From positions 18,157 through 82,156 of the forward strand of contig CAIQIZ010000021.1 of the NCBI GenBank assembly GCA_903872035.1: a stretch of DNA of 64,000 nt. Reading direction: 5' to 3'. Positions 1 through 64,000 of the stretch are shown here, piece by piece. This DNA comes from an uncultured bacterium (GTDB lineage Bacteria; Patescibacteriota; Minisyncoccia; Phycocordibacterales; PALSA-1337). The notes under the pieces were generated by a model, which saw only the letters and a program-made list of their open reading frames with translations, had not been told where the DNA came from and did no database searches. The translations under genes and the position numbers were made by a program. Each line of letters begins with the position of its first letter. Positions within the stretch are counted from its first letter, which is position 1.

Positions 1-1182
1 GATCAGCAAGTGGATGAGACTCGACAAGCCAGATTTGATCCTATCTCTCATACGCTCCCCCGGGATGAAAAATACCCATATTTTCCTAAAGCATAGAGCC
101 ATCCGCCAGGCACGGGAACGATAGATGCTATTCAGCTCATAGGATTTGGTTTCAAGCTGTGCTTCTGTATATATCAATTTTTTTGAGATCAGGTCAAGGT
201 GTGATCTGGTATCATTCAAGTCAGCCTCAGCCATGGTAAAATTCTTTCTGGAACTTTCAAGCGCTGCTTTCGTTGAATCAAGAATGGCCGACTGATCTTT
301 GACGGAATCAGCAAACTTGGAGAATATCGATATGCTCGAAAATAATTCGTTTTCAAATAGTGGACGATATTTAACGCTTTTCGAATGATGGAATGTCAGG
401 ACGTCATAGTAATACACCGTCTTTTTATCTATGTCGCCGATCAATCTTTTGAGCTCCTTCTGATCGGACAGATCGATGATCTTCACTGGAATCCCATAGT
501 TGTCATAGAACAAAGCGTCATGATAACCGTTCTTGTGGAGATAATCGAAGACGTCCAGAGGTTCAGTATCAGTCACCGAATATAATTCGGGATCAAATTC
601 AAAATATATCACCGGTTTCGTCTCTTTGAGAAAGTTCTTCCCGCTTTTTAGGACGCTGAAGTCGAATCCGTCGGTATCGATCTTGAGTAGATTAGCCTTA
701 TCGAATGAAACGTGCTCATCTATCATTCTGTCCAAGCTTTTTATCCTCACACCGTTATGCGTGTCGGTTTTAAGACCTGGAACAATCCTAGCGGTCCCGT
801 GCTCACGATGAACCTCAAGTTTTTTGTTTTTTCGCGACTCTTCACCGCAATAACTTCCCTCTATGACGATCTTACTATCTGTGACACGGCTCGTATTAGT
901 TCTTAATAGCGGCAAAAAATCCTCATCTCCCTCAACGCACAGAAATGTTCCGGAGATTCTATCGGTGACAAGAAACACCGTGTCGCCAATATTCGCGCCA
1001 ATGTCTATCATTGTTAGATATCCGTCGATCTGGTTGATCTCTTCGGATATCCTCGGCAATGCTCGATCATAGGACGCTGAACCCGTATAATAAGTAGGCA
1101 GCTTATGAGAGGCCCGTATCTGCATGAACCTCTCACCGATCTTTTTCTCCACAATTGGATCTTTTTCGTCTTCTCTGGTCAT
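1..1182 (-). CDS. FkbM-family SAM-dependent methyltransferase with C-terminal coiled-coil (WbdD-like glycan chain terminator candidate). Partial: the 3' end lies beyond the window start
   Basis: Manual translation of the minus strand from ATG at 1182..1180 gives MTREDEKDPIVEKK...MIDIGANIGDTV...KIDTDGFDFSVLKSG..., an FkbM/Methyltransf_21-like N-terminal half. The C-terminal half is coiled-coil. There is no stop before position 1. The ORF track does not list it because it is incomplete. Confidence 0.6.
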   Translation of the reverse strand, partial: MTREDEKDPIVEKKIGERFMQIRASHKLPTYYTGSASYDRALPRISEEINQIDGYLTMIDIGANIGDTVFLVTDRISGTFLCVEGDEDFLPLLRTNTSRVTDSKIVIEGSYCGEESRKNKKLEVHREHGTARIVPGLKTDTHNGVRIKSLDRMIDEHVSFDKANLLKIDTDGFDFSVLKSGKNFLKETKPVIYFEFDPELYSVTDTEPLDVFDYLHKNGYHDALFYDNYGIPVKIIDLSDQKELKRLIGDIDKKTVYYYDVLTFHHSKSVKYRPLFENELFSSISIFSKFADSVKDQSAILDSTKAALESSRKNFTMAEADLNDTRSHLDLISKKLIYTEAQLETKSYELNSIYRSRAWRMALCFRKIWVFFIPGERMRDRIKSGLSSLIHLLI

Positions 1183-1186
1183 ATTG

Positions 1187-2476
1187 TTAGTTCCACTTAT
1201 AGCCTATATTCACCATGCCAAAATTCTTATCTTTGGAGAATACTTGGAAAGACTTCATCCTCGGAACATAATCGTAAGCGTTATGGACGTTATCACCATA
1301 TATAGCGAATCCGACATAATATGAATTCGTTCTCAGGGGGATATTTTTATAATCGACCTGACAATATCCATTCTTCTTGTATTTCTGGGTGTCGACCTCA
1401 TCCATAAAAGTATTGACCCCGAAAGCATAATTCCCATCGTCATTATATATTGCCAAGCCAAAATTCAATTCAGCGACTTCCTTGTGTTGCTTGAAATAGA
1501 CCCTGATCGACATATCATCTCCGCTTACAAAGACATTCTTCGGCTTACCATTCTTGTCGAGAAATTCCACACCCGTTATCACCACCGCCTTGCCGCCATC
1601 CCCGTCCCTTTCGGCATCCTCGGCTTTAGAACCTTTAGCGCCTTTTTGTTCTTTGATCCTAGCCATCTCTTGATCCCTCATAACCCTCCTCTCCTCATCT
1701 GACATATTCTGATAAATGTATCCGTTCGCCACCTCTTCAGCGCTGCCGATCATGACCACCTCGCCGCTACGGAGCAGCATGGCGCGATCACAATACTTCC
1801 GCATCGTGGAGATATCGTGAGTGACCAAGATGACAGTCTTGCCCATGTCTTTGTAGCGAACAAACTCCCGAAGACATTTTGATTGGAAATTGGAATCGCC
1901 GACTGCCAAAACCTCATCCATGAGAAGTATCTCGCGATTGGCATGGATGGCCACGGAAAAAGCCAGCCTGACTTGCATGCCGGAAGAATAATTTTTTATC
2001 TTCTGGTCAATGAATCGCTCTAATTCAGAAAATGCCACGATAGAATCGAATTTTTCATCGATCTCCTTCTCACAGAGGCCAAGGACGGTAGCATTCAGAT
2101 AGATATTGTCACGGCCAGAAAGTTCAGGATTGAAACCTATGCCAAGCTCGAGAAAGGGCGAGACTAGACCGTTGATATTTATCACGCCCTTGTTCGCGGT
2201 ATAAACGCCAGCCAAGATCTTTAACAAGGTCGATTTACCGCTTCCATTTCGGCCTATGATGCCAAAAAATTCTCCCTTTTTTACCTCGAATGAGACATCC
2301 TTCAAAGCGTAGAAAGATTCGTAGGAATTTCTTTTAAAGAAGTTGACGAAGGCGCTCCGTAAAGTGCTTATCTTTTCATGAGGGATCGTGAACTGTTTGA
2401 AAACGTTCTTAACAGAAATAGCGATGGGACGATCCTTTTTGCTCGCGGCTGAATTGTTATCGGTTGTTGATGTCAT
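1187..2476 (-). CDS. wzt: ABC transporter ATP-binding protein Wzt/TagH type (O-antigen/teichoic acid exporter) with a C-terminal Wzt_C-like carbohydrate-binding domain
   Basis: Walker A GRNGSGKST; ABC signature YSSGMQVRLAFSVA; Walker B LLMDEVLAVGD. About 170 extra C-terminal residues form a beta-rich domain typical of Wzt/TagH. Confidence 0.8.
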   Translation of the reverse strand: MTSTTDNNSAASKKDRPIAISVKNVFKQFTIPHEKISTLRSAFVNFFKRNSYESFYALKDVSFEVKKGEFFGIIGRNGSGKSTLLKILAGVYTANKGVININGLVSPFLELGIGFNPELSGRDNIYLNATVLGLCEKEIDEKFDSIVAFSELERFIDQKIKNYSSGMQVRLAFSVAIHANREILLMDEVLAVGDSNFQSKCLREFVRYKDMGKTVILVTHDISTMRKYCDRAMLLRSGEVVMIGSAEEVANGYIYQNMSDEERRVMRDQEMARIKEQKGAKGSKAEDAERDGDGGKAVVITGVEFLDKNGKPKNVFVSGDDMSIRVYFKQHKEVAELNFGLAIYNDDGNYAFGVNTFMDEVDTQKYKKNGYCQVDYKNIPLRTNSYYVGFAIYGDNVHNAYDYVPRMKSFQVFSKDKNFGMVNIGYKWN

Positions 2477-3267
2477 ATGAGTTCGGCAACAGTCTTTTCG
2501 TATTTCCGGAAGACTAGGAACGCGATCACTCCGGCCAAGACGATCCCGGCGACCATAGCCATGAAATGCCAGAATGTGGTGTAGTTGTTATTGATCAATC
2601 CTTGTTTGGAATAATTCACAATAAAAGCAAACGGGTTGAGTAAGATGATCTGCCAATATCTGACGGGTAAGGATGTCAGCGGATATATGACAGGCGATGC
2701 ATACATTATGACCGAAAGAAGCACTTCCCAGATCGTCGACAAGTCGCGAAACCGGACATAGAATGGCGCTGTCAGGAAAGAGAAAGCCACCGCCAAGATA
2801 TAGAGGAGCAGTGCGTATACAATGAACATGGCCACACCGCCCAAGGTAGGTATTCTGCCATAATATACAAAGAACAGAGCCAAAACGATCAGGTTCATGC
2901 CGAAGACGAACAGAGCATTCATTGTCGATCCCAAAACAATAGTCCAACGAGGCACATAGATCTTGGTCACAAGTTGCGCTTTGTTGACGAGCGACATGAG
3001 GCCAGTCATGGTAGCTTCAGAGAAGAATTGAAAAAGGAGCAACGCAGTCAATAGTTCCAATGGATAATATGGCGTACCGGAATTACGGAAATTGAAAATG
3101 GACGAAAAGACAAAGTTTAAAATAGTGAACATAAGGAGCGGCTTCAAGATCACCCAGACATAGCCGAGGACGCTACCATGGTAACGGAGCTTGAAATCGG
3201 TCTTGGCTATGCGCATCACCAATTCCCGGTAATTTTCGTGGCTTTTAGTCATAAAGCGGCTAGGCAT
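2473..3267 (-). CDS. wzm: ABC-2 type polysaccharide/teichoic acid export permease (Wzm/TagG)
   Basis: 264 aa with 6 predicted TM segments. The ATGA start overlaps the wzt stop. ABC-2 permease family features. Confidence 0.75.
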   Translation of the reverse strand: MPSRFMTKSHENYRELVMRIAKTDFKLRYHGSVLGYVWVILKPLLMFTILNFVFSSIFNFRNSGTPYYPLELLTALLLFQFFSEATMTGLMSLVNKAQLVTKIYVPRWTIVLGSTMNALFVFGMNLIVLALFFVYYGRIPTLGGVAMFIVYALLLYILAVAFSFLTAPFYVRFRDLSTIWEVLLSVIMYASPVIYPLTSLPVRYWQIILLNPFAFIVNYSKQGLINNNYTTFWHFMAMVAGIVLAGVIAFLVFRKYEKTVAELI

Positions 3268-3359
3268 TGCTATTCATTTATAGCACCGCCATGGCCTAAA
3301 GTATAGCATTTTGTCGTCCTATATCCCCTTGTTGAGAAGCGTCCTGGTCTAGACTGCTA

Positions 3360-5573
3360 CTATTTTTGCATTAGCTTGATCATTCCGTCCACACCTGTTT
3401 TTAGTTCCGGATGAACGCTCTCGAGTATCAATAACGTCTGAATAGCTTGTTGCACCATCCCTTGAGAATATTCCATCTGCGCCTGAGCAATCACGATATT
3501 CGCATCATCAGAAAAGAACGTCACGCCTTTGAATAGAACAAACAGCTTATTGGAATCATTGCTAGTAGCATAACTCTGGACATTTTTCAAAGTAGTGTTG
3601 AACAATGCGTCATTAGGGAGTATTGCATGAGCTTGAACATCATTACCCGCCAACTGAAGCGCGATAGCGTAGGCTTTTGCCACCTGAACATATTGTGGAG
3701 TAGCATCATATGCCTCTTTCAAGACCTTCACAGCTTGGTCATATTTCTTCATATATATGAGGTCGGCTGCAAACTCAAAATCGAACATCTGTCTAGCAGG
3801 TGATAATTCATGGGCTTTGGAAAGATAGGTTTCTGCGGCACCGATTTGACCAGTTTGATTTAGAGATAACCCGGCAAAATAATAGCTCCGCGCGTCTAGA
3901 GGTGTCGATCTGATTTGATTCGCCATCTCTCGACTGGCTAATTCGGTAAATTCCTGTTTGCGGTCTCTTGTAAAATCCGCATCCCAGTACGAACCGACAA
4001 AACATGAATACAATTGCTCTCGCGCCTCCTGTTCGATCATATACACGTTCGAATCAACAACCTTACGGAACGCTTCTATATTCACATCCTTGCTGCCGCA
4101 GGTGCCAACGGCGATAACTATTTCCCGAGCAACAACGATCTGTTTCGCCGAAAAGAAGTAGATCGTGACCGCCAACAATATCGTCAGTACCGGCAAAGCG
4201 ACATAATTTACAACCTCCCGCTTCATCGGGTTCGCACCGAACCATTTTATCTGGCGACCTTCTCTAAATGCGTTAACATACGCGAGCAACGCAAAGAATG
4301 GGACGTAACTGCCCAGATTGTCAAAAACAAAAAGATTGTTTATAGCATAAGCGACGAGAAGACCGGTTAGAATGCTTTTTTCGCCGATACTTGATAGCGA
4401 TTTCCAGATATAGATAATAAACAATATGTAAAGCATCAAGTATGATAAGAGACCGACAATGCCGGAATCGACCAAAGTATCGAGAAAGACGTTATGTGCG
4501 CGATCAAACCATTGTTCTTGGCCATCCATAGCCGGATTATAATGTTCTTGAAATACATAACTGAAATTTTCTTGTCCCCACCCCAGAATCGGCCTCTCCA
4601 TCGCGCCTTTCAGAGCCATCGGCCAAATGTATAGCCTCGACTGATTTGAGGCGTCACTGATCGAAATCGAGGCGAATCTATTCAAGATTGGACTATTTCG
4701 TATAAATGAAGCATTTCGGTTCAACCAGAAAATACATCCCGCGATCAATAGTAGGCCTATGATTCCCGCCGAGATCCAGCGCAATTTGTTCGACTCGCTC
4801 TTCCTGAATATCGCAAACAAGATCAGAGCTGATAAAAGGCCCCCTACGAGACCCAAGATCGCAGCCCGCGTCTGTGTTTCAAAAATGACAAAGCTGAATA
4901 GGACAACAAGAATGATATACGCCCACCGAAACGACTTATTCGACTCGATGTTCTTGTTGGACAGGATAGCTTTTGACTTGGCGACAATAAATAGATACAG
5001 AGAAATAAAGACATTGAAAATCATATAGACAGCCAGAAATTCGGCATTGCCGAATGACGCATCTAATCGGCCGAAATCTTTATGGAAACTTACCCAGCCT
5101 AATAATTGAAATAGGCCATAGATCGCCACGACACCGGCAACAAGCAAAGAAAAGTTCAACCATCTACGCCACAGAAGTTTTCCATCTTCACTGGCGCCGA
5201 ACACGCTAGTTATGACTATATAGAAAGCCCATAGATGAATAATCGTTATCCAACCGTCCATACGTTCAAGGTTCGACCATAAGCTACGCAAGACTTCGAC
5301 TCCAAGCAAGTCCGCGATAAGCGCGACGATCGCGAATATGCTCACGGCAATAGATAGTGACGACAACTTAGGCCTATATTTCGCATCCAATAAAGCCAGC
5401 GAGACCCAGCCGACAAAAGCTATTTCTACGATTACCCTAAAAAAGAAGGCTTTTCCGGTAATGAAAGGAAAAATGAAAGATTTCGTGACGATCAACGGAA
5501 ATATCGGCACGAGAAATAATGCCGCAATCGTGATATATCTAATTATCTTTTTTGATTCCATATAGCTTAACAT
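3360..5573 (-). CDS. O-antigen ligase (Wzy_C)-like polytopic membrane protein with C-terminal TPR repeats
   Basis: 737 aa. Many TM helices in the N-terminal 430 aa. The C-terminal soluble region has TPR-like repeats (YAIALQLAGN...). This architecture is common for O-antigen ligase family proteins. Confidence 0.6.
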   Translation of the reverse strand: MLSYMESKKIIRYITIAALFLVPIFPLIVTKSFIFPFITGKAFFFRVIVEIAFVGWVSLALLDAKYRPKLSSLSIAVSIFAIVALIADLLGVEVLRSLWSNLERMDGWITIIHLWAFYIVITSVFGASEDGKLLWRRWLNFSLLVAGVVAIYGLFQLLGWVSFHKDFGRLDASFGNAEFLAVYMIFNVFISLYLFIVAKSKAILSNKNIESNKSFRWAYIILVVLFSFVIFETQTRAAILGLVGGLLSALILFAIFRKSESNKLRWISAGIIGLLLIAGCIFWLNRNASFIRNSPILNRFASISISDASNQSRLYIWPMALKGAMERPILGWGQENFSYVFQEHYNPAMDGQEQWFDRAHNVFLDTLVDSGIVGLLSYLMLYILFIIYIWKSLSSIGEKSILTGLLVAYAINNLFVFDNLGSYVPFFALLAYVNAFREGRQIKWFGANPMKREVVNYVALPVLTILLAVTIYFFSAKQIVVAREIVIAVGTCGSKDVNIEAFRKVVDSNVYMIEQEAREQLYSCFVGSYWDADFTRDRKQEFTELASREMANQIRSTPLDARSYYFAGLSLNQTGQIGAAETYLSKAHELSPARQMFDFEFAADLIYMKKYDQAVKVLKEAYDATPQYVQVAKAYAIALQLAGNDVQAHAILPNDALFNTTLKNVQSYATSNDSNKLFVLFKGVTFFSDDANIVIAQAQMEYSQGMVQQAIQTLLILESVHPELKTGVDGMIKLMQK

Positions 5574-5576
5574 TCT

Positions 5577-7109
5577 TTATATGCCCTTATTTAGGAGTGC
5601 CCTAGTCGCCGGACCGACAACGCCGATAACGGTCAAACCGTTCTTTTTCTGAAAAGCTTCCACGGCAGATTTTGTTTGCAAACCAAAATATCCAGTAGGA
5701 GAACTAGAAAAAAATCCGTCCGCTTTTAGCCTCTGCTGTAATGCCAGAACTTCGCGGTCAGATACTCCGTAGTCAGTCATGCCTGGATACAAATATTTTG
5801 TGAAGCTGCCGGCAAATGATTGGCCAGGCGAGACGGCGATCGCGCTTTGTGCCCCGGATACCGTGCTTACAGGAGCATTCTGTGTAGAATCACCGATCCA
5901 TAGATAACTATGTCCTACCCTACCAGAAAGATCGGTGAAAGAAATAGCGACAGCTAAAGGCAAAACGTCACTCGCGGAAGGCTTGTACGAGGTATAATAA
6001 AGTCCGTTACTTCCCTGCGTCACGGCAGTCTGTGATCCGCCGATCTTCACTTGCACATTGTTGACAGAGACGTTCGCGCCAAAATTGAGAGAGATCGTAC
6101 TGTTTCCGCCGAAAAACAACCCGCCGGAGTTATTCGATGATATTGTCAAAGTGGAAAGTTGCGGCGGTTCATTAAACCCGGAAACGACTGGCGTCTGGAG
6201 CACGGTTTGGTTCGGTATAGCGCTTCCTGATGCCAACGAGTTCACGGTGATAGATCCGCACAGATATCCCTGGGCGCATACCGAGACGGTGGCTTGACCG
6301 ATAGTGGTACCCTTCAAAACCAAATTGGTGCCATCTATACTGGCGGTGATCGCATCTTTATTCGTATTTGCTGGGGTACTATATGTTCCAGGGCCATAAA
6401 TGCTGATCGTTTGTGCCGGCTGACCAACGACGACATAAGCTTGCGGCAGACTGAACGAGATTGCCTGTGTCGGAGCAGTGATCGAGACACTTAAAGTAGC
6501 GCACCCGGCTGTTGACGCACAGATCGAAATAGTCGACGAACCAGCATTAAGTCCGGTTACGAGCACCGAATTGTTCGAGGTTTGCACAGCAGTAGAAACC
6601 ACTGACAAATTAGAATTCCCTTGGACGGATAGAGCGTTGCCTGTATTCATAGGAAAGATATTCTTGCTCTGTCCGACGACCAAAGAGATATTTTGATCGG
6701 AAAGCGTCAACGAGCCTGTCTGGCCCGACGAACTGACAGAGGCCGGCCAGGAGACCTTGGAAGAATTGGCGCCATCAACCGAAACATATACAGAGACTCC
6801 GCCAGTCAGGCCGTAAGAATTCGGCGCAACGCCAACCGTAAAGGAACCTGCCGAGTTTGTTTGTCCAATATCTATAGATGTATAAGTCACGCTGTTCGTA
6901 CTGTTCGTATAAGAATTTGGGTAATAGAAAGTCACCGTCGCATTCTGGTCTGCTCCAGACACTGAAATATTCACCGATGAAGCGGTATTTATAAGCTCCA
7001 ACGTCGGAACAGATGCGGCTAACGTCAACTTACATTGCACAAGCAAGAAAATTGCCGCTAGAACGATGCCCGACGTGAGCGCTGGAATAGTTTTTGAGGT
7101 GAACTTCAT
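5577..7109 (-). CDS. Secreted S/T/N/G-rich surface protein with a C-terminal peptidoglycan-binding domain (PG_binding_1)
   Basis: Signal peptide MKFTSKTIPALTSGIVLAAIFLLVQCKLTLAAS. C-terminus LALQQRLKADGFF...GYFGLQTKSAVEAFQKKNGL...GPATRALL matches PG-binding domain repeats. Confidence 0.65.
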   Translation of the reverse strand: MKFTSKTIPALTSGIVLAAIFLLVQCKLTLAASVPTLELINTASSVNISVSGADQNATVTFYYPNSYTNSTNSVTYTSIDIGQTNSAGSFTVGVAPNSYGLTGGVSVYVSVDGANSSKVSWPASVSSSGQTGSLTLSDQNISLVVGQSKNIFPMNTGNALSVQGNSNLSVVSTAVQTSNNSVLVTGLNAGSSTISICASTAGCATLSVSITAPTQAISFSLPQAYVVVGQPAQTISIYGPGTYSTPANTNKDAITASIDGTNLVLKGTTIGQATVSVCAQGYLCGSITVNSLASGSAIPNQTVLQTPVVSGFNEPPQLSTLTISSNNSGGLFFGGNSTISLNFGANVSVNNVQVKIGGSQTAVTQGSNGLYYTSYKPSASDVLPLAVAISFTDLSGRVGHSYLWIGDSTQNAPVSTVSGAQSAIAVSPGQSFAGSFTKYLYPGMTDYGVSDREVLALQQRLKADGFFSSSPTGYFGLQTKSAVEAFQKKNGLTVIGVVGPATRALLNKGI

Positions 7110-7131
7110 GAGTGTATCTTATGATTCATAA

Positions 7132-8178
7132 TTATTGTGACACAGAAACAGTAAAAGATAATGTTACCGGCTGTGAGTTCTGTCCGTCATTGACATATAT
7201 CGTATGCGGACCAGTCGGAACATTGGCTGGAACCGTAAATACCAACACAGTTCCATCAGAAGATATATACTGATTTGTAGCACGCAGACTGGAATTGTTT
7301 GCGTCAAAATAGACAGAAGCCGAAGGGGTAAATCCCGAACCGAGCAACACAACTGAAGTCGCATCATCGGCAAAGGCGGACGCCGGCATTATTCTGCTCA
7401 CACTTAATTGCGAAGCAACGACAGTGAACCATCCGCTCGTTAGATCCGCCGGACTGGAGCCGGCATTCGTGCCCTGCAGCCGGATCCTATACGTTCCAGC
7501 CGAAAGAGTCTGATAAGAATTAGCTGATGGGGTCAGGATCTTTCCAACCTTCCAGAGATATTGATTTCCGTTTGTTCCGGAAGATTGATCCTGCGCTATG
7601 AATCCCACACCCATGCCACCGGGCTGCTCCAGAGTTATATTATAATTCCCCGCCGGAGCCTTGTCCCATCTTATGACCGTGGAGCTACCTATAGACAGTA
7701 CCTGACCGGTAGTAGGAGATGTGACGGAACCGGTCGGAATCGATGGCACAGATGCCGTAACTGGTACTTTTATTGTTGGAGTTGAAGCAGGTGTTGCGCC
7801 TTGAACTGAAGATACGCACGTTTTTTTACTAAGCAAGGCACGTGTCATTGGACCTACATAACCAGTTGAAGAAATGTTGTTTGTAAGCTGAAACGCCTTG
7901 ACCGCAGATACTGTCGCTGGTCCAAAATATCCTGTCGGAGTCGCGGCTAGGAAACTCGAGTCGCGCAAGTAGCTTTGAAGTTGATAAACGGGGCCGCCAG
8001 AAAAGCCGTCGGCTGTACCCACACCTATGTCCGAATTCAGATTTATGCATGTCGCTCCATAGACACGATCCGTAACGCCGATAAATATGCCCACCAAAAA
8101 GATAATAGCGACAACCGTTTTATCGACGATCGGTCTTGAACTATTGGAGAGCCATGTATGCACAAATAACTTATTCAT
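7132..8178 (-). CDS. Secreted surface protein with an N-terminal peptidoglycan-binding domain. The track ORF runs to 8223; the probable start is MNKLFV at 8178
   Basis: N-terminal TM/signal VVAIIFLVGIFIGV, then PG_binding_1 motif TGYFGPATVSAVKAFQ...GPMTRALL, then an S/T-rich beta-rich region. Confidence 0.55.
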   Translation of the reverse strand: MNKLFVHTWLSNSSRPIVDKTVVAIIFLVGIFIGVTDRVYGATCINLNSDIGVGTADGFSGGPVYQLQSYLRDSSFLAATPTGYFGPATVSAVKAFQLTNNISSTGYVGPMTRALLSKKTCVSSVQGATPASTPTIKVPVTASVPSIPTGSVTSPTTGQVLSIGSSTVIRWDKAPAGNYNITLEQPGGMGVGFIAQDQSSGTNGNQYLWKVGKILTPSANSYQTLSAGTYRIRLQGTNAGSSPADLTSGWFTVVASQLSVSRIMPASAFADDATSVVLLGSGFTPSASVYFDANNSSLRATNQYISSDGTVLVFTVPANVPTGPHTIYVNDGQNSQPVTLSFTVSVSQ

Positions 8179-8221
8179 TTCACCACCAATTATACACGTA
8201 ACCGGGCGATTTGGACAACAC

Positions 8222-8248
8222 AAAAACCGCCCTAGAAGGGCGGTTTTT
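8222..8248 (-). terminator. Rho-independent terminator (bidirectional hairpin AAAAACCGCCC-TAGAA-GGGCGGTTTTT) downstream of gene 8315..10183
   Basis: Perfect 11-bp stem flanked by A-run and T-run. On the minus strand it is followed by TTTTTGTGTTG. Confidence 0.7.
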
Positions 8249-8314
8249 GTTCCAACATTGTGACCCGTTGGGAGGAGACTCTAAGCTACACGACTACTAA
8301 CTGACCCAGATGGG

Positions 8315-10183
8315 TTAGAAGTTAGCCGTAGCGTATAGAGTGTTTCCAATCGTAGGAGCCGATAGAGAACCTGCGCCTGTAACCGCGCTACCATTCCAAC
8401 CAGTTTCATACTTCAAAGCAGTGATGCTATAAGTACCCTTTACAGTTCCAGGAAGACCGCTTGCGGACTCTGTAACGGTGAAGGTCTTTGTATTACCCGC
8501 ATCGACATAGAAGTGAGCCGATCCACCACTTGTAGTATCACCTGTAGAATCGTTATCGCGGAAGCTGACATTTGTCCATGTTCCAGTTCCCGTTGTAGCA
8601 GCTGTGACCGCATTGGCATAATTCGCATCTACGAAGATCGGATTATTTCCAGCAGTCAAGCTGTAGACGAAGTAGAATGTCTGAGACGATGAAACGTTCG
8701 CTATTGCTCCAGGAACAGAATCATGAGTAACAGCCAAACCACTCTGTGACACACCTGAATCTGCGAACGTCAAGACGTTGCTATTCGGGGTGATCGTGTT
8801 AACAGCGAGCGTGTTGTAAGAATTGTCGATAACGCTCGGGTTGTTTCCAGAAGCACCTGCTGTTCCAACAGCCACAATGCTTGTCGAGGCCATCAAACCA
8901 TTCAATGAGCCGCCAACTCTTCCTGCTGTATCGGCATTGACATTTGCGTAGACTGACACCGGAGTCCAGACATCGGCAGATAGCGGTATCACCAAGCTTG
9001 TGAAGTGCGCTACGGTTATGGCTGCATTCGAATTATCTATCGAGCTTGCAGAATATGTCTTACCTGCCGCCGAAATAGATATCGTGCCGAAAAGGTTAGC
9101 CACATTGCTGTTAGTGCTGATAGTGACATCCAGGCTCTGCATTGTTGAATTCACATTGGCAGACTTGACATCGTATATAGCCAAGAGAACATTATTGGTA
9201 TTAACCGATGTCGAGATCTGCACGTTTCCTGTTGTCGGTTGAGTGCTGTCAGACTTTACATTGATCTGACCAATGTTCGAACCTTGATAGGTGAACGAAC
9301 GCGCGGCAGATACAGTCTCTGTATCTGTCACACCGGTTCCGTCAACTGCACGGACTGATGCTCCGAGGATACTGATCGGGCACGAACCTGTCGGACAACG
9401 ATCTGAGCTCGGAAGGAATGACATATTGACTGTGATGTACTTACTCTGTGCGGCCTTAACAACGAAGCTAGCAGGAACGGTGATGCGATAATCGCTACCG
9501 GCTGTAAGCTCAACAAAGCTTGAAGCAGTCAAGTTGTTAACTGATCCAACGACAGCGCCTGTTTCATCCTTGAGGGTGATTGTGCCTGCGTAGAGCCAGA
9601 TATAGTTGTTAAAATCAAACGTGAAGCCGGAGACTGCCATATCGGAAGCTCCTGCCTGAAGTTTGTATGATGCAACATCATAAGCACTACCCTTGTAGGC
9701 TGAAACACCTGAAGGGGAAGACCACAGTGAGGCCGAGAGGATACCCGGTACACCAACGGTGGTGATACCAACCGTAGTGCCAGTGACCGGAGTCGTGCCT
9801 GTGAGCGGGGTACAATTGTATCCGACTGGACACTGAACGACTGGGGTTCCACCAGTGACTACTGTGCTACCTGCATTCAACTTTCCGCGTGTCAAAGGAC
9901 CGACGAAGCCGGTCGCAGGAAGACCAACGGATGTCTGATAAGCAACAACGGCAGCCTTGGTCTTAGCACCAAAGAATCCTTGGGCCACGCCAGCTGGCAT
10001 GGTGAGGAAGTTATTGGCGACGAGCCAAGTCTGAAGAGCTACAACGTCCTGACCAGTCGAACCAACGGTCAAGTTGTTCGAGAAGGTGTAACCTTGAGCG
10101 CTTGCGATCATGGTGAAGGCCAAAACGGCGATACCAGATGCAATAAGAACTTTTTTCATATCTATTTTTATAATTAAACGCAT
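8315..10183 (-). CDS. Secreted T/S/G-rich surface protein with an N-terminal peptidoglycan-binding domain
   Basis: Signal peptide MKKVLIASGIAVLAFTMIASAQG (alternative start at 10159). PG-binding motif TGQDVVALQTWLVANNF...GFFGAKTKAAVVAYQ...GPLTRGKL. Long low-complexity beta-rich remainder. Confidence 0.6.
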   Translation of the reverse strand: MRLIIKIDMKKVLIASGIAVLAFTMIASAQGYTFSNNLTVGSTGQDVVALQTWLVANNFLTMPAGVAQGFFGAKTKAAVVAYQTSVGLPATGFVGPLTRGKLNAGSTVVTGGTPVVQCPVGYNCTPLTGTTPVTGTTVGITTVGVPGILSASLWSSPSGVSAYKGSAYDVASYKLQAGASDMAVSGFTFDFNNYIWLYAGTITLKDETGAVVGSVNNLTASSFVELTAGSDYRITVPASFVVKAAQSKYITVNMSFLPSSDRCPTGSCPISILGASVRAVDGTGVTDTETVSAARSFTYQGSNIGQINVKSDSTQPTTGNVQISTSVNTNNVLLAIYDVKSANVNSTMQSLDVTISTNSNVANLFGTISISAAGKTYSASSIDNSNAAITVAHFTSLVIPLSADVWTPVSVYANVNADTAGRVGGSLNGLMASTSIVAVGTAGASGNNPSVIDNSYNTLAVNTITPNSNVLTFADSGVSQSGLAVTHDSVPGAIANVSSSQTFYFVYSLTAGNNPIFVDANYANAVTAATTGTGTWTNVSFRDNDSTGDTTSGGSAHFYVDAGNTKTFTVTESASGLPGTVKGTYSITALKYETGWNGSAVTGAGSLSAPTIGNTLYATANF

Positions 10184-10559
10184 CTCTCCTATTATTAATA
10201 ATCGAAGGAGATTTTAATGCGGTTTGTAAACTAAACTGCTTACTAATTAATAATTGCCACTTCTTCCCGATCCGCGCTATCGACACGCGTCACGAAAAGG
10301 ATTTGTGGGCGAAACATGATGACTGAATCTGAAGATTGAAAATTGAAAAATTAAAAATAATTCAACTTCCAAAAGACAAATCCAATCGGACTTGCAAACA
10401 TACTTTTGTTGTAGTTTTCAAGGTCCATTCCCCATGCATGCCGCTTCGGCATATGCCTTGGGACGAGGGTACAATTTTCCGCACTACTTTGTTTAATAGG
10501 CGGGAATTACACACTCGTTACAAGCCATTATAGCCCACAACACTACGAATCTGCAAAAA

Positions 10560-10730
10560 GAGCCATGTGGATAAGTTTCCAAGCAATTTGGGTAAATATA
10601 GGTTAAATACGGCCGAAAGTCAAGGAAAGGTGCCAAAAACCACATAAGAGCGCCCTTTTGGCGCCGCAGGATTTTCCCTTCGTTGCGCTTCGCGCAAGTC
10701 GGGAAAACTGCTCCGCCAAGCGGGCGCTAT
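10560..10730. other. Structured intergenic element downstream of gene 10737..11543: branched hairpin set closed by AGCGCCC/GGGCGCT. Possible complex terminator or small RNA
   Basis: Nested inverted repeats: GCGCC-CTTTT-GGCGC; TTGCGC-TTCG-GCGCAA; outer AGCGCCC...GGGCGCT. On the minus strand a TTTTTGG run follows the outer stem. A second hairpin ATGCCG-CTT-CGGCAT lies at about 10440-10460. Confidence 0.3.
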
Positions 10731-10736
10731 AATCCG

Positions 10737-11543
10737 TCATTTTAGCGAATACCTGCTCCAACGGCGTTCACCTTCCTTTTTGACTATCCCCTTTTCTACT
10801 AATTCCAGCAATTCACGCTGGATCGTCTTCTGGCTGCAATCCTTGATGACTTTAGAGAAGTCCTTTATGGTCAAATTCGACTGCGTCTTTAGGACATTCA
10901 AAATCGTCTCCCGACGATTAGACTTTTTCTCTTGCAAACCACCTTGTCCTTTAGTGTATCGCTCTTCTCGGCCATTCTCCTGACTCCTAGCTCCTTGCTC
11001 TTGGCTCCTAGTGCTCCTACTGTCTGACTTGAACCCGCTGACAAATAAATCGGGTGTTTTGAAAAAAGACTCAGAAAGGACATAACCAGCCTTTTCGGCG
11101 CTCATAGCCAGACGATCTCGGAGCATAGATACGATGTTATCAATTTCACGGACCAACAGGCGATGATTCATCTCGGATACCAGATTGGAGATCCTGGCCA
11201 CATTCAATAGAGAGAGGGTTTCCAAGGCTGCAGTAAACAGTGACTGTATGACGATATTTTTATCGCCAGGCATAGAGCTTGATGCAGTGAAAGATGAGGA
11301 CAAAAGGTCAATACCACGATCACGCAATTCCCACTTGATAGGCTCATCGTCCTTTAGAAGTCCCGAGACCAAGTAAAGAGCAGCTGTAATCTTTTCTGTC
11401 TTTTTGAATATGTACAATAGGTATTCTTCCGCAGAGAAAAACCCCAATGTTTTCCAGTTCAATGGGTTATTGAAGGATTCTTGATTATTTGATTCTTTGT
11501 TGTCCATTATAGCTATAGGTCTGTCCTTTTGACGCCGAACCAC
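10737..11543 (-). CDS. Hypothetical protein with a C-terminal winged-helix HTH (putative transcriptional regulator). Carries an in-frame low-complexity repeat insert
   Basis: C-terminus TILNVLKTQSNLTIKDFSKVIKDCSQKTIQRELLELVEKGIVKKEG resembles a DeoR/wHTH domain. Internal tandem RSQEQGARSQENG is encoded by a CTCCTAGCTCC-type repeat at about 10965-11020. Confidence 0.5.
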   Translation of the reverse strand: MVRRQKDRPIAIMDNKESNNQESFNNPLNWKTLGFFSAEEYLLYIFKKTEKITAALYLVSGLLKDDEPIKWELRDRGIDLLSSSFTASSSMPGDKNIVIQSLFTAALETLSLLNVARISNLVSEMNHRLLVREIDNIVSMLRDRLAMSAEKAGYVLSESFFKTPDLFVSGFKSDSRSTRSQEQGARSQENGREERYTKGQGGLQEKKSNRRETILNVLKTQSNLTIKDFSKVIKDCSQKTIQRELLELVEKGIVKKEGERRWSRYSLK

Positions 11544-11622
11544 TTGTCCTATACAAAACGCGTGTTTTCCTTGTCCCTTATGTGTCCATTATAGTCGGAG
11601 TATGCTCAATTGCAAGCGGCTA

Positions 11623-11682
11623 CAGAAATCCTTCCGTTTGCCGTTGGCCCACAACGCTCAAACAGAAGGATTTCTTTCGCCA
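11623..11682. repeat. Palindromic repeat element, copy A (intergenic, upstream of ftsK): arms GAAATCCTTCCGTTTG / CAAACAGAAGGATTTC around core CCGTTGGCCCACAACGCT
   Basis: Shares the core GCCG(C/T)TGGCCCACA(A/G)CGCTC with copies at 48591, 50546, 51078 and 21198. Its inverted-repeat arms co-vary with copy B. Confidence 0.7.
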
Positions 11683-11724
11683 CGCTCATTCACTGGCAAC
11701 TGATAACACGATTTCTATTCTCAT

Positions 11725-14088
11725 ATGCTATTATTAGAGATTATGGCAAAGAAGAAAGAAAAGGACTTGGGAAAAAAGATCAGATTTTGGGATGAGATGC
11801 GCGATGAGACGGTACAGGTGATACTCTCCATATTCTCCTTCGTAATCACCATATTGACCTTGTTGGCGGCTTTTTATCATGGCGACAACAGTAACTATGC
11901 CGGTCCGATCGGCAACTTTTTCTATACTTATATGACAAAGCTTTTTGGCATCGGCTATTTCCTTGTTCCGATGGCTTTCGCCATGCTCGGTGTCTCATTC
12001 CTTCAAGGATTAAAGAAAAAGATAGAGATATCCAAGGTGCTCGGCGTCTTTCTCTTCTTCATCACCGGATTAGGCCTATTGAATATCGCCTACTCTGACG
12101 CTGGTGGCATAGTCGGTCGAACGATCGACTACCCGCTCGTGAAACTGCTCGATACCATTGCGAGCGCGATCCTCTTGGCCGCCATCCTCATTGTCGGAGT
12201 GATCATGACATTCAACTTGTATTTCACCTTCGCCGATCTACGAGAATGGAAAGAGGAAAGGAAGCTAAGACTGGAAGCAAAAGGTAAAAAGGAAGATGTC
12301 GGCAAAACAACCTCTGGTATAGACAAGAGCGAAGAGGAGTTCATAGCTCAAGCGGTAGCAAAGGCCAAGAGCGGTGGAGAATTGACGGCCCGAGAAGCCG
12401 AGGCGGCAGCTGCCAAAGCCCGTCTCGACGCAATGGAAAACAAGAAAGCAAAGACTGGAAAGCCTTTGGACACTGACGATCTTTCCGACTTCAAGACATT
12501 GGGGCTTTCGGCTGTCGCCTTGCCGCATCTCTTACCTTTCACTCCCCCACCTCTGACCTTGCTCGAAAAAGATCGTGGCAAGCCGGAGACCGGAGATATC
12601 AAAGCTAACGCTAATATAATCAAACGAACGCTGCAGAACTTCGGGATAACGGTAGAAATGGATGAGATTTCCATAGGCCCATCGGTCACTCGCTATGCCC
12701 TGAAACCGGCTGAAGGAGTGAAGCTCTCTCGGATAGTCACTTTGAACAATGATCTTTCCTTGGCTTTGGCAGCCCACCCTATCCGCATCGAAGCACCGAT
12801 CCCGGGAAAATCTCTGGTCGGCATAGAAGTACCGAACACTGCCAAGACTACCGTCGGATTGGCAACCCTTCTTTCCTCACCTGATTTTCAGGAATCAGAG
12901 AAGCCTCTATACATGTCGCTTGGTAAAGACATCACCGGAATGGCCCACTTCGCCAATCTAAGCAAAGCTCCACACATGCTCATCGCTGGAACTACTGGTT
13001 CTGGAAAATCGGTTACCATTCACGCACTTATAACTTCCCTCTTGTACCGCAACTCTCCCGAGAATATGAAGTTCATCATGATCGACCCAAAACGCGTGGA
13101 GCTGACTTTGTACAACAAGATTCCCCACCTTCTCACTCCAGTCATCACTGATCCAAAGAAGGCTATCCTGGCTCTGAAATGGGCAGCCAAAGAGATGAGC
13201 CGCCGATACGACATTTTGGAAAAGAACGCGGCTCGCGACATCGATTCATACCACAAGACGATCTTGGCGCCGGCATTGGCAGCCTGGAGCAAGGAGGAAG
13301 GAGCAAACAGGAAGAAGGAAGGGGATCCTGGCTCCTCACTCCTAGCTCCTAGCTCCTTGCCCGAGACAATGCCGTTCATTGTGATCGTCATCGATGAGTT
13401 GGCTGATATCATGCAGACCTACCCACGCGAACTGGAAGCAGCTATAGTTCGGTTGGCGCAGATGAGCCGGGCCGTCGGCATCCATCTTGTCATCTCCACC
13501 CAAAGACCGAGTGTCAACGTCATCACCGGTCTCATCAAGGCGAATATCCCTTCTCGCATCGCCCTACAAGTCTCTTCGCAGATCGATTCACGGACTATCC
13601 TCGATCAAATGGGCGCCGAAAAGTTGCTTGGCGCTGGCGATATGCTCTATCTGGGCGGCGAGATGTCCAAGCCGGTCCGCTTGCAATCAGCTTTCATCTC
13701 CGAATCTGAAGTCAAACGCGTCGTCAAATTCCTGACCGACCAATATCGCGACGAGATCATGAATGAGATCAACTTGACCCCGACAGAAGCCGGAGCTTCA
13801 GCTGCTTTCGATGCCATGACCGGAGACGACTCTCTGGAAGAGGAAGATGAGCTCTACGAGGCCGCTCGAGAAGAAGTCACCTCTGCCGGCAAAGCTTCAA
13901 CATCGTATATTCAAAGAAAATTGGGAGTCGGCTATTCGCGGGCCGCCAAGCTCATGGATCTCCTGGAAGAACATGGTGTCATCGGGCCTGCTAATGGATC
14001 TAAGCCTAGAGAGATCATCGGAGTCGGAGCAGGACTTGAGCAGGAAGTTCCAAAAATTGAAACTACTGAAACCACAGAAAGTTCATAA
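11725..14088 (+). CDS. ftsK: DNA translocase FtsK/SpoIIIE
   Basis: N-terminal TM helices; Walker A MLIAGTTGSGKSV; Walker B VIVIDELAD; C-terminal gamma wHTH domain. An in-frame low-complexity insert GDPGSSLLAPSSLP (nt about 13321-13362) is encoded by a CTCCTAGCTCC repeat. Alternative start at 11743. Confidence 0.85.
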   Translation: MLLLEIMAKKKEKDLGKKIRFWDEMRDETVQVILSIFSFVITILTLLAAFYHGDNSNYAGPIGNFFYTYMTKLFGIGYFLVPMAFAMLGVSFLQGLKKKIEISKVLGVFLFFITGLGLLNIAYSDAGGIVGRTIDYPLVKLLDTIASAILLAAILIVGVIMTFNLYFTFADLREWKEERKLRLEAKGKKEDVGKTTSGIDKSEEEFIAQAVAKAKSGGELTAREAEAAAAKARLDAMENKKAKTGKPLDTDDLSDFKTLGLSAVALPHLLPFTPPPLTLLEKDRGKPETGDIKANANIIKRTLQNFGITVEMDEISIGPSVTRYALKPAEGVKLSRIVTLNNDLSLALAAHPIRIEAPIPGKSLVGIEVPNTAKTTVGLATLLSSPDFQESEKPLYMSLGKDITGMAHFANLSKAPHMLIAGTTGSGKSVTIHALITSLLYRNSPENMKFIMIDPKRVELTLYNKIPHLLTPVITDPKKAILALKWAAKEMSRRYDILEKNAARDIDSYHKTILAPALAAWSKEEGANRKKEGDPGSSLLAPSSLPETMPFIVIVIDELADIMQTYPRELEAAIVRLAQMSRAVGIHLVISTQRPSVNVITGLIKANIPSRIALQVSSQIDSRTILDQMGAEKLLGAGDMLYLGGEMSKPVRLQSAFISESEVKRVVKFLTDQYRDEIMNEINLTPTEAGASAAFDAMTGDDSLEEEDELYEAAREEVTSAGKASTSYIQRKLGVGYSRAAKLMDLLEEHGVIGPANGSKPREIIGVGAGLEQEVPKIETTETTESS

Positions 14089-14117
14089 AGTCAGAAAGTT
14101 TTAAAGTTCGTAAAGTC

Positions 14118-14462
14118 ATGAAGATTGAAAGATTCGAAGACATAATAACCTGGCAGAAAGCTAAGGAACTTAGTTTGCTTTGTTATGTACTCTTTAAGAA
14201 CAATAAGGACTTTAAATACAGAGATCAGATACTATCTGCGGTTGTTTCTATTATGAATAATATCGCCGAGGGATTCGAAAGAAAAGGAAATGTGGAATTA
14301 AAACGATTCCTATTTATAGCAAAAGGTTCTTCGGGTGAAGTTAGATCTATGCTATATTTGGCCCTCGAATTGAAATATATTTCCGAGCAAGATTTTAATA
14401 AATGCTATAACCTTGCTTTAGATGTGTCCAAAATGCTTTCTGGCTTTATTAAGACTTTATGA
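14118..14462 (+). CDS. Four-helix-bundle protein of the 23S rRNA intervening-sequence protein / Avd family (PF05635, TIGR02436-like)
   Basis: ITWQKAKEL...NIAEGFERKG..ELKRFLFIAKGSSGEVRSMLYLALEL.YI matches the conserved pattern of the family. Flanked by inverted AAAGTT/CTTTATGAAC-type repeats at 14077-14117 and 14454-14500. Confidence 0.75.
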   Translation: MKIERFEDIITWQKAKELSLLCYVLFKNNKDFKYRDQILSAVVSIMNNIAEGFERKGNVELKRFLFIAKGSSGEVRSMLYLALELKYISEQDFNKCYNLALDVSKMLSGFIKTL

Positions 14463-14481
14463 ACTTTCTAACTTGTCACTT

Positions 14482-14907
14482 TACGAACTTATGACTTTGA
14501 CTCGCACCAACACCCTTCGTCTTATCCGATTCATCGGCATCGGTCTCATCGTGACATTAATAGTGGTTTACGCTATCTGGCGCTCTTTGAATTACGCCCG
14601 TGGACCCGAGATAGATGTCTTCGATCCGTCGAATGGATCTTCCATGAGTTCCTCAACAGTCGCTATCCATGGACGCGCCCTACGTGTAAATAACTTATTT
14701 TTGAATGGAAATGCGGTTTCGGTCGATCAGCAAGGCAATTTCAGCGAGACGGTCATCGTCTTTCCCGGCATGAACGTCCTTACATTGACCGGACAGGATC
14801 AATTCGGAAGGAATACAAGAAAAGAATTGGAAATCGTCGGAATGGTTAATCTACCGATGGCTCATTCATTGATCCCGCCTGTGACATCGACTAGCACGCA
14901 GCAATAG
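14482..14907 (+). CDS. Hypothetical membrane-anchored protein (the track ORF starts at 14422 and overlaps the upstream gene; the likely start is MTLTRTN at 14482)
   Basis: N-terminal TM LIRFIGIGLIVTLIVVYAIW, then a soluble domain. No recognisable family. Confidence 0.45.
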   Translation, partial: YELMTLTRTNTLRLIRFIGIGLIVTLIVVYAIWRSLNYARGPEIDVFDPSNGSSMSSSTVAIHGRALRVNNLFLNGNAVSVDQQGNFSETVIVFPGMNVLTLTGQDQFGRNTRKELEIVGMVNLPMAHSLIPPVTSTSTQQ

Positions 14908-15030
14908 TTCGTAAAGCTAGAAAGTTTGTAAAGTTCATAAAGCCTTTGAAAGCTGACTTTCGGTGCGATACTTTATGAACTTTTAAACTTGTAACTTTCA
15001 AACTTCTGCTGTTGTAACTTTTCATAAAAT
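14906..15030. repeat. Intergenic hairpin repeat of the AAAGTT / CTTTATGAAC family (solo inverted repeat without ORF)
   Basis: GTTTGTAAAGTTCATAAAG ... CTTTATGAACTTTTAAAC inverted repeat. The 10-mer CTTTATGAAC is shared with repeats at 14077-14117, 14454-14500 and 18464-18565. Confidence 0.6.
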
Positions 15031-15140
15031 GGTATTATTGCCATACGCCTGTACATTATTATTTTGCAAATATTCCTTCCATAACTCGAAGCCTGCTCGA
15101 GAACGGAAGGTATTTTGTAATTTCTAACAAGAATTAACCT

Positions 15141-16274
15141 ATGCCAGCAAATAAAATAGCGAGTACGAAATTGAAAACAAAAAATGAGGACGCTTCCCTA
15201 GTTACCGCCGACATTGTGCCGACCAAAGAAGCCGCCGAGACCGCCAATCAAAAAAAGGCAACCGATGCTGCCAAGAAAATCGTCGACCGCCAAGCAGCCG
15301 GCCAAGCCGGGATCAGAGATGCCCTAGATGCGATCCGCACCAAATTCGGCGAAGATTCGATAATGAAGCTGGGTGAAAAACCTAAAGTTAACGTCAACGC
15401 TGTACCGACCGGATCACTCGGCCTCGATTGGGCCTTGGGGATCGGTGGTATGCCTAGAGGACGCATTATAGAGATATTCGGTCCGGAATCGTCCGGCAAG
15501 ACTACCCTGGCGCTACACGTAGTCGCTGAAGCCCAAAAGCTCGGCGGCATTTGTGCTTATATCGATGCTGAACACGCCATGGACCCTGAGTACGCCAAGC
15601 GCTTGGGAGTAAAGATAGACGACCTGCTCATTTCCCAACCAGACACAGGTGAACAAGCTTTGGAGATCGTCGAGAGTTTGATCCGCACCGGCAAGATGGA
15701 CGTGGTCGTCATCGATTCCGTTGCCGCCCTAACACCTAAAGCTGAAATCGAAGGTGATATGGGGGCTCACCATATCGGAACTCAAGCGCGCCTAATGTCC
15801 CAAGCCCTCCGCAAACTTACAGCGATCGTGGCTAAGTCAAAAACCATAGTAATATTCATCAACCAGATCCGCATGCAGATAGGAGTGATGTTCGGCAATC
15901 CAGAAACGACTCCGGGTGGCAAGGCTTTGAAATTCTATGCTTCGGTCCGTTTAGACATCCGCCGTATAGCCCAGATCAAGAAAGGTGAAGAGATCATGGG
16001 TGGACGTTGCCGAGTCAAAGTCGTTAAGAATAAGGTTGCGGCGCCATTCAAGCAGACTGAATTCGATCTCATGTATAACGAAGGTATCTCTCAAGAGGGT
16101 GAGATCATTGCTCTTGGAGAGAAATATGAATTGCTTCAAAAGACTGGCTCTTCCTATTCATTCGGCGAAACTAAACTTGGACGCGGCTATGATGCTACTA
16201 GACAATTCTTGAAAGAGAATCCGAAAGTGCGTGAAGAGATTCTTGGTAAGATACGAGAAAAACTGAACGCGTAA
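15141..16274 (+). CDS. recA: Recombinase RecA (with an N-terminal extension of about 45 aa)
   Basis: [20 protein letters not shown] Walker A; L2/L1 loop regions; C-terminus conserved. The N-terminal extension precedes the canonical AL.AI..FG.DSIM motif. Confidence 0.9.
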
Positions 16275-16294
16275 ATCAAGATATCCAGACACTT

Positions 16295-16340
16295 CCCCAC
16301 CTCGCTTACCTACCAAATAAGTGGTGGGGTTTTGTCTTTT
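16295..16340 (+). terminator. Rho-independent terminator of recA
   Basis: CCCCACC...GGTGGGG stem followed by TTTTGTCTTTT. Confidence 0.75.
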
Positions 16341-16405
16341 ATGTCGCCTATGCTACTGTCTGGTCTGAACACCCAAACTGCACAATAAAAGAAAGTGAAC
16401 TCATT

Positions 16406-16798
16406 ATGAATTGCTCCATTATAGGTTGGTGGAACCAGCCTGATTTCCACACGCTAGCAATAGTCAAGAACCGCGCAGGAGTTGTGTCCATAGACAATTC
16501 ACACGTTTTTTCCGGGATTCTATTTGTCCACAAGGATGGCCACATCGACGAGAGCGTTTCCCTCTTGATCGACAAGAATGGCCTTGCAACGTTGTCGAAC
16601 GCAAGGATTGACCTTATAATCGGAACTATCTCGTTCATCAAAACATACGTGAGACGAAATGACTCTATTTTCTATCAAGCCTCCTACGTGGAGAAAGACC
16701 GCTGCTGGCGCGGCGAATTCAATGGCGAAGCGACCGGCCACGGAACAACAGCTTTCGTCATCCAGGAACTACCGGACTCTTTGTTCGTCGAAGATTGA
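16406..16798 (+). CDS. Hypothetical protein
   Basis: Longest ORF in the recA-efp gap. Antisense ORFs on the minus strand (16348..16641, 16520..16741) are shorter and overlap the recA terminator. No family recognised. Confidence 0.35.
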   Translation: MNCSIIGWWNQPDFHTLAIVKNRAGVVSIDNSHVFSGILFVHKDGHIDESVSLLIDKNGLATLSNARIDLIIGTISFIKTYVRRNDSIFYQASYVEKDRCWRGEFNGEATGHGTTAFVIQELPDSLFVED

Positions 16799-16936
16799 AG
16801 TTAGCACAGCCCGCCTTTGGGCAAATGGGGTGTTGAGTATCGACACCCCTTTTTTATTTACATTTTGCTTTTTCCTCTGAAACCGTATAGAATGGCTCAA
16901 TCACCTTATTATTCACCATTTACCCATCAATACACT

Positions 16937-17503
16937 ATGTCCCTACTCGAATACAACGAAGTAACTGAGAAGAAATTTATCGTCTTGGACGGCCAGCCTT
17001 ATGAAGTGCTCTCATCTCACGTCTTCCGCAAGCAGCAAAGAAAGCCGGTTAACGCTACCAAGCTGAAGAACCTCATGTCCGGCAAGGTCACAGAGTATTC
17101 TTTCCATCAATCAGAAAAGATCGAGGAAGCTGAGATCGAATCCCGTGAAGTAAAATACTTGTATAACAACCGTGGCGAATGGTGGTTCAGCGAAGATAAA
17201 GATCCGACCAAGCGCTTCAAAGTCACCAACGAGAACGTGGGTCCGCAAGGACGCTTTCTCAAAGCCAATACGGTCGTTGAACAACTCCTCTTCAAAGACC
17301 AGCCTATGGGCTTCAAAATGCCTATAAATGCCGAACTGAAAGTCACCGAAGCTCCACCAAATGTCAAAGGTGATACAGCGACTGGTGGCCAGAAGACGGT
17401 CACCTTGGAAACTGGCGCCACCATCAACGTTCCCCTCTTTGTTAACGAAGGCGATGTGATTAAGATCAATACGGACACGGGAGAGTATCGAGAGCGAGTT
17501 TAG
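16937..17503 (+). CDS. efp: Translation elongation factor P
   Basis: KLKNLMSGKVTEYSF...REVKYLYNNRGEWWF...VKGDTATGGQKTVTLETGATINVPLFVNEGDVIKINTDTGEY matches EF-P. The start is taken at MSLLEYNE (16937) rather than the track ORF start at 16817. Confidence 0.85.
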   Translation: MSLLEYNEVTEKKFIVLDGQPYEVLSSHVFRKQQRKPVNATKLKNLMSGKVTEYSFHQSEKIEEAEIESREVKYLYNNRGEWWFSEDKDPTKRFKVTNENVGPQGRFLKANTVVEQLLFKDQPMGFKMPINAELKVTEAPPNVKGDTATGGQKTVTLETGATINVPLFVNEGDVIKINTDTGEYRERV

Positions 17504-17511
17504 GAAATAGA

Positions 17512-17663
17512 AGCTCAGCAAACAAAGTCTTCGAGCCGAGTCGCAATGCGATTTGAGCCATGAACAAATTGCCCGTATGTGCTGAATCCTTGGAAGCACA
17601 TACGGGTGCAATTTGGAATGGCGACCTTGCGAGGAGGTGAGAAGACCTTGTTTGCTGAGCTTA
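17512..17663. other. About 150-nt near-perfect extended palindrome in the efp 3' region (nested stems; inner perfect 12-bp hairpin CCCGTATGTGCT/AGCACATACGGG)
   Basis: Outer arms AGCTCAGCAAACAAAGTCTTC (17512-17532) and GAAGACCTTGTTTGCTGAGCT (17643-17663). Inner stem CAAATTGCCCGTATGTGCT-GAATCCTTGGA-AGCACATACGGGTGCAATTTG (17565-17615). Confidence 0.5.
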
Positions 17664-17694
17664 AGATTTTTGCGCTAGAACTCATCGAGGATTA

Positions 17695-17722
17695 GAAAAA
17701 TCCCCTGCCCGGGGATTTTTCG
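17695..17722. terminator. Bidirectional rho-independent terminator between convergent efp(+) and rpsR(-)
   Basis: GAAAAATCCCC-TGCCC-GGGGATTTTTC: perfect 10-bp stem with A/T runs on both sides. Confidence 0.8.
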
Positions 17723-17754
17723 TGTCTCTGAATGACCACCTCCGCAAGTTTCAC

Positions 17755-17958
17755 TTAGCTAGCTACGAAAGGCAGAAGTCCCATGAACCTTGCACGCTTC
17801 ACAGCAGTGGCGAGTTGGCGCTGATACTTGGCGGCGATGCCAGTGCGCTTGCGACTAAGGATGCGTCCGTGCGGATTCAAGAACTTCCTCAGGATCTCTG
17901 TATCCTTGTAGTCGATGAATTTGATGTTGTGTTGGCTAAAATAGCATTGTTTCTTCAT
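17755..17958 (-). CDS. rpsR: 30S ribosomal protein S18
   Basis: 67 aa; ...ILRKFLNPHGRILSRKRTGIAAKYQRQLATAVKRARFMGLLPF matches S18. Confidence 0.9.
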   Translation of the reverse strand: MKKQCYFSQHNIKFIDYKDTEILRKFLNPHGRILSRKRTGIAAKYQRQLATAVKRARFMGLLPFVAS

Positions 17959-17979
17959 GTTGATGATTTGATTATAGGA

Positions 17980-18462
17980 TTAAAACGGTATGTCGTCAGG
18001 ATTGATCTCTTCCTTCGGATATTCGATGGCTTCGCCAGGCGCGGCTCCCTTTTCATCAGAGATACCTTCTGGCACAGCCCCTTCAGAAACCGCCGCCTTG
18101 GTAGCATTAGATGGGCTTGAACCGGCGCTTCCAGGACCCTTCCAACCAAACTGTATATTGTCAGCAATGATCTCTGTGCGATATCTTTTCTCGCCATTTG
18201 GAGTTTCCCAGGAACGAGTCTGGAGGCGGCCTTCGACGAGAGCTTGCTGCCCCTTCTTCAAATATTGAGCTGACAATTCGCCGAGTTTGGCAAAGGCTAC
18301 AACGTTGTGAAACTCAGTAGTATCCTTGAGGACACCCTCTTTATCCTTATATTTTCGATTGGTGGCAACGCTCAGATTGGCGACCTTCGTTCCGGATGGC
18401 AAGGCCTTCAATTCCGGATCGCGGGTCAGATTACCTATGAGATATACTTTATTTAGGTACAT
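17980..18462 (-). CDS. ssb: Single-stranded DNA-binding protein
   Basis: OB-fold N-terminus MYLNKVYLIGNLTRDPEL...FHNVVAFAKLGE. Gly/Ser-rich linker and acidic tail DDIPF. Confidence 0.9.
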   Translation of the reverse strand: MYLNKVYLIGNLTRDPELKALPSGTKVANLSVATNRKYKDKEGVLKDTTEFHNVVAFAKLGELSAQYLKKGQQALVEGRLQTRSWETPNGEKRYRTEIIADNIQFGWKGPGSAGSSPSNATKAAVSEGAVPEGISDEKGAAPGEAIEYPKEEINPDDIPF

Positions 18463-18463
18463 G

Positions 18464-18565
18464 TTATTTATAAGTTAGAAAGTTTACAAGTTTGAAAGTT
18501 GCAAGTTATTTTATGCCGGACTTTATGAACCTTCTAACTTGATGAACTTTATAAACTGTTAATGT
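18464..18565. repeat. Intergenic AAAGTT / CTTTATGAAC-family hairpin repeat between rpsF and ssb
   Basis: AAGTTAGAAAGTT ... AACCTTCTAACTT inverted repeat plus CTTTATGAAC / GATGAACTTTATAAAC. Confidence 0.55.
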
Positions 18566-18567
18566 GA

Positions 18568-19071
18568 TTACACCTCTTTGACCATTTCATCTATGCTCTT
18601 ATCCATCTCTTCGATGGTTGCAGGAGCAGCATCCTTCTTCTCGATTGGAGCAGCATCAACTCCCTTGATAACTGGCCGTTTCAAGGTCAGGTTGGCGACC
18701 ACTTCAGCGGCGCGCTTGCCGAGATAAGTGTTCTCTCGAACCGTGGTAATGAGGAGCATTCGTAAGACAGTCGGGATGAGCGAGACGGCATTCTTTACAG
18801 CCTCAACCTTGAGAGAAGAGACCTCGAACTTGACCCATCCAAAATATGCCTCCTCATACTTCTCGTACGAACCGGCAACAGTCTTCCGACGCATCGTATA
18901 AGCCAGATGCTCTCGATGCGGCATCTCTTCGGCTATGACTTCAGCTCCGGAATCAACGATTATCTTCTTAACCTTATCAGTTTCAGCTCCGACTTGATCT
19001 TCCGGAACCGACGAAATGATGAGGTACCCTATCTCGTAGACCGCTAGGCGGTCATCATGAATATCATTCAT
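18568..19071 (-). CDS. rpsF: 30S ribosomal protein S6 (with C-terminal extension)
   Basis: N-terminal 95 aa match S6 (YEIGYLI...EHLAYTMRRK...G.Y). rpsF-ssb-rpsR is the classic operon order. Confidence 0.8.
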   Translation of the reverse strand: MNDIHDDRLAVYEIGYLIISSVPEDQVGAETDKVKKIIVDSGAEVIAEEMPHREHLAYTMRRKTVAGSYEKYEEAYFGWVKFEVSSLKVEAVKNAVSLIPTVLRMLLITTVRENTYLGKRAAEVVANLTLKRPVIKGVDAAPIEKKDAAPATIEEMDKSIDEMVKEV

Positions 19072-19399
19072 ATTGTTTTGCAGTCAGCTACCTGTCTATT
19101 TACAGGACCTCTATTCGCATTGAGACCATCTCCGGCAGGTGGGATGGGTCCCAAGTGGCAAAATCAAGGACTTACTGCGATTACGTACTGTTATTAATGT
19201 ATTCACGAGACTACCACACAAATGCCCTGCCCTGCAAGAGCTAGAGGCCCTAAGAGCTTACTAAATCAGTATGAAGAAAGGTTAAAAATTGTCTCAAGAA
19301 ACGATAAAAAATGTCTCAAGAAAGCGTGAAGAGGAACGCGAATGGCCATGTCCCACTTCAAACGGGCCCACCGTTCTGAAGCAGGACATAGCCATTCGC

Positions 19400-20248
19400 T
19401 TATACTAACTTAAAGAATCGCTTCGCATTCGCTAGAACTTGTTTGGCCACGACTTCTTCTGATTGGCACTTGATCATGGCCAAACTTTTCACAGCTTCGA
19501 TGACATAGGCGGGTTCATTGCGCTTGCCACGGTAAAGTTTCGGGGCAACGAACGGGCAATCGGTTTCAGTCATAATGCGATCAAGAGGGACATATCTGAT
19601 GACTTCGTCGTAATTGCGAGCGAAGGTGATCACGCCAGTAAACGAGAATGCGTAGCCAAGATCCAAAAAAGGCCTAGCTTCTTCTATGGTTCCAGCAAAA
19701 AAATGTAGGTCACCTTTGACTTTGGATCTCTCTTTGATGATTTGGTAAGCATCATTGTAAGCCGACCCAGTTGATGCTTTTTCCGGATTGCGCAAGTGAA
19801 GCATCAACGGCTTACTAACTTCATTTGCGACATCTATCATCGTTTCGAATGTTTGGCGCTGCTTCTTGGTAGACTCTTCATTCAAGCGATAATAATCCAG
19901 ACCACATTCACCTATAGCCACGACTTTCGGGTCACGGGCTAGGTCGACATAAGCTTGCTTATCCACAGCTTCTCCCCTTGATGTGAACTCTTTACCACCT
20001 TCCCCCAGTTCCTGTGTATCATGATGGGAAGCTGTTGTGTGAATGGGATGTAGACCGACAGCAGCAAACATATTCTCATGTTTATGAGCCAATTCAATGG
20101 CTATCCGCGAGGTATCGATTTGAGTGCCGACGGTGATCATTGCCACCCCCGCTTCTTGGGCACGTTTGATGACCTCCTCCCTATCGGAATCGTAGGCGGA
20201 AAAATTCACGTGACCATGAATGTCTATGTAAGAATATGGTTTTGACAT
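19400..20248 (-). CDS. tatD: TatD-family metal-dependent DNase/hydrolase
   Basis: IDIHGHVNF...; HxH and conserved Glu/His/Asp positions of the TIM-barrel TatD family. Confidence 0.75.
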   Translation of the reverse strand: MSKPYSYIDIHGHVNFSAYDSDREEVIKRAQEAGVAMITVGTQIDTSRIAIELAHKHENMFAAVGLHPIHTTASHHDTQELGEGGKEFTSRGEAVDKQAYVDLARDPKVVAIGECGLDYYRLNEESTKKQRQTFETMIDVANEVSKPLMLHLRNPEKASTGSAYNDAYQIIKERSKVKGDLHFFAGTIEEARPFLDLGYAFSFTGVITFARNYDEVIRYVPLDRIMTETDCPFVAPKLYRGKRNEPAYVIEAVKSLAMIKCQSEEVVAKQVLANAKRFFKLV

Positions 20249-20260
20249 AAGAACACTGAT

Positions 20261-21838
20261 TTATTTTCTCATAAAGAGCGGTGCTTCAGGCATCTTGTTC
20301 TTTTCCACCAGTCCAACGATCTTTGCAGCAGTCTCAGGAAGGATCGGTAACAGCATCGTTCCGATCATGTGCAAGCGAGCAAGTAATTCCTTGATATCTT
20401 TTTCTGCACCAGCTCTGTCTTCTTTGATCTTCTTAAACGGTTGTCGTTCTTGGACGATCTTGTCAGTGGCTCCAATAAGATCCCAAATGGAATTACTGGC
20501 TTGCTGAATATCGTATTTATCTAGGCCCTCCGAATACTTCTCCAACAAAGTCTTGTACTCAGCAGATTCAGCAAATTCTTTCTCTGCCACCAAATCGTAT
20601 TTGATGCCATTGGTTTCGGCCATCTTCAAAATCCGACTGGTCAAATTACCTAACCCATTAGCCAAGTGTGCATTGAAAGACTCTTTGAATTTATCCGGCG
20701 AATATGCACTATCTTCAAAAGGATGGAGCTCACGCGCAACGTAATAACGCAGAGCATCCGTTCCGTATTCTTTGACGATATCCAATGGGTTTACCGCATT
20801 ACCGAGAGATTTGGACATCTTGACTCCCCCTTCACCTGTAATGAATCCGTCAATGATGATCTGTTTCGATGGTGGGAGCTTCACGGCCATGAGCATGGCT
20901 TGCCACATTGCTGACTGTTGGCGAAGATTGTCCTTTCCGCAATACTGTACAGCACCACCTGACTCGACCCACCATTTGTCGAACTTCTTCATATCAGTCG
21001 GCCAACCAATGGTGGAAATGTAATTGACCAAAGCATCGAACCAGACGTACATGACATGAGCTGGATCGTTCGGAACCGGAATGCCCCAAGGCATCTTTGT
21101 GGCCAATCTCGAGACGCTAAAATCTTCTAGGCCACGCTCAACAAAAGCTCTGATCTCATTTAAACGAGAACTTGGTACGACGAATGGAGTCGTGACAGGA
21201 GAACCGTCTCCGTCTCGCCGCTCTCCCACTCCGCTCGAGCCGGAGACGCTTCCCCGGCCATAGAGATCCATTAAAGGTTTCTGGTAAACACTGAAGCGGA
21301 AAAAATAATTTTCTTCTTCATAGACTTCCAATTCCATCAAAGGATGAAGCGGGCACTTGCCTTCGACAAGCTCCGATTCTGTTTTTTCCAGTTCACAGCC
21401 GACGCAATATTTGATCTTGTAATTCTTTTTGTAGATCAGGCCATTCTTGTCGGCGATCTTCCAGAATTCCTGCGCCGCAGCTATATGATCAGTATCGGTT
21501 GTACGGACGAATTTAAATGTGATCCCTGCTACATTTTCAGCGATACCGAGCAACGGCAACAATTCCTTGAATTTGGCGGCTGCTTCATCGACATATTCTT
21601 GCGGCTCTTTGTGATTTTGTTTGGCTTTTTGGAATATTTTCAATCCGTGTTCATCTGTTCCAGTATTAAAGAATACCTCGTGACCAGCCAAATTCTTGGC
21701 GCGAGCGATGATATCGGCACGGATAAGCTCCATGGCAAAACCGATATGCGGTTCAGCATTTACATAAGGTAAAGTGGTGGTTATGTAAAATGGTGGTTTC
21801 TTTGATCCTGTGGCCGTTTTTGAAGGGTTTTTTGTCAT
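20261..21838 (-). CDS. metG: Methionyl-tRNA synthetase (core form, no C-terminal tRNA-binding domain). Carries an in-frame palindromic-element insertion
   Basis: PYVNAEPHIGFAMELIRADIIAR...GTDEHG and KMSKSLGN class-I motifs. Insert SGSSGVGERRDGDGSPV is encoded at 21198-21255. Confidence 0.85.
   Translation of the reverse strand: MTKNPSKTATGSKKPPFYITTTLPYVNAEPHIGFAMELIRADIIARAKNLAGHEVFFNTGTDEHGLKIFQKAKQNHKEPQEYVDEAAAKFKELLPLLGIAENVAGITFKFVRTTDTDHIAAAQEFWKIADKNGLIYKKNYKIKYCVGCELEKTESELVEGKCPLHPLMELEVYEEENYFFRFSVYQKPLMDLYGRGSVSGSSGVGERRDGDGSPVTTPFVVPSSRLNEIRAFVERGLEDFSVSRLATKMPWGIPVPNDPAHVMYVWFDALVNYISTIGWPTDMKKFDKWWVESGGAVQYCGKDNLRQQSAMWQAMLMAVKLPPSKQIIIDGFITGEGGVKMSKSLGNAVNPLDIVKEYGTDALRYYVARELHPFEDSAYSPDKFKESFNAHLANGLGNLTSRILKMAETNGIKYDLVAEKEFAESAEYKTLLEKYSEGLDKYDIQQASNSIWDLIGATDKIVQERQPFKKIKEDRAGAEKDIKELLARLHMIGTMLLPILPETAAKIVGLVEKNKMPEAPLFMRK
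21198..21255. repeat. Palindromic repeat element, copy E (in-frame inside metG): arms GGAGAACCGTCTCCGTCTCG / CGAGCCGGAGACGCTTCCCC around core CCGCTCTCCCACTCCGCT
   Basis: The core resembles GCCGCTGGCCCACAGCGCTC. The encoded peptide SGSSGVGERRDGDGSP resembles the peptides from copies C and D (NGSGLSVVGQRQTGSVP). Confidence 0.55.
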
Positions 21839-21936
21839 GTAGTGGCTATATTAGCAGAAAATCAAAGGAAAATCCCTTTCCTTAAAAATATTTCGGGATG
21901 CCAGAAAATGAAACTTGATATGATTTTCTAGACTGC

Positions 21937-23034
21937 CTACTCCACACTTTTCCCCGCCATGGCCCTTTCAGCTGTTTCTTGTTTCTTATATTTTTCGATA
22001 TCGTGGATGTATTCCATGAGAGCTGCCGAGAGAGGCACGGCGATCACTGCGCCAAGGATTCCGGCCAACTTGGCGCCGATGACCAATGCCAAGATAACTA
22101 CGATCGGAGATATTCCAACAACTTTCTTGACTACTAGCGGATAAAAGAGTTGGCTTTCAAATTGATAGATGATGAGGTAAAGACAAACCAGAAGAACGCC
22201 TGTGCCGATACCCTTTTCTGAAAAAGCGATGAGTATGGCAGGCACAGAAGAAATGATTGGGCCAAAGACAGGAATGATCTCAAAAAGACCGGCGAAGACC
22301 GCCAGTATGAGAGCGTGCGGAATGCCGACAATTATTAGCGTCAGGTATACAAGAAGTCCGACGACTAGGCCAAGAATGATCTGACCTTGCAACCATAGAC
22401 CGATCTTTCTCTGGGAACGCTTCCAAAGGCCGACTATGTACTCGTGGTGTTTGACCGGTGCGACTATACGAAGGAAATCAGCTACACCCTCCTCTTGCAC
22501 TGCCAGATAGAATGAGAGAACCACGATCAGGATGAGAGAAAAGACGCCACCGAATAGCACGCTAGCCGTCTTGAAAGCGCTGGCTGAAGTGCCAACGATG
22601 ATATTCTGCAATCCATTGACCAGATCGGCCATAGAAACAGTATGAGCCTCCAAGGCATTGGAGACCGTGGTTCCAAAATTGACTCCCAAGCTGGACACTG
22701 GGCTCCAGAGATCTTCCAAGGAAACATTCTGGGGGATATTGTTAAGAAATTGAACAGCATCTTTAGCGACCACCGGAACAAAGAAGATCAGGATACTAGC
22801 TAGGACGGCGGCCATGAGAATATAGACTATGATGACGCCAATGATCCGGTGGATCTTTAATATCTTCAAGCGACGTACAACGGGTTCTACAGCTGAAGCG
22901 ATAATAACTGCGGCTAGCACAACAAGTACGACATCGGAGAGATGATAGATGGCGAACAAAAGCACGCCGATCATTACAAACCGCACCATAGTACCTGTTG
23001 TGACGTTTATGTGGATATCGCGTGATGGGGGCAT
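21937..23034 (-). CDS. AI-2E family transporter (PerM/YhhT, UPF0118) membrane protein
   Basis: 365 aa, 8 TM helices; typical AI-2E family hydrophobicity layout and C-terminal conserved region. Confidence 0.6.
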   Translation of the reverse strand: MPPSRDIHINVTTGTMVRFVMIGVLLFAIYHLSDVVLVVLAAVIIASAVEPVVRRLKILKIHRIIGVIIVYILMAAVLASILIFFVPVVAKDAVQFLNNIPQNVSLEDLWSPVSSLGVNFGTTVSNALEAHTVSMADLVNGLQNIIVGTSASAFKTASVLFGGVFSLILIVVLSFYLAVQEEGVADFLRIVAPVKHHEYIVGLWKRSQRKIGLWLQGQIILGLVVGLLVYLTLIIVGIPHALILAVFAGLFEIIPVFGPIISSVPAILIAFSEKGIGTGVLLVCLYLIIYQFESQLFYPLVVKKVVGISPIVVILALVIGAKLAGILGAVIAVPLSAALMEYIHDIEKYKKQETAERAMAGKSVE

Positions 23035-23056
23035 GGAATGATTATATCATAATGTT

Positions 23057-23569
23057 CTATAACCACTGCTCAAAACTATCCAAATCCTTCTTCTGTTCGA
23101 CCGGATCCTTGGCGCGGTGAGCCGCATTTCTATGGTAGATTCCCCCATCGCTCGTGGCCCGATCGAAATGTTCACCGAAGATATACCTGATACTTTCCTC
23201 GTCGCATTTCTTAGGGTCTGTATCGCCACCTGTCACTGACACTACTTTCTGCAACAAATCAGGACCTCCTTCGAGCAGAACGATCTCTGAAGGGCCGTTA
23301 TTGAAATGCTCCAAGGTCGCCTCCTCTATTCCTTTAGACAACCCCTTGTACATCGAACCGACGACAAAATCATCCGGCAATCTTTTTGTAACTGTCTTAA
23401 CGACATATAGACCAGAATCTTCAAGTCTCTTGACAATCTCGCCCTTCTTGGCAAAGGCATCCGGCTTGATGACAACGATAGCCAAACCGCTCTTTTCATT
23501 CACGGCTATATCTGATGCACTTATCAAAGCTTCCAAACCCTGATCCTCAAATTTTGCAGATTCATTCAT
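23057..23569 (-). CDS. Nucleoside diphosphate kinase-like protein
   Basis: LAIVVIKPDAFAKKGEIVKRLEDSGLYVVK resembles the NDK N-terminus; a His-containing C-terminal motif is present. The match is divergent. Confidence 0.45.
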   Translation of the reverse strand: MNESAKFEDQGLEALISASDIAVNEKSGLAIVVIKPDAFAKKGEIVKRLEDSGLYVVKTVTKRLPDDFVVGSMYKGLSKGIEEATLEHFNNGPSEIVLLEGGPDLLQKVVSVTGGDTDPKKCDEESIRYIFGEHFDRATSDGGIYHRNAAHRAKDPVEQKKDLDSFEQWL

Positions 23570-23605
23570 AGAATAATTTAACTGTAAGTCTTCATCCCCA
23601 ACTCA

Positions 23606-24877
23606 TCATTTGAACTTGAAATAGCTCTTGAAGCCTTCCCCATCCTTGAACTTCCCTACCACCGCCATATTGAGACTCTCATTGACGAATATCTCTCGTG
23701 CCAACTTCTGGACATGAGCGGCAGTAACGGCGTTCACTTTCTTAATGATCTCATCGGGAGATTCGATGGTGTGCTTCATCACTTCCTGTAAACCGCAGAA
23801 TTCGGCTCGCGAATCGGAAGTCTCCAGCTCGAGAAGAGTCGTACCAGAGATATAATCTTTGGCCTTGGTAAGCTCTGCTTCCGGGACAAGCTCTGTCTTC
23901 AAACGATCACATTCTGAAAGAATACCCCTCACCCCTTCTTCGACGCGGGAATTATCGAGGCCAGCAGAAATGGATAGAAAACCATGATCTGTAAATGGAT
24001 TGTCGCTCGTCCTTATGTAATAGCAAATCCCCAATTGATCACGCATTTTGGAAAACAGACGTGAGCTCATGCCTCCGCCAAGAATAGTCGATAGAACATG
24101 CATGACCGGAACCCTCTCATCAAAGATCGAAAATGTCCGTGTACCGATGACAATATGAGTCTGGTCAGTTTCTTTGAACTCCGTCTTGACCTGCGGCGCG
24201 CTCTGAGATTCTTTGACGGCGAGCTTACCGAGCTTGTCGCCAGTCAAAACTTTCTTGAAGGCTTGCTCGACGGCTTTGGTGATGCTCGCTTCATCAAAAG
24301 AGCCTGCAACAACTACAGTAGTCGCCTTTGAGACATAATGCTGCCCGCGGTAAGCTATGAATTGCTGACGATCAAAAGACTTCACGTTGACTTCGGTACC
24401 CGCCACATTCCAGCCGACAGGCTGATCGCCATAAAGAAGCTCCATGAATACATCGTGGACATGTTGCTGTGGGAGATCCTGATACATGCGGATCTCTTCG
24501 ACGATCACTCCCTTTTCCTTGGCGATCTCCGCTTCTTGGAAGAGCGGGTCAACATACATATCCGAGACTATATCGAGGACCGTGTCGAGGTGTCGCGAAG
24601 CAGCTTTGGCGTAATAGCCAGTAAATTCCTGAGTCGTAAAAGCATTGTAATGGGCGCCGATGGAATCGAGTTCACGGGATATATCTATGGCCTTGGGCCT
24701 CTTGGTCGTCCCCTTGAATACCATATGCTCGAGAAAATGCGAGAGGCCATTCAACTCCTTCGTCTCATATTTTGAACCAGCTTCAACTAGTACAAGAACA
24801 GTCACAGCCGGATTGTCGGCCATCGGAATGGTGATAAGACGCAAGCCATTTGAGAGGATGGTTTTCTGGAATTTCAT
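23606..24877 (-). CDS. M16-family zinc peptidase (insulinase-like)
   Basis: HxxEH zinc motif HFLEHMVFKGT plus downstream Glu; two-domain M16 architecture. Confidence 0.8.
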   Translation of the reverse strand: MKFQKTILSNGLRLITIPMADNPAVTVLVLVEAGSKYETKELNGLSHFLEHMVFKGTTKRPKAIDISRELDSIGAHYNAFTTQEFTGYYAKAASRHLDTVLDIVSDMYVDPLFQEAEIAKEKGVIVEEIRMYQDLPQQHVHDVFMELLYGDQPVGWNVAGTEVNVKSFDRQQFIAYRGQHYVSKATTVVVAGSFDEASITKAVEQAFKKVLTGDKLGKLAVKESQSAPQVKTEFKETDQTHIVIGTRTFSIFDERVPVMHVLSTILGGGMSSRLFSKMRDQLGICYYIRTSDNPFTDHGFLSISAGLDNSRVEEGVRGILSECDRLKTELVPEAELTKAKDYISGTTLLELETSDSRAEFCGLQEVMKHTIESPDEIIKKVNAVTAAHVQKLAREIFVNESLNMAVVGKFKDGEGFKSYFKFK

Positions 24878-24904
24878 GTTGCCACTTTATCACAAGGCTG
24901 TGAT

Positions 24905-25252
24905 TCAGGCTATTTGAAGTTTCGACTCGATGCGGCGCAAACGCGGAGCATGATCTTTGAAAACGACTTTCTCGAGAGAATCGAACTTCACTTCCAGGCG
25001 TTCGATATCATCTTTAGTGGCCATATTTTCTTTGATCCCCGAGATTTCTTTTTTTATTTCTTTGAAACCTTTGTCGACTTTGATGACTAAACTATCCATT
25101 CCCTTGAAACCGTTGGCAACTGTAACGGCAAGACCAGAAACGGTAACGGCAAGGTCGTCAGTTTCCTTGAATCCTTTAGCGATCATAATAGCCAGATCAT
25201 CGATAGTGACTTTAGAATCATTTGAATTACAATTTGTTTGTTCTTGAATCAT
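24905..25252 (-). CDS. Hypothetical coiled-coil protein with periodic KGFKE repeats, immediately downstream of the DGR RT
   Basis: Repeated GFKE(T/I/M)D motifs; no family recognised. Confidence 0.35.
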   Translation of the reverse strand: MIQEQTNCNSNDSKVTIDDLAIMIAKGFKETDDLAVTVSGLAVTVANGFKGMDSLVIKVDKGFKEIKKEISGIKENMATKDDIERLEVKFDSLEKVVFKDHAPRLRRIESKLQIA

Positions 25253-25377
25253 AGATTAATTGGTTAGAAAGCTATTAATAGGCGAAAACGGTATAGGCAT
25301 ACCGACAGGCCAGTACATTTTATTCCTCAATAAAAAGATTGCAAGCTTACACATTTGCGTTCTCGTTTTGTAATAAT

Positions 25378-26361
25378 CTATTTTCGTGCCTTCATACCCA
25401 ATGATGAAACAATCTTATGTGTATTTCCATGCTTTAGCATTCCCAGATATGAAGCAACCGTCGCCGGCTTTGGATTGTTTAGGAGGGCCTTAATCATTCG
25501 ACGTTTTGTAGTTGTGCGCAATATTCTATGACTGGGAAAATTGATCCACCCGAGAAAATCGATACCGGATGAGTATGTCGCGATAGAGACTTTATCAGGA
25601 TGCAGATCCAGCAAGAGATTCTGTTTCAGAAACGCGCGGATATGTTTCAAAACTTCCTCGATAACGGCTCGGTCGGTATTCATGACAATGAAGTCATCCG
25701 CGAACCGTATGTAATATTTCTCCTTAACCTCGTGCTTCATATACTGGTCAAATTCATTCATGAAAATATTGACCAGCAGTTGAGAAGTCAGATTCCCAAG
25801 CGGCAATCCCTTGCCGGGGATCACCGAATCGAAGCTCTCGACGATTCTTCTCAATAACCAGAGCGTGTCATCGCCGACGTTATGTCGCTTTACGACCTCA
25901 AACAATCGCGCATGATCAATGGAGGCGAAGAATTTTCTGACATCGCATTTTAGGACCCAGCAGGTTTGACTATCATTTCGGCTAGCTCTCCGATATAGCT
26001 CCAGAAACCTTCTTATAGCTTTATGGGTTCCTTTTTCATTCCGGCATGAATAAGAATCGTGGATGAACAGCCTGTTAAAATATGGATACAATACCCGGTA
26101 AACGGCGTGATGAAGAAGTCTATCTCGAACAGTCGCTTTGTGAATCTTTCTAGGTTTTGGGTCGGAAATGTTGAATTCCTCATAGCCGCCGTGTTCGTAC
26201 GTCCTATCTTTCAGATCCGCGTGCAAATCAAATATATTTTCTGACAAATGCATGGAAAATTCCATAACGTCCTTCCGACCACTTTTGCCACATAAAAATT
26301 CCTGCCATGCGACAAAAAGGTTATCCGGCGATATAATTGTTTGGTATAGATCTATATACAC
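25378..26361 (-). CDS. DGR reverse transcriptase
   Basis: RT motifs: PKPRKIHKATVRDRLLHHAV (motifs 1/2). Motif 4 is GLPLGNLTSQLLVNIFMNEFD, with the DGR-specific [ILV]GxxxSQ in place of QGxxxSP. Motif 5 is YIRFADDFIV. Thumb motif GIDFLGW. Confidence 0.85.
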   Translation of the reverse strand: MYIDLYQTIISPDNLFVAWQEFLCGKSGRKDVMEFSMHLSENIFDLHADLKDRTYEHGGYEEFNISDPKPRKIHKATVRDRLLHHAVYRVLYPYFNRLFIHDSYSCRNEKGTHKAIRRFLELYRRASRNDSQTCWVLKCDVRKFFASIDHARLFEVVKRHNVGDDTLWLLRRIVESFDSVIPGKGLPLGNLTSQLLVNIFMNEFDQYMKHEVKEKYYIRFADDFIVMNTDRAVIEEVLKHIRAFLKQNLLLDLHPDKVSIATYSSGIDFLGWINFPSHRILRTTTKRRMIKALLNNPKPATVASYLGMLKHGNTHKIVSSLGMKARK

Positions 26362-26407
26362 ATTCTCTCATGATGCCCCCCCCCCGCAATCAAAAATACC
26401 GACAGTC

Positions 26408-26764
26408 GTGCATAAGCAAAAAGAAGCATATTCATTATGGGTCAGGCTTCATCACAATTTTCCCCGGACAGAACGGCTCGGTCTTGGCCGGAAAATAGAC
26501 TCGGCCTTTCTCGATCTCTTGGAATGGACATTTGTCGGCGCGTACCTGCCTCCTGAACAAAAGATCCCTGTTTTGAACAAGGCCATGACAAGGCTGGATA
26601 TCGTAAAGTTCTTTACGCAAATATCGTGGGAAAACAAGCTTATACAAAACGAGCAATACATAGCACTATCTCTCATGTTAGAAGAAATCGGTCGACAGCT
26701 CGGCGGCTGGAAGAAAGGCCTGCAAACAAAACTCCCCAACCTTGAGCCGGGGAGAAAGACTTGA
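26408..26764 (+). CDS. avd: Accessory variability determinant (Avd) four-helix-bundle protein, encoded antisense to TR/RT. GTG start proposed; the track ORF starts at ATG 26252 and would overlap the RT start
   Basis: EAYSLWVRLHHNFPRTERLGLGRKIDSAFLDLL...IALSLMLEEIGRQLGGWKKGL matches the Avd pattern (...FP..E...LG.QI.....LL.....EVGRMLGGW). The stop at 26764 abuts the TR. Confidence 0.6.
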   Translation: MHKQKEAYSLWVRLHHNFPRTERLGLGRKIDSAFLDLLEWTFVGAYLPPEQKIPVLNKAMTRLDIVKFFTQISWENKLIQNEQYIALSLMLEEIGRQLGGWKKGLQTKLPNLEPGRKT

Positions 26765-26768
26765 GTTT

Positions 26769-26876
26769 CGGGAGAACACCTGGTTGCCATCATTCCACCT
26801 GTTCGGATTCTCAACCGGATTCGCGTTCACGTTCCAGCCGTCGTCGTACCAGTTCACGTTGACCGCGCGGAGCACA
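26769..26876 (-). repeat. DGR template repeat (TR)
   Basis: 108 bp, 81% identical to VR. All 20 differences are plus-strand T in TR (A on the minus/coding strand). TR translates to Asn-rich AVNVNWYDDGWNVNANPVENPNRWNDGNQVFSRNS. Confidence 0.85.
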
Positions 26877-27188
26877 CCGGAGTTCATCGTACACGAGACC
26901 ATCCGCATCACCGCCCACCAAACCATGATGAGCTGAATCTTGTTCGGGACATCGAAGTCCTCCAGTCCCATGCACCAATTCTATTCTTTTTTGAAGAGAC
27001 CTTCCCCACTCTCGCGCGAGGCCTGACCGTCAACAAGGAGTTATACCCAACGCGACTCTCGAAGAAAATATCCTAAAACCATGACGCGGAAGCCATGTCC
27101 GCCGCGTGCCGCATGATTTCAGCATTAGTATATCACCCAATAGGTAATTCCGTTGAACCAGGTCATATACAAAAATTGACCCCCGCCT

Positions 27189-27206
27189 GCCTCCGCCAGC
27201 TGGCGG
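27189..27206. repeat. Perfect 18-bp GC-rich palindrome CTCCGCCAGCTGGCGGAG, about 87 bp downstream of VR. Candidate DGR homing hairpin. A second copy lies at 28273-28290
   Basis: Self-complementary 18-mer. Identical 17/18 copy inside the glyS 3' end. Confidence 0.5.
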
Positions 27207-27243
27207 AGCAAACAGAGGGTCAAAGTGTCCGAGGAACAAAGGA

Positions 27244-27993
27244 TCAGGCTGTCGCCGGAACCGGAGTTTCCGAGGGTTTGAGAGCGGAATTGCGGGAGAA
27301 CACCTGGACGCCACCATCCCACCCGCACGGATACCCAACCGGACCCGCGAGCACGCCCCAGCCGCCGCCGTACCAGCACACGTCGACCGCGCGGAGCACA
27401 AACCATTGATCTTTGATCTCAAATAGGTACTGCGAATCCTTGACCTCTTCAAAGATCTCCCTTCCTTCAAGGCCAACGTAGCTGAAACGCTTGTCATCGA
27501 GTTTCTTCACCGGTTGGGGGATGTAGCGGATATTCGCATACCCGTTAGTCAGAAGCAGACCAGCGGCGCTTTTGGGACCGTCCTGTTGATTCTCCATGTC
27601 GCGGAACATTTCACCAAGAGAAGAGACGGCTTTGGGCACACCGCCCAGCTCGAGGATAATGTCCTTGTCATACATGTACCTGGGCAAGGTGAAGACGTTG
27701 GGTGCCTTCGTCGGCGGGAGATCTTCAACCGTGTTCCAGAACCAATTCATGAAGTTGTTCCGGACTTCGCAGATCTTCACCTTAGCATTGCGGCTGGTGT
27801 CGACCTTGAAGTGATCCCTGACAACAAACTTGCCTTGATTCCAAGATTGAGAAGCGAGCCAATCGGTCAGAGGTCCTTGAAGGCGACCGGACTTAGCCGC
27901 ATCAATAATGTTTTGAGGGACGAGATCTGTCCGATTCCAGTTGACACAGGTTATGAGAGTCGCACCGGCGGTTGCTATCGTTTGATTATTCAT
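27244..27993 (-). CDS. DGR target (variable) protein with C-terminal C-type-lectin/FGE-like fold carrying the VR
   Basis: The C-terminus LRAVDVCWYGGGWGVLAGPVGYPCGWDGGVQVFSRNS is encoded by the VR. The TR encodes the same frame with Asn (AAC) at the variable positions. Confidence 0.8.
   Translation of the reverse strand: MNNQTIATAGATLITCVNWNRTDLVPQNIIDAAKSGRLQGPLTDWLASQSWNQGKFVVRDHFKVDTSRNAKVKICEVRNNFMNWFWNTVEDLPPTKAPNVFTLPRYMYDKDIILELGGVPKAVSSLGEMFRDMENQQDGPKSAAGLLLTNGYANIRYIPQPVKKLDDKRFSYVGLEGREIFEEVKDSQYLFEIKDQWFVLRAVDVCWYGGGWGVLAGPVGYPCGWDGGVQVFSRNSALKPSETPVPATA
27293..27400 (-). repeat. DGR variable repeat (VR) at the 3' end of the target gene
   Basis: Aligns base-for-base with TR 26769..26876 (offset 524). 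The mismatches are confined to TR-adenine positions. Confidence 0.85.
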
Positions 27994-28191
27994 TTTTGGT
28001 TTGCTAGGTATCGCAATGCTCCTTCAAATCCTTGCACACCTTGATTCATATCAAGCCCGCACAAGAAAAATCAGAAAGAGAAGTGGTTCGCCACAGCATT
28101 CCAGGTCCTATCTCAAGACCCAAAATGCCATGGCGAAATGGATATTTCTCCACAATTTGCTCTGTAAAGGAGCCCTATTTGCCTCCTTTTA

Positions 28192-29529
28192 TTATACCAC
28201 CTTTTGCTTCAAAAAGTCAAGTAGTTCCGCCTCACCAACCCTCTCCTGCTTACCTGTATCTCTGTCGCGCACCGTTACGCCTCCGCCAGCTGGCGGATTT
28301 TTTTCAATAGTATCAAAATCGATGGTCACACAAAATGGCGTACCTATCTCGTCCTGGCGGCGATAGCGCTTGCCGATGTTCCCGTTGTCGTCGAAGGTCG
28401 TGGCTGGGATTTCTTTTTTTATGGCCTTGAATATTTGCTGAGCTCTTTCAACTAGAACTGGCTTGTTGCGAAGCAATGGAAAGACAGCGACTTTATACGG
28501 CGCCACATTCGGAGACAATTTCAAATAAGTACGCTTCTCTCCGCCAAGGTCGTCTTCTTTGTAAGCGTCGGTGAGAACTGCCAGCAGCATACGATCAAGC
28601 CCAAATGAAGGCTCGATGCAGTGTGGGATGAATCTTTCTTTGGATTCTTCGTCGTAATATGACAGATCGACTTTGCTTGATTCGGAATGTTGTTTCAAAT
28701 CAAAGTCGGTACGATAAGCCAGACCAGACAATTCTTTTCGGCCAAATGGAAAATCGAATTCGAAATCGATGGTTCGTTTGGAATAATGAGCGCGATCGCC
28801 GTCCGCTACTTCCAATTCATGGACTTTGGATCCATCCAAACCGACATCGGCCATAAAGTCTTTTGATTCTTGCTGGAAATGTTCGAAAGACTTCTCCCAC
28901 TCCTTTGGGTTCACGAAATACTCTATCTCCATCTGCTCGAACTCTCGTGCACGGAAAAGGAAATCCCTGGGAGCGATCTCATTCCTGAAAGCCTTCCCTA
29001 TCTGAGCCAAACCGAAAGGTAATCGTGGATGCTGCGTGTCGAGGATATTTTTGAAATTAACGAACATGCCCTGAGCGGTCTCCGGACGCAGATAAGAAAT
29101 AGACGATTCGTCTTGAACAGCTCCAACGTGAGTCTGGAACATCATATTGAATTGCTTCTGCTCCCCGACCTTGCCGCCGCAATCCGGACACTTCCCCGCC
29201 TCGGCTAGTTGATCGGCACGAAAGCGATGTTTGCACTTGGAGCATTCAACCAGAGGGTCACTGAAACCGGAAACGTGTCCGGAAGCTTTCCAAACATTTT
29301 GGTTCATAAGGATAGCCGCGTCTACGCCGAACATATCGTGACGGCCATCGACAAAACGCCTCCACCAGAGGTTCTTGATATTATTCTTCAAAGCCACGCC
29401 GAGTGGGCCGTAGTCCCATGTTCCAGCCAATCCACCATATATTTCAGAGCCTTGAAAAATAAACCCGCGGCGTTTGCAGAGCGAGATGATCGCCTCCATA
29501 ACATCGGTTTTGTCGTTTGATTCCGCCAT
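28192..29529 (-). CDS. glyS: Glycyl-tRNA synthetase (alpha2 dimeric type)
   Basis: Class II motifs; C-terminal anticodon-binding domain ...GKRYRRQDEIGTPFCVTIDFDT...VTVRDRDT. Contains an in-frame palindrome-encoded NPPAGGG insert. Confidence 0.85.
   Translation of the reverse strand: MAESNDKTDVMEAIISLCKRRGFIFQGSEIYGGLAGTWDYGPLGVALKNNIKNLWWRRFVDGRHDMFGVDAAILMNQNVWKASGHVSGFSDPLVECSKCKHRFRADQLAEAGKCPDCGGKVGEQKQFNMMFQTHVGAVQDESSISYLRPETAQGMFVNFKNILDTQHPRLPFGLAQIGKAFRNEIAPRDFLFRAREFEQMEIEYFVNPKEWEKSFEHFQQESKDFMADVGLDGSKVHELEVADGDRAHYSKRTIDFEFDFPFGRKELSGLAYRTDFDLKQHSESSKVDLSYYDEESKERFIPHCIEPSFGLDRMLLAVLTDAYKEDDLGGEKRTYLKLSPNVAPYKVAVFPLLRNKPVLVERAQQIFKAIKKEIPATTFDDNGNIGKRYRRQDEIGTPFCVTIDFDTIEKNPPAGGGVTVRDRDTGKQERVGEAELLDFLKQKVV
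28273..28290. repeat. Second copy of the 18-bp palindrome CTCCGCCAGCTGGCGGA(T), in-frame inside glyS (encodes PPAGGG)
   Basis: Matches 17/18 with 27189-27206. The two copies flank the DGR target gene. Confidence 0.5.
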
Positions 29530-29553
29530 ATCGATATCTTATACCAAAGAAGA

Positions 29554-31503
29554 CTATCTTACTACCGACTCATTCCCAACCTGATATCTCGGGTCTGTAC
29601 TGAACCGTGTGGTCAAAACATCCTGCTTGCTCTCCAGCTGGGCCCCAGTGAAATTATCAGTGGCCGTGAGAGTCGACTGGTTGACCAGGGTCGGGATCTG
29701 GCCGATCTGGGTGACGCTCGGAGTTATCGATATTTGGAATGCTACCTCCCTCCTGTGCGACGAATTCAAAGTATAAGTCCCGACATTCCCTAGATTCCAA
29801 GTGATCGTGCCACTATGGGTATCATAGGTGACATTTTCCGAACTAGGACTGACTGTATTCAACCACTTCACATAAGCCGGCAAAGTTGCGGTCACCTGCG
29901 CCTTACTTATGGCGTTCGAAGTATTATCGACATCCCAGATGACTGTATAAGTTGTGGCCCTTTCAGCTCTAGGTGGGACCAGTCCGCTATTCGCGAACGG
30001 GCCGACCGTGCGCACCATTCGGCCAGAAAGCGAAACGTTGGAAGAGATCCTCACGTTCTTAGTCACAGCCGAAGTCAGTATGGACGGTACATTGGCTTCC
30101 TGGGCACGATTTCCCATGACACTGACCGCGAAGTTCAAAGTCGGATTGACGACCGGACTATTGGGAGTACCGAGATCCTTTGGTGTGATGGTAAACGAGA
30201 TGTGACCAGTATCACCAGCCGCAACTGAGGCAAATTCGTTGTTGGTCTGCTCATTCCAGACGATCTGATTGTTGAGCGAATCGAATATTCCCTGCCCAGA
30301 CTGTACGTCGTTCTTGCTATATGCCGTTCCCGACAGTTTGATAGTTATGCTCATATTGGAAAGAGAAACCGGCAGATTGTTAGACCAGTTGACGACCACG
30401 CGTTCATTTGAATTGAATTGTCCAACATGGTCGTTATTGGTAGCGTCGTTATCCACAGTAACGCCCATTGAAATGAATGGCTTCTGAATGGTCATATCCT
30501 GCTCGACGACCATATATTCCGTTCCGACGCTCTTTGGATCGGACGGGCTCGATGCACCGACAGTGAAATGAAAAGCCCGAAGATCGCTATCTTCGCCTGT
30601 AAGTTTGCCATGAACAATGATCACCCGATTCCCACCGGCCGGAATATCGCCGATCTTCCATGTGGCATTATCGGAAAGCGCTGGAAAACTTGAGCTCATA
30701 TATGTATAACCGAACGGATAAGCAGCTTTGAGGAGAACATTCTTCAATACTTGCTGAGAATTTGATTTGAGGTCTACCTTCATATCGAATTCCTGACCAG
30801 AAGTTATCTCTTTGAATGAAGTCACCGTCACGTTGATCGGCGAGGAATTGATGAGGACATCATAAGACTGGACCTTGGTGAAGGTAGACGAAGTGCCCTT
30901 GACTCCATAGGTCAAAGTAGCTTTGATCGTCTTCTGCAAATTTGCTTCGCCGAAAATGATGACACTGACACTCTCATGTATCGTGCTGCCAGCCGGAATA
31001 TCGCCGATCATCTTATCTAGATTGGTGAGCGGCGTACCTGGCTTATCTGGATCAGTGGCACCAGATGGAAAGTCCACAGACATGTCGGCCAACTGCAAAG
31101 CCACATTATTCTTGTTCTGAATGGTCACATCGAATGTGGCCGGGACTCCCCCAGGAATGGAAACTGGTCCGCTTATGACGATATTGATGTTGTTAGCAGA
31201 GATCAGATTGGCGCCATTGAAGAACAGATACGCGCCGATCCCAACTGCAATGACGCAGAATATGGCGGAGATGATGAGGAGTTTGCTGAAGAATGACATA
31301 TGATGCTCTTGGTATTCCGGATTCAAGGTCTTCGGCCGGACATCTTCTTCCTTTGGATGTTCCCAATCCGTCTTGACCTCGGTCACCGGCTCGGTGAATC
31401 GAAGCTTCCTCTTGGTGCGCACTTCAGGCGCCGTCCGAGAGTACAGCGACTTCTTCAATTCTTCAATGTAGCTTTTGTCTTCCTGAGGAGGCACAGACGT
31501 CAT
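29554..31503 (-). CDS. Hypothetical membrane-anchored cell-surface protein (N-terminal cytoplasmic segment, one TM, large beta-rich ectodomain)
   Basis: TM FFSKLLIISAIFCVIAVGIGAYLFF at residues about 70-95; the remainder is S/T/N-rich. Confidence 0.5.
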   Translation of the reverse strand: MTSVPPQEDKSYIEELKKSLYSRTAPEVRTKRKLRFTEPVTEVKTDWEHPKEEDVRPKTLNPEYQEHHMSFFSKLLIISAIFCVIAVGIGAYLFFNGANLISANNINIVISGPVSIPGGVPATFDVTIQNKNNVALQLADMSVDFPSGATDPDKPGTPLTNLDKMIGDIPAGSTIHESVSVIIFGEANLQKTIKATLTYGVKGTSSTFTKVQSYDVLINSSPINVTVTSFKEITSGQEFDMKVDLKSNSQQVLKNVLLKAAYPFGYTYMSSSFPALSDNATWKIGDIPAGGNRVIIVHGKLTGEDSDLRAFHFTVGASSPSDPKSVGTEYMVVEQDMTIQKPFISMGVTVDNDATNNDHVGQFNSNERVVVNWSNNLPVSLSNMSITIKLSGTAYSKNDVQSGQGIFDSLNNQIVWNEQTNNEFASVAAGDTGHISFTITPKDLGTPNSPVVNPTLNFAVSVMGNRAQEANVPSILTSAVTKNVRISSNVSLSGRMVRTVGPFANSGLVPPRAERATTYTVIWDVDNTSNAISKAQVTATLPAYVKWLNTVSPSSENVTYDTHSGTITWNLGNVGTYTLNSSHRREVAFQISITPSVTQIGQIPTLVNQSTLTATDNFTGAQLESKQDVLTTRFSTDPRYQVGNESVVR

Positions 31504-31628
31504 TGTACAACAATATGACCTCCCTGCTAAGCCATTCGAGGTGCTTGAACCACCAATTATTTTGTGTTATAATTATAAAAGCTAAAAATAACCGTCAATG
31601 AACGGTCAATAAAGGAAAGGAGTGCACT

Positions 31629-32195
31629 TTGAATTCTGACATAATGTTCTGGGTATTCATTCTAAGTATACCGACCTTGGCCGTCGCCATCTTCGAGATC
31701 AACCTGGATATGAAGCACAAGGTAGGTCCGTGGGGTAAGACTAAATTCAAAAACCCGTACTGGGAGGAGAAGATCCTCCAGAGATGGCCGATCCCTTTCA
31801 TCAAGTACATCTCGCGGTATCACGCCGTCTTGTTCTTGGAGGTGCTGCCTGTGGTATTCACACTGAGCATCATTTTCTGGAGCTGGGCGCTCAACTATGC
31901 TGTATGGCCGAGCGACTCATCTCGACTCATCAAATCGCTATCTTTCATCACACTATTCATCGCAGTCTGGCTAGGCAATTCCGGATTCGAGGACATGTTT
32001 TACTTCATAATCCAATCTTTGACTGGCTGGCACGAGCCTCATGCCTTGCGCAAAGTGGTGCTAGAGAAAGACTTCGACTGGTTCAAGGATTGGTTACCAC
32101 CGATCTTCGGATTGAACATTCCGGGGCATTGGGTGTTCTGTCCCGCCGCAGCATTGTTGCTGCTTTACATCCGACACCATTGGATAATGCAGTGA
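31629..32195 (+). CDS. Hypothetical polytopic membrane protein
   Basis: 188 aa with 4-5 TM segments; no family recognised. Confidence 0.45.
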   Translation: MNSDIMFWVFILSIPTLAVAIFEINLDMKHKVGPWGKTKFKNPYWEEKILQRWPIPFIKYISRYHAVLFLEVLPVVFTLSIIFWSWALNYAVWPSDSSRLIKSLSFITLFIAVWLGNSGFEDMFYFIIQSLTGWHEPHALRKVVLEKDFDWFKDWLPPIFGLNIPGHWVFCPAAALLLLYIRHHWIMQ

Positions 32196-32345
32196 AGCAA
32201 CAAACTTTTCTCGCTCGCCTTCCAGGCCCATCTGGTCGGCGATTTTATTTTATGAGACACATTTAATGCTGCCAGGTACGACCCGTGATATCATTTTGAT
32301 TAGAAATTCAATCATCTCTTTTGCTTTAAGGTTCGTATTCTCACT

Positions 32346-33089
32346 ATGAAGATCAATATCGCAACCATCAATCTCCAATCGGGCGTAGCCACAACAAAAG
32401 GCATCCTTCATTATGTTCTGACTGGTTGGAAATACTGGTTGCCTCATTCAGATAGACCGATCCGACAAGCTGGAGAAATGTTGAAACAAGAAGAAATAGG
32501 CATCGCGTGTGTAACCGAAATCACAGAGAAGTCATTGCGATCGGGATTTCGATCACAAACAGAAACCTTGGCGACCAGTGCTGATTTAAATAATTGGAAT
32601 TTCTTCTCTTCACAAAAGCTCGGCAAATTCTTTTTTTATGAGGGCAATGCTTTGCTTTCTAAATATCCGATTTCTCATCCGATCTCACATCCCCTGCACA
32701 TCGAACTCAATATGCGCATGGCTTTGGAAGAAGCGACCGTTGAAATTCAAGGCCAAAAGATTTCCATTTTCATCGCCCACCTTGCTCTTACCAAGCGTGC
32801 TCGCCAAATCCAAATCAGTGAAATCATTGAAATACTTGAAGATCGAACTGGCCCTATTATTCTAGCCGGTGACTTCAATGAAAGGCGCCCGGGAGCACTT
32901 GATATACTCCTTCAACAAACTCCTCTCAAACAAATATGCACTCTGAAGACTTATCCTTCGTGGGATTCTAAATACTCGTTAGATTACATACTCCTAAGTA
33001 AAGAGTTTACGGTTCTCGACTGCCATATCCCTAATAGCCCGGCTTTTTCAGATCATTCGCCACTAATAGTCAAAGCGGAGCTCAATTAA
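32346..33089 (+). CDS. Endonuclease/exonuclease/phosphatase (EEP) family protein
   Basis: IILAGDFNE and C-terminal SDHSPLIV motifs of the EEP fold. Confidence 0.7.
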   Translation: MKINIATINLQSGVATTKGILHYVLTGWKYWLPHSDRPIRQAGEMLKQEEIGIACVTEITEKSLRSGFRSQTETLATSADLNNWNFFSSQKLGKFFFYEGNALLSKYPISHPISHPLHIELNMRMALEEATVEIQGQKISIFIAHLALTKRARQIQISEIIEILEDRTGPIILAGDFNERRPGALDILLQQTPLKQICTLKTYPSWDSKYSLDYILLSKEFTVLDCHIPNSPAFSDHSPLIVKAELN

Positions 33090-33099
33090 CAAAATCCAA

Positions 33100-33732
33100 T
33101 TACATCATCGACTCTTTCAATGCCTTATTTATATGTTTGTTGAGGATCGTCCGCTTCTCTTTAAGCAGATCGACCAGATCACTAGTGATCTCAAACGACC
33201 GGATGTGGCCGCTCAGTTCCAAATCATCGCCGATGTAACCCAGCCAATGAAGGATGCGCGCGACCGTCAATGATTCGATAGCGGCCAATTGAGCAGCATT
33301 CAAATCTTCACGCTCACCAACAAAGTCCACGCAAGCTTTTATAACATCGAACACTTCAGGGTGTGCTTCTTCACCTTGAAGTAACCGTCTCAAGAGCTGC
33401 GCCAGCCTTGCGATTAAACTTTGAGAAATGGCCATTTCGCCCCCGCTTCGCGGATGGACTTTCCCCGACTGCGTAGCACGAAGGGGAAACGTCCGGAGCG
33501 AAAAGGGGGCGGCAGATGTGAGCCGCCACATCTCCCTTCCCTTTACGAGCGAAAACATTCCCATTGCGTGTTCTTGGGTATAGTATCGCAGCTTTGATCT
33601 CTCCAGACGGATCCCTTGGGCAGCAGCCATTATCAGACCAAATTCACGTGTGAATATGAAAAGCATCTTCCCTGCTTCTCCATAAGGTCGTGCTTGGATT
33701 ATGAATCCTGGAGTTGTGTGAATGTGATGCAT
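33100..33732 (-). CDS. recO: DNA repair protein RecO-like (short form) with an internal hairpin-rich insert
   Basis: N-terminal OB-fold PGFIIQARPYGEAGKMLFIFTREFGLIMAAAQGIR resembles RecO. Nucleotides 33440-33550 contain nested palindromes (GGACTTTCCCC...GGGGAAACGTCC; AGATGTG...CACATCT). Confidence 0.5.
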   Translation of the reverse strand: MHHIHTTPGFIIQARPYGEAGKMLFIFTREFGLIMAAAQGIRLERSKLRYYTQEHAMGMFSLVKGREMWRLTSAAPFSLRTFPLRATQSGKVHPRSGGEMAISQSLIARLAQLLRRLLQGEEAHPEVFDVIKACVDFVGEREDLNAAQLAAIESLTVARILHWLGYIGDDLELSGHIRSFEITSDLVDLLKEKRTILNKHINKALKESMM

Positions 33733-33804
33733 AGGTTATGCGCAAGGAAACGTTACGGCGAGAGCGCTGTGGTAGAGCGGCGAGCCGGAATGTTTCCTTG
33801 CGCA

Positions 33805-36800
33805 TTACTTCTTAATATCAAACTTCTCACCAAATTCAATAGCTGACAAGCGGGTAGCCGCTTTGATAGCTTGTTCGTTCTTACTGATCAAAGATTTCAT
33901 GTCTTCCGTCGCGACCAATACCGCCATATCGTTGACCGTCAATCCTTTCTCTTTGCGGAGGTCTTGGATCTTACGGAGCAATTCGCGGAGCTCGCCTTCT
34001 TCTTTAAGCTCAGGAGTAAGGACAGTATCCAATTCGACATCGGTTTCCATACCACCGTCGAATACAACTTCTTTTACATTAACTTCATCTGTTATGAGCC
34101 CAAGGAGTTCAGAATTTAAATCCTTAATTTTTGAATCCTTAATTTTTAACTTACCCAATGGTTGACGTACATTTATCTTTGCCGTCATCCTGGCTTCTAA
34201 ACCTTTGGAAGCGATAGACCGGACTAATTCCATGCTAGTCAATAATTTCTCATCGACTTTCCCTGCTTTCGGCCATTCTTCGAGGTGTACGCTTTCTTTT
34301 TCGCCTCCAACGCCTTGGTACAAGAAGTCAGCAAAGAAAGGCGTGAGCGGCGCCATGACTTTCGCCAATGATTGCAACACGAATTGTGTGGTAGCCAAAG
34401 CCGCTTGCTTGTCTTCAGCATTTTCTCCTTTGAATCGGTCGCGGGAACGTCGAAGATACCATTGGGAAAGATCTCCGACGAAATCTCGAATCGCTCGTGC
34501 AGGTTCGAAGAATTTGTAGTTGTCCAATCCGGTGGTCGTGGTTTCTATGAGCTGATTGAGTCTGGCGACGATCCACCGATCTAGAACATGAGATGTATTT
34601 GAAAGCTTGAAAATGTTTCCGGACCGAGCGCTGTGGGCCAGCGGCGAGGCGGAAGTATTTTCAAGCGATTCATCCACATATAGCTTATAGAACGACAGCA
34701 CATTCCCCGCCAAATTAAAGACCTTTTTATTTATCTCATCCACAGTCTTCTGATCAAAATTCTTGGAATCACCAGGCTGATTGACAGAATACATCCAGAA
34801 CCGCAGCGCATCAGCTCCATAGGCGTCCATCATCTCGAAAGGATTGACGACATTGCCGATAGATTTCGACATCTTCTTTCCTTGAGGATCGAGGATATGA
34901 CCGAGGCAGATGACATTCTTATAAGCCTTGCCTCTGCCCATGAGCACCCCGACTGCGTGCAATGTGTAGAACCATCCACGCGTCTGATCTATGGCTTCAG
35001 AAATAAAATCAGCTGGGTATGGGAATTTCTCCTTGCCGATCAAGCCGTGTTCTTTGCCACCAAGAACATGATCCTGGGCAAAAGGCATAGACCCGCTATC
35101 GAACCAGACATCCATGACTTCTTTGACTCGGCTCATTTCTCCACCACATTCGCAGGTCAATTTTACTTCGTCTATATAAGGACGGTGAAGGTCGAGCTCA
35201 AAATCAGGATTGTGAGGAAGGATCGAAAAGTCGAGTTTCCTAGCTTCCGCTTTTTGAACATACTTCAACTTATTCCAATCAGCCGCCTCGCTCTTTTCTA
35301 GTCCAGCGGCGGCACTGATAAGCATCATAGCCGGACATCCGTGAGTAACGATCAAAATCGTACGGCCTTGATATTTATTCTCCATTTCATAGAGGAAATC
35401 TCCGACCCTCTTTCTGACATCTCTCCAACTCTCAACCCCATCATCAGCCTTATTGAATCTGTCTTCGTTTATCGGAAACTTCTTATCGAATTTCGCCATA
35501 TCCTTGCCTTCCCAAGAGCCCATCCCCATTTCACGGACTCGCTCATCGACGATAACCTGCCCAGCTTTGAGACCGAGCGTATCAGCGACAAGATGGGCGG
35601 TCTCTTTGGTCCGCATGATCGGTGAAGTTATCACCAAATCTATCCCTGATTTTTTTAAGGCTTCGGCGGTTTTTGATACGTTTTCTTTACCCAACGCAGT
35701 CAAATGGCTCACCATCTCCAAACCGCTGTTCAAAGTCATTTTTACATTATTCTCCGCCTCGCCATGCCGCATAACATAGTAAGTATTGCGCGGCTTCTTG
35801 GAGACATCAGCCACTGATCCAGCAACTTTCCATTTCTTGCATTTGTCGCAAACCCAGACTGGTAAAGGCGTACCCCAATAGCGCTCGCGGGAAATGGCCC
35901 AATCCTTGACTTCGCGGAGCCATTCACCAAAACGACCTTCCTTTATATGCTCCGGCTCCCAATTGATGCCTTCATTTTCTTTGACCAGCTTGTGCCGCAA
36001 GTCCGACATTTTGATGTACCACGAATCACGGGCAAAATAGATGAGCGGTGTGTGACAGCGCCAACAGAAAGGATAGGTGTGCTCGTATTTTTCTTTACTG
36101 AATAGGATGCCACGGTGCGCCAAGTCTTTGATGATCTCCACGTCGGTCGCCTCATTCTTGACGAATTTGCCGGCCAAAAATCCAGCTTCATTTTTGAAAG
36201 TACCGTCTTCTTTTACCAGATGATATTTCGGCAGGCCTACCTTCGTGCCCAATTCAAAATCGTCCTGACCATACATTACAGCGGTGTGCACTATTCCAGT
36301 CCCATCTTCAGTAGTGACAAAATCAGCAGGATATACTTTGTAAGCATTCGACAGCTTCTCTTTTTCCGGACCGGAAATAGATTCTTTGAGAAATGGATAA
36401 AGGGGTTCGTATGAGAGACCGACCAATTCTTTGCCTTTGAAGGTCTCGATTATTTCCGGCTTCGTGTCTTTAAAAACTGCCTCCAGGCGATTTTTGGCAA
36501 GAATGTATGTCGTGGTCGCGTTTTTTGAATCTCCTTCCTCCTTACTGCTTCCTTCTTCCTCCATTTTTCTAACTTTCACATAATCGATCTTCTCCCCTAC
36601 CGCCAAGCCAACGTTGCCCGGCAATGTCCACGGCGTCGTCGTCCAAGCCAACAAATAGGTCTCGCTTGATCCTTCCTCCTTACTGCTCCCTCCTTCCTGC
36701 TTCAAGACCTTGAATTTCACTGTGACTGAAAGATCCTTGACCGTCTCATATCCTTGCGCCAATTCGTGCGACGACAAAACAGTTTGGTCATGAGGACACC

Positions 36801-37419
36801 AAGGGACGACTCGGAAATCTTTGTAGAGCAGATCCTTTTCGTGGACCGTCCGCATGATATTCCAAAGCGCTTCTATGTAAGCTGGCTTGTAGGTGATGTA
36901 GGCATTCTTCAAATCCACCCAGTAACCCATACGATTGGTAAGAAGTTCCCATTCACGCATGTAAGTCCAAACGCTCTCTTTACACTTCTCGTTGAAAGCA
37001 GCGATGCCGTATTCTTCGATCTCCTTTTTGAACTTGAAGCCGAGCTCCTTTTCGACTTGGATCTCTACTGGCAATCCATGAGTATCCCAACCGCCTTTAC
37101 GGCGGACATGGAATCCTTGCATTGTCTTGTACCTAGGAATGGCGTCTTTGAAAGCACGGGCTTCCAAATGATGGATGCCTGGACGACCGTTGGCGGTTGG
37201 TGGACCCTCATAAAAAACGAATTCACCTTTGGGCGCCTTTCCTTCTTGTGATTTATTCAGAGTCTTATCAAAAATCCCCTTCTCTTTCCAGAAGGCCATG
37301 ATCTTCTCCTCGCGCTCGGCGTGAGAGCTTTTGGGCATCGGCGGATTTTTCACGACGACCGGCGTTTTCTGCTCCGTAGGCATCTTTTGGCTTTTCTTGT
37401 GTTCAGAATCTGCTTGCAT
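33805..37419 (-). CDS. ileS: Isoleucyl-tRNA synthetase with an embedded histidine-phosphatase (PGAM-like) domain and two short EEGSSKEEG inserts
   Basis: P.ANG.PGIHH (HIGH-like), KMSKSIGN, WTTTPWTLPGN editing-domain motif, C-terminal zinc/anticodon region. Residues about 545-735 carry RHGE...SP.MRT.ETA...HG phosphatase motifs. Total length 1204 aa. Confidence 0.85.
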   Translation of the reverse strand: MQADSEHKKSQKMPTEQKTPVVVKNPPMPKSSHAEREEKIMAFWKEKGIFDKTLNKSQEGKAPKGEFVFYEGPPTANGRPGIHHLEARAFKDAIPRYKTMQGFHVRRKGGWDTHGLPVEIQVEKELGFKFKKEIEEYGIAAFNEKCKESVWTYMREWELLTNRMGYWVDLKNAYITYKPAYIEALWNIMRTVHEKDLLYKDFRVVPWCPHDQTVLSSHELAQGYETVKDLSVTVKFKVLKQEGGSSKEEGSSETYLLAWTTTPWTLPGNVGLAVGEKIDYVKVRKMEEEGSSKEEGDSKNATTTYILAKNRLEAVFKDTKPEIIETFKGKELVGLSYEPLYPFLKESISGPEKEKLSNAYKVYPADFVTTEDGTGIVHTAVMYGQDDFELGTKVGLPKYHLVKEDGTFKNEAGFLAGKFVKNEATDVEIIKDLAHRGILFSKEKYEHTYPFCWRCHTPLIYFARDSWYIKMSDLRHKLVKENEGINWEPEHIKEGRFGEWLREVKDWAISRERYWGTPLPVWVCDKCKKWKVAGSVADVSKKPRNTYYVMRHGEAENNVKMTLNSGLEMVSHLTALGKENVSKTAEALKKSGIDLVITSPIMRTKETAHLVADTLGLKAGQVIVDERVREMGMGSWEGKDMAKFDKKFPINEDRFNKADDGVESWRDVRKRVGDFLYEMENKYQGRTILIVTHGCPAMMLISAAAGLEKSEAADWNKLKYVQKAEARKLDFSILPHNPDFELDLHRPYIDEVKLTCECGGEMSRVKEVMDVWFDSGSMPFAQDHVLGGKEHGLIGKEKFPYPADFISEAIDQTRGWFYTLHAVGVLMGRGKAYKNVICLGHILDPQGKKMSKSIGNVVNPFEMMDAYGADALRFWMYSVNQPGDSKNFDQKTVDEINKKVFNLAGNVLSFYKLYVDESLENTSASPLAHSARSGNIFKLSNTSHVLDRWIVARLNQLIETTTTGLDNYKFFEPARAIRDFVGDLSQWYLRRSRDRFKGENAEDKQAALATTQFVLQSLAKVMAPLTPFFADFLYQGVGGEKESVHLEEWPKAGKVDEKLLTSMELVRSIASKGLEARMTAKINVRQPLGKLKIKDSKIKDLNSELLGLITDEVNVKEVVFDGGMETDVELDTVLTPELKEEGELRELLRKIQDLRKEKGLTVNDMAVLVATEDMKSLISKNEQAIKAATRLSAIEFGEKFDIKK
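35217..35787 (-). other. Histidine phosphatase (phosphoglycerate-mutase superfamily) domain inserted within IleRS
   Basis: YYVMRHGEAENN (RHG catalytic His), ITSPIMRTKETA, EMGMGSWEG, ILIVTHG (second His). Lies between the IleRS segments ...VWVCDKCKKWKVAGSV and DLHRPYIDEVKLTCECGG. Confidence 0.7.
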
Positions 37420-37522
37420 GACTTACAGCTTACGGCAAATCGCGCTCCTTTTCAATGTATATTTAGACCATACATCAGCATGTTACAATATTCGTATTAA
37501 TAGAATAACTATCAAAATTCCC

Positions 37523-37687
37523 ATGGCACTAGTAAAAGTTGAACAACACAGCTTCCTTGGAGGCATCTGGATGATCGGATGGCTCTTCACCATCGGCTTC
37601 CTGCAACTAGCTTTCTGGCAAGGAGTTCTGGCAATAGTGGTTTGGCCGTATTATCTCGGCGTGTTCGTGAATGGGTTGGTGAGATAA
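37523..37687 (+). CDS. Small hypothetical membrane protein (54 aa, 2 TM)
   Basis: MALVKVEQHSFLGGIWMIGWLFTIGFLQLAFWQGVLAIVVWPYYLGVFVNGLVR. Followed by a small hairpin and a CTTTTTC run. Confidence 0.35.
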   Translation: MALVKVEQHSFLGGIWMIGWLFTIGFLQLAFWQGVLAIVVWPYYLGVFVNGLVR

Positions 37688-37713
37688 ATCTGCAGAGGTG
37701 ACACCTCCGCAAA

Positions 37714-39618
37714 CTACATCTTTTTCGGAACTCTGATCCCCAACAGCCACAAACCTTCCGTCATAATGTTTTTGAAGCCTCTCGTCAACGCCAAGCGATA
37801 CGGCGACAGCGGATCTTTTTCGTCGATGATCGTCTGCGACGCATAGAAACTATTGAAGGCGCCGGCAAGGTTGATCAAGTAGTTAGCCACGACTTGCGGA
37901 GCATATTCGACTCGTGCACGCTCAACAACATCCGGGAAGCGGGCAAGAAGTTTTTCAAGAAGACCAACTTTATCAGGAAGAGCGGAATGATTTTCCAAGC
38001 CAGCTGAAATGCCTGCTTTCTCCAAAACTGCCGACGCTCTGACTACCGAGTATTGTAGATATGGTCCAGAATCACCTTCGAATGAGATAGACGCGGCTGA
38101 GTCGAATACGATATCACTTCCGATAGAAGAACGCAGGATGCTGTACTTTATAGCGCCGATGGCAATAATCGTCGCAACTTCTTCTGCTTCGACGGAATCA
38201 AATCCCCGAGTAGCGATCCTTTTCATCACCATTTCTTTGATATCTCCAATCAATGAATCCGCCGTAACCACATTCCCTGTTCGTGAAGACATCTTTCCCG
38301 CGGCGAAACGCATCATGCCGTGACCAATATGTTTTGTCTTGGCGCCATTCTTCTCGTCAATAAGCGACAAGACTTTCAACAAAACTTTGAAATATTCATT
38401 CTGTTCGCTGGCAGTGATGATGATCGACTGCACCGTATCGGGGTACTTCTCGAACTTGGTGACGTTTAGAGCGACATCTTTGGCTTCATATGTGGCAATG
38501 CCTTTTGAATTAACAAATACCCGTGTATGCAAACCAGCCTTTTCACCATTGAATACGATTGCTCCTTGGCTCTCCTCAAAAACACCCTTCTTCAAGAATT
38601 TTTGGACGATGGCCAGTCCGACCGGAGCCATGTCGCTCTCATATATGGTGTCATCAAAATCAGTTCCGAGTGTCACATACAATTCATTGAAATGATCCAG
38701 GCTCCATTTGCGACCCTTTTCATAGATCTTGTTGACCTCCGGATCAGACTTTTCGTACAAAACTTTATTGAGAGCGTCTATTTCCACCTGCGCCTTTGAT
38801 TGTTCAGTCTCAATGACTGGCTGATCCTTGCCAATTTCATTGGCATCCTTCTTACCATAGCTTCGCGTCCCTTCGACGTACATCTTCCCTAGAAATGCCG
38901 TTTTCTCTTGAATAGACGCTGAATCTTTTGGGAGTTCAGCCAAATGTTTCTGTATGGCCCAAATAGCCTTAGCGATATGCAATCCTTGATCCGATGGATA
39001 ACATATACGAATGACCTTGGCACCCGATGATTCGATAAGTCGCGAAAGAGATTCGCCGATAGAATTCGACATCAAATGCCCAATATGGAAAACCTTGAAA
39101 GCATTGGGGTCGGTGTATTCGACAAGGATCGGCCCGCTTTTTTCGTGCGACTTTAGTTGACTAAAGTGCTTCGCGGCGGAAGTTCTCCCACCTGCAACAG
39201 CCGAACCCATCACGGTCGAATCCGTCAAAGGTAAATCAGCCGCGACAAATTTCAATACCTCTTTGGCCATAACATCATCCTTAATTGTAAAGTTAATAAA
39301 TCCTGGACCGGCGATCGAGACATCTTTGATCGTGACCGGCATATTTTTCTTGAATCCTTCGACAACCGCATCCGCCAAGGCTTTTGGTGACTGGCCGAGT
39401 TTTTTTGCATAAACCAAAGCTGCATTTGTCGTAAAGTCGCCATGGTCCGGGTTTTCTGGGTAATCGATCTTTACCACTACCCCTCCACTAGCCAAATCAT
39501 CGGCCACTCCTAGGCAGTTCATTATGTCTTGCAGCCGCTTTACTATTTCGTTTTTCATCTCGATATTGTAGCAAAAATGTCGCCAATTTGCCTCTAAAGC
39601 TTTAGTTAGACTTGACAA
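37714..39618 (-). CDS. argS: Arginyl-tRNA synthetase
   Basis: N-terminal Arg_tRNA_synt_N-like domain, HIGH-like FHIGHLMS, class-I catalytic core, C-terminal DALR anticodon-binding domain. Confidence 0.85.
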   Translation of the reverse strand: MSSLTKALEANWRHFCYNIEMKNEIVKRLQDIMNCLGVADDLASGGVVVKIDYPENPDHGDFTTNAALVYAKKLGQSPKALADAVVEGFKKNMPVTIKDVSIAGPGFINFTIKDDVMAKEVLKFVAADLPLTDSTVMGSAVAGGRTSAAKHFSQLKSHEKSGPILVEYTDPNAFKVFHIGHLMSNSIGESLSRLIESSGAKVIRICYPSDQGLHIAKAIWAIQKHLAELPKDSASIQEKTAFLGKMYVEGTRSYGKKDANEIGKDQPVIETEQSKAQVEIDALNKVLYEKSDPEVNKIYEKGRKWSLDHFNELYVTLGTDFDDTIYESDMAPVGLAIVQKFLKKGVFEESQGAIVFNGEKAGLHTRVFVNSKGIATYEAKDVALNVTKFEKYPDTVQSIIITASEQNEYFKVLLKVLSLIDEKNGAKTKHIGHGMMRFAAGKMSSRTGNVVTADSLIGDIKEMVMKRIATRGFDSVEAEEVATIIAIGAIKYSILRSSIGSDIVFDSAASISFEGDSGPYLQYSVVRASAVLEKAGISAGLENHSALPDKVGLLEKLLARFPDVVERARVEYAPQVVANYLINLAGAFNSFYASQTIIDEKDPLSPYRLALTRGFKNIMTEGLWLLGIRVPKKM

Positions 39619-39979
39619 TTCCTAAATTAATCTTACAATACAACAAGAACGCACCTTCAACACGGGCTCAAGAAGACTTGCCCGGAAAACACCGTTCCCA
39701 TCGTACGGGAATGCTTGTAAATTGGGAAGGTTCCTTAAACGGCTTCGGTTCCTCATCTGATATCTTCGCGTTGCGCTGTGCACTCCAGCCACTTAGCCTG
39801 AAAGTCTTCCGAGCAGTAAAGCCCGTCAAAAAACCTAGGCGCGAGGTTTATCCGATCCCTCGCGCCTTCCCCTTTCGATTGCTAGACGTTTTCTTTCATT
39901 TTCGTCGGCAATCAGCGCAGGGTTCTCCTCCTCCGAGAGCCCTGCGCATTTTCGTATATGCATATCTGATACTTAGAAA

Positions 39980-41242
39980 CTATTTTCTCAAGATCTCGTC
40001 CATCTTCTTTGCGATAAGTTTGAAATCTTTTTCTTTGCGTCCACGAGTCGTTTCCGCAGCCGTGCCAAGCCGGATTCCTGAAGGATCAGCCGGGGGTCGC
40101 TTGTCGAATGGAATGGCATTCTTGTTGACGATGATCCCTTGTTTTTCCAAACGCTCGCTAGCCTCTTTACCAGTAATTGCACCGGCGCCCGCTTCAGCTT
40201 TACCGGCGGCATCCTTAACAAGAGGTTCCCTCTTTTTGCCGTCATTCCACGTGTCCACCAATATCAAATGCGAATCGGTTCCGCCGGAAATGAGACGCCA
40301 GCCGCGCTTCTCCAATTCTTCTGCCAAAACTTTGGCATTCTTCACAACTTGGTTGGCATATTTTCTAAAAGCTGGAGTAGATGCTTCTTTCAATGCCACA
40401 GCGACAGCGGCGATCTGATTGGCATGTGGGCCGCCCTGCAAGCCTGGAAATACTGCCTTGTCTATCTTTTTATATAATTCACGCGCATCCTTCTTTACGA
40501 ATATCAAAGCAGCTCGAGGGCCTCGCAAAGTCTTGTGCGTGGTAGTAGTGACAACATCAGCATAATCAAATGGCGAAGGATAGACGCCCCCAGCTACCAA
40601 TCCGGCGATGTGAGACATGTCCACCATCATTAAACCTTCGGAAGCATCAGACACTTCCCGCATCTTCTTCCAATCGATGATCCGTGGATACGCTGTATAA
40701 CCAGAAACGACAATAGTCGGCTTCTCCTTCATAGCTATCTCACGGAGTTGGTCGTAATTGATAGTCTCTGTAACCGGGTCAAGCCCATAAGGTATCTGCT
40801 GCCAAAATTTACCAGTAGCTGAAACTTTCTGACCGTGAGTGAGGTGACCTCCCTGGTCCAGAGACATACCCATGATCTTTCCAGCAACGCTCGTCGTCCC
40901 GTCTTCTTGTTTGACTCCGCCACGCGGAACCAGAGCAGTGAAAACAGCTAAGTTGGCTGGCGAACCGGAAAGCGGCTGGACGTTCACGTGCCATTCGTTT
41001 GGATCAAGTCTGAATAATTTCAAAGCACGGTCGATGCAAAGCTCCTCGATCTTGTCGATGATATCGTTGCCACCATAGTAACGCTTGCCGGCATAGCCTT
41101 CGGCGTATTTGTTGGTCAGTTCCGAACCGAGAGCCTCCAGTACGTCCCGAGAAACATAATTTTCCGAAGCGATGAGATTGATAGCTTTCTTCTGACGCTT
41201 CTTCTCAGCCTCTATGAGTTTTTTGATTTGTGTGTCTTTCAT
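39980..41242 (-). CDS. glyA: Serine hydroxymethyltransferase
   Basis: IASENYVSRDVLEALGSELTNKYAEGY...TTTTHKTLRGPR (PLP-Lys). Start taken at MKDTQIKKLIEAEKKRQ (41242); the track ORF extends to 41356. About 20-aa low-complexity insert AGKAEAGAGA near the C-terminus. Confidence 0.9.
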   Translation of the reverse strand: MKDTQIKKLIEAEKKRQKKAINLIASENYVSRDVLEALGSELTNKYAEGYAGKRYYGGNDIIDKIEELCIDRALKLFRLDPNEWHVNVQPLSGSPANLAVFTALVPRGGVKQEDGTTSVAGKIMGMSLDQGGHLTHGQKVSATGKFWQQIPYGLDPVTETINYDQLREIAMKEKPTIVVSGYTAYPRIIDWKKMREVSDASEGLMMVDMSHIAGLVAGGVYPSPFDYADVVTTTTHKTLRGPRAALIFVKKDARELYKKIDKAVFPGLQGGPHANQIAAVAVALKEASTPAFRKYANQVVKNAKVLAEELEKRGWRLISGGTDSHLILVDTWNDGKKREPLVKDAAGKAEAGAGAITGKEASERLEKQGIIVNKNAIPFDKRPPADPSGIRLGTAAETTRGRKEKDFKLIAKKMDEILRK

Positions 41243-41265
41243 ATAAACAATCGTATCATATCCAT

Positions 41266-41305
41266 AAGTAAATGTCGGCAGACAAAAAGGGGTCACGGAA
41301 ATGCA
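41266..41305 (-). terminator. Intrinsic terminator hairpin (GGGGTCACGG-loop-CCGTGACCCC + TTTTTG) located about 25 nt upstream of the glyA start codon, at the end of a roughly 345-nt leader
   Basis: Perfect 10-bp stem; on the minus strand it is followed by a T5 run. Positioned like a riboswitch/attenuator expression platform. Confidence 0.6.
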
Positions 41306-41651
41306 AACCGTGACCCCCCAACCGAGATACGGGGTGAAAAAACCCGACCTCAACATTTAGAAACAACAAACAACGAAAGAAATTGACCGGCGGCAACACA
41401 ATCAAACAATCTTCATTAAATCGATTATCCGAATGAATACCTATCAATCATGTTGCCAGCCGGAGTGGAGTTAGTTATCCACCATGAAGCCCGGTGAGGG
41501 CTTATTTCGTATTCCAGCCAACGCCAGAATCCGCTGATTGCAACAATACTCCTGTGGTCAAAAAAAGCAATCCCCAGGTTGTCCACAGGATGTTATACGA
41601 GATGAAGCTAGGCGGCGAGCCTCGCAGGATCTCGCGAAGTGAGACCTCGTA

Positions 41652-42074
41652 TCACTTACCAGTGCTTCCAAACCTCCCTTCTCCACGACTGGTCGTTCCG
41701 AGCCCATCGGCTTCTTCCAATTCAGCGATAGCTACCGGAAATATCACAAGCTGAGCGATCTTATCTCCTTTATGGATTTGATAAGGCTCGCTGCCGAGAT
41801 TGATCAGGTTCACATTGTACTCTCCTCTATACCCCGCATCATAGACGCCTCCCATAGTGTGGATGCCGGCATTCTTCGGTAAGCTGCCTTTATCCTTAAC
41901 GATAGCCGCATATCCTTCATGAAATTCCAGAGCAAATCCAAGAAAAAATATCCTTCTTTCGCTAGGCTTCAATAAATAGTCTTCCAGTGAATAGAGGTCA
42001 AGTCCGACGTCGCCAGGATGGGCGTATGAGGGTGTAGTCGCTGCTTGATTTAGTTTCTTTATTTTTATCCGCAT
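41652..42074 (-). CDS. dut: dUTP diphosphatase
   Basis: AGIDLYS-like GDVGLDLYS, GGVYDAGYRGE, RGEGGFGSTG-like C-terminal motif V (SRGEGRFGSTGK). Confidence 0.9.
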   Translation of the reverse strand: MRIKIKKLNQAATTPSYAHPGDVGLDLYSLEDYLLKPSERRIFFLGFALEFHEGYAAIVKDKGSLPKNAGIHTMGGVYDAGYRGEYNVNLINLGSEPYQIHKGDKIAQLVIFPVAIAELEEADGLGTTSRGEGRFGSTGK

Positions 42075-42122
42075 CGTGGTAATATTGCTTATACTAACAT
42101 CTAAGCATTACAAAATACCACT

Positions 42123-43034
42123 ATGAAAACATACGCCGAACGAACGCCCGACTCGCAATACCAGGGCTTGCTCCGAGAGATTTTGGAAACGGGTGTACGT
42201 ACTCCTAGCCAACAGGGCGTGGATGCGCTGACAGTCATCGGCCCGCGTTCCCTCCATTTCAAACTTGATAATGGTTTTCCCTTGATCACTGAACGAAATC
42301 TCAATCCGAAGACTTCAGATACGCTTCCGGTCACGATCTGGCAACAAGCCATCGGAGAAATACTCGGCTTTATGAATGGCGCACGGACACAGAAAGAGCT
42401 GGAGAAATTCGGTTGCTACTGGTGGCGCTGGTGGGTCACCAAGGAAAAATGCGAGAAACGCGGATTGGAAGAAGGCGATCTCGGACCCGGTTCATACGGC
42501 GCGGCTTTCCATGACTTCCCTACAAACGAAGGTGCACCTTACAATCAATTCAAGAACGTCATCGAGCAGATCAAAGAATTTCCGCATCTACGCACGCATT
42601 TCGTCACACCTTGGATACCGCAGTACATGATGCGAGGAAAAGGCAAGCAACAGAAGGTCGTAGTTTGTCCGTGCCACGGTTGGATCCATATCAGGATAAT
42701 CGATAACAAGCTGACTCTCCATATGATCCAGCGCTCCTGCGACGTTCCAGTCGGATTGCCACAAAATCTGATCCAGTACGCCGCTTTGGCCTTGGCGATC
42801 GCACACGTCACAGGAACGGAGGCTTATGAATATGTGCACAGCTTTTCCGATGCGCATATATATGTCGATCAAGTAGACTCAGTCAATACCATGCTTGCCC
42901 GCGAACCGCGACGCTTGCCGACACTGACATTGAATACATCCAAGAAAGATCTGTTCGATTTCCGACGCGAAGATTTCACCCTGACAGATTACGACCCGCA
43001 TCCAGGTATCAAAAAAATCCCAGTCGCCATATAA
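42123..43034 (+). CDS. thyA: Thymidylate synthase (ThyA family)
   Basis: N-terminal ThyA fold; catalytic CPCHG (Pro-Cys-His); QRSCDVPVGLPQNLIQYAAL matches QRS.D..LG.PFNIASY. Confidence 0.8.
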   Translation: MKTYAERTPDSQYQGLLREILETGVRTPSQQGVDALTVIGPRSLHFKLDNGFPLITERNLNPKTSDTLPVTIWQQAIGEILGFMNGARTQKELEKFGCYWWRWWVTKEKCEKRGLEEGDLGPGSYGAAFHDFPTNEGAPYNQFKNVIEQIKEFPHLRTHFVTPWIPQYMMRGKGKQQKVVVCPCHGWIHIRIIDNKLTLHMIQRSCDVPVGLPQNLIQYAALALAIAHVTGTEAYEYVHSFSDAHIYVDQVDSVNTMLAREPRRLPTLTLNTSKKDLFDFRREDFTLTDYDPHPGIKKIPVAI

Positions 43035-43043
43035 GCCAAGGAA

Positions 43044-43520
43044 ATGACCAGATTCATCAACACTGCGACTATTCGCCGAGAAGACCAGAGAAAAGTAATG
43101 GAGGAGATCGAGAAGAACGACCATTGCCCTTTTTGTCCAGAGAATCTTTCTAAATATCACAAGAAGCCGATATTGAAAGAAGGAAAATTCTGGCTGCTCA
43201 CAGAAAATCAGTGGCCCTACGAGAACACCAAGCATCAGCTACTGGCTATCTACAAGACTCATATCGAGCACATCAAAGATATCGACCCCCAAGCAGCGGC
43301 GGAACTCTTTCAAATGTTCAAGGATGAATCTATCAAGAGAGGTGTCGTTGGTGGTGGGATCGCAATGCGTTTCGGCAGCAGCCCTGATGGCAATTATGGT
43401 AGCTCTGTCCTACACCTTCACGCTCACCTGTTCGAGCCTGATCTTAAAGCCTTGAAATCGGACGAGGCTTGGCGCTTCAAATTCGGCCAACCGAAGGACT
43501 ATAAGAAAAAGAATGTGTAG
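43044..43520 (+). CDS. HIT-family nucleotide hydrolase/transferase-like protein (with CxxC)
   Basis: Histidine triad HLHAHL; N-terminal HCPFCPE. Confidence 0.6.
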   Translation: MTRFINTATIRREDQRKVMEEIEKNDHCPFCPENLSKYHKKPILKEGKFWLLTENQWPYENTKHQLLAIYKTHIEHIKDIDPQAAAELFQMFKDESIKRGVVGGGIAMRFGSSPDGNYGSSVLHLHAHLFEPDLKALKSDEAWRFKFGQPKDYKKKNV

Positions 43521-43592
43521 GTTTGACAATGCCTGCATAATGGCTAGTATGGCCTTAGACAGTCAACCTTCAACAAAGAAAGATAATAGCTT

Positions 43593-44180
43593 GTGAATGA
43601 AAAACCTTCCTTAGTGATCCCGGGTATTTCCGACCCGGCAAAATTGGCCTGCATCGCCAGAGCCCGCAAATTCAAACAGTACAGAAAATATGTCGAGGAC
43701 GCGTTGGCGGGCAGATGCACAATTTGCAGCCTCGACCAGAGCAATACCAGATTCGTCGAAGTTCCACGTGTCAACGCGATGAGAGTCTGGTACTGCAATC
43801 CGCCAGAGAAATTCACTAGGCTCCACTTCCTAATGAGCCCAGTGCGGCATATCACCGACACTCGTCAACTCTCTGTCGAGGAACGACGCGCGTTCTGGGA
43901 GGTAATGGAGTACTTGCCGAATAAGTTCAGCTTCAACTTTCGCGGCATCCTGATCCGCGATGGTGACGCGACCCAATCAGCCGGGACCATCGAACACCTC
44001 CACATCCACATCATGGTGCCAGACGGGACTGGTCGTGTTGAATCACCATTCTGTAAGACTCCAGAAGAGGAAGCCGCCGGCGTCGCTCGGGCAATAATTT
44101 TCGAGAAGCTCCGAACCGGGACAATGGTCGCGGAGCTTCCTGGCAACGAGTACGAGCTCGTCAAAGATCGTTTGGAGTAA
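43593..44180 (+). CDS. HIT-family protein (second paralog)
   Basis: Histidine triad HLHIHIM; CTIC motif. Confidence 0.55.
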   Translation: MNEKPSLVIPGISDPAKLACIARARKFKQYRKYVEDALAGRCTICSLDQSNTRFVEVPRVNAMRVWYCNPPEKFTRLHFLMSPVRHITDTRQLSVEERRAFWEVMEYLPNKFSFNFRGILIRDGDATQSAGTIEHLHIHIMVPDGTGRVESPFCKTPEEEAAGVARAIIFEKLRTGTMVAELPGNEYELVKDRLE

Positions 44181-44216
44181 TTCTGGAACGTCGATTTCGA
44201 AGAATAAATCGGGCGG

Positions 44217-45089
44217 CTACGATGTAGCCGCCTTTTTCATTCTCACATGAACGATCTTGACTCCCCTATTTTTCAATATCCTCTCGCCATCTAAGACACC
44301 ATAGCCATCCGAGTAATATACTTTCTTGATACCTGAATAAGCAACAAGCTTGGCACAAGCCGGACAAGGGAAAGTAGTGACATATAGCGATGTGCCTTCG
44401 AGGGATGTTCCCTTTTGAGCAGCTTCAGCGATTAGCCTGGCCTCGCAGTGAAACGAAGTGGAAAGCTCAATATTCACGCCTTTTGAGAAGTCCGAGCGAG
44501 GATCACCCTCTTCATACGGCAAATGTTCGGACGGAACTGCGTGGTTGTGAAGCATACTTAGAATTTTTCCATCTTTGACTATGGCCGCCCCAATTTGGCG
44601 CCAGATATCAGAGCTTTTCTCTGCCTCTTTTTTTAATGATGAGATCATCTCCCGATCCGTTCCGGACGTAGAGATAGTTTGATCGGCTTCAATAGGCCGA
44701 TTCTCAAACGACTTGTGTTTGTCCCAACGAAGAAAGATCGTGTCGAATATGACCTTGGTATCCTTGAAATATCTCTCCTTGATATCGCGCATGACTTCCT
44801 CGTCAGGCATGACAATCGTTGTTTTTGCAGCAGCCAATGACCGAAAATCTTTCTGACCGATGATACGTATAGATCTGAATCGTTTCCAAGACTTCAGAGC
44901 CAATAGCATAAGCTTCAAATCCAAAGCCCGGATATCCTTAGTAAGGGCCTTGTAATCTTTTATGATTTCCGGACCGATAAGAAAAAGCTCCTTGGCTTCT
45001 CTATGCTTATCGAAAAATCGCGCATACCCTTCATGCAACACCGGCACGTATGCGACGATGACCTGTCTTTTGTCGCCGTTTTTTTTCAT
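44217..45089 (-). CDS. dCMP (deoxycytidylate) deaminase fused to an uncharacterised N-terminal domain of about 150 aa
   Basis: C-terminal zinc-binding motifs HCEARLIAEAA and PCPACAKLV of the cytidine/dCMP deaminase family. The N-terminal half has no recognised family. Confidence 0.7.
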   Translation of the reverse strand: MKKNGDKRQVIVAYVPVLHEGYARFFDKHREAKELFLIGPEIIKDYKALTKDIRALDLKLMLLALKSWKRFRSIRIIGQKDFRSLAAAKTTIVMPDEEVMRDIKERYFKDTKVIFDTIFLRWDKHKSFENRPIEADQTISTSGTDREMISSLKKEAEKSSDIWRQIGAAIVKDGKILSMLHNHAVPSEHLPYEEGDPRSDFSKGVNIELSTSFHCEARLIAEAAQKGTSLEGTSLYVTTFPCPACAKLVAYSGIKKVYYSDGYGVLDGERILKNRGVKIVHVRMKKAATS

Positions 45090-45091
45090 AA

Positions 45092-45721
45092 TCAGTTCTT
45101 TTGCCTGAGATCGGGGCGACCAAGTAGAGTGTTGCTTATCATATCCGCCATTTTGGGGATGATGGCCTTTTCGAAGCGTTTGGCCAGCTTGAGCTGGAGA
45201 CGGCGGATCTTGGCACTGGTCGAAGTGGTCGCCATCGGCGCCAATACTCTGATCTCGCCGCAGAATTTCTTCATTTCTTTCATTTTATCTTTGCCGTATT
45301 TTTTGACCGTCTCATCAGTAACAATAAGAACGTCGGGTTGAACGGTCTTGATCAGATGCCATTTGGGCATCTTCTGCTCTTTGAGCGTCACAACATCTAC
45401 CGGACGCAAGTGGGTCACCATTTCCAACCGTTCGGCTTGCGGGACAAGCGGCCTATCCGGACCTTTTCTGGCTCGGACCTTTTTGTCGCTATCGACTCCG
45501 ACTACCAACAGATCCCCGTGCTTCTTGGCCTCCTCAAAGTAGCGGGCGTGGCCGATGTGAACCATATCGTACGTTCCTTGGGTCAAAACGATCTTCAAGC
45601 CTATGCCCTTGCAATGCTCGACGAGCTGTTTTAGACGTCCATAATCCGGAACAAATCTGTCTTTGAAATTGGAGTTGACCCCGAATATTCCTCCGTTGGT
45701 GCTGTATCGTTTTATGGACAT
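45092..45721 (-). CDS. Cytidylyltransferase-like nucleotidyltransferase (RfaE domain II / TagD family)
   Basis: GTYDMVHIGHARYFEEAKKHGDLLVVGVDSD...RKGPDRPLVPQAERLEMV matches the HxGH nucleotidyltransferase family. Confidence 0.6.
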   Translation of the reverse strand: MSIKRYSTNGGIFGVNSNFKDRFVPDYGRLKQLVEHCKGIGLKIVLTQGTYDMVHIGHARYFEEAKKHGDLLVVGVDSDKKVRARKGPDRPLVPQAERLEMVTHLRPVDVVTLKEQKMPKWHLIKTVQPDVLIVTDETVKKYGKDKMKEMKKFCGEIRVLAPMATTSTSAKIRRLQLKLAKRFEKAIIPKMADMISNTLLGRPDLRQKN

Positions 45722-45783
45722 AGAAGTTAGTGTGCCATTAAGTTAACATATCGCCTCTCATGCTACAATATGGACACACCCAC

Positions 45784-46305
45784 ATGAACTGTTTCATCAT
45801 CGCCGCCCTATCTGCCGACGGATATATCGCCAAGAATCCAACGGCACCATCGACCGTCTGGACGAGCAAAGAAGACAAAAAGCGCTTTGTTGAGCTGACC
45901 AAAAAGGCTGGCGTAGTCGTCATGGGTCAAAATACTTGGAACACACTTGGCGGCAAGGCTTTGAAAGATCGCTTGAATATCGTCTATTCCCCCACCCCAT
46001 TGCCAGCGACCGAGCGCTTGGAAGTCACCGAAAAAAGCCCAGCAGACCTATTGAAAGACCTAGAGTCGCGCGGTCACAAAGAAGTTGCCATATGTGGCGG
46101 CTCGCAAATATACACAATGTTCATGAAGTCAGGGCTTGTGACCAAGCTATTTCTGACCATCGAACCGGTCATTTTCGGCAGCGGCATCAGGCTATTCAAA
46201 GAAGATATGGACTTCAAATTGAAGCTCGTGGAATCTATCAAGACTGAGAATGGGACGCTTCTACAAGAGTATGATGTCCTTGCGACAATCTCAGACAACC
46301 AATAA
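45784..46305 (+). CDS. Dihydrofolate reductase-like protein (RibD C-terminal/DHFR family)
   Basis: IIAALSADGYIA...W.SKEDKKRF.ELTKKAGVVVMGQNTW..LGGKAL.DRLNIVYS pattern. Start taken at MNCFII (45784); the track ORF starts at 45760. Confidence 0.6.
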   Translation: MNCFIIAALSADGYIAKNPTAPSTVWTSKEDKKRFVELTKKAGVVVMGQNTWNTLGGKALKDRLNIVYSPTPLPATERLEVTEKSPADLLKDLESRGHKEVAICGGSQIYTMFMKSGLVTKLFLTIEPVIFGSGIRLFKEDMDFKLKLVESIKTENGTLLQEYDVLATISDNQ

Positions 46306-46407
46306 CCTTTAACCTAAAGGGTTTTGGCTATATTCTTGAATGTGCGATGAATTGACATCGTGCTTATTCGAGTTAGACTTGGCACAGAACAGGTAGCTTC
46401 ATAATCT

Positions 46408-47142
46408 ATGAAAGAACATTGCAATAATCACGCTTTGAGGCGCACCCTCCCAGGAAGCGTTCTTGGAACGTCCTTGCCGATCTGGCTAAAAGTACAATCC
46501 GGTCAGAGCTCAATCATTCGCTTCAGCCGCTATACCAACAAATACGACAAGCGCTTGCGTTGGCAGAATGGCTTTCAACACCAAGCCTCGGTATGTTTTC
46601 TCTGCATGCAGATACTCATCGAGTTACGTCCGTACGTGTCGCTGGACGAGCTATTGGTGAGCTGGTGCTTCCACCTACACGACGTTCCAGAAGGACTACT
46701 AGGAAGAGATGTCCTCGCGCCCAACAAAACCGAAAAGGACGACCTCGACGAGTACAGCGCCTTTCGCGAGCATTTCAGTACTTTAGACAAAACTGTCTGG
46801 GTCGCGATGCATCGAGCATATTTGCTTCAGACCGCTCTCAAAGTCCCGAGGATCTTCCCCAAAGACGCGAGAAAGATCGCTAACGATTTGCGACGGCATA
46901 AATATTTCGAGGCATTGGCCTTCCAAGGAATCCAGGTGATGGACTATCTCTATTATGCCGAGGAATGTGCCACACGAAATGTGGTTGAAGTCCTCGAAGA
47001 TGTTGCCTCGAGCGCCTTACCACAGCTCGATCAGATTGCAAAGAAGCTTCCCGGCTTCACCAAAACCGTCTGGACGCCAGAACGTCGCGCGTACTTTGAG
47101 AGGTATATCCAAAGGGTCCCCACCTCCAGAAGGAGACTTTAA
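46408..47142 (+). CDS. Hypothetical protein (possible HD-domain-like)
   Basis: FHLHDVPE and downstream D residues are weakly reminiscent of HD phosphohydrolases. Low confidence. Confidence 0.35.
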   Translation: MKEHCNNHALRRTLPGSVLGTSLPIWLKVQSGQSSIIRFSRYTNKYDKRLRWQNGFQHQASVCFLCMQILIELRPYVSLDELLVSWCFHLHDVPEGLLGRDVLAPNKTEKDDLDEYSAFREHFSTLDKTVWVAMHRAYLLQTALKVPRIFPKDARKIANDLRRHKYFEALAFQGIQVMDYLYYAEECATRNVVEVLEDVASSALPQLDQIAKKLPGFTKTVWTPERRAYFERYIQRVPTSRRRL

Positions 47143-47170
47143 CCTGAGTTAGAATTTCGTCAGCATTCAG

Positions 47171-47199
47171 AGAGCGCGGCAAGGATCGCGCTTTTTTTA
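47171..47199 (+). terminator. Rho-independent terminator of gene 46408..47142
   Basis: AGCGCG-GCAAGGAT-CGCGCT followed by TTTTTTTAT. Confidence 0.7.
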
Positions 47200-47273
47200 T
47201 ACAAAAACAGGGCTTTCGCCCCATTTTTTCTTCATTAACTTTACAGACTTTAAAGACTTTAAAGACTTTCTGA

Positions 47274-47696
47274 CTATTTTACTTCAACTCCCATCTGTCT
47301 GGCCGTACCAGCAATGGTCTTCATAGCTGCTTCAATAGTATTTGCATTCAAATCAGGCATTTTCTTTTCAGCGATCTCTTTGAGCTGAGCTTTGGTGATC
47401 GTGCCGATCTTCGAAGTATTCGGCTTACCAGAACCCTTCTCTTTCTTCAAAGCTTTGAGGATGAGGCTGGAAGCTGGCGGAGTCTTCAAAACGAAGCTAT
47501 AAGTTCTGTCCTCATAAACTGTAATGACTACTGGGATCATGTCCCCAATCATAGCTTTAGTAGCATCGTTGAACTTTTTTGTAAAATCGCCAATGTTCAC
47601 GCCGGCCTGTCCGAGTGTCGGGCCCAACGGAGGCGCTGGGGTTGCTTTCCCTGCTGGAGCGATGACTTTTACCTTTTTGATGATTTTCTTGGCCAT
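47274..47696 (-). CDS. rplK: 50S ribosomal protein L11
   Basis: MAKKI...[27 protein letters not shown]... matches L11. Confidence 0.9.
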
Positions 47697-47729
47697 GGAT
47701 GTTTATTAGAAATGTTGATGCACTGTACC

Positions 47730-48275
47730 TTAAACCTTCTTAACTTGCAAGAAATCTAGCTCGACTGGCGTTTCCCTACCGAACATAGAGACCAACACCT
47801 TGATCTTGCCGCGCTGAGTATCGACTTCGGCCACTTTGCCTTCAAAGTCCTTGAATGGACCGTCGGCCACCTTGACCAGATCGCCAGGAGTGAGATCGAT
47901 AGAGTGTTCAGTCTGACCTTTCTGCATCCGAGCGAATAGAGTCTCGACTTCTTTAGGATCCAATGGGACTGGCGAAACGCCGGCACCGACAAATCCAGTC
48001 ACGCGCGGTGTATTGCGAACAACATACCAGGAATCGTCCGTCACGATCATATCGACCAGGACATATCCGGGATAGATCTTCTCTTCTTCCTCGACACGCT
48101 TGCCGCCTTTGACTTTGATCTTCTTCTCCGTAGGTACGATAACTGCAAAGATCTTGTCTTCCATGCCCAAAGACTCTATGCGCTGCTTCAGATTGCGCGC
48201 CACTGCATTCTCGTAGCCGGCATAGGTATGGATGGCATACCAATTTCGTTCTCCAGTTGTTTGTTGTTTGGTCAT
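47730..48275 (-). CDS. nusG: Transcription termination/antitermination factor NusG
   Basis: NGN domain WYAIHTYAGYENAV...; KOW motif GDLVKVADGPFKDFEGKVAEVD. Confidence 0.9.
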   Translation of the reverse strand: MTKQQTTGERNWYAIHTYAGYENAVARNLKQRIESLGMEDKIFAVIVPTEKKIKVKGGKRVEEEEKIYPGYVLVDMIVTDDSWYVVRNTPRVTGFVGAGVSPVPLDPKEVETLFARMQKGQTEHSIDLTPGDLVKVADGPFKDFEGKVAEVDTQRGKIKVLVSMFGRETPVELDFLQVKKV

Positions 48276-48305
48276 GGGGACAAATTTAAAATTAAAGATT
48301 GAAAT

Positions 48306-48485
48306 TTAGAACAATAGTGTCAGAAGCTTAGAAAAAACGAAATCTGACAGACCAAGCAAAGCGGCGGTGGCCAGAGAAACCAAGATCACCAAAGACGTGA
48401 ACCTGATAGTTTGATCGCGTGTAGGCCAATTGACATGGCTCATCTCACCACGTGTTTCCTTAACATAATTGCTGAATCTATTCAT
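48306..48485 (-). CDS. secE: Preprotein translocase subunit SecE
   Basis: MNRFSNYVKETRGEMSHVNWPTRDQTIRFTSLVILVSLATAALLGL is a classic SecE. The track ORF extends to 48554. Confidence 0.8.
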   Translation of the reverse strand: MNRFSNYVKETRGEMSHVNWPTRDQTIRFTSLVILVSLATAALLGLSDFVFSKLLTLLF

Positions 48486-48590
48486 GGTATTGGTCCTTTT
48501 AGACGCTTTTTGATTAAAAAATCCCGCAGGGGGATAACATGTGTATAGTAGCATGCTGATAACAGTAAATCAAGGCCTGCTTGAAGTCTC

Positions 48591-48649
48591 CAGAAATCTT
48601 TCCGTTTGCCGCTGGCCCACAGCGCTCAAACGAAAAGATTTCTTTCGCC
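48591..48649. repeat. Palindromic repeat element, copy B (intergenic): arms GAAATCTTTCCGTTTG / CAAACGAAAAGATTTC around core CCGCTGGCCCACAGCGCT
   Basis: Near-identical to copy A, with a compensatory arm change (C:G in A, T:A in B). Confidence 0.7.
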
Positions 48650-48664
48650 TTCCAAGCCCGACTG

Positions 48665-49453
48665 CTACCTTATCTCGTAAGTGATATCCACTGTATCTGT
48701 GATCTTCTGTTCACCAGTCGCTATTTCTGGAGCGATCGCTTGGTTTGAAGCGGTGGAGTCCGCTTTCATCACGCCCAAACCATAGACCATAGGAGAAGGT
48801 CTATTGTTATTTTCTGAGAAACTGACGATCCGAACCAAGCTGACACCGAGCTGTTTGGCCAATTCATTGGCTTTGCTTTGTGCTTTGGAAATCGCTTCCG
48901 CTCGAGCTTCGGCATTGACACTGTCCGGATTATCAACAGAGAATGTTAGACCGTTAACATTTTGCACACCGAGTCCTCCAATAGTCGTGAACAGGGTTCC
49001 GGCTTTTGCTAGGTCGCGGATCTTCACTTGGACCGACTCGCTGACATCGTACCCGGTCAAAACAGATTTAGAGGGCGGACAACTATAAGTTGTGCAAACG
49101 CTATTTTGATATTCATAATGAGGATTGATCGAATACGAAGTCGTCTGAATATCTTTATCTGCTACTCCCCCATCCTTTACCGCCTTCATTGCGGCATTAA
49201 CTTTGGTAGTCATGGCTGCTTGAGCGAGAGCAACGGTCTTGGCCGTTTCAGTCACAGAAAATGAGAATGTTGCAATATCCGGAATGGCGACAGCATCTCC
49301 AGTTCCGGAAACGTTGATCGTATTGGTCATACTCGGATTGGCACCGACATATGAAATGGACTTAAGTTCTTTGATAGAAGCTACCGCCAGAAAAACGACC
49401 AGTAAAATAAATGCGGTTGTAACAGCGTTCCAAAACTTGGTTGGTATGTTCAT
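48665..49453 (-). CDS. SIMPL/DUF541 domain periplasmic protein (BP26/Omp28-like)
   Basis: N-terminal signal anchor; DUF541 conserved segments ...SVQVKIRDLAKAG... and ...VSLVRIVSF.E. Confidence 0.65.
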   Translation of the reverse strand: MNIPTKFWNAVTTAFILLVVFLAVASIKELKSISYVGANPSMTNTINVSGTGDAVAIPDIATFSFSVTETAKTVALAQAAMTTKVNAAMKAVKDGGVADKDIQTTSYSINPHYEYQNSVCTTYSCPPSKSVLTGYDVSESVQVKIRDLAKAGTLFTTIGGLGVQNVNGLTFSVDNPDSVNAEARAEAISKAQSKANELAKQLGVSLVRIVSFSENNNRPSPMVYGLGVMKADSTASNQAIAPEIATGEQKITDTVDITYEIR

Positions 49454-49583
49454 GACAATTTATCTAATTAATTATTAATAGTTGTTAATTCTAATGATAA
49501 GGCCCTTGGGTCTCTTTGTAAAATACGAATCATGTCCTAATTTCGGCGCTCTGTCTGGTAATAGCTTCGCGGCCATAAGGCCG

Positions 49584-50453
49584 TCAAACTCTTCCCGTGC
49601 ACAGATCCACTAGATTCTCGAACAATGAATAGACGGTCATCGGCCCAACTCCCCCAGGCACCGGTGTTATGGCGGAGACCTTCTTTGCAACTTTCTTGAA
49701 ATCAACATCTCCGACCAAACGAGCACCTTCTATCTCATCATCCAATTTTTCACCAGTCACCTTATTTATTCCAACATCGACGATCACTTGGCCCTTTTTC
49801 ACATGCTTGGCGGTGATGAGCCCGGGTTTGCCGACTGCTACGATCACTATATCTGCTGATTTGGTCTCCTTGGCCAAGTCCTTGGTCTTGCTGTGACAGA
49901 CCGTGACTGTCGCTTCTTCATTCAAACACATTGTGATAACCGGTTTTCCCACCAACATGGACCGGCCGATGACCGTAACTTTCTTTCCAAATAATTCGAT
50001 CTTGTAGGCCTCCAACAGAGTACGTATCCCCCGTGCCGTCGCAGGCAAGATGGCATCTTCTCGACCTTCGTACCAACGCTTTACACTGAAAGCTGTCAAT
50101 GCATCGACATCTTTCTTTGGATCGATGGCGTTGATGATAGCGTCTCGATCAAGATGAATCGGCAATGGCAACTGCACAATGATGCCGTGAATACCCCCAT
50201 CAGCATTACATTCCTTGATGATATCGAGCAATTCGCCCTGCGAAATCGATTCAGTTGTTTGGATATGCTTCTCCTTTACACCGATCCTTTGAGCAAATCT
50301 CTTTTTAGCTCCTATAAAAGCAGTTGAATCCGGTCTATCGCCGACTTGAATGATAGCCAGCGTCGGCACATACGAAAGCGCCTTGACCCTCTCTACTAGT
50401 CCGGGGATGAGGGAATCACGAGTGGCCTTGCCGTCGAGAATTATAGTCTTCAT
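49584..50453 (-). CDS. folD: Bifunctional methylenetetrahydrofolate dehydrogenase/cyclohydrolase
   Basis: ILDGK...AIIQVGDRPDS..Y...K, GIIVQLPLP, GKKVTVIGRSMLVGKPV, PGGVGPMTV. Confidence 0.9.
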   Translation of the reverse strand: MKTIILDGKATRDSLIPGLVERVKALSYVPTLAIIQVGDRPDSTAFIGAKKRFAQRIGVKEKHIQTTESISQGELLDIIKECNADGGIHGIIVQLPLPIHLDRDAIINAIDPKKDVDALTAFSVKRWYEGREDAILPATARGIRTLLEAYKIELFGKKVTVIGRSMLVGKPVITMCLNEEATVTVCHSKTKDLAKETKSADIVIVAVGKPGLITAKHVKKGQVIVDVGINKVTGEKLDDEIEGARLVGDVDFKKVAKKVSAITPVPGGVGPMTVYSLFENLVDLCTGRV

Positions 50454-50477
50454 AAAAATAGTCTAGCACACCTCATA

Positions 50478-51509
50478 TTACGCCGACCACCTGGCGAATA
50501 TTCCACAAGGCAACAAACGATGTTGTTGATAATTTACATGGGCGTCGTCCGGAACGGATCCGGTTTGCCGCTGGCCCACAACGCTCAAACCTGATCCGTT
50601 CCTCCCTCCTTCTTCAATAGCCAATTCTCCCATCTCAATCCTTCCCCCAAATTTCTCCACAAGCGGTTTCAAAATATTCTCATAAGCGACCGGGGAATAT
50701 CCCGAGGCATAGCCATTTATTATAAAGAATAACGGCTTGTCAGCGAGAATTTTTATACAATCATCGATAAGAGGTAGCAGGCTCTCTTCGATCTTCCATA
50801 ATTCATTGTCAGGACCATGACCGAAAGCAGGCGGGTCCATAATAATACCCGCGTACTTGCGACCACGTTTGACTTCACGCTTTACAAAAGTATGAGCATC
50901 GTCGAGGATCCAGCGAATCGGTTTCTTTTCCAATCCCGACAATTCAGCATTCTCTCGCGCCCATGAAATAGCGACTTTGGAACCATCGACGTGAACGACT
51001 TTGGCTCCAGCTTGAGCACAAGCCAGCGAAGCACCGCCTGTGTAGCCGAACAAATTAAGAATTTCAATTCCATCGACGTCGTCCGGAACGGCTCCGGTTC
51101 GCCGCTGGCCCACAGCGCTCTCACCGGACCCGTTCCTTCCTCCTTCCTCCTTCCTGCCTGCTTCAATGCAACTCCTCAACCATTCCCAATTCACAGCCTG
51201 CTCTGGAAAAAGTCCCACGTGCTTGAACGATGAAGGTCTGATCCAGAATTTCAATCCACCAAATGCGATCTGCCATTTGTCAGAAGTAGTCTTTCTCATA
51301 TTCCAGCTATTCGTAAATGCACCATCAGCTTTCTTCCATTCATCAGCCGACAATCTCTTGTGCCACAAAGCCTGTGGATCAGGTCGCGCCAAAGTGAACT
51401 GGCCGAAACGTTCCAGCTTCTCCCCTTCTCCAGAGTCGAGCAGCTCGTAATCCGGATTGGAATCTGTTATCTGAATATTTGAAATCTTGTTCATTTTTCG
51501 TATGCGCAC
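50478..51509 (-). CDS. Class I SAM-dependent (rRNA) methyltransferase, RlmI/YccW-like (PF10672), carrying two in-frame palindromic-element insertions
   Basis: LNLFGYTGGASLACAQAGAKVVHVDGSKVAISWARENAELSGL...IIMDPPAFGHG matches the RlmI catalytic domain. The inserts encode GGRNGSGESAVGQRRTGAVPDD and GGRNGSGLSVVGQRQTGSVPDD. Confidence 0.6.
   Translation of the reverse strand: MRIRKMNKISNIQITDSNPDYELLDSGEGEKLERFGQFTLARPDPQALWHKRLSADEWKKADGAFTNSWNMRKTTSDKWQIAFGGLKFWIRPSSFKHVGLFPEQAVNWEWLRSCIEAGRKEEGGRNGSGESAVGQRRTGAVPDDVDGIEILNLFGYTGGASLACAQAGAKVVHVDGSKVAISWARENAELSGLEKKPIRWILDDAHTFVKREVKRGRKYAGIIMDPPAFGHGPDNELWKIEESLLPLIDDCIKILADKPLFFIINGYASGYSPVAYENILKPLVEKFGGRIEMGELAIEEGGRNGSGLSVVGQRQTGSVPDDAHVNYQQHRLLPCGIFARWSA
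50546..50602. repeat. Palindromic repeat element, copy C (in-frame in the methyltransferase gene): arms GGAACGGATCCGGTTTG / CAAACCTGATCCGTTCC around core CCGCTGGCCCACAACGCT
   Basis: 57 nt (a multiple of 3); same core as copies A and B with different, self-complementary arms. Confidence 0.7.
51078..51136. repeat. Palindromic repeat element, copy D (in-frame in the methyltransferase gene): arms GGAACGGCTCCGGTTCG / CTCACCGGACCCGTTCC around core CCGCTGGCCCACAGCGCT
   Basis: Shares the flanking GTCGTCCGGAACGG with copy C. Followed by a CCTTCCTCC low-complexity tail similar to the ileS inserts. Confidence 0.65.
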
Positions 51510-51512
51510 TTT

Positions 51513-51998
51513 CTAATTATTAATTTCCAGTTCTAAAGATTTCTCATATCTTTCAAATATGACCGCCGCTGAAATAAATAATAACGTTGAGGTAACGACT
51601 GATCCCATGCAATAGACACAATATGAATGGAGAATGAATACTTGCAAAAAGACGAACCAGAGCGAAGCCAAAAGACCAAGAATAGTCAGGAGCAACGTAA
51701 CTCGGAGCACTTCATGATTCTTGCTTTCCAAAAACGAGAACAACCCTATGGCAATGACCAGATAATAAATAGCGCCGAACAGAGCCACCGGAATGCCGTA
51801 CAAAGTGCTGAACACACTGGTAAGGACTTTCTCACAACCGCCGACTATGGAGCACGGCGGAATGACATTCTGGAAATGTTCGATCGTCAAATATGAAGCG
51901 TCAGCAAAACCGAGCAAGGCTATCACCAAGACGGCTATGATGACTTTATTGGGGACTGCTTGAAGCCGCCGCGTCAATAAGCGCTTTAAATTGATCAT
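51513..51998 (-). CDS. Vitamin K epoxide reductase (VKOR) family membrane protein
   Basis: CxxxxxxC loop cysteines (PPCSIVGGCEKV), conserved GIPVALFG, C-terminal CxxC (CVYC). Confidence 0.65.
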   Translation of the reverse strand: MINLKRLLTRRLQAVPNKVIIAVLVIALLGFADASYLTIEHFQNVIPPCSIVGGCEKVLTSVFSTLYGIPVALFGAIYYLVIAIGLFSFLESKNHEVLRVTLLLTILGLLASLWFVFLQVFILHSYCVYCMGSVVTSTLLFISAAVIFERYEKSLELEINN

Positions 51999-52596
51999 AG
52001 CTCTGGGGGTTAACTATCACTTTGCTATTGATAAAGAATGTAGGAGTTTGATCGATTCCGAGATGGATGCCTTCGTCCTGATCAGCGTTGACGATATCGC
52101 GGAGAGTGCTGGAGGCTAGATCGGCTTTGAATCTATTCACATCCAAACCGATCTTTGTCGCGTATCCGATGAATATCGGCGTCGGATCAGAGAGTTCCGT
52201 CCAATCAGCGTGGTTGCTAAAGAGCTGGTCAAACATAGGCCAGAACTTCCCTTGAACAGATGCTGCTTCGCTGGCCATAGCCGCCGGTACAGCGTTAGGA
52301 TGCTGAGTCAGAGGAAAATGGCGGTAGACCAAGCGCATGGTCGATGAAGACTCATCGTAGAGCCTCTTTACTATCGGATAGAAATTCTCGCAGGCCGGAC
52401 ATTGGAAATCGCTATATTCGACGAGGGTAACTGACGCATTCGCTGAACCAAGCACATGGTCAGCAGCCGCGACAGGAGCCGGTGCCGCCAAATTTAATGG
52501 CCGCGCGCCCTTATTCATAGCCACAATAAGACCCCATATAATGAGTGCCAACACGATAATAAAACATGTCCAAAAGAAAATGCGTTTTGTATTCAT
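51946..52596 (-). CDS. DsbA-like thioredoxin-fold thiol:disulfide oxidoreductase (membrane anchored)
   Basis: N-terminal TM; CPAC active site in YSDFQCPACENF. Adjacent to VKOR, which is the usual pairing. Confidence 0.7.
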   Translation of the reverse strand: MNTKRIFFWTCFIIVLALIIWGLIVAMNKGARPLNLAAPAPVAAADHVLGSANASVTLVEYSDFQCPACENFYPIVKRLYDESSSTMRLVYRHFPLTQHPNAVPAAMASEAASVQGKFWPMFDQLFSNHADWTELSDPTPIFIGYATKIGLDVNRFKADLASSTLRDIVNADQDEGIHLGIDQTPTFFINSKVIVNPQSYDQFKALIDAAASSSPQ

Positions 52597-52617
52597 AGTA
52601 AAGTACAGTATATGAGC

Positions 52618-53364
52618 TTATAACCCCTGCGTCAACGAGACAATCTTGTATCCATGATGTTCAATTTCCGTGAATATTCCGTCAAGGATCGAGCCGGTAA
52701 TAGTGTCGCCTATATGCATCAAATAGATGTTCCCTGGCGCCAGATTGGACATGATATTATCGTGCACCTGTGCGGGCGTCTCTCCTGTTGGTTCCTCCCA
52801 GTCACGCGCATCAATAGTCCAATAGATTGATTCATACCCCGCCCGGAATGCCGCATTGAGAACTCTCTGATCCCTATCTCCATAAGGCGCTCGAAAGTAC
52901 GGATGAGGCGATGTGCTGGCGGTTTCCTCCAGAACCGCTTCGTTTTGTCCGAGCTCTTGCATGATCTGTTCGTCGGATAATAGCGGCAAATGAGGATGGT
53001 CATACGTATGGTTGAATATCTCGTTTCCCAGAGAAGCCATCTTCCTTACCAGTACAGGGTTTGCTTCGATGAATTTTCCAGTCAAGAAGAATGTTCCCTT
53101 CACATGATGCTTCGCAAGCACATCCAAGATCTGGTCGGCAGATTGGACACCATCACCACCATCAAATGTGAAGATAACCTGTTTTTTCGTCGTGTCACCA
53201 CGGACAATTTCCTTGTCTGATACAGGAAAGGCCGGCAGATTCGGTACTGTTATAACCGGCGGCACCGGCGGTCTATAGAACAATAAGGTTGGGCCGAAAA
53301 TGACCAAACATAAAAGAAGTAAGAAAATCCCCATCCTGACTTCAGTGGAATAGGTTGTCTCCAA
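52618..53364 (-). CDS. Polysaccharide deacetylase (CE4, NodB homology domain)
   Basis: TFDGGDG (TFDDG motif), H.YDHPHL (HxxxxH), signal anchor. Confidence 0.75.
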   Translation of the reverse strand: METTYSTEVRMGIFLLLLCLVIFGPTLLFYRPPVPPVITVPNLPAFPVSDKEIVRGDTTKKQVIFTFDGGDGVQSADQILDVLAKHHVKGTFFLTGKFIEANPVLVRKMASLGNEIFNHTYDHPHLPLLSDEQIMQELGQNEAVLEETASTSPHPYFRAPYGDRDQRVLNAAFRAGYESIYWTIDARDWEEPTGETPAQVHDNIMSNLAPGNIYLMHIGDTITGSILDGIFTEIEHHGYKIVSLTQGL

Positions 53365-53478
53365 AGATTGGCCTATTGAATTATAGTGAATGTTATCGAT
53401 GTATATAGTATAGCAAAACAGGAGGTCAAGAGCCTTCGCCCTTATCCCCCCCGCTTTGAGCTGATTATTAATTGATCT

Positions 53479-54327
53479 CTAGAACCCAAAGAGGTGCTTA
53501 AAGAATTGCCCAATTGAGCCAAATACCCCACCGCCTTGTCCGCGGCTTTCACCGTTACCTGGCGTATTTCCAGAACCATTCCCTGTTATTGGATGCGCCG
53601 GCTGATCGATGACCGATGAAGCTACAACAGCCTGACCAGCCACTGTTCCCTGAACGACTACATAATCGCCGACCGTTATACCAGAGATCGTGCTAGCAAC
53701 ATTACCCTTGGCGACCGTTGCATTGGTCGCATCGATCGTATAGGTCACATTGCTCGAGGTAGTTATGGTCAGACTGTTGCCATTCACAGTCGCTACGGTT
53801 CCCGCAACCACCGGCTGACCATTACCCTTGATGATAGGGTTCTGTGTCGGTTGACCATTAGCGCCGGGCATTCTGGTTCCACCAGGTCCGACATATCCCG
53901 GTCCGCGCACCATAACCCCGTCACGGATAGATGTGGCAACCATATTCGTGCCTGTCACCGTACCCCTCACCGAGACCGTATCTCCGACGAGCACAACAGC
54001 GATCGTACTAGTCGCGTTATTCTTTACGACTGTCGCATTTGTCGCATTTACCGTATACGTGGTCGTAGCTTGATTCGCTCCCGGACCACGACCGTTAACG
54101 GTTAAAGTATACCCATTGACCGACACTACTGTGCCGAATATCCCCGGACGCATACCTTGACCACTCGCGCCACGATTACCCATCATTCCTGATCGTCCAT
54201 TAGCCCAACCATTGCCATTATTCCCGCCTGTAGGCGGATTCGTCTGTGCAAATGCCGGTATTGCCACAACTGAGAGCAAACCCAGCATGGCGACCATTCC
54301 TACCAAGTATTTATTTATGTTTTTCAT
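53479..54327 (-). CDS. Secreted protein with three tandem beta-rich repeats (YT(V/I)..TNATV.K.N..S.I)
   Basis: Signal peptide MKNINKYLVGMVAMLGLLSVVAIPAFAQ; three repeats of about 60 aa. Confidence 0.5.
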   Translation of the reverse strand: MKNINKYLVGMVAMLGLLSVVAIPAFAQTNPPTGGNNGNGWANGRSGMMGNRGASGQGMRPGIFGTVVSVNGYTLTVNGRGPGANQATTTYTVNATNATVVKNNATSTIAVVLVGDTVSVRGTVTGTNMVATSIRDGVMVRGPGYVGPGGTRMPGANGQPTQNPIIKGNGQPVVAGTVATVNGNSLTITTSSNVTYTIDATNATVAKGNVASTISGITVGDYVVVQGTVAGQAVVASSVIDQPAHPITGNGSGNTPGNGESRGQGGGVFGSIGQFFKHLFGF

Positions 54328-54567
54328 GATTGTTTAAATTAGTAAACGCGATCAAGCTTAAATATTATTAGACTTATAATGTTGATTCTCGACTAAAGGA
54401 CTACGACATTTATCCTTGCATAGATCGCTGGATATCATACGTCTAACACCAGAATTTGGGTGCGCAAAAAAATCTCCCGCGGCATTAAACACAACAAAAA
54501 AGGCTAGTGAGATCATCACCAGCCCTGTCCCGCAACATATTGCATCTTGTCACGATCCTGGCTTCTT

Positions 54568-54867
54568 TTACGCTTTGTCGCCAGCTCCTTTGGCGAAAAA
54601 CTTAAGAAAACAGACCAGGATAACGAAGGCAGCGACCAAGCCGATCGCTCCGGACCACCCCAGGAAACCGTACAAGGCTACGGCGTGAATCTTCGATGCC
54701 TCGGTGTTGAAGACCAACAGGAAAACCAAAACCGACACTGCCACCGCTATCACACCGACCACGATTCCCACCAGGGACTCTGTCAGAGTGAACGATGCTA
54801 TGACATTCCACTGATGCGTCTTCCAATCCTTGAAGTCGCTTTTCGCCAACGTAGGTTTTGTTGCCAT
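54568..54867 (-). CDS. Small hypothetical membrane protein (2 TM) upstream of glnB
   Basis: 99 aa hydrophobic ORF. The overlapping alternative frame 54602..54928 is basic and Arg/Gly-rich and judged less likely. Confidence 0.4.
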   Translation of the reverse strand: MATKPTLAKSDFKDWKTHQWNVIASFTLTESLVGIVVGVIAVAVSVLVFLLVFNTEASKIHAVALYGFLGWSGAIGLVAAFVILVCFLKFFAKGAGDKA

Positions 54868-55001
54868 AAACTCTCTTTCTGTTCCCCTTTTGCAGAGGAT
54901 TTTGTTTGACTGCGAAAGTGCGACGCACTCTCTCTACTAATATTCAATACCCATTGAGGTCATTAGTCAAAGGGGGTTTTCCACTCCGTCTGGCCAGCGA
55001 A

Positions 55002-55340
55002 TCAGAGAGCGTCTTCCCCGACTTCTTCGGTGCGAACACGAATAGCTTCCTCGATGTTGGAGACAAAGATCTTTCCGTCACCGATCCTGCCAGTCCGAGC
55101 GGATTTGATTATGACCTTGATGACATCTTCCACCATACTGTCAGGAACGACTGTTTCAACCATAATCTTCGAAACCATGTCCGATGTTTCCGTCACTCCT
55201 CGGTAGAATTCCGACTGTCCGACTTGTTGTCCTAGACCCATGACTTCGGTCGTAGTCATACCACCGATACCGATCTCGACGAGCGCCTCTCTCACAGCTT
55301 CAAGCTTAAAAGGCTTGATGATCGCTTCGATCTTTTTCAT
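55002..55340 (-). CDS. glnB: Nitrogen regulatory protein P-II (GlnB/GlnK family)
   Basis: MKKIEAIIKPFKLEAVREAL...GMTTTEV.G.G.Q.G.SE.YRG...VE.VV.D..V...I.....TG.IGDGKIFV matches P-II. Confidence 0.85.
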   Translation of the reverse strand: MKKIEAIIKPFKLEAVREALVEIGIGGMTTTEVMGLGQQVGQSEFYRGVTETSDMVSKIMVETVVPDSMVEDVIKVIIKSARTGRIGDGKIFVSNIEEAIRVRTEEVGEDAL

Positions 55341-55467
55341 TTGTTAAATATCTTTCTTGGTTTTACCGTTGTCCGATTCAAACACTACAATAAACTCCAG
55401 ACGAAGTCGAGATACAAACAAACACGGCCAATCTTGACCGTGTTTGTTTTAAAATCAATCCTAATAA

Positions 55468-56010
55468 CTAGGCGCTATAACCAACAGTCACACCAGCCTT
55501 GCCGCTCGAATTGAGCACGCTACCTCCATAAGTCCTAGTCGCTGGATTGTAGTACGTGCCATTTCCGTAGTAGTAGACCTGTTGTCCGCCTGACAGATTG
55601 TAATATCCCGCGGCGACATAAAAGGCTCCAGTATTGACCTGTATTCCTGTCTGGCTATAGAGGGCCGGCATCAGGACGATGTCTGACTCTTCATTCGGAG
55701 CAAATGCAACATAACCAAGCGAAACTCCAGCCGTACCATATTGATTGGTGATGCTTCCGCCATACATCCGGATAGAAGGATCATAGTAAGTGCCATTTCC
55801 GTAATATTCGATCTGATGTCCTCCTGCGGATGGTCCACCTCCCATGTAATAATAGCCTGCCACCAAGTAACCGCTGCTATTCACTTGGAACCCGTTCTGA
55901 TTGAAAAGTTGCGGCATCGTCGCAATAGTCGATGCGTGTACTAATGCTACCGCCCCTACGCCGCTAGCCACTACAAATGCTAATAGCACTACTGTTATAT
56001 ATTTTTTCAT
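55468..56010 (-). CDS. Secreted protein with two tandem repeats of about 65 aa (YYYGNGTYY(D/N)P..R.YGGS)
   Basis: Signal peptide MKKYITVVLLAFVVASGVGAVALVHAS; internal duplication. Confidence 0.45.
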   Translation of the reverse strand: MKKYITVVLLAFVVASGVGAVALVHASTIATMPQLFNQNGFQVNSSGYLVAGYYYMGGGPSAGGHQIEYYGNGTYYDPSIRMYGGSITNQYGTAGVSLGYVAFAPNEESDIVLMPALYSQTGIQVNTGAFYVAAGYYNLSGGQQVYYYGNGTYYNPATRTYGGSVLNSSGKAGVTVGYSA

Positions 56011-56155
56011 GATTTATTTTAGTATTGAATTAATTTAGATTTATAATTTTATTTCTATTTCTGATGGCGTAAAGATTCGACTAGATATTGTCGGCCATGA
56101 TTTCTGTCTCCGAGTCTAGTGCCGTCTCGACGAGTGAAATATTACAGCGAAGCCA

Positions 56156-56746
56156 TCACGCCTTGCCTTTGAGCGCGCTAATCTCTTTCCCTAATTTCAA
56201 TATATACGTCTCCAATTTTTGTGTACGCTCCGTAAGCCTAATCTCGAAAGTGTTCGTATGCTCCGCCAGCTTCTCGGCCACCGAAACCATTTCGGTGATA
56301 TCTTCTATAGCCAACAGAATGATCGGCGGGAACGCTTCCGAACCTGGCCTATCTTGCACGTGGATCTGGCGAGCATTGAGGAGCATGACCTTCCTTCCGA
56401 TGAATGGGAATTCATGAGTGACTTCGAAACCCTTAAAAAAAGTATTCTTGGGCAAAATATCCTCCAAGAGCTTACGGAGGGCTGGTATATCCCATTGCCC
56501 ATTTCCCAACCTGTATACTATCTTTCCTTCAGTATCTTTTTCCTCGACTTGGAACATTCGATAGAAAGGCTCATTCGCCGCCATAACTCGCAAATCTTTA
56601 TCTAAAATTAGTATCGGTTCATGGACAACATCAACGACAGTCTTGATGTATGTCCAGCTATTCTCCCAAACTTGTTCGATCATGTTTATTTTGGTTGTGT
56701 CCATATAACACAAAGACGATGACCCGGTAATATCATTGCAATGCAA
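56156..56746 (-). CDS. PAS-domain protein
   Basis: ILILDKDLRVMAANEPFYRMFQVEEKDTEGKIVYRLGNGQWDIPALRKLLEDILPKN... has PAS-fold-like features. Likely start MDTTKIN. Confidence 0.5.
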   Translation of the reverse strand: MHCNDITGSSSLCYMDTTKINMIEQVWENSWTYIKTVVDVVHEPILILDKDLRVMAANEPFYRMFQVEEKDTEGKIVYRLGNGQWDIPALRKLLEDILPKNTFFKGFEVTHEFPFIGRKVMLLNARQIHVQDRPGSEAFPPIILLAIEDITEMVSVAEKLAEHTNTFEIRLTERTQKLETYILKLGKEISALKGKA

Positions 56747-56838
56747 CTATATTCCATAACATCTCGTACGATTAATGTAATCGCCGTTAAATTATTACAA
56801 CACAATTATGGCTTTAAATATACGTTATTCGATAGCGA

Positions 56839-57429
56839 ATGTGCCATACTGTAATATTGTCCGCTTGGAACCGTCACCTATTATTTACTATGACCAAACT
56901 CACCAAACTCCAACAAGCCCTAGAATCGACAAGGTTAACCGTGGCTCACCACGAGTTTGCCAAAAAGCTGACCGCTCACGCATTTTTCAAGACGCATGAC
57001 CGTCAGACTGGCGAGGATATGGTCCAGACCACTTTCATGAAGACTTGGAGGTATTTGGTCAAAGGTGGAAAGATAGATGTTATGAAAGCTTTCCTATATC
57101 ACATACTGAACAATCTGATCATCGACGAATACAGGAAACATAAAACAGCCTCCTTGGATTCGTTGGCAGAAAACGGATTCGACCCGGGTGACGACGATTC
57201 TGAACATATGATCCATACGCTCGACGGAAAAGCTATCGTCCTTTTGATACAAAGACTCCCTGAAATGTATCGCAAAATCATGCGCATGCGGTTCATCCAA
57301 GACCTATCGCTCCAAGAGATGTCGCTCATCACCGGACAAACCAGAAACACTATGGCTGTGCAGGTGCATCGCGGCATCGCCAAGCTGAAGATCCTATACG
57401 CCCTGCATCAGCCGATCATCCAATCCTGA
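56839..57429 (+). CDS. RNA polymerase sigma-70 factor, ECF subfamily
   Basis: Region 2 (FMKTWRYL...AFLYHILNNLIIDEYRK) and region 4 (LPEMYRKIMRMRFIQDLSLQEMSLITGQTRNTMAVQVHRGIAKLK). Confidence 0.75.
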   Translation: MCHTVILSAWNRHLLFTMTKLTKLQQALESTRLTVAHHEFAKKLTAHAFFKTHDRQTGEDMVQTTFMKTWRYLVKGGKIDVMKAFLYHILNNLIIDEYRKHKTASLDSLAENGFDPGDDDSEHMIHTLDGKAIVLLIQRLPEMYRKIMRMRFIQDLSLQEMSLITGQTRNTMAVQVHRGIAKLKILYALHQPIIQS

Positions 57430-57644
57430 TCAGATCTTCTCACAATCACAATGCAGAATCCCGTCGGCCGAAGTATAGGTCTCGCAGACCAAGCTTGGCT
57501 GCGCCGGTTTTATTTGTTTGTCTTGTTCTGTTCTCATCAGTCTGGTGACGAGCATCACCTAGGATCATTACAACTTATGGATTGTAATGGCCATCTAAGT
57601 TAAACGGCAATGTTGTATAGCATTATTAAAATAACATAAATCCC

Positions 57645-57794
57645 ATGTTAACATTCATCGCTGTCGTCCTTATAGCTCTCTGGCTCCTTGGAGTGGTAAC
57701 CTCATATACGATCGGAGGTTTTATTCACGTGCTTCTAATTGTGGCAATAATAATGATCCTCGTCCGATTGATCAGAGGACAGCGGGTGCTCTAG
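57645..57794 (+). CDS. Small membrane protein (49 aa), lmo0937-family-like
   Basis: MLTFIAVVLIALWLLGVVTSYTIGGFIHVLLIVAIIMILVRLIRGQRVL. The GG.IH.LL..A motif and length resemble the lmo0937 small-membrane-protein family. Not in the ORF track because it is under 60 aa. Confidence 0.45.
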   Translation: MLTFIAVVLIALWLLGVVTSYTIGGFIHVLLIVAIIMILVRLIRGQRVL

Positions 57795-57810
57795 AAGCGC
57801 TCCCTATTTG

Positions 57811-58257
57811 TTAGCGATAGTATCCTCCGTAACCGTAATTGGGATAATAGTTTGGACTGTAGCTGTAGTAATTATAAGAGTACCCAGGATTGTAATAAGT
57901 CGGTTGTGGATAATATCCTCCGGAATAATATTGGTTGTACCCATTGTAGTTATTGCAGCAATTGTTGTTGTATCCGTTGTTATAGTAATTTCCGTAGTTG
58001 TTCCCGCCACATCCGTAGTTGCAGCCATTGCTGTATCCATAATTTGAATAGCCATAATTCGGCTGATGGTAATAATTCGACTGGTCGTAATAGCCGTTAC
58101 TGTTGTAAGAGCTTCCTTGATTGTGATCGTAACCACCACCGTAGCCTCCATACTGCGCAAAGGCCTTGGAAGGTAGCAATAAAGAAACGCCCATAAACAT
58201 AGCTGCAACGCCAATAAATATTGATTTTTGAAGATTTGTTTGTTTCATAATGTTCAA
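57811..58257 (-). CDS. Secreted Gly/Tyr/Asn-rich low-complexity protein
   Basis: Signal peptide MKQTNLQKSIFIGVAAMFMGVSLLLPSKAFA-Q, then about 110 aa of GY/NY repeats with 6 Cys. The alternative frame 57804..58214 (T/I-rich) lacks a signal peptide. Confidence 0.5.
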   Translation of the reverse strand: MNIMKQTNLQKSIFIGVAAMFMGVSLLLPSKAFAQYGGYGGGYDHNQGSSYNSNGYYDQSNYYHQPNYGYSNYGYSNGCNYGCGGNNYGNYYNNGYNNNCCNNYNGYNQYYSGGYYPQPTYYNPGYSYNYYSYSPNYYPNYGYGGYYR

Positions 58258-58301
58258 TAATACAACAATCGCTCATCGGTGTCAACACTACATGAACAAG
58301 T

Positions 58302-58688
58302 CTACAGCTTAATCGGCGTCGTAAATACTTCCCTTTTTCTGTATTGATACCAAGCAACGACGGCAGCTGACAACAATAGTATGAGCGCTCCGATATCGCT
58401 TGCCACATCTCCTGCGTCACCTATTTCGATGAATATTCCAGCTATCTTTGCCACTAAAGCCGCAGTTACCAAGATCGCCGGAACCATAGAAAAGCCATAA
58501 CAGTTTCCCCCATTGAAATACCAAAGCAAGCCTATGATCGCCAAAATTATTACCAGTAGCTCATCGAGCTTGAATGAGAGCTGGCTTTCAAGCAAAAACT
58601 GTGGGACGAACGATAGAGCCGACAATGTAAGGAGGCTTATGACGATCAAATTTTTTCCTTTGTAGACAACACCGAGTAATGGTTGCAT
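58302..58688 (-). CDS. Hypothetical membrane protein (4 TM)
   Basis: Hydrophobic 128-aa ORF; no family recognised. Confidence 0.4.
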   Translation of the reverse strand: MQPLLGVVYKGKNLIVISLLTLSALSFVPQFLLESQLSFKLDELLVIILAIIGLLWYFNGGNCYGFSMVPAILVTAALVAKIAGIFIEIGDAGDVASDIGALILLLSAAVVAWYQYRKREVFTTPIKL

Positions 58689-58775
58689 TGTAATGATTTT
58701 ATATACTATTAAATAGATGGGCTACCTCGTTGTCATTGTTACGAAAATGACCACGAAGTTGGTGCGTGAGGCAAA

Positions 58776-59174
58776 CTACTCTGTAGTTATACCATCAAAC
58801 TCCTCATTGTCAGCCTCGGCTATTTCTTTGGTCTTGTGGACCATCCCATCACGATGATGTGCTGGTGAATAGATAGTGTACATCTTGAGATCTATCTTGT
58901 CTGAAGTGTTGACGATATTATGTTTAGATCCAGCTGGAATGATCAAAGCCATCCCGTCGCTTATCTCATATTCATTTCCATCTATGAATCCTTTTCCCTG
59001 CCCCTTCTCAAAGCGAAAGAATTGATCGTTATCCGGATGCACTTCCATACCGATCTCTTCCTTGGGCCGCAAGCTCATCAACACCAACTGGCAATGCTTG
59101 GCTGTGTAAAGAACCTTACGGAAATCGTTGTTATCTAAAGTATCTTTCTCTATATTTGAGTGAAATCCTTTCAT
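58776..59174 (-). CDS. Cupin-domain protein
   Basis: G.E.H.H......F...G motif region (EIGMEVHPDNDQFFRFEKGQG) and second motif (G.ALIIPAGSKHNIVN). Confidence 0.6.
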   Translation of the reverse strand: MKGFHSNIEKDTLDNNDFRKVLYTAKHCQLVLMSLRPKEEIGMEVHPDNDQFFRFEKGQGKGFIDGNEYEISDGMALIIPAGSKHNIVNTSDKIDLKMYTIYSPAHHRDGMVHKTKEIAEADNEEFDGITTE

Positions 59175-59194
59175 GGTTTTTGAATAGATTAATA

Positions 59195-59881
59195 TTAAAA
59201 TTTAGAATCTATAAGACGCACAACTTTTCCCTTTTCGTCGACTTCGACCGTATTCGTGGCATCAATACCATTTCCCTTAAAATGTCTCTCTTCTACATGG
59301 GTCTTTCCGCTAGCATCACCAGTCGGCTCTGTAAAACCTGAAGCCTGAAAGCTTCGCTCCATCTCCACAGCACCAGCCTCATGTTGCGCATGCTTCACGA
59401 TTTGTTCAGGAACATCAGCCACTTTGGCTAGTCCTTTGCTGGCTTCTATGACATTGTCGAATTCTCCTAAGATAGTCACGACTCCAGTCGCATCGTCGAT
59501 CTTCACATAACGCTGTGCCAGAAAATTCCGACCCTCTTTGGATTTTTTGACATACTCGACTCCCCAAGTAATTTTGGTCTCCTTGTATAGAACTTCAAAT
59601 AGCTCAGACGCTTCCATAGTTTTTCCAGCCGAAGATTCCGTGACTTCTTCATGCTTGGTATTGGGTGTGTTTTCCAGTAGGCTCGCATCCGCTGCTTCAC
59701 CACTCCCCATCGAGCCGAAATAGCCAACACCAACAACACCAGCCAATGCGGCCGTCTTTTTGACTTTATTGATCAGTCCGCCTAATTTATTTCGGGACTT
59801 TATCTTTGCCTCAGCTTTTACTTCCTGCTCCGACGCATCTTCCAATGGCGGAGTATTCGCAAGTGGGTTTTCTAGGCTCAT
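59195..59881 (-). CDS. Hypothetical protein
   Basis: 228-aa ORF; single predicted TM near residue 45; no family recognised. Confidence 0.35.
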   Translation of the reverse strand: MSLENPLANTPPLEDASEQEVKAEAKIKSRNKLGGLINKVKKTAALAGVVGVGYFGSMGSGEAADASLLENTPNTKHEEVTESSAGKTMEASELFEVLYKETKITWGVEYVKKSKEGRNFLAQRYVKIDDATGVVTILGEFDNVIEASKGLAKVADVPEQIVKHAQHEAGAVEMERSFQASGFTEPTGDASGKTHVEERHFKGNGIDATNTVEVDEKGKVVRLIDSKF

Positions 59882-59951
59882 TTTGGTGTATGTTATCGGT
59901 TAATACCTAAATGATACCACGCGGGTGAGCGTTAAATTTCATTGACTCCCA

Positions 59952-61508
59952 TCACCAATCCGTCTCCTTATAATCCTTGAGAAACTTACCCCAAATATGC
60001 ACGCCGGTATTGGCGCCAGAAATTATTGGGTCGACGATGCGAGCGGCCCCGTCCACGATATCTAGCGGCGGATGGAAACGATGTTCCTCGACTTTGCGGG
60101 CGGCGATGTGGGCTGGATCCTCGTCGGTAACCCAGCCGGTATCTACAGCATTCATATGAATTCCGTCAGCGTGGTAGTCAGCGGCCGCTGTGCGCGTCAT
60201 CATATTGAGCGCGGCTTTGGCCATGTTCGTATGTGGATGTCGGGTGGTTTTGAACTTTCTGTAAAATTGCCCTTCGACTGCAGAGACATTGACGATGTGC
60301 TTATCTTTTTCCGGTGTAAGAAGCATAAGCGGTTTTAAACGAGCATTGAGAACGAATGGTGCAACTGCGTTAACGAGCTGAACTTCGAGAAGTTCAACTG
60401 AAGAGACTTCGGCCATAGTCATTCTCCAGGAATTATGATCACGAAGATCTACTTGCTGTAAGTCTTGATCCAGCTTCCCTTGAGGAAACAAACCTTTTTG
60501 CGCCGCCAGTTCTTCTGGTAAGAGAATTATTTGGGACAAGTCGGCTGAAGACTTTGGCACGGCACCATTAGAGATCTTCACATCTTTCACATCCGCCGAA
60601 ACGGAAGCGTTTGAATTCCCTTCAGGTAATATGTGATAGCCCCTCAATCCCTCGTAAGCGCCCAATAATTTCTGCGCCTCTTTGGGAAGGTTTGTAATCG
60701 GCGCGCGTTCCCCTTCCATCATGTGCTTGTAATAGTCCGGTGGCCGACGAACCGTCTGACATGCGTTGTTCACGATGTAATCCAAACGCGAATGAGTAGA
60801 GATGATATGGTGACAAAAAGCTTCCACACTCGGAGTGTGACGCAGATCGAGACCGTATATCTCCAGGCGATTTCCCCATTCTTTGAAATCAGCTTCGGCA
60901 GAGTATCGCAATGCCGCATCTTTAGGAAATCGTGTGCACACTATTAGGTGCGATCCAGCGCGAAGAAGTTTGATCCCAGCTTGGTAACCGATTTTGACAC
61001 GACCGCCGGTAAGAAGAGCAACTCGTCCGCGAAGATCGGCAGTTTCTGTGCGCTTGCCATAATTGAAATCGGCACAAGTCGGACACAACTGATCATAGAA
61101 ATGATGTATGGTCGAATAATTCTGTTTGCAGATATAACAATTCTGCGGTTCTATGACCTCTCGAAATTCCGGATCACCAACGACTTCTTTCTGCGCAAAA
61201 TTCGCCGGTGGAAAGACATTAGGTGTCATAAAGACTTTCTCTCTTCGAAGCGCCCGAATACCTGTTTGGTTGAGCCTAGATTGCAGACGCTCCGTCTTTT
61301 CCGTCTTCCGTAGGCGCGACTTGGCTTTGACCAGTCTCCGTCGCTCGGCCACGTCGGGACAGAATATCTTCCTGGTGGCCGAAAATAGCTTGGCACGGTC
61401 TTCGTCCGAGAGTTTGGCCAGTGCCAGTCTATCTACTGAGGCTTTTTCCAGTATTTCCGTGGCCGCCACAAGCTTCGCGGCCAATTCTTTGTCAGCTTGG
61501 TCTTTCAT
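59952..61508 (-). CDS. Short-chain dehydrogenase/reductase (SDR) family oxidoreductase with an N-terminal extension of about 150 aa containing Cys pairs
   Basis: Rossmann motif LTGGRVKIGYQAG...; Cys cluster CYICKQ...CPTCADF in the N-terminal extension. Confidence 0.5.
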   Translation of the reverse strand: MKDQADKELAAKLVAATEILEKASVDRLALAKLSDEDRAKLFSATRKIFCPDVAERRRLVKAKSRLRKTEKTERLQSRLNQTGIRALRREKVFMTPNVFPPANFAQKEVVGDPEFREVIEPQNCYICKQNYSTIHHFYDQLCPTCADFNYGKRTETADLRGRVALLTGGRVKIGYQAGIKLLRAGSHLIVCTRFPKDAALRYSAEADFKEWGNRLEIYGLDLRHTPSVEAFCHHIISTHSRLDYIVNNACQTVRRPPDYYKHMMEGERAPITNLPKEAQKLLGAYEGLRGYHILPEGNSNASVSADVKDVKISNGAVPKSSADLSQIILLPEELAAQKGLFPQGKLDQDLQQVDLRDHNSWRMTMAEVSSVELLEVQLVNAVAPFVLNARLKPLMLLTPEKDKHIVNVSAVEGQFYRKFKTTRHPHTNMAKAALNMMTRTAAADYHADGIHMNAVDTGWVTDEDPAHIAARKVEEHRFHPPLDIVDGAARIVDPIISGANTGVHIWGKFLKDYKETDW

Positions 61509-61568
61509 GAAATATTTCGCAGTCTATCAGGTTAGAGGGAGGAAGTCATTGAGAACTGCTTCCTTGAT

Positions 61569-62354
61569 TCAATTCCTCAATAAATATACAGCAAAAAGAT
61601 CGGCAGTATTTATCTCCTTGATCTTATCCAATTTAATCGATTCTTCGTTATTCTTTTTATTCGCCTCAGAATATGTCAGCGGATAGATAACTTCAATATT
61701 GAGACCCAACTCGCTTACGACCTGAATAAATTCCTTTGTTATCAGCGAAGCGTTAACAGACCGTAGAAATCGCATAGCTTCATGATCATCCAAAATTGCA
61801 GACTGCCTCGTATTAATACTCTCGTCTGATGCATTTCTCACAAGGTCAAAAATGTACAATAGCCCTCCGTTTTTTAGTGGCTTCATTAATTCTACTATCG
61901 CCGTTTTGGGATCGGGAAAATGATGGAACGAATCCTTACATACTACGCAATCGAAATTTCCCGGAACATTCAGGTCATGCACATTTTGAACTTCGAAACG
62001 GATTCCATCAGAACCATATCTAGACTTGGCGATTTCAATCAGTTCTTTGCTTCCATCGACAGCAATTATATTCTGCGGTTTAACAAATTTAGAAAGCTCA
62101 TGAACCAATTGACCTGCTCCACAACAGACCTCAAGTATACGTGAATCAACCGTCAAATGAGCACGCTCGACAACATCGAAGGCGACCATCCTAAAAGTTA
62201 AGGTTCTATCATCCTTCCGATTGGCATATTTCACTCCTTCCTCACCGCCTATTACTTCCTCTGGTTCAAGAATTCTCCGTGATAAATCGGTGATAAAACC
62301 TTCTCGAGAAAATGTTTGTCTATTCATAGAAAAATGTAATATCAACCTAAACAA
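61569..62354 (-). CDS. Class I SAM-dependent methyltransferase
   Basis: Motif I ILEVCCGAGQL; motif post-I VDGSKELIEIAKSRY; Methyltransf_11/25-like. Confidence 0.7.
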   Translation of the reverse strand: MFRLILHFSMNRQTFSREGFITDLSRRILEPEEVIGGEEGVKYANRKDDRTLTFRMVAFDVVERAHLTVDSRILEVCCGAGQLVHELSKFVKPQNIIAVDGSKELIEIAKSRYGSDGIRFEVQNVHDLNVPGNFDCVVCKDSFHHFPDPKTAIVELMKPLKNGGLLYIFDLVRNASDESINTRQSAILDDHEAMRFLRSVNASLITKEFIQVVSELGLNIEVIYPLTYSEANKKNNEESIKLDKIKEINTADLFAVYLLRN

Positions 62355-62365
62355 TCTTTCACATT

Positions 62366-64000
62366 CTACACCAACCCAAAATCTAGCATCCTTTTGTCGA
62401 TGTCAGCGGCTTTAACTTTGAATGTAACAGTGTCGCCAAGAGTGAACTTCGTGCCGGATTTCTGGCCGACGATGGAATAGGTCTTCTCGTCAAAGGTATA
62501 ATAATCTTCACCGAGATTGGAAATGTGGATCATGCCTTCGCACATGGTTTCGATCTCGGCCACATATATCCCCCACTTGGTCACGCCGGTAATGGTACCC
62601 TTGAACATCTCCCCGATCCGCTCGCTCATATACTCGACTTGCTTCAGCTTCTTTGAGGCGCGCTCAGCTTCGGCGGCAGAGATTTCGCGGGCAGTGGAAG
62701 TTTCGGCGATGTTCTGGAAGACGACCACGTCGCGATCGCCGAATTTTTCATTATTCAAATGCTTGGCCAAAACTCGATGAACCAAGAGATCTGGGTAGCG
62801 GCGGATGGGCGACGTGAAATGTGTATAGAAACTGAAACCCAAACCAAAGTGGCCGATATTCTTGGTGGAATATACGGCTTTCTGCATGGATCTGATGGCG
62901 GCTGTCCGGATGAGCGATTCGTGTGGCGTATCTTCGATCTGATCGAGAAGATCGTTCAGGCTATGACCTGTCACTACCCCATCATGAGTCTTCAATGTGT
63001 ACCCTAAGGCTTTGACGAATGTGGCCAGGTTCATGATCTTGTCTTTGTCCGGGACATCGTGAATGCGATATATGGCCCCAGTGTCGCGGGTGCCTTTCTT
63101 CTTTATAGAATCAAAGATGAATTTGGCTACTTCGCGATTGGCGAGCAACATGAACTCTTCGACAAGTTTATGAGTATCCAAGTGTAGAGATTTGACGATG
63201 CCGACGGGCTTCCCCGTCTGGTCCAGCCGGAATTTTATCTCATCCTGTTCGAACTCGACGGCGCCTTGGGAGGTTTTTTCTTTCCTTAGGATCTTGGCCA
63301 ATCTATCGAGGTCGACAAAAGCCTCGCGATATTTCATTCCCGCTTCTGCCGAGGCTGTCGTCTGAATATTATTAGAATATTTCACTACCAAAGACGCATT
63401 ACCGTCGATAACAGCTTGAGCTGTCTCATAAGTGAAGCGATGAGTCGAATTCATAACCGTCTTTCCGAACCAACGAGAATGAACCCGGGCATTCTTATCC
63501 ATAGTGAAGATCGTCGAAAATGAGAGCTTGTCTTCATTGGGATTCAGACTGCAAACGTCATTAGAAAGCACCTCCGGAAGCATTGGTATCGTTCGATCAA
63601 CCAGATATATCGAGCAACCGCGTTTGACAGCTTCTTTGTCTAAAGATGTTCCTTCACGAACATAATGGGAGACGTCGGCGATGTGTACGCCTATCTCGAA
63701 TAATCCATCAGGCAGTTTCTTTATGGAAATGGCATCGTCGAAGTCCTTGGCATCGAATGGGTCTATGGTGAATGTTGGCGTACCTCTCACGTCACGACGC
63801 TTGGCGATCTCTTCGGCTGAAATAGATTTGTTCGCTCCTAATTCTTTGGCTTCCTTCTCAACATTCACCGGAAAGCCTACTTCAAATCCACTTTCCAAGA
63901 CGATAGATTCCATCTCCACATTGTTATTCCCCTTTGCGCCGATGATCCTCTCTACTCGTCCTTCCGGCATATCTGCTGGATCGATCCATTCGAGAAGTTT
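62366..64000 (-). CDS. rnr: Ribonuclease R / RNase II family exoribonuclease. Partial: the N-terminus lies beyond the window end
   Basis: RNB domain (RRDVRGTPTFTIDPFDAKDFDDAISI...), C-terminal S1 domain (GTITGVTKWGIYVAEIETMCEGMIHIS). The open reading frame continues upstream of the listed M to the window edge. Confidence 0.8.
   Translation of the reverse strand, partial: KLLEWIDPADMPEGRVERIIGAKGNNNVEMESIVLESGFEVGFPVNVEKEAKELGANKSISAEEIAKRRDVRGTPTFTIDPFDAKDFDDAISIKKLPDGLFEIGVHIADVSHYVREGTSLDKEAVKRGCSIYLVDRTIPMLPEVLSNDVCSLNPNEDKLSFSTIFTMDKNARVHSRWFGKTVMNSTHRFTYETAQAVIDGNASLVVKYSNNIQTTASAEAGMKYREAFVDLDRLAKILRKEKTSQGAVEFEQDEIKFRLDQTGKPVGIVKSLHLDTHKLVEEFMLLANREVAKFIFDSIKKKGTRDTGAIYRIHDVPDKDKIMNLATFVKALGYTLKTHDGVVTGHSLNDLLDQIEDTPHESLIRTAAIRSMQKAVYSTKNIGHFGLGFSFYTHFTSPIRRYPDLLVHRVLAKHLNNEKFGDRDVVVFQNIAETSTAREISAAEAERASKKLKQVEYMSERIGEMFKGTITGVTKWGIYVAEIETMCEGMIHISNLGEDYYTFDEKTYSIVGQKSGTKFTLGDTVTFKVKAADIDKRMLDFGLV

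Follow-up and report, generated by a model that had tools for sequence, protein, structure and literature searches.

A diversity-generating retroelement (DGR) uses a reverse transcriptase to rewrite one end of a single protein. Its Avd protein (accessory variability determinant) has a four-helix-bundle fold and assembles into a pentamer that binds both RT and RNA. In the DGR of Bordetella phage BPP-1 the components follow the order mtd-avd-TR-brt. The sequence at the 3' end of a VR is called IMH (initiation of mutagenic homing) and its copy in the TR is called IMH*; some DGRs also possess a GC-rich inverted repeat downstream of the IMH. The RT-10 RNA motif of Weinberg et al. (2017, PMC5737381) is the structured spacer between TR and RT in BPP-1. 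Wu et al. (2018, NAR 46:11, PMC5758913) write Architecture B3 as TR-(avd)-RT, where the parentheses stand for the reverse strand, and assign 90% of CPR DGRs to it. Roux et al. (2021, PMC8144416) present DGR clade 2 as Patescibacteria-restricted and cell-encoded. The B3 CPR DGRs correspond to this clade.

The cassette at 25378-27993 of the window (the whole 64-kb stretch of DNA analysed) is in all probability a real and complete chromosomal DGR belonging to the CPR/Patescibacteria lineage. Its components are arranged as in the known Architecture B3: target(VR) - TR - avd (opposite strand) - RT. As an earlier note on this DNA had proposed, the element has an RT, an Avd homologue, a target with a 3' VR, and a TR/VR pair whose differences are adenine-only; the note's coordinates for the four components were confirmed (Table 1). 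The neighbouring genes encode glycyl-tRNA synthetase, an M16 peptidase, NDK and an AI-2E transporter, which is a chromosomal context.

Table 1. Features of the DGR cassette in window positions.
Feature	Position	Strand	Remarks
DGR RT	25378..26361	-	327 aa, GTG start; matches Pfam RVT_1 and 8ub7_A; catalytic residues intact
Promoter-like site	26309..26337	+	GCGACA-17-TATAAT in the 5' part of the RT coding region, pointing towards avd; consensus match only
ATGATG + C10	26370..26385 (C10 26376-26385; G10 on RT strand)	+	8 nt from RT start codon
avd (annotation-pipeline call)	26408..26764	+	GTG start, 118 aa; Avd-family, predicted four-helix bundle; conserved frame extends upstream to C tract
Hairpin + U-tract, immediately 3' of TR	26722..26754	-	10-bp stem (26754-26732), then UUUUGUUUGC; terminator-like
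TR	26763..26876	-	25 adenines in 108-nt core (26769-26876); 3' end CAGGTGTTCTCCCG plays IMH* role, then diverges from VR
Structured RNA domain, directly 5' of TR	26890..26978	-	P1 closes domain; P2 and P3 hairpins; covariation and covariance model
18-nt GC-rich perfect palindrome	27191..27208	.	36 nt past target stop, 79 nt past VR end
VR	27293..27400	-	20/20 mismatches opposite TR adenines; TR homology continues to 27287
Target gene	27244..27993	-	249 aa, VR at C-terminus

Components and layout of the cassette

The TR core and the VR align without gaps over 108 nt at an offset of 524 nt, with 20 mismatches. At every one of these the TR has T on the plus strand and hence A on the coding (minus) strand; in the VR, 14 changed from A to G, five from A to T and one from A to C. 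The hypergeometric probability of all 20 falling on adenines (25 A in 108 nt) is 1.8e-17, so the adenine-only pattern claimed earlier holds in the core. Extending the homology to 26763/27287 adds an A-to-C difference at 26768 and a non-A difference (C/T) at 26765. All 25 TR adenines occupy codon position 1 or 2, and the six in-frame AAC codons bear out the description of the TR as Asn-rich in the target frame. Both repeats end in CAGGTGTTCTCCCG and then diverge, the VR continuing with CAATTCCGC and the TR with AAACTCAAG; these ends are the candidate IMH and IMH*. No further VRs were found in the 64-kb window when the whole TR and its 40-mers were searched with adenine positions masked.

The VR lies within the last 70 codons of the target ORF. 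By analogy with the Bordetella phage DGR, cDNA would replace the VR and recode up to ~15 codons of the target C-terminal domain. The target has no match in Pfam, NCBIfam or PDB sequences and its fold could not be assigned to the C-type lectins. The palindrome downstream is likely a terminator-like hairpin of the target gene, equivalent to the GC-rich inverted repeat downstream of the IMH; in relatives a strong hairpin, in most cases with a T-run after it, stands 40-100 nt beyond the VR.

The RT matches Pfam RVT_1 (E 2.4e-27), and its best match among solved structures is 8ub7_A (E 2.4e-42), a 328-aa reverse transcriptase which we take to be the Bordetella phage bRT. DGR-type RTs were recognised by [ILV]GxxxSQ in place of a QGxxxSP-type motif. 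The LGNLTSQ that the earlier note had singled out as DGR-specific aligns with IGSLTSQ of 8ub7_A, and the motif is invariant in 27 members of the RT clade. The catalytic D140 and ADD (221-223) are intact; the first residue of the Y/F-ADD motif is F, which only a minority of sequences have (3/27 and 2/77). More than 8000 homologues were found, those named being from Parcubacteria/Patescibacteria, and the closest relatives come from Patescibacteria/Parcubacteria MAGs.

The product of the opposite-strand ORF matches NCBIfam DivGenRetAVD (NF033474; E 3.9e-15, profile positions 6-104 of 104) with 56 bits against a curated cut-off of 80, and Pfam bAvd (PF22296) with 35.5-36.6 bits, under the 40-bit curated cut-off. 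All 49 aligned clade members match bAvd, with a best E of 3.1e-17. Sequence searches of solved structures gave nothing usable for this Avd alone, and the Avd clade profile matches no solved Avd. By its profile matches, significant though below trusted thresholds, the ORF is an Avd homologue, which answers the question about its family raised earlier. The source collections already annotate the product as PF22296. Its place between TR and RT in antisense was correctly described (TR 26763-26876 on the minus strand, avd end 26764 on the plus strand, RT 25378-26361 on the minus strand), but its stop codon, at 26762-26764, runs into the extended TR homology, where the earlier note had a gap of 4 bp to the TR edge. 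The natural avd start is probably a codon other than the GTG at 26408. Most relatives have I, L or V at the position of this GTG, though some have ATG, and the closest long Avd homologue starts MPPPQSKIPTV, which corresponds to a C tract two nucleotides shorter than that of the window.

The same arrangement is found throughout the clade. An opposite-strand avd directly upstream of the RT is present in 76 of 80 related CPR loci, and three of the four loci without it have no sequence upstream of the RT. The VR-TR-(avd)-RT order, with near-identical spacing and A-only TR/VR mismatches, is shared by 62 of the 80. In relatives the TR end lies a median of 11 nt from the avd stop and 386-450 nt from the RT start. 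In comparison with the B3 CPR DGRs of Wu et al. (PMC5758913), gene order, orientation and host lineage are the same, the element is likewise chromosomal and cell-encoded, and the layout is identical; a target without a recognisable domain is also typical there. The earlier claim of an unusual architecture was therefore abandoned: with 76 of 80 relatives alike and B3 making up 90% of CPR DGRs (PMC5758913, as cited above), an opposite-strand avd is the standard layout in the ultra-small CPR bacteria and that of the window is ordinary.

The BPP-1 DGR resembles the window in its related RT with the same GxxxSQ motif, in having an Avd family protein, in adenine-specific TR/VR differences and in a VR at the 3' end of the target. 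It differs in that the window's avd is on the opposite strand between TR and RT, the element is cellular rather than phage-borne, and the target is no Mtd-like tail fibre and does not confidently have a C-type lectin fold.

The template RNA

Directly 5' of the TR lies a structured RNA domain with a -10-like TAGAAT just upstream. In an alignment of 52 sequences 93% of cells are paired, compared with 31-45% when the partners are slid; both sides change in 21 of 22 pairs, and the observed values were reached by none of 500 shuffles. A covariance model of the domain matches the window at 26875-26978 on the minus strand (70.3 bits, E 1.8e-13) and gives one match per related locus, always on the RT strand.

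The hairpin 3' of the TR is encoded in the last avd codons on the other strand. In relatives a stem of at least 7 bp was detected in 59 of 63 loci (26% of shuffles), and at least five T within the 8 nt after the stem in 56 of 63. The inner stem pairs covary, there are 55 G-U pairs, and the stems are longer by RT-strand pairing rules. By analogy, this hairpin looks like an intrinsic terminator and/or a counterpart of the Bordetella Avd-binding stem-loop. Two other pairings, of the TR 3' GAAAC with the U-tract and of an invariant 5' UUGG with antisense-avd CCAN, were considered; their partners are invariant, and neither pairing is put forward here.

From these sequence features the template RNA looks like a self-contained unit of ~255 nt. 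If transcribed as in the Bordetella phage DGR, it would run roughly from 26978 to 26722 on the minus strand, and the RT would be expressed by read-through or from its own promoter. No two-hexamer sigma-70 promoter for the TR RNA or the RT was matched on the minus strand of 26362-27243. With a 5' domain and a terminator-like 3' end of its own, the template RNA need not run antisense through avd, which makes doubtful the earlier inference that the TR-RT spacer RNA must be antisense to that gene.

Compared with Bordetella, the RNA of B3 DGRs appears rearranged, with a ~90-nt three-helix domain at the 5' side and, at the 3' side, a terminator-like hairpin whose DNA also encodes the C-terminal tail of Avd. 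In the Bordetella system the requirement is for just 20 nt, from the 3' end of avd, on the 5' side of the TR and for a 140-nt spacer on its 3' side; a stem-loop, the Avd-binding Sp3-33, stands immediately 3' of the TR as in the window, where unlike in BPP-1 a U-tract follows the hairpin. RT-10 (PMC5737381) is likewise a structured RNA physically joined to the DGR template; however, it is 3' of the TR and the window's domain is 5', and no Rfam 15 family matched 25000-28400 at E <= 1.

Two other readings of the cassette were considered. One is that a long TR-spacer-RT transcript is made, Bordetella-like (TR-Sp-RT), with a ~400-nt spacer antisense to avd, so that the element is architecturally exceptional. 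Since no separate RT promoter was matched and the RT starts only 8 nt from the avd ATGs, read-through from the TR promoter could plausibly express the RT, and Bordetella priming requires 140 nt 3' of the TR according to a preprint (bioRxiv 10.1101/2023.10.23.563531). The reading is nevertheless unlikely, as this layout is normal for the clade and had been catalogued before, an intrinsic-terminator-type hairpin and U-tract follow the TR in 56-59 of 63 loci, and a covarying domain stands 5' of the TR where Bordetella requires so little. The other reading is that there is no DGR here: the RT would come from a group II intron, a retron or a defence system, and the repeats would have arisen by duplication of a gene fragment. 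The top NCBIfam match of the RT is indeed a group II intron RT/maturase model (136 bits, far under the 300-bit cut-off), with no DGR-RT model among the NCBIfam matches. The adenine-only mismatches, the DGR-type motif with 8ub7_A as best PDB match, the adjoining Avd homologue, the 62 relatives with the same cassette, the lack of intron RNA domains and the empty Rfam scan make this extremely improbable, and it is already effectively refuted by the TR/VR, RT, Avd and relatives' data.

The repeat at the avd/RT junction

Contingency loci with simple sequence repeats (SSRs), e.g. in Neisseria, Haemophilus and Campylobacter, phase-vary by slipped-strand mispairing. Transcriptional slippage at homopolymers can also rescue frameshifts. 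At the junction of avd and RT the window possesses a C10 tract, its sole G/C run of at least 8. At this length the upstream ATGs are out of frame with avd, while C8 or C11 would read MMPP(P)PQSKIPTV. A G8-G12 tract is found in 68 of 76 relatives and a dinucleotide repeat in six more, so that 74 of 76 have a simple repeat at this place. G/C runs of this kind number 68 in 5,076 bp at the tract position and two in 599,112 bp. The frames of the upstream ATGs are split about one third each, with only about a third of the genomes in frame with avd.

One otherwise identical assembly of the window's population has one C fewer (C9 vs C10). Across five populations the consensus tract length differs in two (C10 vs C9, G10 vs G6), where a sequencing or assembly artefact is possible, and is uniform in three. 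Several contigs terminate inside the tract. The avd frame is open through the tract in 67 of 67 sequences; with a median length of only 21 nt for the segment, and with both alternative frames mostly open as well (63 and 52 of 67), this is not decisive for its translation.

A fixed programmed frameshift at the tract was rejected, the upstream ATGs being spread over all three frames. The G tract as a promoter spacer, between a -35-like NGGYAR and a -10-like TAnnnT, is suggestive but weak on motif counts: both motifs occur in only 14 of 67 sequences (spacers 14-21 nt), and in 23 of 67 a TAnnnT follows the tract at a distance of 4 nt or less. A hairpin right after the C tract in avd mRNA was also considered as a general feature and dropped; a stem of at least 7 bp is found in 12 of 69 sequences (6% of shuffles) and is absent in the window, so it is a subclade feature.

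Like SSR contingency loci, the B3 loci have an 8-12 nt G/C homopolymer or a dinucleotide repeat at the 5' end of a gene, upstream ATGs in frame in about a third of cases, and tract lengths that vary between assemblies of the same population. Unlike those loci, the B3 tract is known from consensus sequences only, its length is stable in three of five populations, and it is either translated as poly-Pro or part of a 5' UTR or promoter. Its sequence suggests a hypermutable repeat (C8-12, (TC)n, (AC)n or (GA)n on the avd strand), 8 nt from the RT start; slippage at this repeat, in the DNA or during transcription, may control whether Avd or RT is produced.

A literature search returned no relevant paper joining DGRs with poly-G or homopolymer tracts. 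The available portions of Wu 2018, Roux 2021, the Handa preprint, Paul & Yao 2022 and Weinberg 2017 contain no mention of the 5' RNA domain, the hairpin at the avd 3' end or the repeat at the avd 5' end. It is thus suggested, tentatively, that the rearranged DGR RNA and the hypermutable repeat at the avd 5' end are together two clade-wide B3 features that may be undescribed.

Past and present activity

The DGR copy clearly operated in the past, because the VR has another base at 20 of the 25 TR adenines. A target protein of exactly this sequence is found on 32 contigs, with K194Q, outside the VR, as the only variant. Across 32+1 contigs and all retrievable assemblies of the window's population (consensus sequences) the VR has a single allele, and the cassette is 100% identical in each of these assemblies. 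The population is clonal: over stretches of up to 8.9 kb it shows 0 SNPs. In a sister population six VR alleles were detected in 10 assemblies, 24 of the 25 variable sites being at TR adenines, and the lineage is therefore active in nature. The same test gave no sign of ongoing VR diversification in the assembled consensus of the window's population. The earlier note, which had proposed looking for VR hypervariability at A positions, had listed an invariant VR as counting against its reading; the invariance found speaks against activity in the recent past and leaves the identification as a DGR untouched.

The copy may be a decaying or switched-off DGR, which diversified its target in the past and is now silent, for instance because Avd is not made from its natural start; this is a serious possibility but not the favoured one. 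It would fit the identity of the VR in all population assemblies, which come from several samples, next to the six alleles of the sister population. The ATGATG upstream of C10 is out of frame with avd, the MPPPQSKIPTV start of the closest long homologue fits the shorter tract, and the F of the RT motif is a minority variant. However, the RT, avd frame, TR, 5' RNA domain and hairpin are each intact, with scores comparable to those in relatives. The GTG at 26408, an ATG in some relatives, could serve as a start, and in the sister population with its variable VR the only open upstream ATG is also out of frame at the consensus length. Minority variants are hidden by consensus assemblies, and in a clonal population without SNPs over up to 8.9 kb little time may have passed.

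As one more example of a class described in 2017-2018, the window's layout changes little alone. The comparison of 80 relatives provides a testable anatomy for CPR DGRs, the least understood and most numerous DGR group: a probable start and end of the template RNA, RNA structures under selection, and a conserved repeat at the avd/RT junction that could time mutagenesis. A self-contained RNA of ~255 nt, if true, would explain how avd can occupy the opposite strand. If the tract is a switch, the window would read 'off' (C10), in agreement with its frozen VR, and the inactive look of many CPR DGRs in metagenomes would be explained. The B3 DGR would then be a hypermutation machine under stochastic on/off control, an example of a mutator under phase-variable control.

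Composition and layout of the cassette

The TR-VR alignment is gap-free, with an offset of 524 nt. All 20 mismatches within 26769-26876 fall on a T of the plus strand of the TR, which is an A on the coding strand. Given 25 adenines in the 108 nt of the TR, the probability that 20 random mismatch sites would all be adenines is 1.8e-17. The cassette parts and the repeat pair described in the earlier note are confirmed. In the target frame, every TR adenine occupies codon position 1 or 2, and six of the codons are AAC. The homology extends 6 bases beyond the core, adding one A-to-C and one C/T difference, and then ends. No further TR copies were found in the 64-kb window. The features are listed in the table below.

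Features of the DGR cassette and its surroundings (window coordinates)
Feature	Position	Strand	Remarks
Target ORF	27993-27244	-	249 aa
Non-coding stretch	between target ORF and TR	-	~370 nt
Three-helix RNA domain	26890-26978	-	~90 nt; conserved, with covariation; directly 5' of TR
TR	26876-26763	-	108-114 nt; repeat of the 3' end of the target ORF
avd ORF	ends 26764	+	
Hairpin and UUUUGUUUGC	26722-26754; stem 26754-26732	- (RT strand)	10-bp stem; flagged as terminator-like by scan
ATGATG, then C10	26370-26375, 26376-26385	+	8 nt from the RT start codon
RT ORF	26361-25378	-	327 aa; start codon 26359-26361
Palindrome CTCCGCCAGCTGGCGGAG	27191-27208 and 28281-28298		second copy with one mismatch

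The RT matches Pfam RVT_1 (2.4e-27). Its closest solved structure is 8ub7_A (2.4e-42), a 328-aa reverse transcriptase, the bRT of the Bordetella phage. In this alignment LGNLTSQ, previously put forward as a DGR-type motif, pairs with IGSLTSQ. The catalytic aspartates are intact. More than 8000 homologues of the RT exist, and those with names are from Parcubacteria/Patescibacteria. Residue 220 is a phenylalanine, giving FADD in place of the YADD usual in the clade (F in 3/27 and 2/77 members); every other clade-invariant position is kept.

The plus-strand product scores 56 bits (3.9e-15; cut-off 80) with the NCBIfam model 'diversity-generating retroelement protein Avd', the alignment spanning almost the entire profile, and 35.5-36.6 bits with Pfam bAvd (cut-off 40). 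The homology to Avd suspected earlier was thus found with both profiles, and the ORF is treated here as an Avd homologue that scores under the trusted thresholds. All 49 aligned clade members (49/49) match Pfam bAvd. The target protein has no family match in Pfam or NCBIfam and no match among PDB sequences. Across 57 target homologues the VR scaffold (W, G, W, V, A, P, W, QVFSRNS) is preserved, and variation occurs exactly at the TR-adenine sites. The C-type lectin fold suggested in the earlier note is a candidate for this protein. The TR/VR pair, an RT with a GxxxSQ-type motif and an Avd homologue together support the reading of the cassette as a DGR.

Relatives were collected in a scan using one genome per species, which found at least 595, and the best 80 of these were studied. 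In 76/80 the gene immediately upstream of the RT is an avd homologue on the opposite strand, and three of the remaining four lack any sequence upstream of the RT. The full VR-TR-(avd)-RT order with A-biased TR/VR mismatches is present in 62/80. In these 62 loci the distance from the TR end to the avd stop has a median of 11 nt, and that from the TR end to the RT start is 386-450 nt. Wu et al. (2018, PMC5758913) catalogue this layout of CPR DGRs as Architecture B3, TR-(avd)-RT, the brackets marking the reverse strand. The claim of an unusual architecture is therefore not supported. Judged by gene order, the window cassette adds another example to the known B3 DGRs of CPR bacteria, and the layout itself is ordinary. 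Roux et al. (2021, PMC8144416) describe one DGR clade as cell-encoded and confined to Patescibacteria. The neighbours of the window cassette are housekeeping genes (glycyl-tRNA synthetase, M16 peptidase, NDK).

The two palindrome copies flank the target gene, one just past its stop codon and the other within the glycyl-tRNA synthetase ORF, at its 3' end. The chance expectation for such a match is ~0.02. The latter copy reads as PPAGGG in that ORF, with T7 after it on the plus strand. The palindrome could be a small element inserted in frame.

RNA elements on both sides of the TR

The domain 5' of the TR folds into three helices in a model built from 52 sequences. In this model 93% of cells are paired, compared with 31-45% when the partners are slid, and in 21 of the 22 pairs both partners change. 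For covariation the model scores 0.77, versus at most 0.18 in the slid controls, and the observed values were reached by 0/500 shuffles. A covariance model from the same alignment gave 75 matches in 691 kb, including more than 20 loci left out of model building. All fall on the strand of the RT, with one per locus immediately 5' of the TR, and there were no matches elsewhere in the 691 kb. The sole second match within a locus is in the related locus L007, beside a second avd copy, and it has the highest score of all (101 bits). The match in the window covers 26875-26978 (-) at 70.3 bits. Overall the domain was found in 74 of the best 80 of at least 595 related loci, on the RT strand only. It has no family match in Rfam 15. 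The RT-10 motif of Weinberg et al. (2017, PMC5737381) corresponds to the TR-RT spacer of the Bordetella DGR, whereas the domain in the window is located 5' of the TR.

The additional set in L007 (1758-2360) comprises a second 5' RNA domain together with another homologue of avd (2006-2311, -) and a G11 tract (2347). It precedes the main cassette by ~1.6 kb, the interval contains no second RT, and the set may be a second template unit using the same RT.

On the 3' side of the TR, 59/63 loci of relatives have a perfect stem of 7 bp or more (26% of shuffles), and 56/63 have 5 or more T within the 8 nt after it. The outer pairs are conserved (CUC...GAG); the inner pairs change yet stay paired. The hairpins hold 55 G-U pairs, and the stem is 8.8 bp by RT-strand pairing versus 6.8 bp by its complement. 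In 54/55 canonical cases the hairpin is within the avd coding sequence or across the avd stop codon, and the C-terminal tail of Avd is therefore encoded by the complement of the RNA element. The DNA at 26722-26754 is thus predicted to do double duty, as an RNA hairpin with U-tract and as the last avd codons on the opposite strand. In Bordetella, a stem-loop at the equivalent place 3' of the TR, Sp3-33, is reported to bind Avd (bioRxiv 10.1101/2023.10.23.563531). The hairpin in the window additionally has a U-tract, which makes it resemble an intrinsic terminator.

The template RNA is probably a compact unit of ~255 nt, made up of the 5' domain, the TR and the hairpin with its U-tract. With such a unit a long spacer antisense to avd would no longer be needed. 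Of the arrangement proposed in the earlier note, the position of avd between TR and RT on the opposite strand stands, but the RNA spacer antisense to it is not required if the compact RNA is correct. The minus strand of 26362-27243 gave no two-hexamer match to a sigma-70 promoter. The RT could be transcribed by read-through or from an internal promoter, both being possible.

Some pipelines call a 97-aa ORF at 26678-26971 (-). This ORF is made up of the 5' RNA domain and the TR in the VR frame, and is very probably not a gene.

A simple repeat at the avd/RT junction

The window has no G/C run of 8 or more other than the C10 tract. A G8-G12 run (RT strand) occupies the same spot in 68/76 relatives (loci L004-L083), and in 6 further loci a dinucleotide repeat replaces it. 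The junctions have 68 such runs in 5,076 bp; the other 599,112 bp of the loci have 2, one of them beside the second avd of L007. By its recurrence across these loci, the tract is a conserved simple repeat. Some subclades have a 7-11-bp inverted repeat of varying sequence 0-2 nt past the tract, in the 36 nt examined on the avd strand (L005, L008, L010, L011, L014, L018, L031, L075, L082); the window and most other loci lack it.

Slippage-controlled expression of Avd through the tract is the leading hypothesis. In the avd frame the tract always reads PPP, or (SL)n for GA/TC repeats. After it come 6-7 residues and a conserved LP[VIL], and then the position of the window GTG at 26408, which is I/L/V in most relatives. 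The shortness of the segment from tract to Avd core makes its open frame weak evidence for translation. Among database homologues, 31/91 were called with the N-terminus M-x(0-16)-PP, the closest of them beginning MPPPQSKIPTV, in agreement with the in-frame PPPQSKIPTV of the window. Some upstream ATG opens a frame running into the tract in 68/69 loci. These ATGs are in the avd frame in 20 loci, in +1 in 28 and in +2 in 27, loci with open ATGs in two frames being entered under both; the share of loci with an in-frame ATG is thus only about a third. The window ATGs are out of the avd frame at C10, and C8 or C11 would restore it. Possible start codons downstream of the tract, mostly TTG, are present in 30/69 loci. 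A role of the tract as a promoter spacer is weakly supported at best.

Tract length differs in 2 of the 5 populations compared and is uniform in the other 3. In the window's population C10 and C9 occur in otherwise identical assemblies. Another population has G6 in one assembly and G10 in three (L108 versus L107); here an ATG is in frame at both lengths, via two alternative upstream ATGs. Several contigs (L111, L115, L117) end inside the G tract.

Activity of the retroelement

Substitution at 20/25 adenines shows, as read from the TR/VR pair, that the window DGR was active in the past. The exact target protein was found on 32 contigs, and the sole variant differs outside the VR. In all retrievable assemblies, from several samples, the cassette is identical save for the one-base tract difference. 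The hypervariable VR sought in the earlier note's population check was thus not seen: the window's population has one VR allele, with no current diversification at the consensus level. In a sister population (L088-L097, RT P0054), ten assemblies from different groundwater samples are identical except for the VR at 246-372. They contain 6 VR alleles, and 24/25 variable sites coincide with adenines of the TR. The activity of this DGR clade in nature is thereby directly evidenced, and the 6 alleles mean that assembly comparison can detect activity in this clade. The absence of diversification in the window's population fits the out-of-frame avd ATGs. However, in the active sister population the only open upstream ATG is likewise out of frame at the consensus length, and the link between the frozen VR and the out-of-frame avd is therefore not established.

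The most interesting features of the cassette are the RNA elements shared across the clade and the simple repeat.

Follow-up and report, generated by a model that had tools for sequence, protein, structure and literature searches.

The DGR target gene of this Patescibacteria contig is flanked by two identical GC-rich palindromes. We judge it likely that these are two local copies of a dispersed 16-bp Patescibacteria palindrome, each a recent gain of about 12 nt, which came to flank the gene through local spread or clustering of the repeat. The flanking would then be a by-product of that spread and not a part of DGR function or of a cassette structure. The copies and the surrounding features of the window (the whole 64-kb stretch of DNA that was analysed) are listed in Table 1.

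Table 1. Coordinates of the palindrome copies and neighbouring features in the window.
Feature	Position	Strand	Remarks
Copy 1, perfect 18-bp palindrome CTCCGCCAGCTGGCGGAG	27191..27208	.	16-mer core 27192-27207; apex of target-gene terminator (predicted)
Copy 2, CTCCGCCAGCTGGCGGAt	28281..28298	.	perfect 16-mer 28282-28297; in frame in glyS, (N)PPAGGG, residues 413-419
Extended RNA hairpin (27223 to 27176), then UUUUU (27175-27171)	27171..27223	-	predicted intrinsic terminator of DGR target gene
DGR target gene (249 aa)	27244..27993	-	VR at 3′ end
Variable repeat (VR)	27287..27400	-	from TR/VR comparison
Template repeat (TR)	26763..26876	-	
ORF with bAvd-like domain	26252..26764	+	opposite strand
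DGR reverse transcriptase (RT)	25378..26361	-	RVT_1, E = 2.4e-27; homologues in L008 and L014
Whole DGR block (target, TR, avd, RT, 115-aa ORF), 3.3 kb	24878..28191	-	missing between glyS and M16 peptidase gene in closest relatives
glyS (class II GlyRS, 445 aa)	28192..29529	-	tRNA-synt_2b; HGTP_anticodon 346-442
Sigma-70-like promoter match, strong (TTGACT-18-TATAAT with TG, 11/12)	28191..28220	-	overlaps glyS stop codon

The two copies share an exact 19-mer, GCCTCCGCCAGCTGGCGGA (27189-27207 and 28279-28297), of which 0 copies are expected by chance. Searches of the 64 kb with the 14-mer core (≤1 mismatch) and the 18-mer (≤3 mismatches) return these two sites only, where shuffled sequences give an expectation of 0.00-0.02, and the window has only four perfect GC-rich hairpins whose stem reaches 7 bp or more, both copies among them. 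An earlier note on this DNA had described identical palindromes flanking the target gene. The 19-nt identity confirms that description and the shuffles exclude chance, but the positions given were off by 2 nt for copy 1 (27189-27206, now 27191-27208) and by 8 nt for copy 2 (28273-28290, now 28281-28298). Copy 1 lies 35 nt past the stop codon of the target gene and, as the note had it, 3′ of the VR, at a measured 78 nt from the end of VR/TR homology (27287) instead of about 87 bp. Copy 2 was correctly placed about 280 bp 5′ of the target gene in the anticodon-binding domain of glyS; it lies 287 nt upstream of the target start, in codons 413-419 (NPPAGGG) within the HGTP_anticodon domain. The copies are 1,090 bp apart and bracket exactly one gene. 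A third near-palindrome at 9985-10002 is an ordinary MPAGV stretch in a 622-aa ORF and was judged unrelated, and an Rfam search of the whole 64-kb window matched no family.

On the - strand, copy 1 is part of a GC-rich stem-loop followed by a U-tract after the target-gene stop codon, as is typical of an intrinsic terminator. This hairpin has about 21 pairs, including three G.U pairs that form in the - strand transcript only, and its base lies 20 nt past the stop codon (-35.6 kcal/mol, z = -6.6). Orthologous terminators in L379, L380 and L381 have both arms and the T-run in common with the window around a loop of TCAC or TTCG, and alignment with all three places a gap of 11-13 nt exactly at the copy 1 palindrome. 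In L380 the target homologue has no nearby DGR, yet the same hairpin and T-run are present with an ordinary tetraloop. Because hairpin and T-run are conserved in orthologues, even where no DGR lies nearby, the conserved feature would be the terminator and the palindrome a later addition to its apex. By this comparison, the copy 1 hairpin is a conserved predicted terminator with an acquired foreign apex. Copy 1 probably replaced the tetraloop of a pre-existing Rho-independent terminator, and would now just lengthen its stem.

Copy 2 occupies a variable loop of the GlyRS anticodon-binding domain, immediately ahead of the conserved VTVRDRD strand, and the solved GlyRS 8u2q has a 5-residue gap at this loop. 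All 119 of the closest GlyRS proteins (74-84% identity) have EK-(G/N/D)xG at this position and none has PPAGG; the window has EK-NPPAGGG. At the DNA level the relatives read AAC GCC GGC or GGT GCC GGC, and the window reads AAT CCG CCA GCT GGC GGA GGC. The "extra PPAGGG" of the earlier note is thus essentially right, as a net gain of 4 codons (12 nt) relative to all close homologues. Copy 2 would have taken the place of 4 nt in a surface loop of GlyRS that contains Gly, and be translated as PPAGG. On these alignments, both copies are best read as lineage-specific gains of about 12 nt. The -35 element of the sigma-70-like match at the glyS stop codon, a candidate promoter that probably drives the target gene, has copy 2 about 60 nt upstream of it.

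Could two independent GC-rich terminator-like hairpins be identical by coincidence? Copy 1 does belong to a terminator, and copy 2 read on the + strand precedes a T7 run and scores as terminator-like. This resemblance of copy 2 is confined to the antisense strand, where there is no gene to terminate; on the gene strand it lacks the features of an intrinsic terminator, it lies in a coding region, and its T-run is there because of the conserved E-K-N codons. With 19 of 19 positions identical and the same sequence in more than 100 other contexts, we give practically no weight to coincidence.

The DGR in the window is real, with 21 of 22 TR/VR mismatches at TR adenines. The bAvd-like ORF probably has its true start internally; its opposite-strand layout recurs in L379. 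The earlier note had pointed to the GC-rich hairpin or cruciform that efficient DGR retrohoming requires downstream of the VR in the Bordetella phage system. On that reading copy 1 would promote the integration of cDNA at the VR, with BPP-1 as the model, and copy 2 would be an incidental or off-target duplicate. Published DGR target-site hairpins have GC-rich stems of 7-10 bp and a 5′-GRNA loop on the sense strand, and lie 4-34 bp from the VR 3′ end; in BPP-1 both the size and the sequence of the loop are critical (Guo et al. 2011, PMC3240598). DGRs are described as having such hairpins past the VR almost universally, with a stem sequence that is free to vary (PMC3240598). Copy 1 likewise lies downstream of the VR and is a GC-rich inverted repeat around a 4-nt centre, with a stem (CTCCGCC/GGCGGAG) of 7 bp, or 9 counting the A-T and G-C pairs of the centre. 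Its loop is AGCT on both strands and not GRNA, and its distance from the end of VR/TR homology (78 nt; 63 nt from the base of the extended hairpin) exceeds the published range.

Comparison of related DGR loci, which the earlier note had suggested, gave a mixed result. A GC hairpin does recur 49-80 nt past the VR in every related DGR examined, but the palindrome itself was not found in the closest DGR relatives. The post-VR hairpins of L379, L381, L014 and L008 have a U-tract and varied loops (TCAC, TTCG and CCCAA, with GAAA in L008 only), and a hairpin of this kind also stands behind the L380 target homologue, which has no DGR nearby; what the orthologues conserve is a terminator. The arms of the L014 hairpin are identical to those of copy 1, which leaves some room for a DGR link. 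L014 is another glyS-adjacent DGR, in which this hairpin has a different loop and a second such hairpin lies 6 kb away. Elsewhere the palindrome is abundant away from DGRs, with about 100 low-GC sites that have no nearby VR. Taken together, a retrohoming role for copy 1 is weakly founded and we consider it unlikely.

The earlier note had also raised the possibility of a cassette boundary, and had proposed looking for strains in which presence and absence of the target gene with its VR break at the palindromes. The palindromes would then delimit a mobile cassette with the target gene in it, or act as its recombination sites. Two identical palindromes around a single gene would fit such a cassette. 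In the closest relatives it is the whole DGR block that is gone, and its breakpoints fall at the glyS stop codon and the M16 peptidase start, away from the palindromes. The glyS tail beyond copy 2 is collinear and homologous with that of the relatives, so copy 2 is not a junction, and copy 1 is internal to the DGR block, near its middle. A cassette boundary was rejected here on synteny and on DNA comparison with L201-L206. Recombination between the copies was rejected as well, as the predicted deletion and inversion junction peptides are unlike the variant protein P0058 and the contigs L377/L378. Palindrome pairs of other genomes bracket no comparable genes, and a cassette is in our view very improbable.

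The interpretation as local copies of a dispersed repeat draws on the occurrence of the palindrome elsewhere (16-mer TCCGCCAGCTGGCGGA, counted by the 19-mer). At least 120 metagenome contigs carry it, at 128 sites, and most of these contigs are low-GC and CPR-like; as these copies were collected by exact DNA match, their apparent sequence conservation is inflated. Local GC is below 0.50 at 87 of the 128 sites, where the reading in ORFs of at least 150 aa is PPAGG in 37 cases, SASWR in 7 and RQLA in 0; at sites with GC of at least 0.55 the corresponding counts are 8, 3 and 17. The low-GC share of sites is 11/46 for the real 16-mer and 2/19 and 1/57 for composition-matched control palindromes. 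Flanks extend or pair beyond the core in the low-GC copies only. Host genes include those for SecA, BipA, RsmH, TGT, peptidase S41, PPDK and GlyRS (three different sites). In five SecA carriers, not near neighbours of one another, (N/S)PPAGGG stands in place of the KKG or ADG of their nearest relatives (83-84% identity); this comparison points to repeated gain of the palindrome at the same SecA loop. The DNA of copies found by peptide is the same palindrome (16/16 and 15/16 positions).

Copy density is 2 in 64 kb for the window and about 1 per 30-35 kb in carrier loci. Extra copies 0.2-9 kb apart were found in 6 of 52 low-GC loci, so local pairs such as that in the window are common. Variants with point mutations in the centre are present, indicating that copies decay. 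In 1.5 Mb of other CPR genomes the palindrome does not occur at all. Among the other low-GC copies examined, none has a VR beside it, making the window the sole case. Three further candidates for a DGR link were rejected: the L120 contig contains a DGR-like RT without any TR/VR, no DGR was found in L249, and the RT of L142 is that of a group II intron. The earlier note had named a dispersed palindrome family as one option, and a frequent palindrome with no enrichment near DGRs as the finding that would make the flanking coincidental; in the CPR-like contigs the palindrome is widespread and shows no consistent DGR association, which supports the dispersed-family option. Neither the DNA word nor the peptide in this sense was matched in a literature search, which likewise gave nothing on REP/RAYT in CPR, and the 16-mer TCCGCCAGCTGGCGGA appears to be so far undescribed.

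A different account of the same distribution is that the palindrome is not selfish and is a selected site for a conserved dimeric DNA-binding protein (parS/Noc/SlmA-like, an operator, or a DNA-uptake signal), with the window copies looping or insulating the target gene. The perfect 16-bp dyad is consistent with this, as is its identity across very divergent genomes whose flanks are saturated (45-71% identity). Synonymous core positions are conserved in the SecA copies ascertained by peptide, the low to moderate density in carriers (about 1 per 35 kb) resembles that of architectural sites, and such sites are known inside genes. Against this, gains occurred by insertion of about 12 nt into conserved proteins and not by point mutation. 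The flanks, with sequence specific to each site, often prolong the hairpin, and copies are nested at the apexes of existing hairpins, which points to structure or to an origin in single strands. The decayed centre variants, the complete lack of the palindrome in the 1.5 Mb of other CPR genomes and a density far under that of known uptake sequences also argue against a binding site, which we think quite unlikely. Some function of the palindrome at the DNA or RNA level (protein binding, RNA processing) is possible.

The palindrome, then, is best described as a dispersed and hairpin-nesting mini-palindrome that is probably selfish. It may spread when the 16-mer is copied into Gly-codon loops or into the apex of a hairpin or mini-palindrome (GCC..GGC) that is already there, with small deletions accompanying the insertion. 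Breakage at a hairpin tip followed by templated repair or gene conversion from another copy would be one route; a hairpin-specific ssDNA enzyme acting in trans would be another. Within genes, selection would retain only in-frame events that read as the flexible peptide PPAGG. We tentatively entertain a stronger version, in which TCCGCCAGCTGGCGGA is an actively spreading Patescibacteria mini-element with real target specificity, inserted again and again at hairpin apexes and at the same Gly-loop positions of essential genes (SecA, and three sites in GlyRS), though we would not expect it to hold. If it did, it would imply machinery dedicated to recognising hairpins and to inserting or converting sequence there, or else a mobile element for which the palindrome is a portable landing or homing site.

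Neither an enzyme that mobilises the palindrome nor a donor-recipient event was identified. Carrier loci are enriched in Y1/RAYT-like genes, but these are bordered by different hairpins and were rejected as the cognate transposase. Group II intron targeting was rejected because the L142 intron (Rfam RF01999/RF00029) begins at least 150 nt away, and GIY-YIG ORFs because they occur in a single context, a tRNA-Asn 5′ fragment; at such fragments ARAGORN finds neighbouring intact tRNAs only, and a tRNA call was not accepted. Some contigs break exactly at the centre of copy 2, a hint that the palindrome may serve as a landing or homing site for a mobile element; such contigs come from samples ERZ1426627, ERZ18626419 and ERZ27313095, while the contig of ERZ1426688 is intact. 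The 37-nt foreign tail of L377/L378 does not occur in the window, the other collected loci or viral contigs, and other half-palindromes share no common continuation. No filled/empty polymorphism was found among near-identical strains, and phage relatives gave only three near-identical filled alleles. The nearest insert-free relatives are only 81-84% identical in protein, and the inserted unit may be 16 nt in exchange for 4 or a plain insertion of 12 nt.

For DGR annotation, these results remove a tempting but unsupported hairpin label and show that the target gene is not a palindrome-bounded cassette. More broadly, CPR bacteria appear to have a class of genome parasite or structural repeat that had gone unreported: a palindrome of 16 bp by which loops of essential proteins gain PPAGG, and which recurs at identical positions across lineages and nests in hairpin tips. 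If confirmed, the palindrome would account for part of the lineage-specific insertions that are typical of CPR proteins, serve as a marker of strain and lineage history, flag one cause of contig breaks, and point to a novel hairpin-directed DNA transaction in organisms that are not yet genetically tractable.

Several known systems resemble this palindrome in part. One of them is the REP/REPIN elements mobilised by RAYT (Y1 HUH) transposases (PMC2817692, PMC3116915, PMC3733652). REPs are extragenic imperfect palindromes of 20-40 nt with a GTAG or CGTC head, usually number hundreds per genome and flank their cognate RAYT. The likeness lies in short GC-rich hairpin repeats that are dispersed and often located at gene ends overlapping terminators; RAYT-like Y1 genes with their own flanking hairpins also occur in CPR loci. 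In contrast to REPs, the present core is a perfect 16-mer, and a GTAG or CGTC tag within 10 nt accompanies 14 of 98 low-GC copies (4 of 94 control positions) at no fixed position. REPs are extragenic, whereas 37 or more of the low-GC copies here are located within ORFs of at least 150 aa, in confirmed housekeeping genes. The Y1_Tnp-like genes in L110, L122, L114, L092 and L023 are flanked by other hairpins (CCCTAGG.., TTCCCGT..), and the 64-kb window has no Y1_Tnp-like gene.

Fungal mitochondrial GC clusters and double-hairpin elements are GC-rich palindromic mini-elements that spread in AT-rich genomes and are sometimes found in frame in genes. They belong to a different domain of life, are longer than the present palindrome at 30-60 bp or more, and keep to no fixed reading frame. 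HIP1 (GCGATCGC) of cyanobacteria and the DNA uptake sequences of Neisseria and Pasteurellaceae are 8-12 bp long, lineage-specific and present about once per kb. These too are over-represented exact palindromes or words, found in genes with a reading-frame bias and in terminators. Their origin lies in point mutation and drive, unlike the insertion seen here, and the palindrome, at about 1 per 30-35 kb in carriers and spread across divergent lineages, has neither the density nor the lineage specificity of an uptake sequence.

A parallel may also be drawn with the Rickettsia palindromic elements (RPEs), reportedly palindromic repeats that lie in frame in unrelated, often essential genes of a reduced genome. 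RPEs are genus-specific, about 100-150 bp long and tolerated as an extra peptide segment; copies are also found in non-coding DNA, and orthologues without the insert exist. Here, similarly, the same palindrome lies in frame in unrelated ORFs that have orthologues without it (GlyRS, SecA and other hosts). It departs from RPEs and their consensus in length, with a 16-bp core and a net gain of 12 nt, and in being mostly read as PPAGG, nesting in hairpin apexes and recurring at the same site in different lineages. Where RPEs are confined to a genus, this palindrome is common to divergent CPR lineages with GC contents of 29-50%.

A 19-nt exact repeat (GCCTCCGCCAGCTGGCGGA) occurs in the window at 27189-27207 and 28279-28297, overlapping two palindromes: copy 1, located 3' of the target gene of a diversity-generating retroelement (DGR), and copy 2, located inside glyS. 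The 14-mer core and the 18-mer (≤3 mismatches) were found only at these two places in the window (chance expectation 0.00-0.02), and the copies account for two of the only four GC-rich perfect hairpins in 64 kb whose stems reach 7 bp or more. The identical pair reported in the earlier note is thus real, with coordinates shifted by 2 and 8 nt. A third near-palindrome centred on GCCAGCTGGC (CCACGCCAGCTGGCATGG) at 9985-10002, read as TMPAGVA in a 622-aa ORF (8315-10183, −), was rejected as a further copy and is probably unrelated because it shows no sign of insertion.

Features of the glyS-DGR region in window coordinates
Feature	Position	Strand	Remarks
Copy 1	27191-27208		perfect 18-bp palindrome CTCCGCCAGCTGGCGGAG
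Copy 2	28281-28298		CTCCGCCAGCTGGCGGAt; 16-mer core 28282-28297, centre 28289/28290
glyS	28192-29529	−	tRNA-synt_2b + HGTP_anticodon
Promoter-like site	28220 to 28191	−	over glyS stop codon; 11/12 match
DGR target gene	27244-27993	−	249 aa
VR	27287-27400	−
TR	26763-26876	−	21/22 mismatches at TR-adenine positions
bAvd-like ORF	26252-26764	+	opposite to target, TR and RT
RT	25378-26361	−

In aligned sequences, copy 2 stands out as a PPAGG insertion that keeps the reading frame of the predicted GlyRS. It translates to NPPAGGG directly ahead of the conserved VTVRDRD strand. The genome belongs to the Patescibacteria, being of Paceibacteria/Parcubacteria type, and the best GlyRS matches are 79-84% identical. 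The earlier suggestion that the palindrome encodes an added peptide is upheld: the insert is present in 0 of 80 genome-derived CPR GlyRS genes and in 0 of the 119 closest database proteins (74-84% identity), where the loop reads EK-(G/N/D)-x-G. The loop DNA is GAA AAA GGT GCC GGC GTT and GAG AAG AAC GCC GGC GTG in two of the closest relatives (L201 and L203, respectively) and GAA AAA AAT CCG CCA GCT GGC GGA GGC GTA in the window, which has thus gained a net 12 nt at a pre-existing mini-palindrome, ACGCC-GGCGT. The copy 2 loop corresponds to a 5-residue gap in the solved GlyRS 8u2q.

Copy 1 is placed on a predicted, conserved intrinsic terminator. The − strand RNA from 27223 to 27176 forms a hairpin of ~21 pairs (−35.6 kcal/mol, z = −6.6) that begins 20 nt past the target stop codon, is followed directly by UUUUU, and is strand-specific because three of its pairs are G·U. 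Orthologous target genes in L379, L380 and L381 (58%, 55% and 51% identity; the L380 homologue has no DGR within 3.5 kb) have the left arm (TTTGACCCT..GT..GCT), right arm and T-run as in the window, with plain tetraloops (TCAC or TTCG) lacking the palindrome. In a MAFFT alignment, all three show a gap of 11-13 nt precisely where the window palindrome lies, which argues that the 16-mer replaced the 4-nt loop of the terminator. Copies 1 and 2 are both lineage-specific gains of ~12 nt.

Neither copy marks a cassette boundary, a possibility raised earlier from the bracketing of the target gene. In the closest relatives (L201-L206, 81-84% GlyRS identity), the block 24878-28191 is wholly missing and an M16 peptidase gene follows glyS at a spacing of 15-19 bp (315 bp in L203). 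The glyS tail past copy 2 is collinear with these relatives up to the stop codon and copy 1 falls midway through the DGR block; the breakpoints are elsewhere. In the more distant L014 (Kaiserbacteria, 66%; region 10001-13953), a DGR also lies directly downstream of glyS, with a non-homologous target N-terminus; the presence of a DGR after glyS in the window and in this distant locus, and not in L201-L206, implies either repeated loss or repeated insertion at this position. The block missing in relatives includes a 115-aa ORF (24905-25252, −) between RT and the M16 gene, which has no Pfam match. The bAvd-like ORF overlaps the RT start, and its opposite-strand arrangement recurs in L379. A terminator-like hairpin with a T-run (CTCCCCGGCTCAAGGTTGGGGAG TTTTG; 26732-26754, −) lies 9 nt past TR, within the avd coding region. 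The promoter-like site, near-consensus for sigma-70 (TTGACT-18-TATAAT, extended −10 TG), is made of the last glyS codons and stop, leaving a ~190-nt leader before the target gene.

Published DGR hairpins have a GC stem of 7-10 bp and a 4-nt GRNA loop, critical in size and sequence, and lie 4-34 bp from the VR (PMC3240598). Copy 1 has a GC stem of the right length but differs in loop and VR distance, placing it outside these criteria, and its proposed role as a retrohoming hairpin is not convincing. In the more distant DGRs L014 and L008, a hairpin and T-run are likewise present 49-57 nt past the VR, with loops CCCAA and GAAA. The arms of the L014 hairpin (TCCGCC/GGCGGA) are those of copy 1; these look like a trait of the family rather than of DGRs, because another hairpin of this kind lies 6 kb away from the DGR in L014. 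No VR lies beside any other copy of the 16-mer examined. Two candidate DGR-linked copies were rejected, one (L120) with a DGR-like RT on a contig without TR/VR and one (L142) with a group II intron RT whose intron starts at least 150 nt away.

Both copies are members of a widespread palindrome family of low-GC (CPR) sequences, one of the possibilities raised previously. The 19-mer occurs in at least 120 metagenome contigs, with 128 distinct 16-mer sites among the matches listed, 87 of them at local GC <0.50. Listed low-GC sites within ORFs of at least 150 aa (n = 44) read PPAGG (37), SASWR (7) or RQLA (0), versus 8, 3 and 17 at GC ≥0.55, where the 16-mer is a chance helix motif, RQLAE/D. This contrast was repeated with the bare 16-mer in viral contigs. 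Two composition-matched control palindromes gave 2/19 and 1/57 low-GC sites versus 11/46 for the real 16-mer. No copies were found in 1.5 Mb of other CPR loci; carrier loci contain ~1 extra, unascertained copy per 35 kb. Pairs 0.2-9 kb apart occur in 6/52 carrier loci, making the 1.1 kb spacing in the window typical.

Pfam-confirmed hosts are SecA, BipA, RsmH, TGT, peptidase S41, PPDK and GlyRS. Three lineages carry the palindrome in GlyRS, each at a different position. L177 carries three copies (1619, 1685, 7031), two of them 66 nt apart in a Gly/Phe-rich segment (…GGFGGAHPPAGGKGFGG…, …NFGGGHPPAGGGGFGS…) resembling the G/F region of DnaJ. Non-coding copies lie in terminator-like hairpins and in a tRNA-Asn 5' fragment (acceptor and D-arm; L099 ~9560-9700, L100 ~10700-10830, L134 ~520-720, L131 1-250), in place of the D-loop. 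A small GIY-YIG nuclease ORF lies just past the fragment, or in L131 an intact tRNA-Asn directly downstream instead; the arrangement may represent a GIY-YIG cassette that moves between tRNA genes.

SecA orthologues, ascertained by protein rather than DNA, reveal recurrent gain. The usual x-x-G-E-T/S is (N/S)PPAGGG in five carriers (+4 codons), none a near neighbour of another, and KKG or ADG in their nearest relatives (83-84% identity); in one more SecA, GPPAGGG occupies another Gly loop. At the DNA level, the peptide-ascertained carriers have the same palindrome (16/16 and 15/16). Four independent sites follow one rule, x1-x2-Gly to x1(NNT)-PPAGG-Gly, so the 16-mer takes the place of 4 nt, just as it does in the terminator loop. 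Orthologous copies keep the core intact with flanks 45-71% identical. Flanks extend the palindrome by at least 3 bp in 6/15 unbiased low-GC copies versus 1/31 high-GC copies, and pair better than swapped flanks at low GC only. About 8% of the copies in carriers have point-mutated centres (AACT, AGTT, GGCT and others); copies therefore decay.

Contigs from three assemblies (L377 1-1587, L378 1-1563) match the window at 100% identity for 1,550 nt, as far as the precise midpoint of copy 2 (...TCCGCCAGC), then run for 37 nt of unrelated sequence (AGAGTGTGGGCCATAATATTATCGGGGTCTATTTCCG; no match elsewhere in the sequences compared) to the contig end, truncating the GlyRS call at …NPPAECGP-stop. The intact arrangement is present in another sample. 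Among the matches listed, 16/96 low-GC copies (L081-L200 loci) lie ≤150 nt from a locus end versus 0/29 high-GC copies, suggesting that assemblies tend to break near the palindrome. Both observations could stem from an element that lands in the palindrome, from breaks at the tip of the hairpin, or from an artefact of library preparation or assembly.

We infer that the family spreads by hairpin-directed copying, in which hairpin tips undergo templated repair or gene conversion, or in which an ssDNA enzyme acts in trans. Within genes, selection would have kept only in-frame PPAGG outcomes, and the copies on either side of the DGR target gene would represent local spread. Y1/RAYT-like genes are ~20-fold commoner in carrier loci; we rejected them as the cognate of the palindrome, since different hairpins of their own flank them. 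These IS200-like genes (L023 14062-14770, L122 4324-6048, L110 203-976) are flanked in CPR by CCCTAGG..CCTAGGG or TTCCCGT..ACGGGAA repeats, which points to REP/RAYT-type systems in Patescibacteria; in L110, three CCCAAGGAGTCACCTTGGG copies lie within the Y1-like ORF itself. GTAG/CGTC heads of the REP type do not occur consistently near copies. Carrier contigs hold other GC-rich palindrome families (L150 ~700-760; L154 1446 and 3725; L179 12333; L192 1549); CCTGCCTGCCGGCAGGCAGG directly adjoins one copy, and a composite unit, CAGCCCGAGGCTGA-TCCGCC-TTG-GGCGGA, recurs in three loci. We found no literature on the 16-mer sequence or on such spread in CPR; the closest known analogues of the family are the Rickettsia RPEs and the REP/REPIN elements.

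Follow-up and report, generated by a model that had tools for sequence, protein, structure and literature searches.

At this locus of the window (the whole 64,000-nucleotide stretch that was analysed), we found an ileS gene between the genes for ArgRS and RecO. The essential enzyme that it encodes, which loads isoleucine, holds a complete phosphatase inside its own catalytic domain. The features are listed in the reading direction of the genes, with the source of each assignment in brackets.

37714..39618, reverse strand: ArgRS, upstream neighbour of ileS (Pfam)
33805..37419, reverse strand: complete ORF of 1204 aa, type-2 IleRS with a nested histidine phosphatase domain (ORF list)
35794..37419, reverse strand: aa 1-542, from the N-terminal extension through the first Rossmann half and CP1 into the second half with WAISRERYWGTPLPVW (Pfam, motifs)
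37168..37179, reverse strand: GIHH, aa 81-84, a GxHH variant of the class-I HIGH signature (translation)
35839..35850, reverse strand: CDKC, aa 524-527, first Cys pair of the zinc knuckle (translation)
35215..35793, reverse strand: nested branch-1 histidine phosphatase, aa 543-735, about 190 residues (translation, Pfam, AF2)
35761..35769, reverse strand: RHG, aa 551-553, catalytic Arg and nucleophilic His (translation)
35611..35613, reverse strand: R603, second phosphate-binding Arg in the SP..R..ET motif (conservation, codon)
35530..35532, reverse strand: E630, putative general acid in RExxxG (conservation, codon)
35341..35343, reverse strand: H693, second catalytic His in IVTHG (conservation, codon)
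35146..35154, reverse strand: CEC, aa 756-758, second Cys pair of the zinc knuckle (translation)
34582..35214, reverse strand: aa 736-946, rest of the catalytic domain with DLHRPYIDE, DVWFDSGSMPFAQ and the KMSKS region (alignment to 8c8w from residue 480)
34861..34875, reverse strand: KMSKS, aa 849-853, class-I signature loop (translation)
34156..34581, reverse strand: anticodon-binding helical domain, aa 947-1088 (Pfam Anticodon_1, E=1.5e-31)
33823..34122, reverse strand: type-2 C-terminal domain, aa 1100-1199 (Pfam DUF5915, E=2.5e-14)
33100..33732, reverse strand: RecO, downstream neighbour of ileS (Pfam RecO_N)

The whole protein matched the NCBIfam ileS model TIGR00392 with 871.5 bits (cutoff 621.4), and it was below the cutoffs of the NCBIfam ValRS and LeuRS models. 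With the GIHH and KMSKS signatures, this agrees with the first-pass annotation, which had called a class-I IleRS of 1204 aa. GIHH aligns with GVHH of Priestia megaterium IleRS2. In alignment A3, GIHH has an invariant H84, with G81, I82 and H83 conserved at 90% or more; KMSKS has invariant K, M, S and K and a final S likewise conserved at 90% or more. Each Cys position of CDKC and CEC is kept in 119 of 120 homologues. The CP1 editing domain carries WTTTPWT at aa 259 and GTGIVH at aa 373, and matches the isolated editing domain of Thermus thermophilus (1wk8). Mean identity was 74.5% for aa 1-542 against 119 homologues and 71% for aa 736-946 among homologues.

The nearest solved structures are those of IleRS2 (8c8w/8c8u, E about 1e-233), and a Foldseek comparison of the AF2 model with IleRS2 and yeast IleRS gave target-normalised TM-scores of 0.76-0.86. 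Type-2 IleRS are defined by C-terminal domains of the DUF5915/ARD type and not by the type-1 C-terminal zinc-binding domain (bioRxiv 10.64898/2026.02.03.703510). DUF5915 is present here, and among solved structures and by fold the protein comes closest to IleRS2 and eukaryotic IleRS. The assignment of the protein as the housekeeping IleRS, of type 2, in a bacterium of the Paceibacteria type (CPR/Patescibacteria) is well supported. Its orthology and the syntenic position of ileS suggest that it charges tRNA(Ile) with isoleucine.

The Pfam match to tRNA-synt_1 falls into two pieces, aa 40-542 and a later part, and His_Phos_1 (PF00300) is nested within it at aa 548-715 (nt 35275-35778), with 119.5 bits for a cutoff of 21.7 and E=1.9e-34, as the first-pass annotation had expected from a profile search. 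That annotation had placed the insert at nt 35217-35787 and quoted four phosphatase motifs. We measured 35215-35793 and recovered all four motifs (RHGEAENN at aa 551, SPIMRTKETA at aa 599, EMGMGSWEG at aa 630 and IVTHG at aa 690), plus the flanking CDKC and CEC. A C-terminal strand of the NAE.RK.DF type lies past the end of the Pfam match. The insertion site is the loop at the tip of the zinc knuckle, between both Cys pairs and about 90 residues before KMSKS, where WGTPLPVW-CxxC and CxC-...DVWFDSG flank the insert. Residues 31-541 align to residues 8-476 of the 8c8w chain and residues 736-1163 to 480-895, so the approximately 190 residues of the insert stand in for about 3 loop residues.

Six residues of the phosphatase (R551, H552, N558, R603, E630 and H693) do not vary across 120/120 homologues, whereas the mean identity of the insert is about 45%, compared with 71-75% for the IleRS core. 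The distance between the two Cys pairs is kept at 225-240 aa among homologues. We take E630 to be the general acid by analogy with dPGM, from the position of the ERHYG glutamate. Judging from these residues, the nested phosphatase is catalytically intact and apparently active.

The AF2 model, built with an MSA, had a mean pLDDT of 85 and a pTM of 0.74 for the whole protein. Within it, the insert consists of alternating strands and helices with pLDDT of about 87-97, and Foldseek searches with the whole protein returned IleRS only. The insert is therefore predicted to form a separate, confident domain upon an intact IleRS body, which accords with the independent fold considered earlier.

The closest solved relatives of the insert are PspA (4ij5), PhoE (1h2e) and CobC (6nru), with profile E-values of 4e-25 to 6e-22. 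It shares with them the Pfam family, the size (about 190-210 aa), the RHG motif, the second Arg, the Glu and the second His, and its placement in a PhoE/PspA/CobC-like group is well supported. Its C-terminal strand motif sets it apart (NAE.RK.DF in nested copies, GELRKLN in free ones), and whereas they are free small-molecule phosphatases, it sits inside a synthetase or shares an operon with one. The named NCBIfam identities were rejected for the insert: RNase H/acid phosphatase PRK07238 (100.9 against a cutoff of 326), dPGM_arch (89.5 against 225), CobC TIGR03162 (80.2 against 162.9), PspA (65.5 against 350) and SixA (35.2 against 74.5). A free relative of the domain, P0155, was likewise below all named subfamily cutoffs. 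The median pI among nested copies is 6.3.

We found the PF00300 insert in 120/120 of the closest homologues and the nested architecture in 80/80 of the best loci from GTDB species-representative genomes, all of them Patescibacteria of the Paceibacteria/Parcubacteria group with conserved gene order. Among the best 150 representatives of clusters formed at 50% identity, about 99 were IleRS with the nested domain. The architecture had been called unusual. This holds among characterised synthetases, but in Patescibacteria it is the norm for a large part and is not specific to this genome. A literature search found no published description of a phosphatase nested in IleRS. An assembly chimera or gene-calling artefact, a concern raised in the first-pass annotation, is ruled out: 19 contigs drawn from NCBI, JGI, Logan and ENA, four sources in all, carry the identical 1204-aa protein, the insert is in frame with a GC content (0.44-0.48) equal to that of its flanks, and the nested architecture is seen across hundreds of independent assemblies.

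In the 80 GTDB loci, the conserved gene order is ArgRS, IleRS, RecO, a 649-aa protein and a class II aaRS. Some relatives with the ArgRS-IleRS-RecO order have an orthologous phosphatase gene of about 190 aa that is free and lies between the ArgRS gene and ileS. For example, P0155 stands between ArgRS and a 931-aa IleRS that has no insert, in the same gene order as in the window. A search with the standalone family covered 80 metagenome loci: the free phosphatase was adjacent upstream of ileS in 45 and nested in 25, while 2 loci had one ORF in between, 6 were undetermined and 2 had no IleRS. Over 46 loci, the gap between the free gene and an insert-less ileS has a median of about 5 nt. A few free copies stand away from ileS. 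The pairing is kept in both arrangements, with IleRS cores down to about 35% identity. The nested and the adjacent-gene forms constitute a Rosetta-stone link, and it is well supported that the phosphatase is a dedicated partner of IleRS, either nested or encoded by a gene of about 190 aa abutting the 5' end of ileS. Since the free gene directly precedes ileS in relatives, both enzymes seem to cooperate. We infer that the phosphatase is coupled, physically or functionally, to the synthetic site of IleRS.

The domain also varies in copy number and host. Some IleRS have 2-3 copies, tandem arrays of 2-4 copies were found, and in P0246, which represents one IleRS cluster, a second copy lies right before the anticodon-binding domain. 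In some other CPR bacteria, ValRS carries the same domain at a different site near KMSKS, after WFSSG..TLGWP. Its presence in ValRS is patchy, and no phosphatase gene was found near the gene of an insert-less ValRS relative. Genomes with the ValRS-nested domain have two iPGM genes in its immediate neighbourhood. CPR homologues of TsaC are fused to a phosphatase of the nested type, or to 2H phosphoesterases of the LigT/CPDase type and TruB. LeuRS was not seen among the hosts of the domain.

Compared with known type-2 IleRS (P. megaterium IleRS2 8c8u/8c8v/8c8w; T. thermophilus 1ile), the protein has the same full domain order with GxHH, Rossmann fold, CP1, zinc knuckle, KMSKS, anticodon-binding domain and type-2 C-terminal domains. 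It differs in the approximately 190 extra residues in the knuckle loop, an N-terminal extension of about 30 aa and low-complexity inserts in CP1. NCBI curators already recognise an IleRS family with an extra catalytic domain, NF040702 (isoleucine--tRNA ligase, N-acetyltransferase domain-containing), which serves as a precedent. Membership in it was rejected (288 against a cutoff of 1999); its accessory fold is GNAT, and no GNAT Pfam match was found here. PRK07238 (Rv2228c type), to whose C-terminal phosphatase half the insert has its best NCBIfam match (E=9e-29), also joins a histidine phosphatase to a nucleic-acid enzyme, but as an end-to-end fusion rather than a nested domain. In E. coli, the CCA-adding enzyme works at the tRNA 3' end and has a phosphoesterase domain with phosphatase activity, which differs in fold and is not a histidine phosphatase.

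A nucleotide or a tRNA-related phosphate, as the first-pass annotation had suggested, is a plausible candidate substrate. We weakly favour, with a probability of roughly 0.3, the reading that the nested phosphatase is a cis-acting phosphomonoesterase on the tRNA 3' end. The IleRS body would hold tRNA(Ile), and the tethered phosphatase could reach the flexible 3' CCA end in cis and strip a 2'/3'-terminal phosphate or pyrophosphate that prevents aminoacylation. A phospho-His552 intermediate would form and then be hydrolysed by water, with E630 as the general acid. The free phosphatase would play the same role while non-covalently bound to IleRS. Tethering pays chiefly when the substrate is already bound by the host protein, and CP1 is the precedent within IleRS: inserted into the Rossmann fold, this hydrolase works in cis on the 3' end of the tRNA, and the phosphatase may follow a similar logic. 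Unlike the phosphatase, CP1 occurs in all IleRS, ValRS and LeuRS; its fold is unrelated, and the bond that it hydrolyses is an ester. The fusions of CPR TsaC with RNA-end or tRNA enzymes or with the phosphatase support a tRNA substrate. Pyrophosphorylation of the tRNA 3'-CCA end, which blocks charging, is a bacterial toxin activity (PMC11559606; bioRxiv 10.1101/2021.04.30.441581).

Several observations argue against action on the tRNA end. The nested copies are not basic, unlike many RNA binders, and the solved relatives act on small molecules (phosphoserine, alpha-ribazole phosphate, or a broad range). RNA ends are not a known substrate of any histidine phosphatase. If tRNA ends needed general repair, the CCA-adding enzyme would be a more logical place for it than one or two synthetases, and the tandem arrays and several insertion sites speak against a need for precise geometry. 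The insert-less ValRS with no phosphatase nearby and the free copies away from ileS also count against this reading.

Alternatively, the phosphatase might act on the product side, hydrolysing PPi or a nucleotide-type phosphate (AMP, p4A, pAp) that leaves the synthetic site. Activation would then be effectively irreversible, which would matter most for the classical proofreaders IleRS and ValRS. All hosts found (IleRS, ValRS, TsaC) form adenylates and release PPi, a copy number of 1-4 is compatible with a dosage effect, and every insertion site flanks the KMSKS loop, which in the class-I mechanism holds the PPi moiety of ATP. However, a small, fast-diffusing product gains little kinetically from tethering, LeuRS also edits yet was not seen as a host, and the literature search gave PPi hydrolysis for branch-2 or other cases only and none for the branch-1 group, so we regard this role as rather unlikely. 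Similarly doubtful is an uncoupled metabolic enzyme, such as a short phosphoglycerate mutase, phosphoserine phosphatase or CobC-like enzyme merely co-transcribed or fused with ileS in very small genomes. The best NCBIfam matches (dPGM_arch, CobC, PspA and RNase H/acid phosphatase) and the label K15634 gpmB, given to a related sequence by one source, would fit this, as would the free copies away from ileS and the many seemingly arbitrary fusions of CPR proteins such as TsaC. Yet those matches are all far under the curated cutoffs, the ValRS-nested genomes already have their iPGM genes, and the ileS pairing persists in both arrangements across divergent cores. Nesting in a catalytic domain would also be a costly means of co-expression, but it occurs at several sites and in two synthetases.

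A regulatory module, which would dephosphorylate IleRS or another protein in the manner of SixA/Sts or sense a phosphorylated metabolite to tune IleRS, is improbable. The SixA score is below the cutoff, a kinase partner was not seen in the conserved neighbourhood, and the full catalytic set is kept, which a pure sensor would not need; in its favour, there is a weak similarity to SixA, and the site beside the mobile KMSKS lobe could relay ligand binding. Even less credit goes to a neutral or selfish insertion, or to a structural pseudo-enzyme tolerated by a permissive loop. The zinc-knuckle loop is a hotspot of lineage-specific insertions in class Ia enzymes, and the leucine-specific domain of bacterial LeuRS, which has a different fold and is not a histidine phosphatase, occupies the same stretch before KMSKS. 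The patchiness in ValRS and the tandem amplification would also suit such an origin. Against it, the insert has no flanking mobile-element features, its length is tightly kept, and none of the 80 GTDB genomes examined lacks the domain. The selfish insertion proposed in the first-pass annotation also conflicts with catalytic residues that stay invariant at such low overall identity and with the free form maintained as an operon partner of ileS.

Returning to action on the tRNA 3' end, the phosphatase might represent, in the class Ia synthetases of Patescibacteria, a second cis hydrolytic station for the tRNA 3' end besides the synthetic and editing sites, a generalisation that we put forward with considerable doubt. 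If true, it would imply that in these episymbiotic bacteria tRNA 3' ends pass through a so far unrecognised cycle in which they are phosphorylated or pyrophosphorylated and then repaired, which could serve, for example, as a built-in defence against CCA-targeting toxins.

The isoleucyl-tRNA synthetase (IleRS) gene and the other features of the window discussed here are as follows:

33805-37419, minus strand: IleRS ORF, 1204 aa
37168-37179, minus strand: GIHH (GxHH) of the IleRS, in place of the canonical HxGH 'HIGH' motif
about 36510-36700, minus strand: two low-complexity Gly/Ser/Glu/Lys-rich insertions (aa about 241-252 and about 288-303) in CP1, the editing domain of the IleRS
32346-33089, plus strand: endonuclease/exonuclease/phosphatase-family protein, adjoining RecO and two genes from IleRS
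29554-31503, minus strand: 649-aa protein with no Pfam match, syntenic after RecO and before the class II aminoacyl-tRNA synthetase
28192-29529: class II aminoacyl-tRNA synthetase
25378-26361, minus strand: 327-aa ORF with a reverse transcriptase domain (RVT_1, E=2.4e-27)
20261-21838: MetRS
5577-10183, minus strand: three large proteins encoded in a row, each with PG_binding_1, a peptidoglycan-binding domain

We found that the window IleRS belongs to TIGR00392 ileS (871.5 bits against an NCBIfam cutoff of 621.4), and that Pfam resolves it into tRNA-synt_1 in two parts, His_Phos_1, Anticodon_1 and DUF5915. The His_Phos_1 match (PF00300; aa 548-715, E=1.9e-34, 119.5 bits against a cutoff of 21.7) lies inside the split tRNA-synt_1, where the first-pass annotation had expected it. 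All the phosphatase motifs named there were found, at aa 551, 599, 630 and 690, as were the cysteine pairs on either side of the insert, CDKC (aa 524-527) and CEC (aa 756-758). The knuckle is located between WGTPLPVW and DVWFDSG, with KMSKS about 90 residues downstream; GIHH, KMSKS and the editing-domain motifs were every one found. In the alignment with P. megaterium IleRS2 (8c8w), residues 31-541 correspond to chain residues 8-476 and residue 736 to chain residue 480 onward. Thus, the roughly 190 residues of the insert stand in for about three at the zinc-knuckle tip.

To the window sequence, 120 homologues showed a mean identity of 45% over the insert and 71-75% over the IleRS core. The predicted catalytic residues of the insert (R551, H552, N558, R603, E630 and H693) were invariant in 120/120, the four knuckle cysteines were kept in 119/120, and the spacing from one cysteine pair to the other was held at 225-240 residues. 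The phosphatase is apparently active and the synthetase apparently intact. AlphaFold2 with a 66-sequence alignment gave a mean pLDDT of 85 and a pTM of 0.74; the single-sequence prediction of the whole protein reached a pLDDT of 33. The insert was among the best-predicted parts of the model (pLDDT 87-97), and target-normalised TM scores were 0.76-0.86 when the model was superposed on IleRS structures of type 2 and of eukaryotes. On these two grounds the insert is predicted to form a separate domain that projects from an IleRS normal in all other respects. Confidence was lowest at the CP1 low-complexity insertions (model residues 218-225 and 265-275), which contain the near-repeats SSKEEGSS and EGSSKEEG.

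The insert and the IleRS each belong to well-known families. We found no curated NCBIfam subfamily for the insert, with PRK07238, dPGM_arch, CobC, PspA and SixA far under their cutoffs. Its nearest solved relatives are PspA (4ij5), PhoE (1h2e) and CobC (6nru). PADLOC gave no match for the insert, and the PHROGs search a single match, to a family of unknown function. The GIHH motif has its like in the GVHH of P. megaterium IleRS2, also of the GxHH form. Among relatives with a nested phosphatase, 39 carry GxHH and 39 HxGH, and the variant showed no correlation with the nested or adjacent state of the phosphatase. The GxHH variant has been linked to mupirocin hyper-resistance.

The nested architecture is neither an artefact nor rare. 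An assembly chimera, raised in the first-pass annotation, is excluded: 19 contigs from four sources hold a protein identical to the window IleRS, no break in base composition crosses the insert, and PF00300 accompanies the IleRS domains in 120/120 best homologues (60-74% identity, 1115-1242 aa; named sources Paceibacterota, Taylorbacteria, Parcubacteria and Patescibacteria). When the insert alone was searched against 1.84 billion cluster representatives, nested IleRS, complete or fragmentary, made up about 99 of the 150 best matches, with cores down to about 35-45% identity with the window IleRS. A scan of GTDB species representatives yielded at least 546 confirmed relatives. The best 80 of these are all Patescibacteria (Paceibacterota, Taylor-, Nomura-, Vogel-, Adler- and Kaiserbacteria, Minisyncoccia), many under automatic 'Saccharibacteria' labels, and in 80/80 of their loci the phosphatase lies between two IleRS halves. 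Most of these loci that are sufficiently long also keep the order of the window, ArgRS-IleRS-RecO-(about 650-aa protein with no Pfam match)-class II synthetase.

The closest matches to the insert outside IleRS include free proteins of about 190 aa, which start MKLNNKYFLLRHG and end in the C-terminal strand motif GELRKLN, common to the nested form. One of them, P0155, sits between ArgRS and a 931-aa IleRS that has only a short knuckle loop (CDKCKKKVVVGSIKELEKLSSVKVTDLHKHFIDKIEFSCSC). Its stop codon is 1 nt from the start of ileS, and the locus has the gene order of the window plus one additional short ORF ahead of RecO. PADLOC gave a marginal match for P0155 (E=4.6e-4), probably by chance. An alignment of the free proteins served as the query against metagenome contigs, and the 80 best loci were sorted by gene arrangement. 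The phosphatase gene was directly upstream of an insert-less ileS in 45, nested in IleRS in 25, and separated from ileS by one intervening ORF in 2; in 6 the contig end was too near to classify, and in 2 IleRS was absent within 5 kb. The approximate gap between phosphatase and ileS in adjacent loci had a median of 5 nt (IQR -2 to 17), and ArgRS preceded the phosphatase gene in 37/46 of them. A phosphatase that is fused to IleRS in the window and encoded beside it elsewhere makes a classical Rosetta-stone pattern, which marks it as a conserved partner of the synthetase.

Nested and adjacent states were interleaved in neighbour-joining trees: parsimony requires 7 changes for the IleRS core and 4 for the phosphatase. 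These crude trees suggest several switches between the two states; as they carry no support values, we infer neither a direction nor an ancestral state. Free copies away from ileS were seen at two loci (L140, 3038-3625; L154, 4998-5579), each divergent to an 855-aa ORF that looks SecA-like by eye. The surroundings of the retrieved protein P0145 look archaeal, and P0172 and P0185 lie on short contigs; these three contexts gave no information.

Some IleRS have two or three phosphatase domains, with RH[GA] kept in all copies. In the IleRS cluster representative P0246 the second copy is immediately ahead of the anticodon-binding domain. Synthetases with 2-4 tandem histidine phosphatase domains comprise P0138, P0143, P0246, P0264, P0261 and P0166. 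The extra copies often show the commoner RHGETDWN-type motif, so the captured phosphatases belong to more than one subfamily.

A ValRS lineage of other, Magasanikbacteria-like CPR also has a nested copy: of the 120 homologues closest to P0271, about 35 carry one, and one fragment carries four. Here the insertion point follows DTWFSSG..TLGWP, not the knuckle loop as in IleRS, so this insertion arose independently, in the same KMSKS-proximal region of the fold. No phosphatase gene lies within 6 kb of P0287, an insert-less ValRS relative with the same gene order, so in ValRS the domain is simply present or absent, with no second Rosetta-stone link. The ValRS set comprises P0271 and P0278-P0396, with locus L168 (6001-9168), and about a third of these close homologues carry the phosphatase; valS of these CPR adjoins enolase and two iPGM genes. 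A C-terminal copy on TsaC (threonylcarbamoyl-AMP synthase) occurs in 4 clusters. We give this fusion little weight because it is rare and CPR TsaC fuses to many domains. Among CPR TsaC homologues (P0397-P0513), a fusion hub, the MGMT DNA-binding domain is the commonest C-terminal partner, and others are TruB, LigT/CPDase 2H phosphoesterases, Nudix, GNAT, purine DNA glycosylase and His_Phos.

The window has four synthetase genes (MetRS, class II, IleRS and ArgRS), and no tRNA or tmRNA gene was found in its 64 kb. Homologues of the 649-aa protein occupy the same position in most of the best 80 Paceibacteria loci (27-64% identity), which makes it a conserved, uncharacterised protein of the lineage. 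For the RVT_1 ORF, candidates are a retron, a diversity-generating retroelement and the remnant of a group II intron. The PG_binding_1 trio adjoins an O-antigen-ligase-like protein and a Wzt/ABC-2 exporter.

What the sequences firmly support is an apparently active phosphomonoesterase, selected for expression with IleRS and often attached near the KMSKS lobe. We weakly favour (probability about 0.25-0.3) that it acts in cis on the tRNA bound by the synthetase, at the 3' end, where it would remove a blocking 2'/3'-phosphate or pyrophosphate. Tethering mostly profits a macromolecular substrate already held by the host, CP1 in the same enzyme is a precedent, and the alternative fusion partners of TsaC are RNA-end or tRNA enzymes. 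In addition, pyrophosphorylation of the CCA end is a known toxin activity that stops charging (PMC11559606). Against this reading, the domain is not basic, so RNA binding gains no support from its charge; the solved relatives are all small-molecule enzymes; tandem copies and varied insertion sites speak against a strict geometry; and one synthetase is an odd place for a general tRNA repair enzyme.

There are two main rivals. Hydrolysis of PPi or a nucleotide product would fit the hosts, every one of which forms adenylates, and the insertion sites, every one of which flanks the PPi-binding loop. However, the literature does not document such chemistry for this phosphatase group, and a small product gains little from tethering; we consider it unlikely. 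It is similarly doubtful that the protein is an unrelated metabolic phosphatase or mutase, merely co-expressed with ileS. Regulatory, neutral and artefact readings together take the remainder.

Few enzymes have been studied as well as the aminoacyl-tRNA synthetases, and their accessory domains (editing, eukaryotic appended, GNAT) each opened new biology. NF040702, a curated IleRS with an extra catalytic domain (GNAT), is a precedent for an added enzyme domain. Our literature search found no paper on an aminoacyl-tRNA synthetase that has a histidine phosphatase nested in it or linked to it in an operon, and the word phosphatase is absent from a 2026 survey of 96,219 IleRS domain architectures. 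Databases label the homologues 'class I tRNA ligase family protein', with the single exception of 'valyl-tRNA synthetase/broad specificity phosphatase PhoE'.

The nested phosphatase is real, widespread and so far without a functional explanation: an apparently active phosphatase set into an essential synthetase, within its catalytic domain, in a large, mostly uncultured bacterial radiation. That it is nested in the synthetase, or kept beside the gene when not nested, signals strongly at the genome level that the two share a function, one that nobody appears to have described. For metabolic reconstruction it matters that KEGG-style annotation of CPR genomes can count the insert as 'phosphoglycerate mutase' (gpmB). 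A substrate at the tRNA end would mean a new step of quality control or repair in translation, and PPi as substrate a new way of keeping proofreading irreversible.
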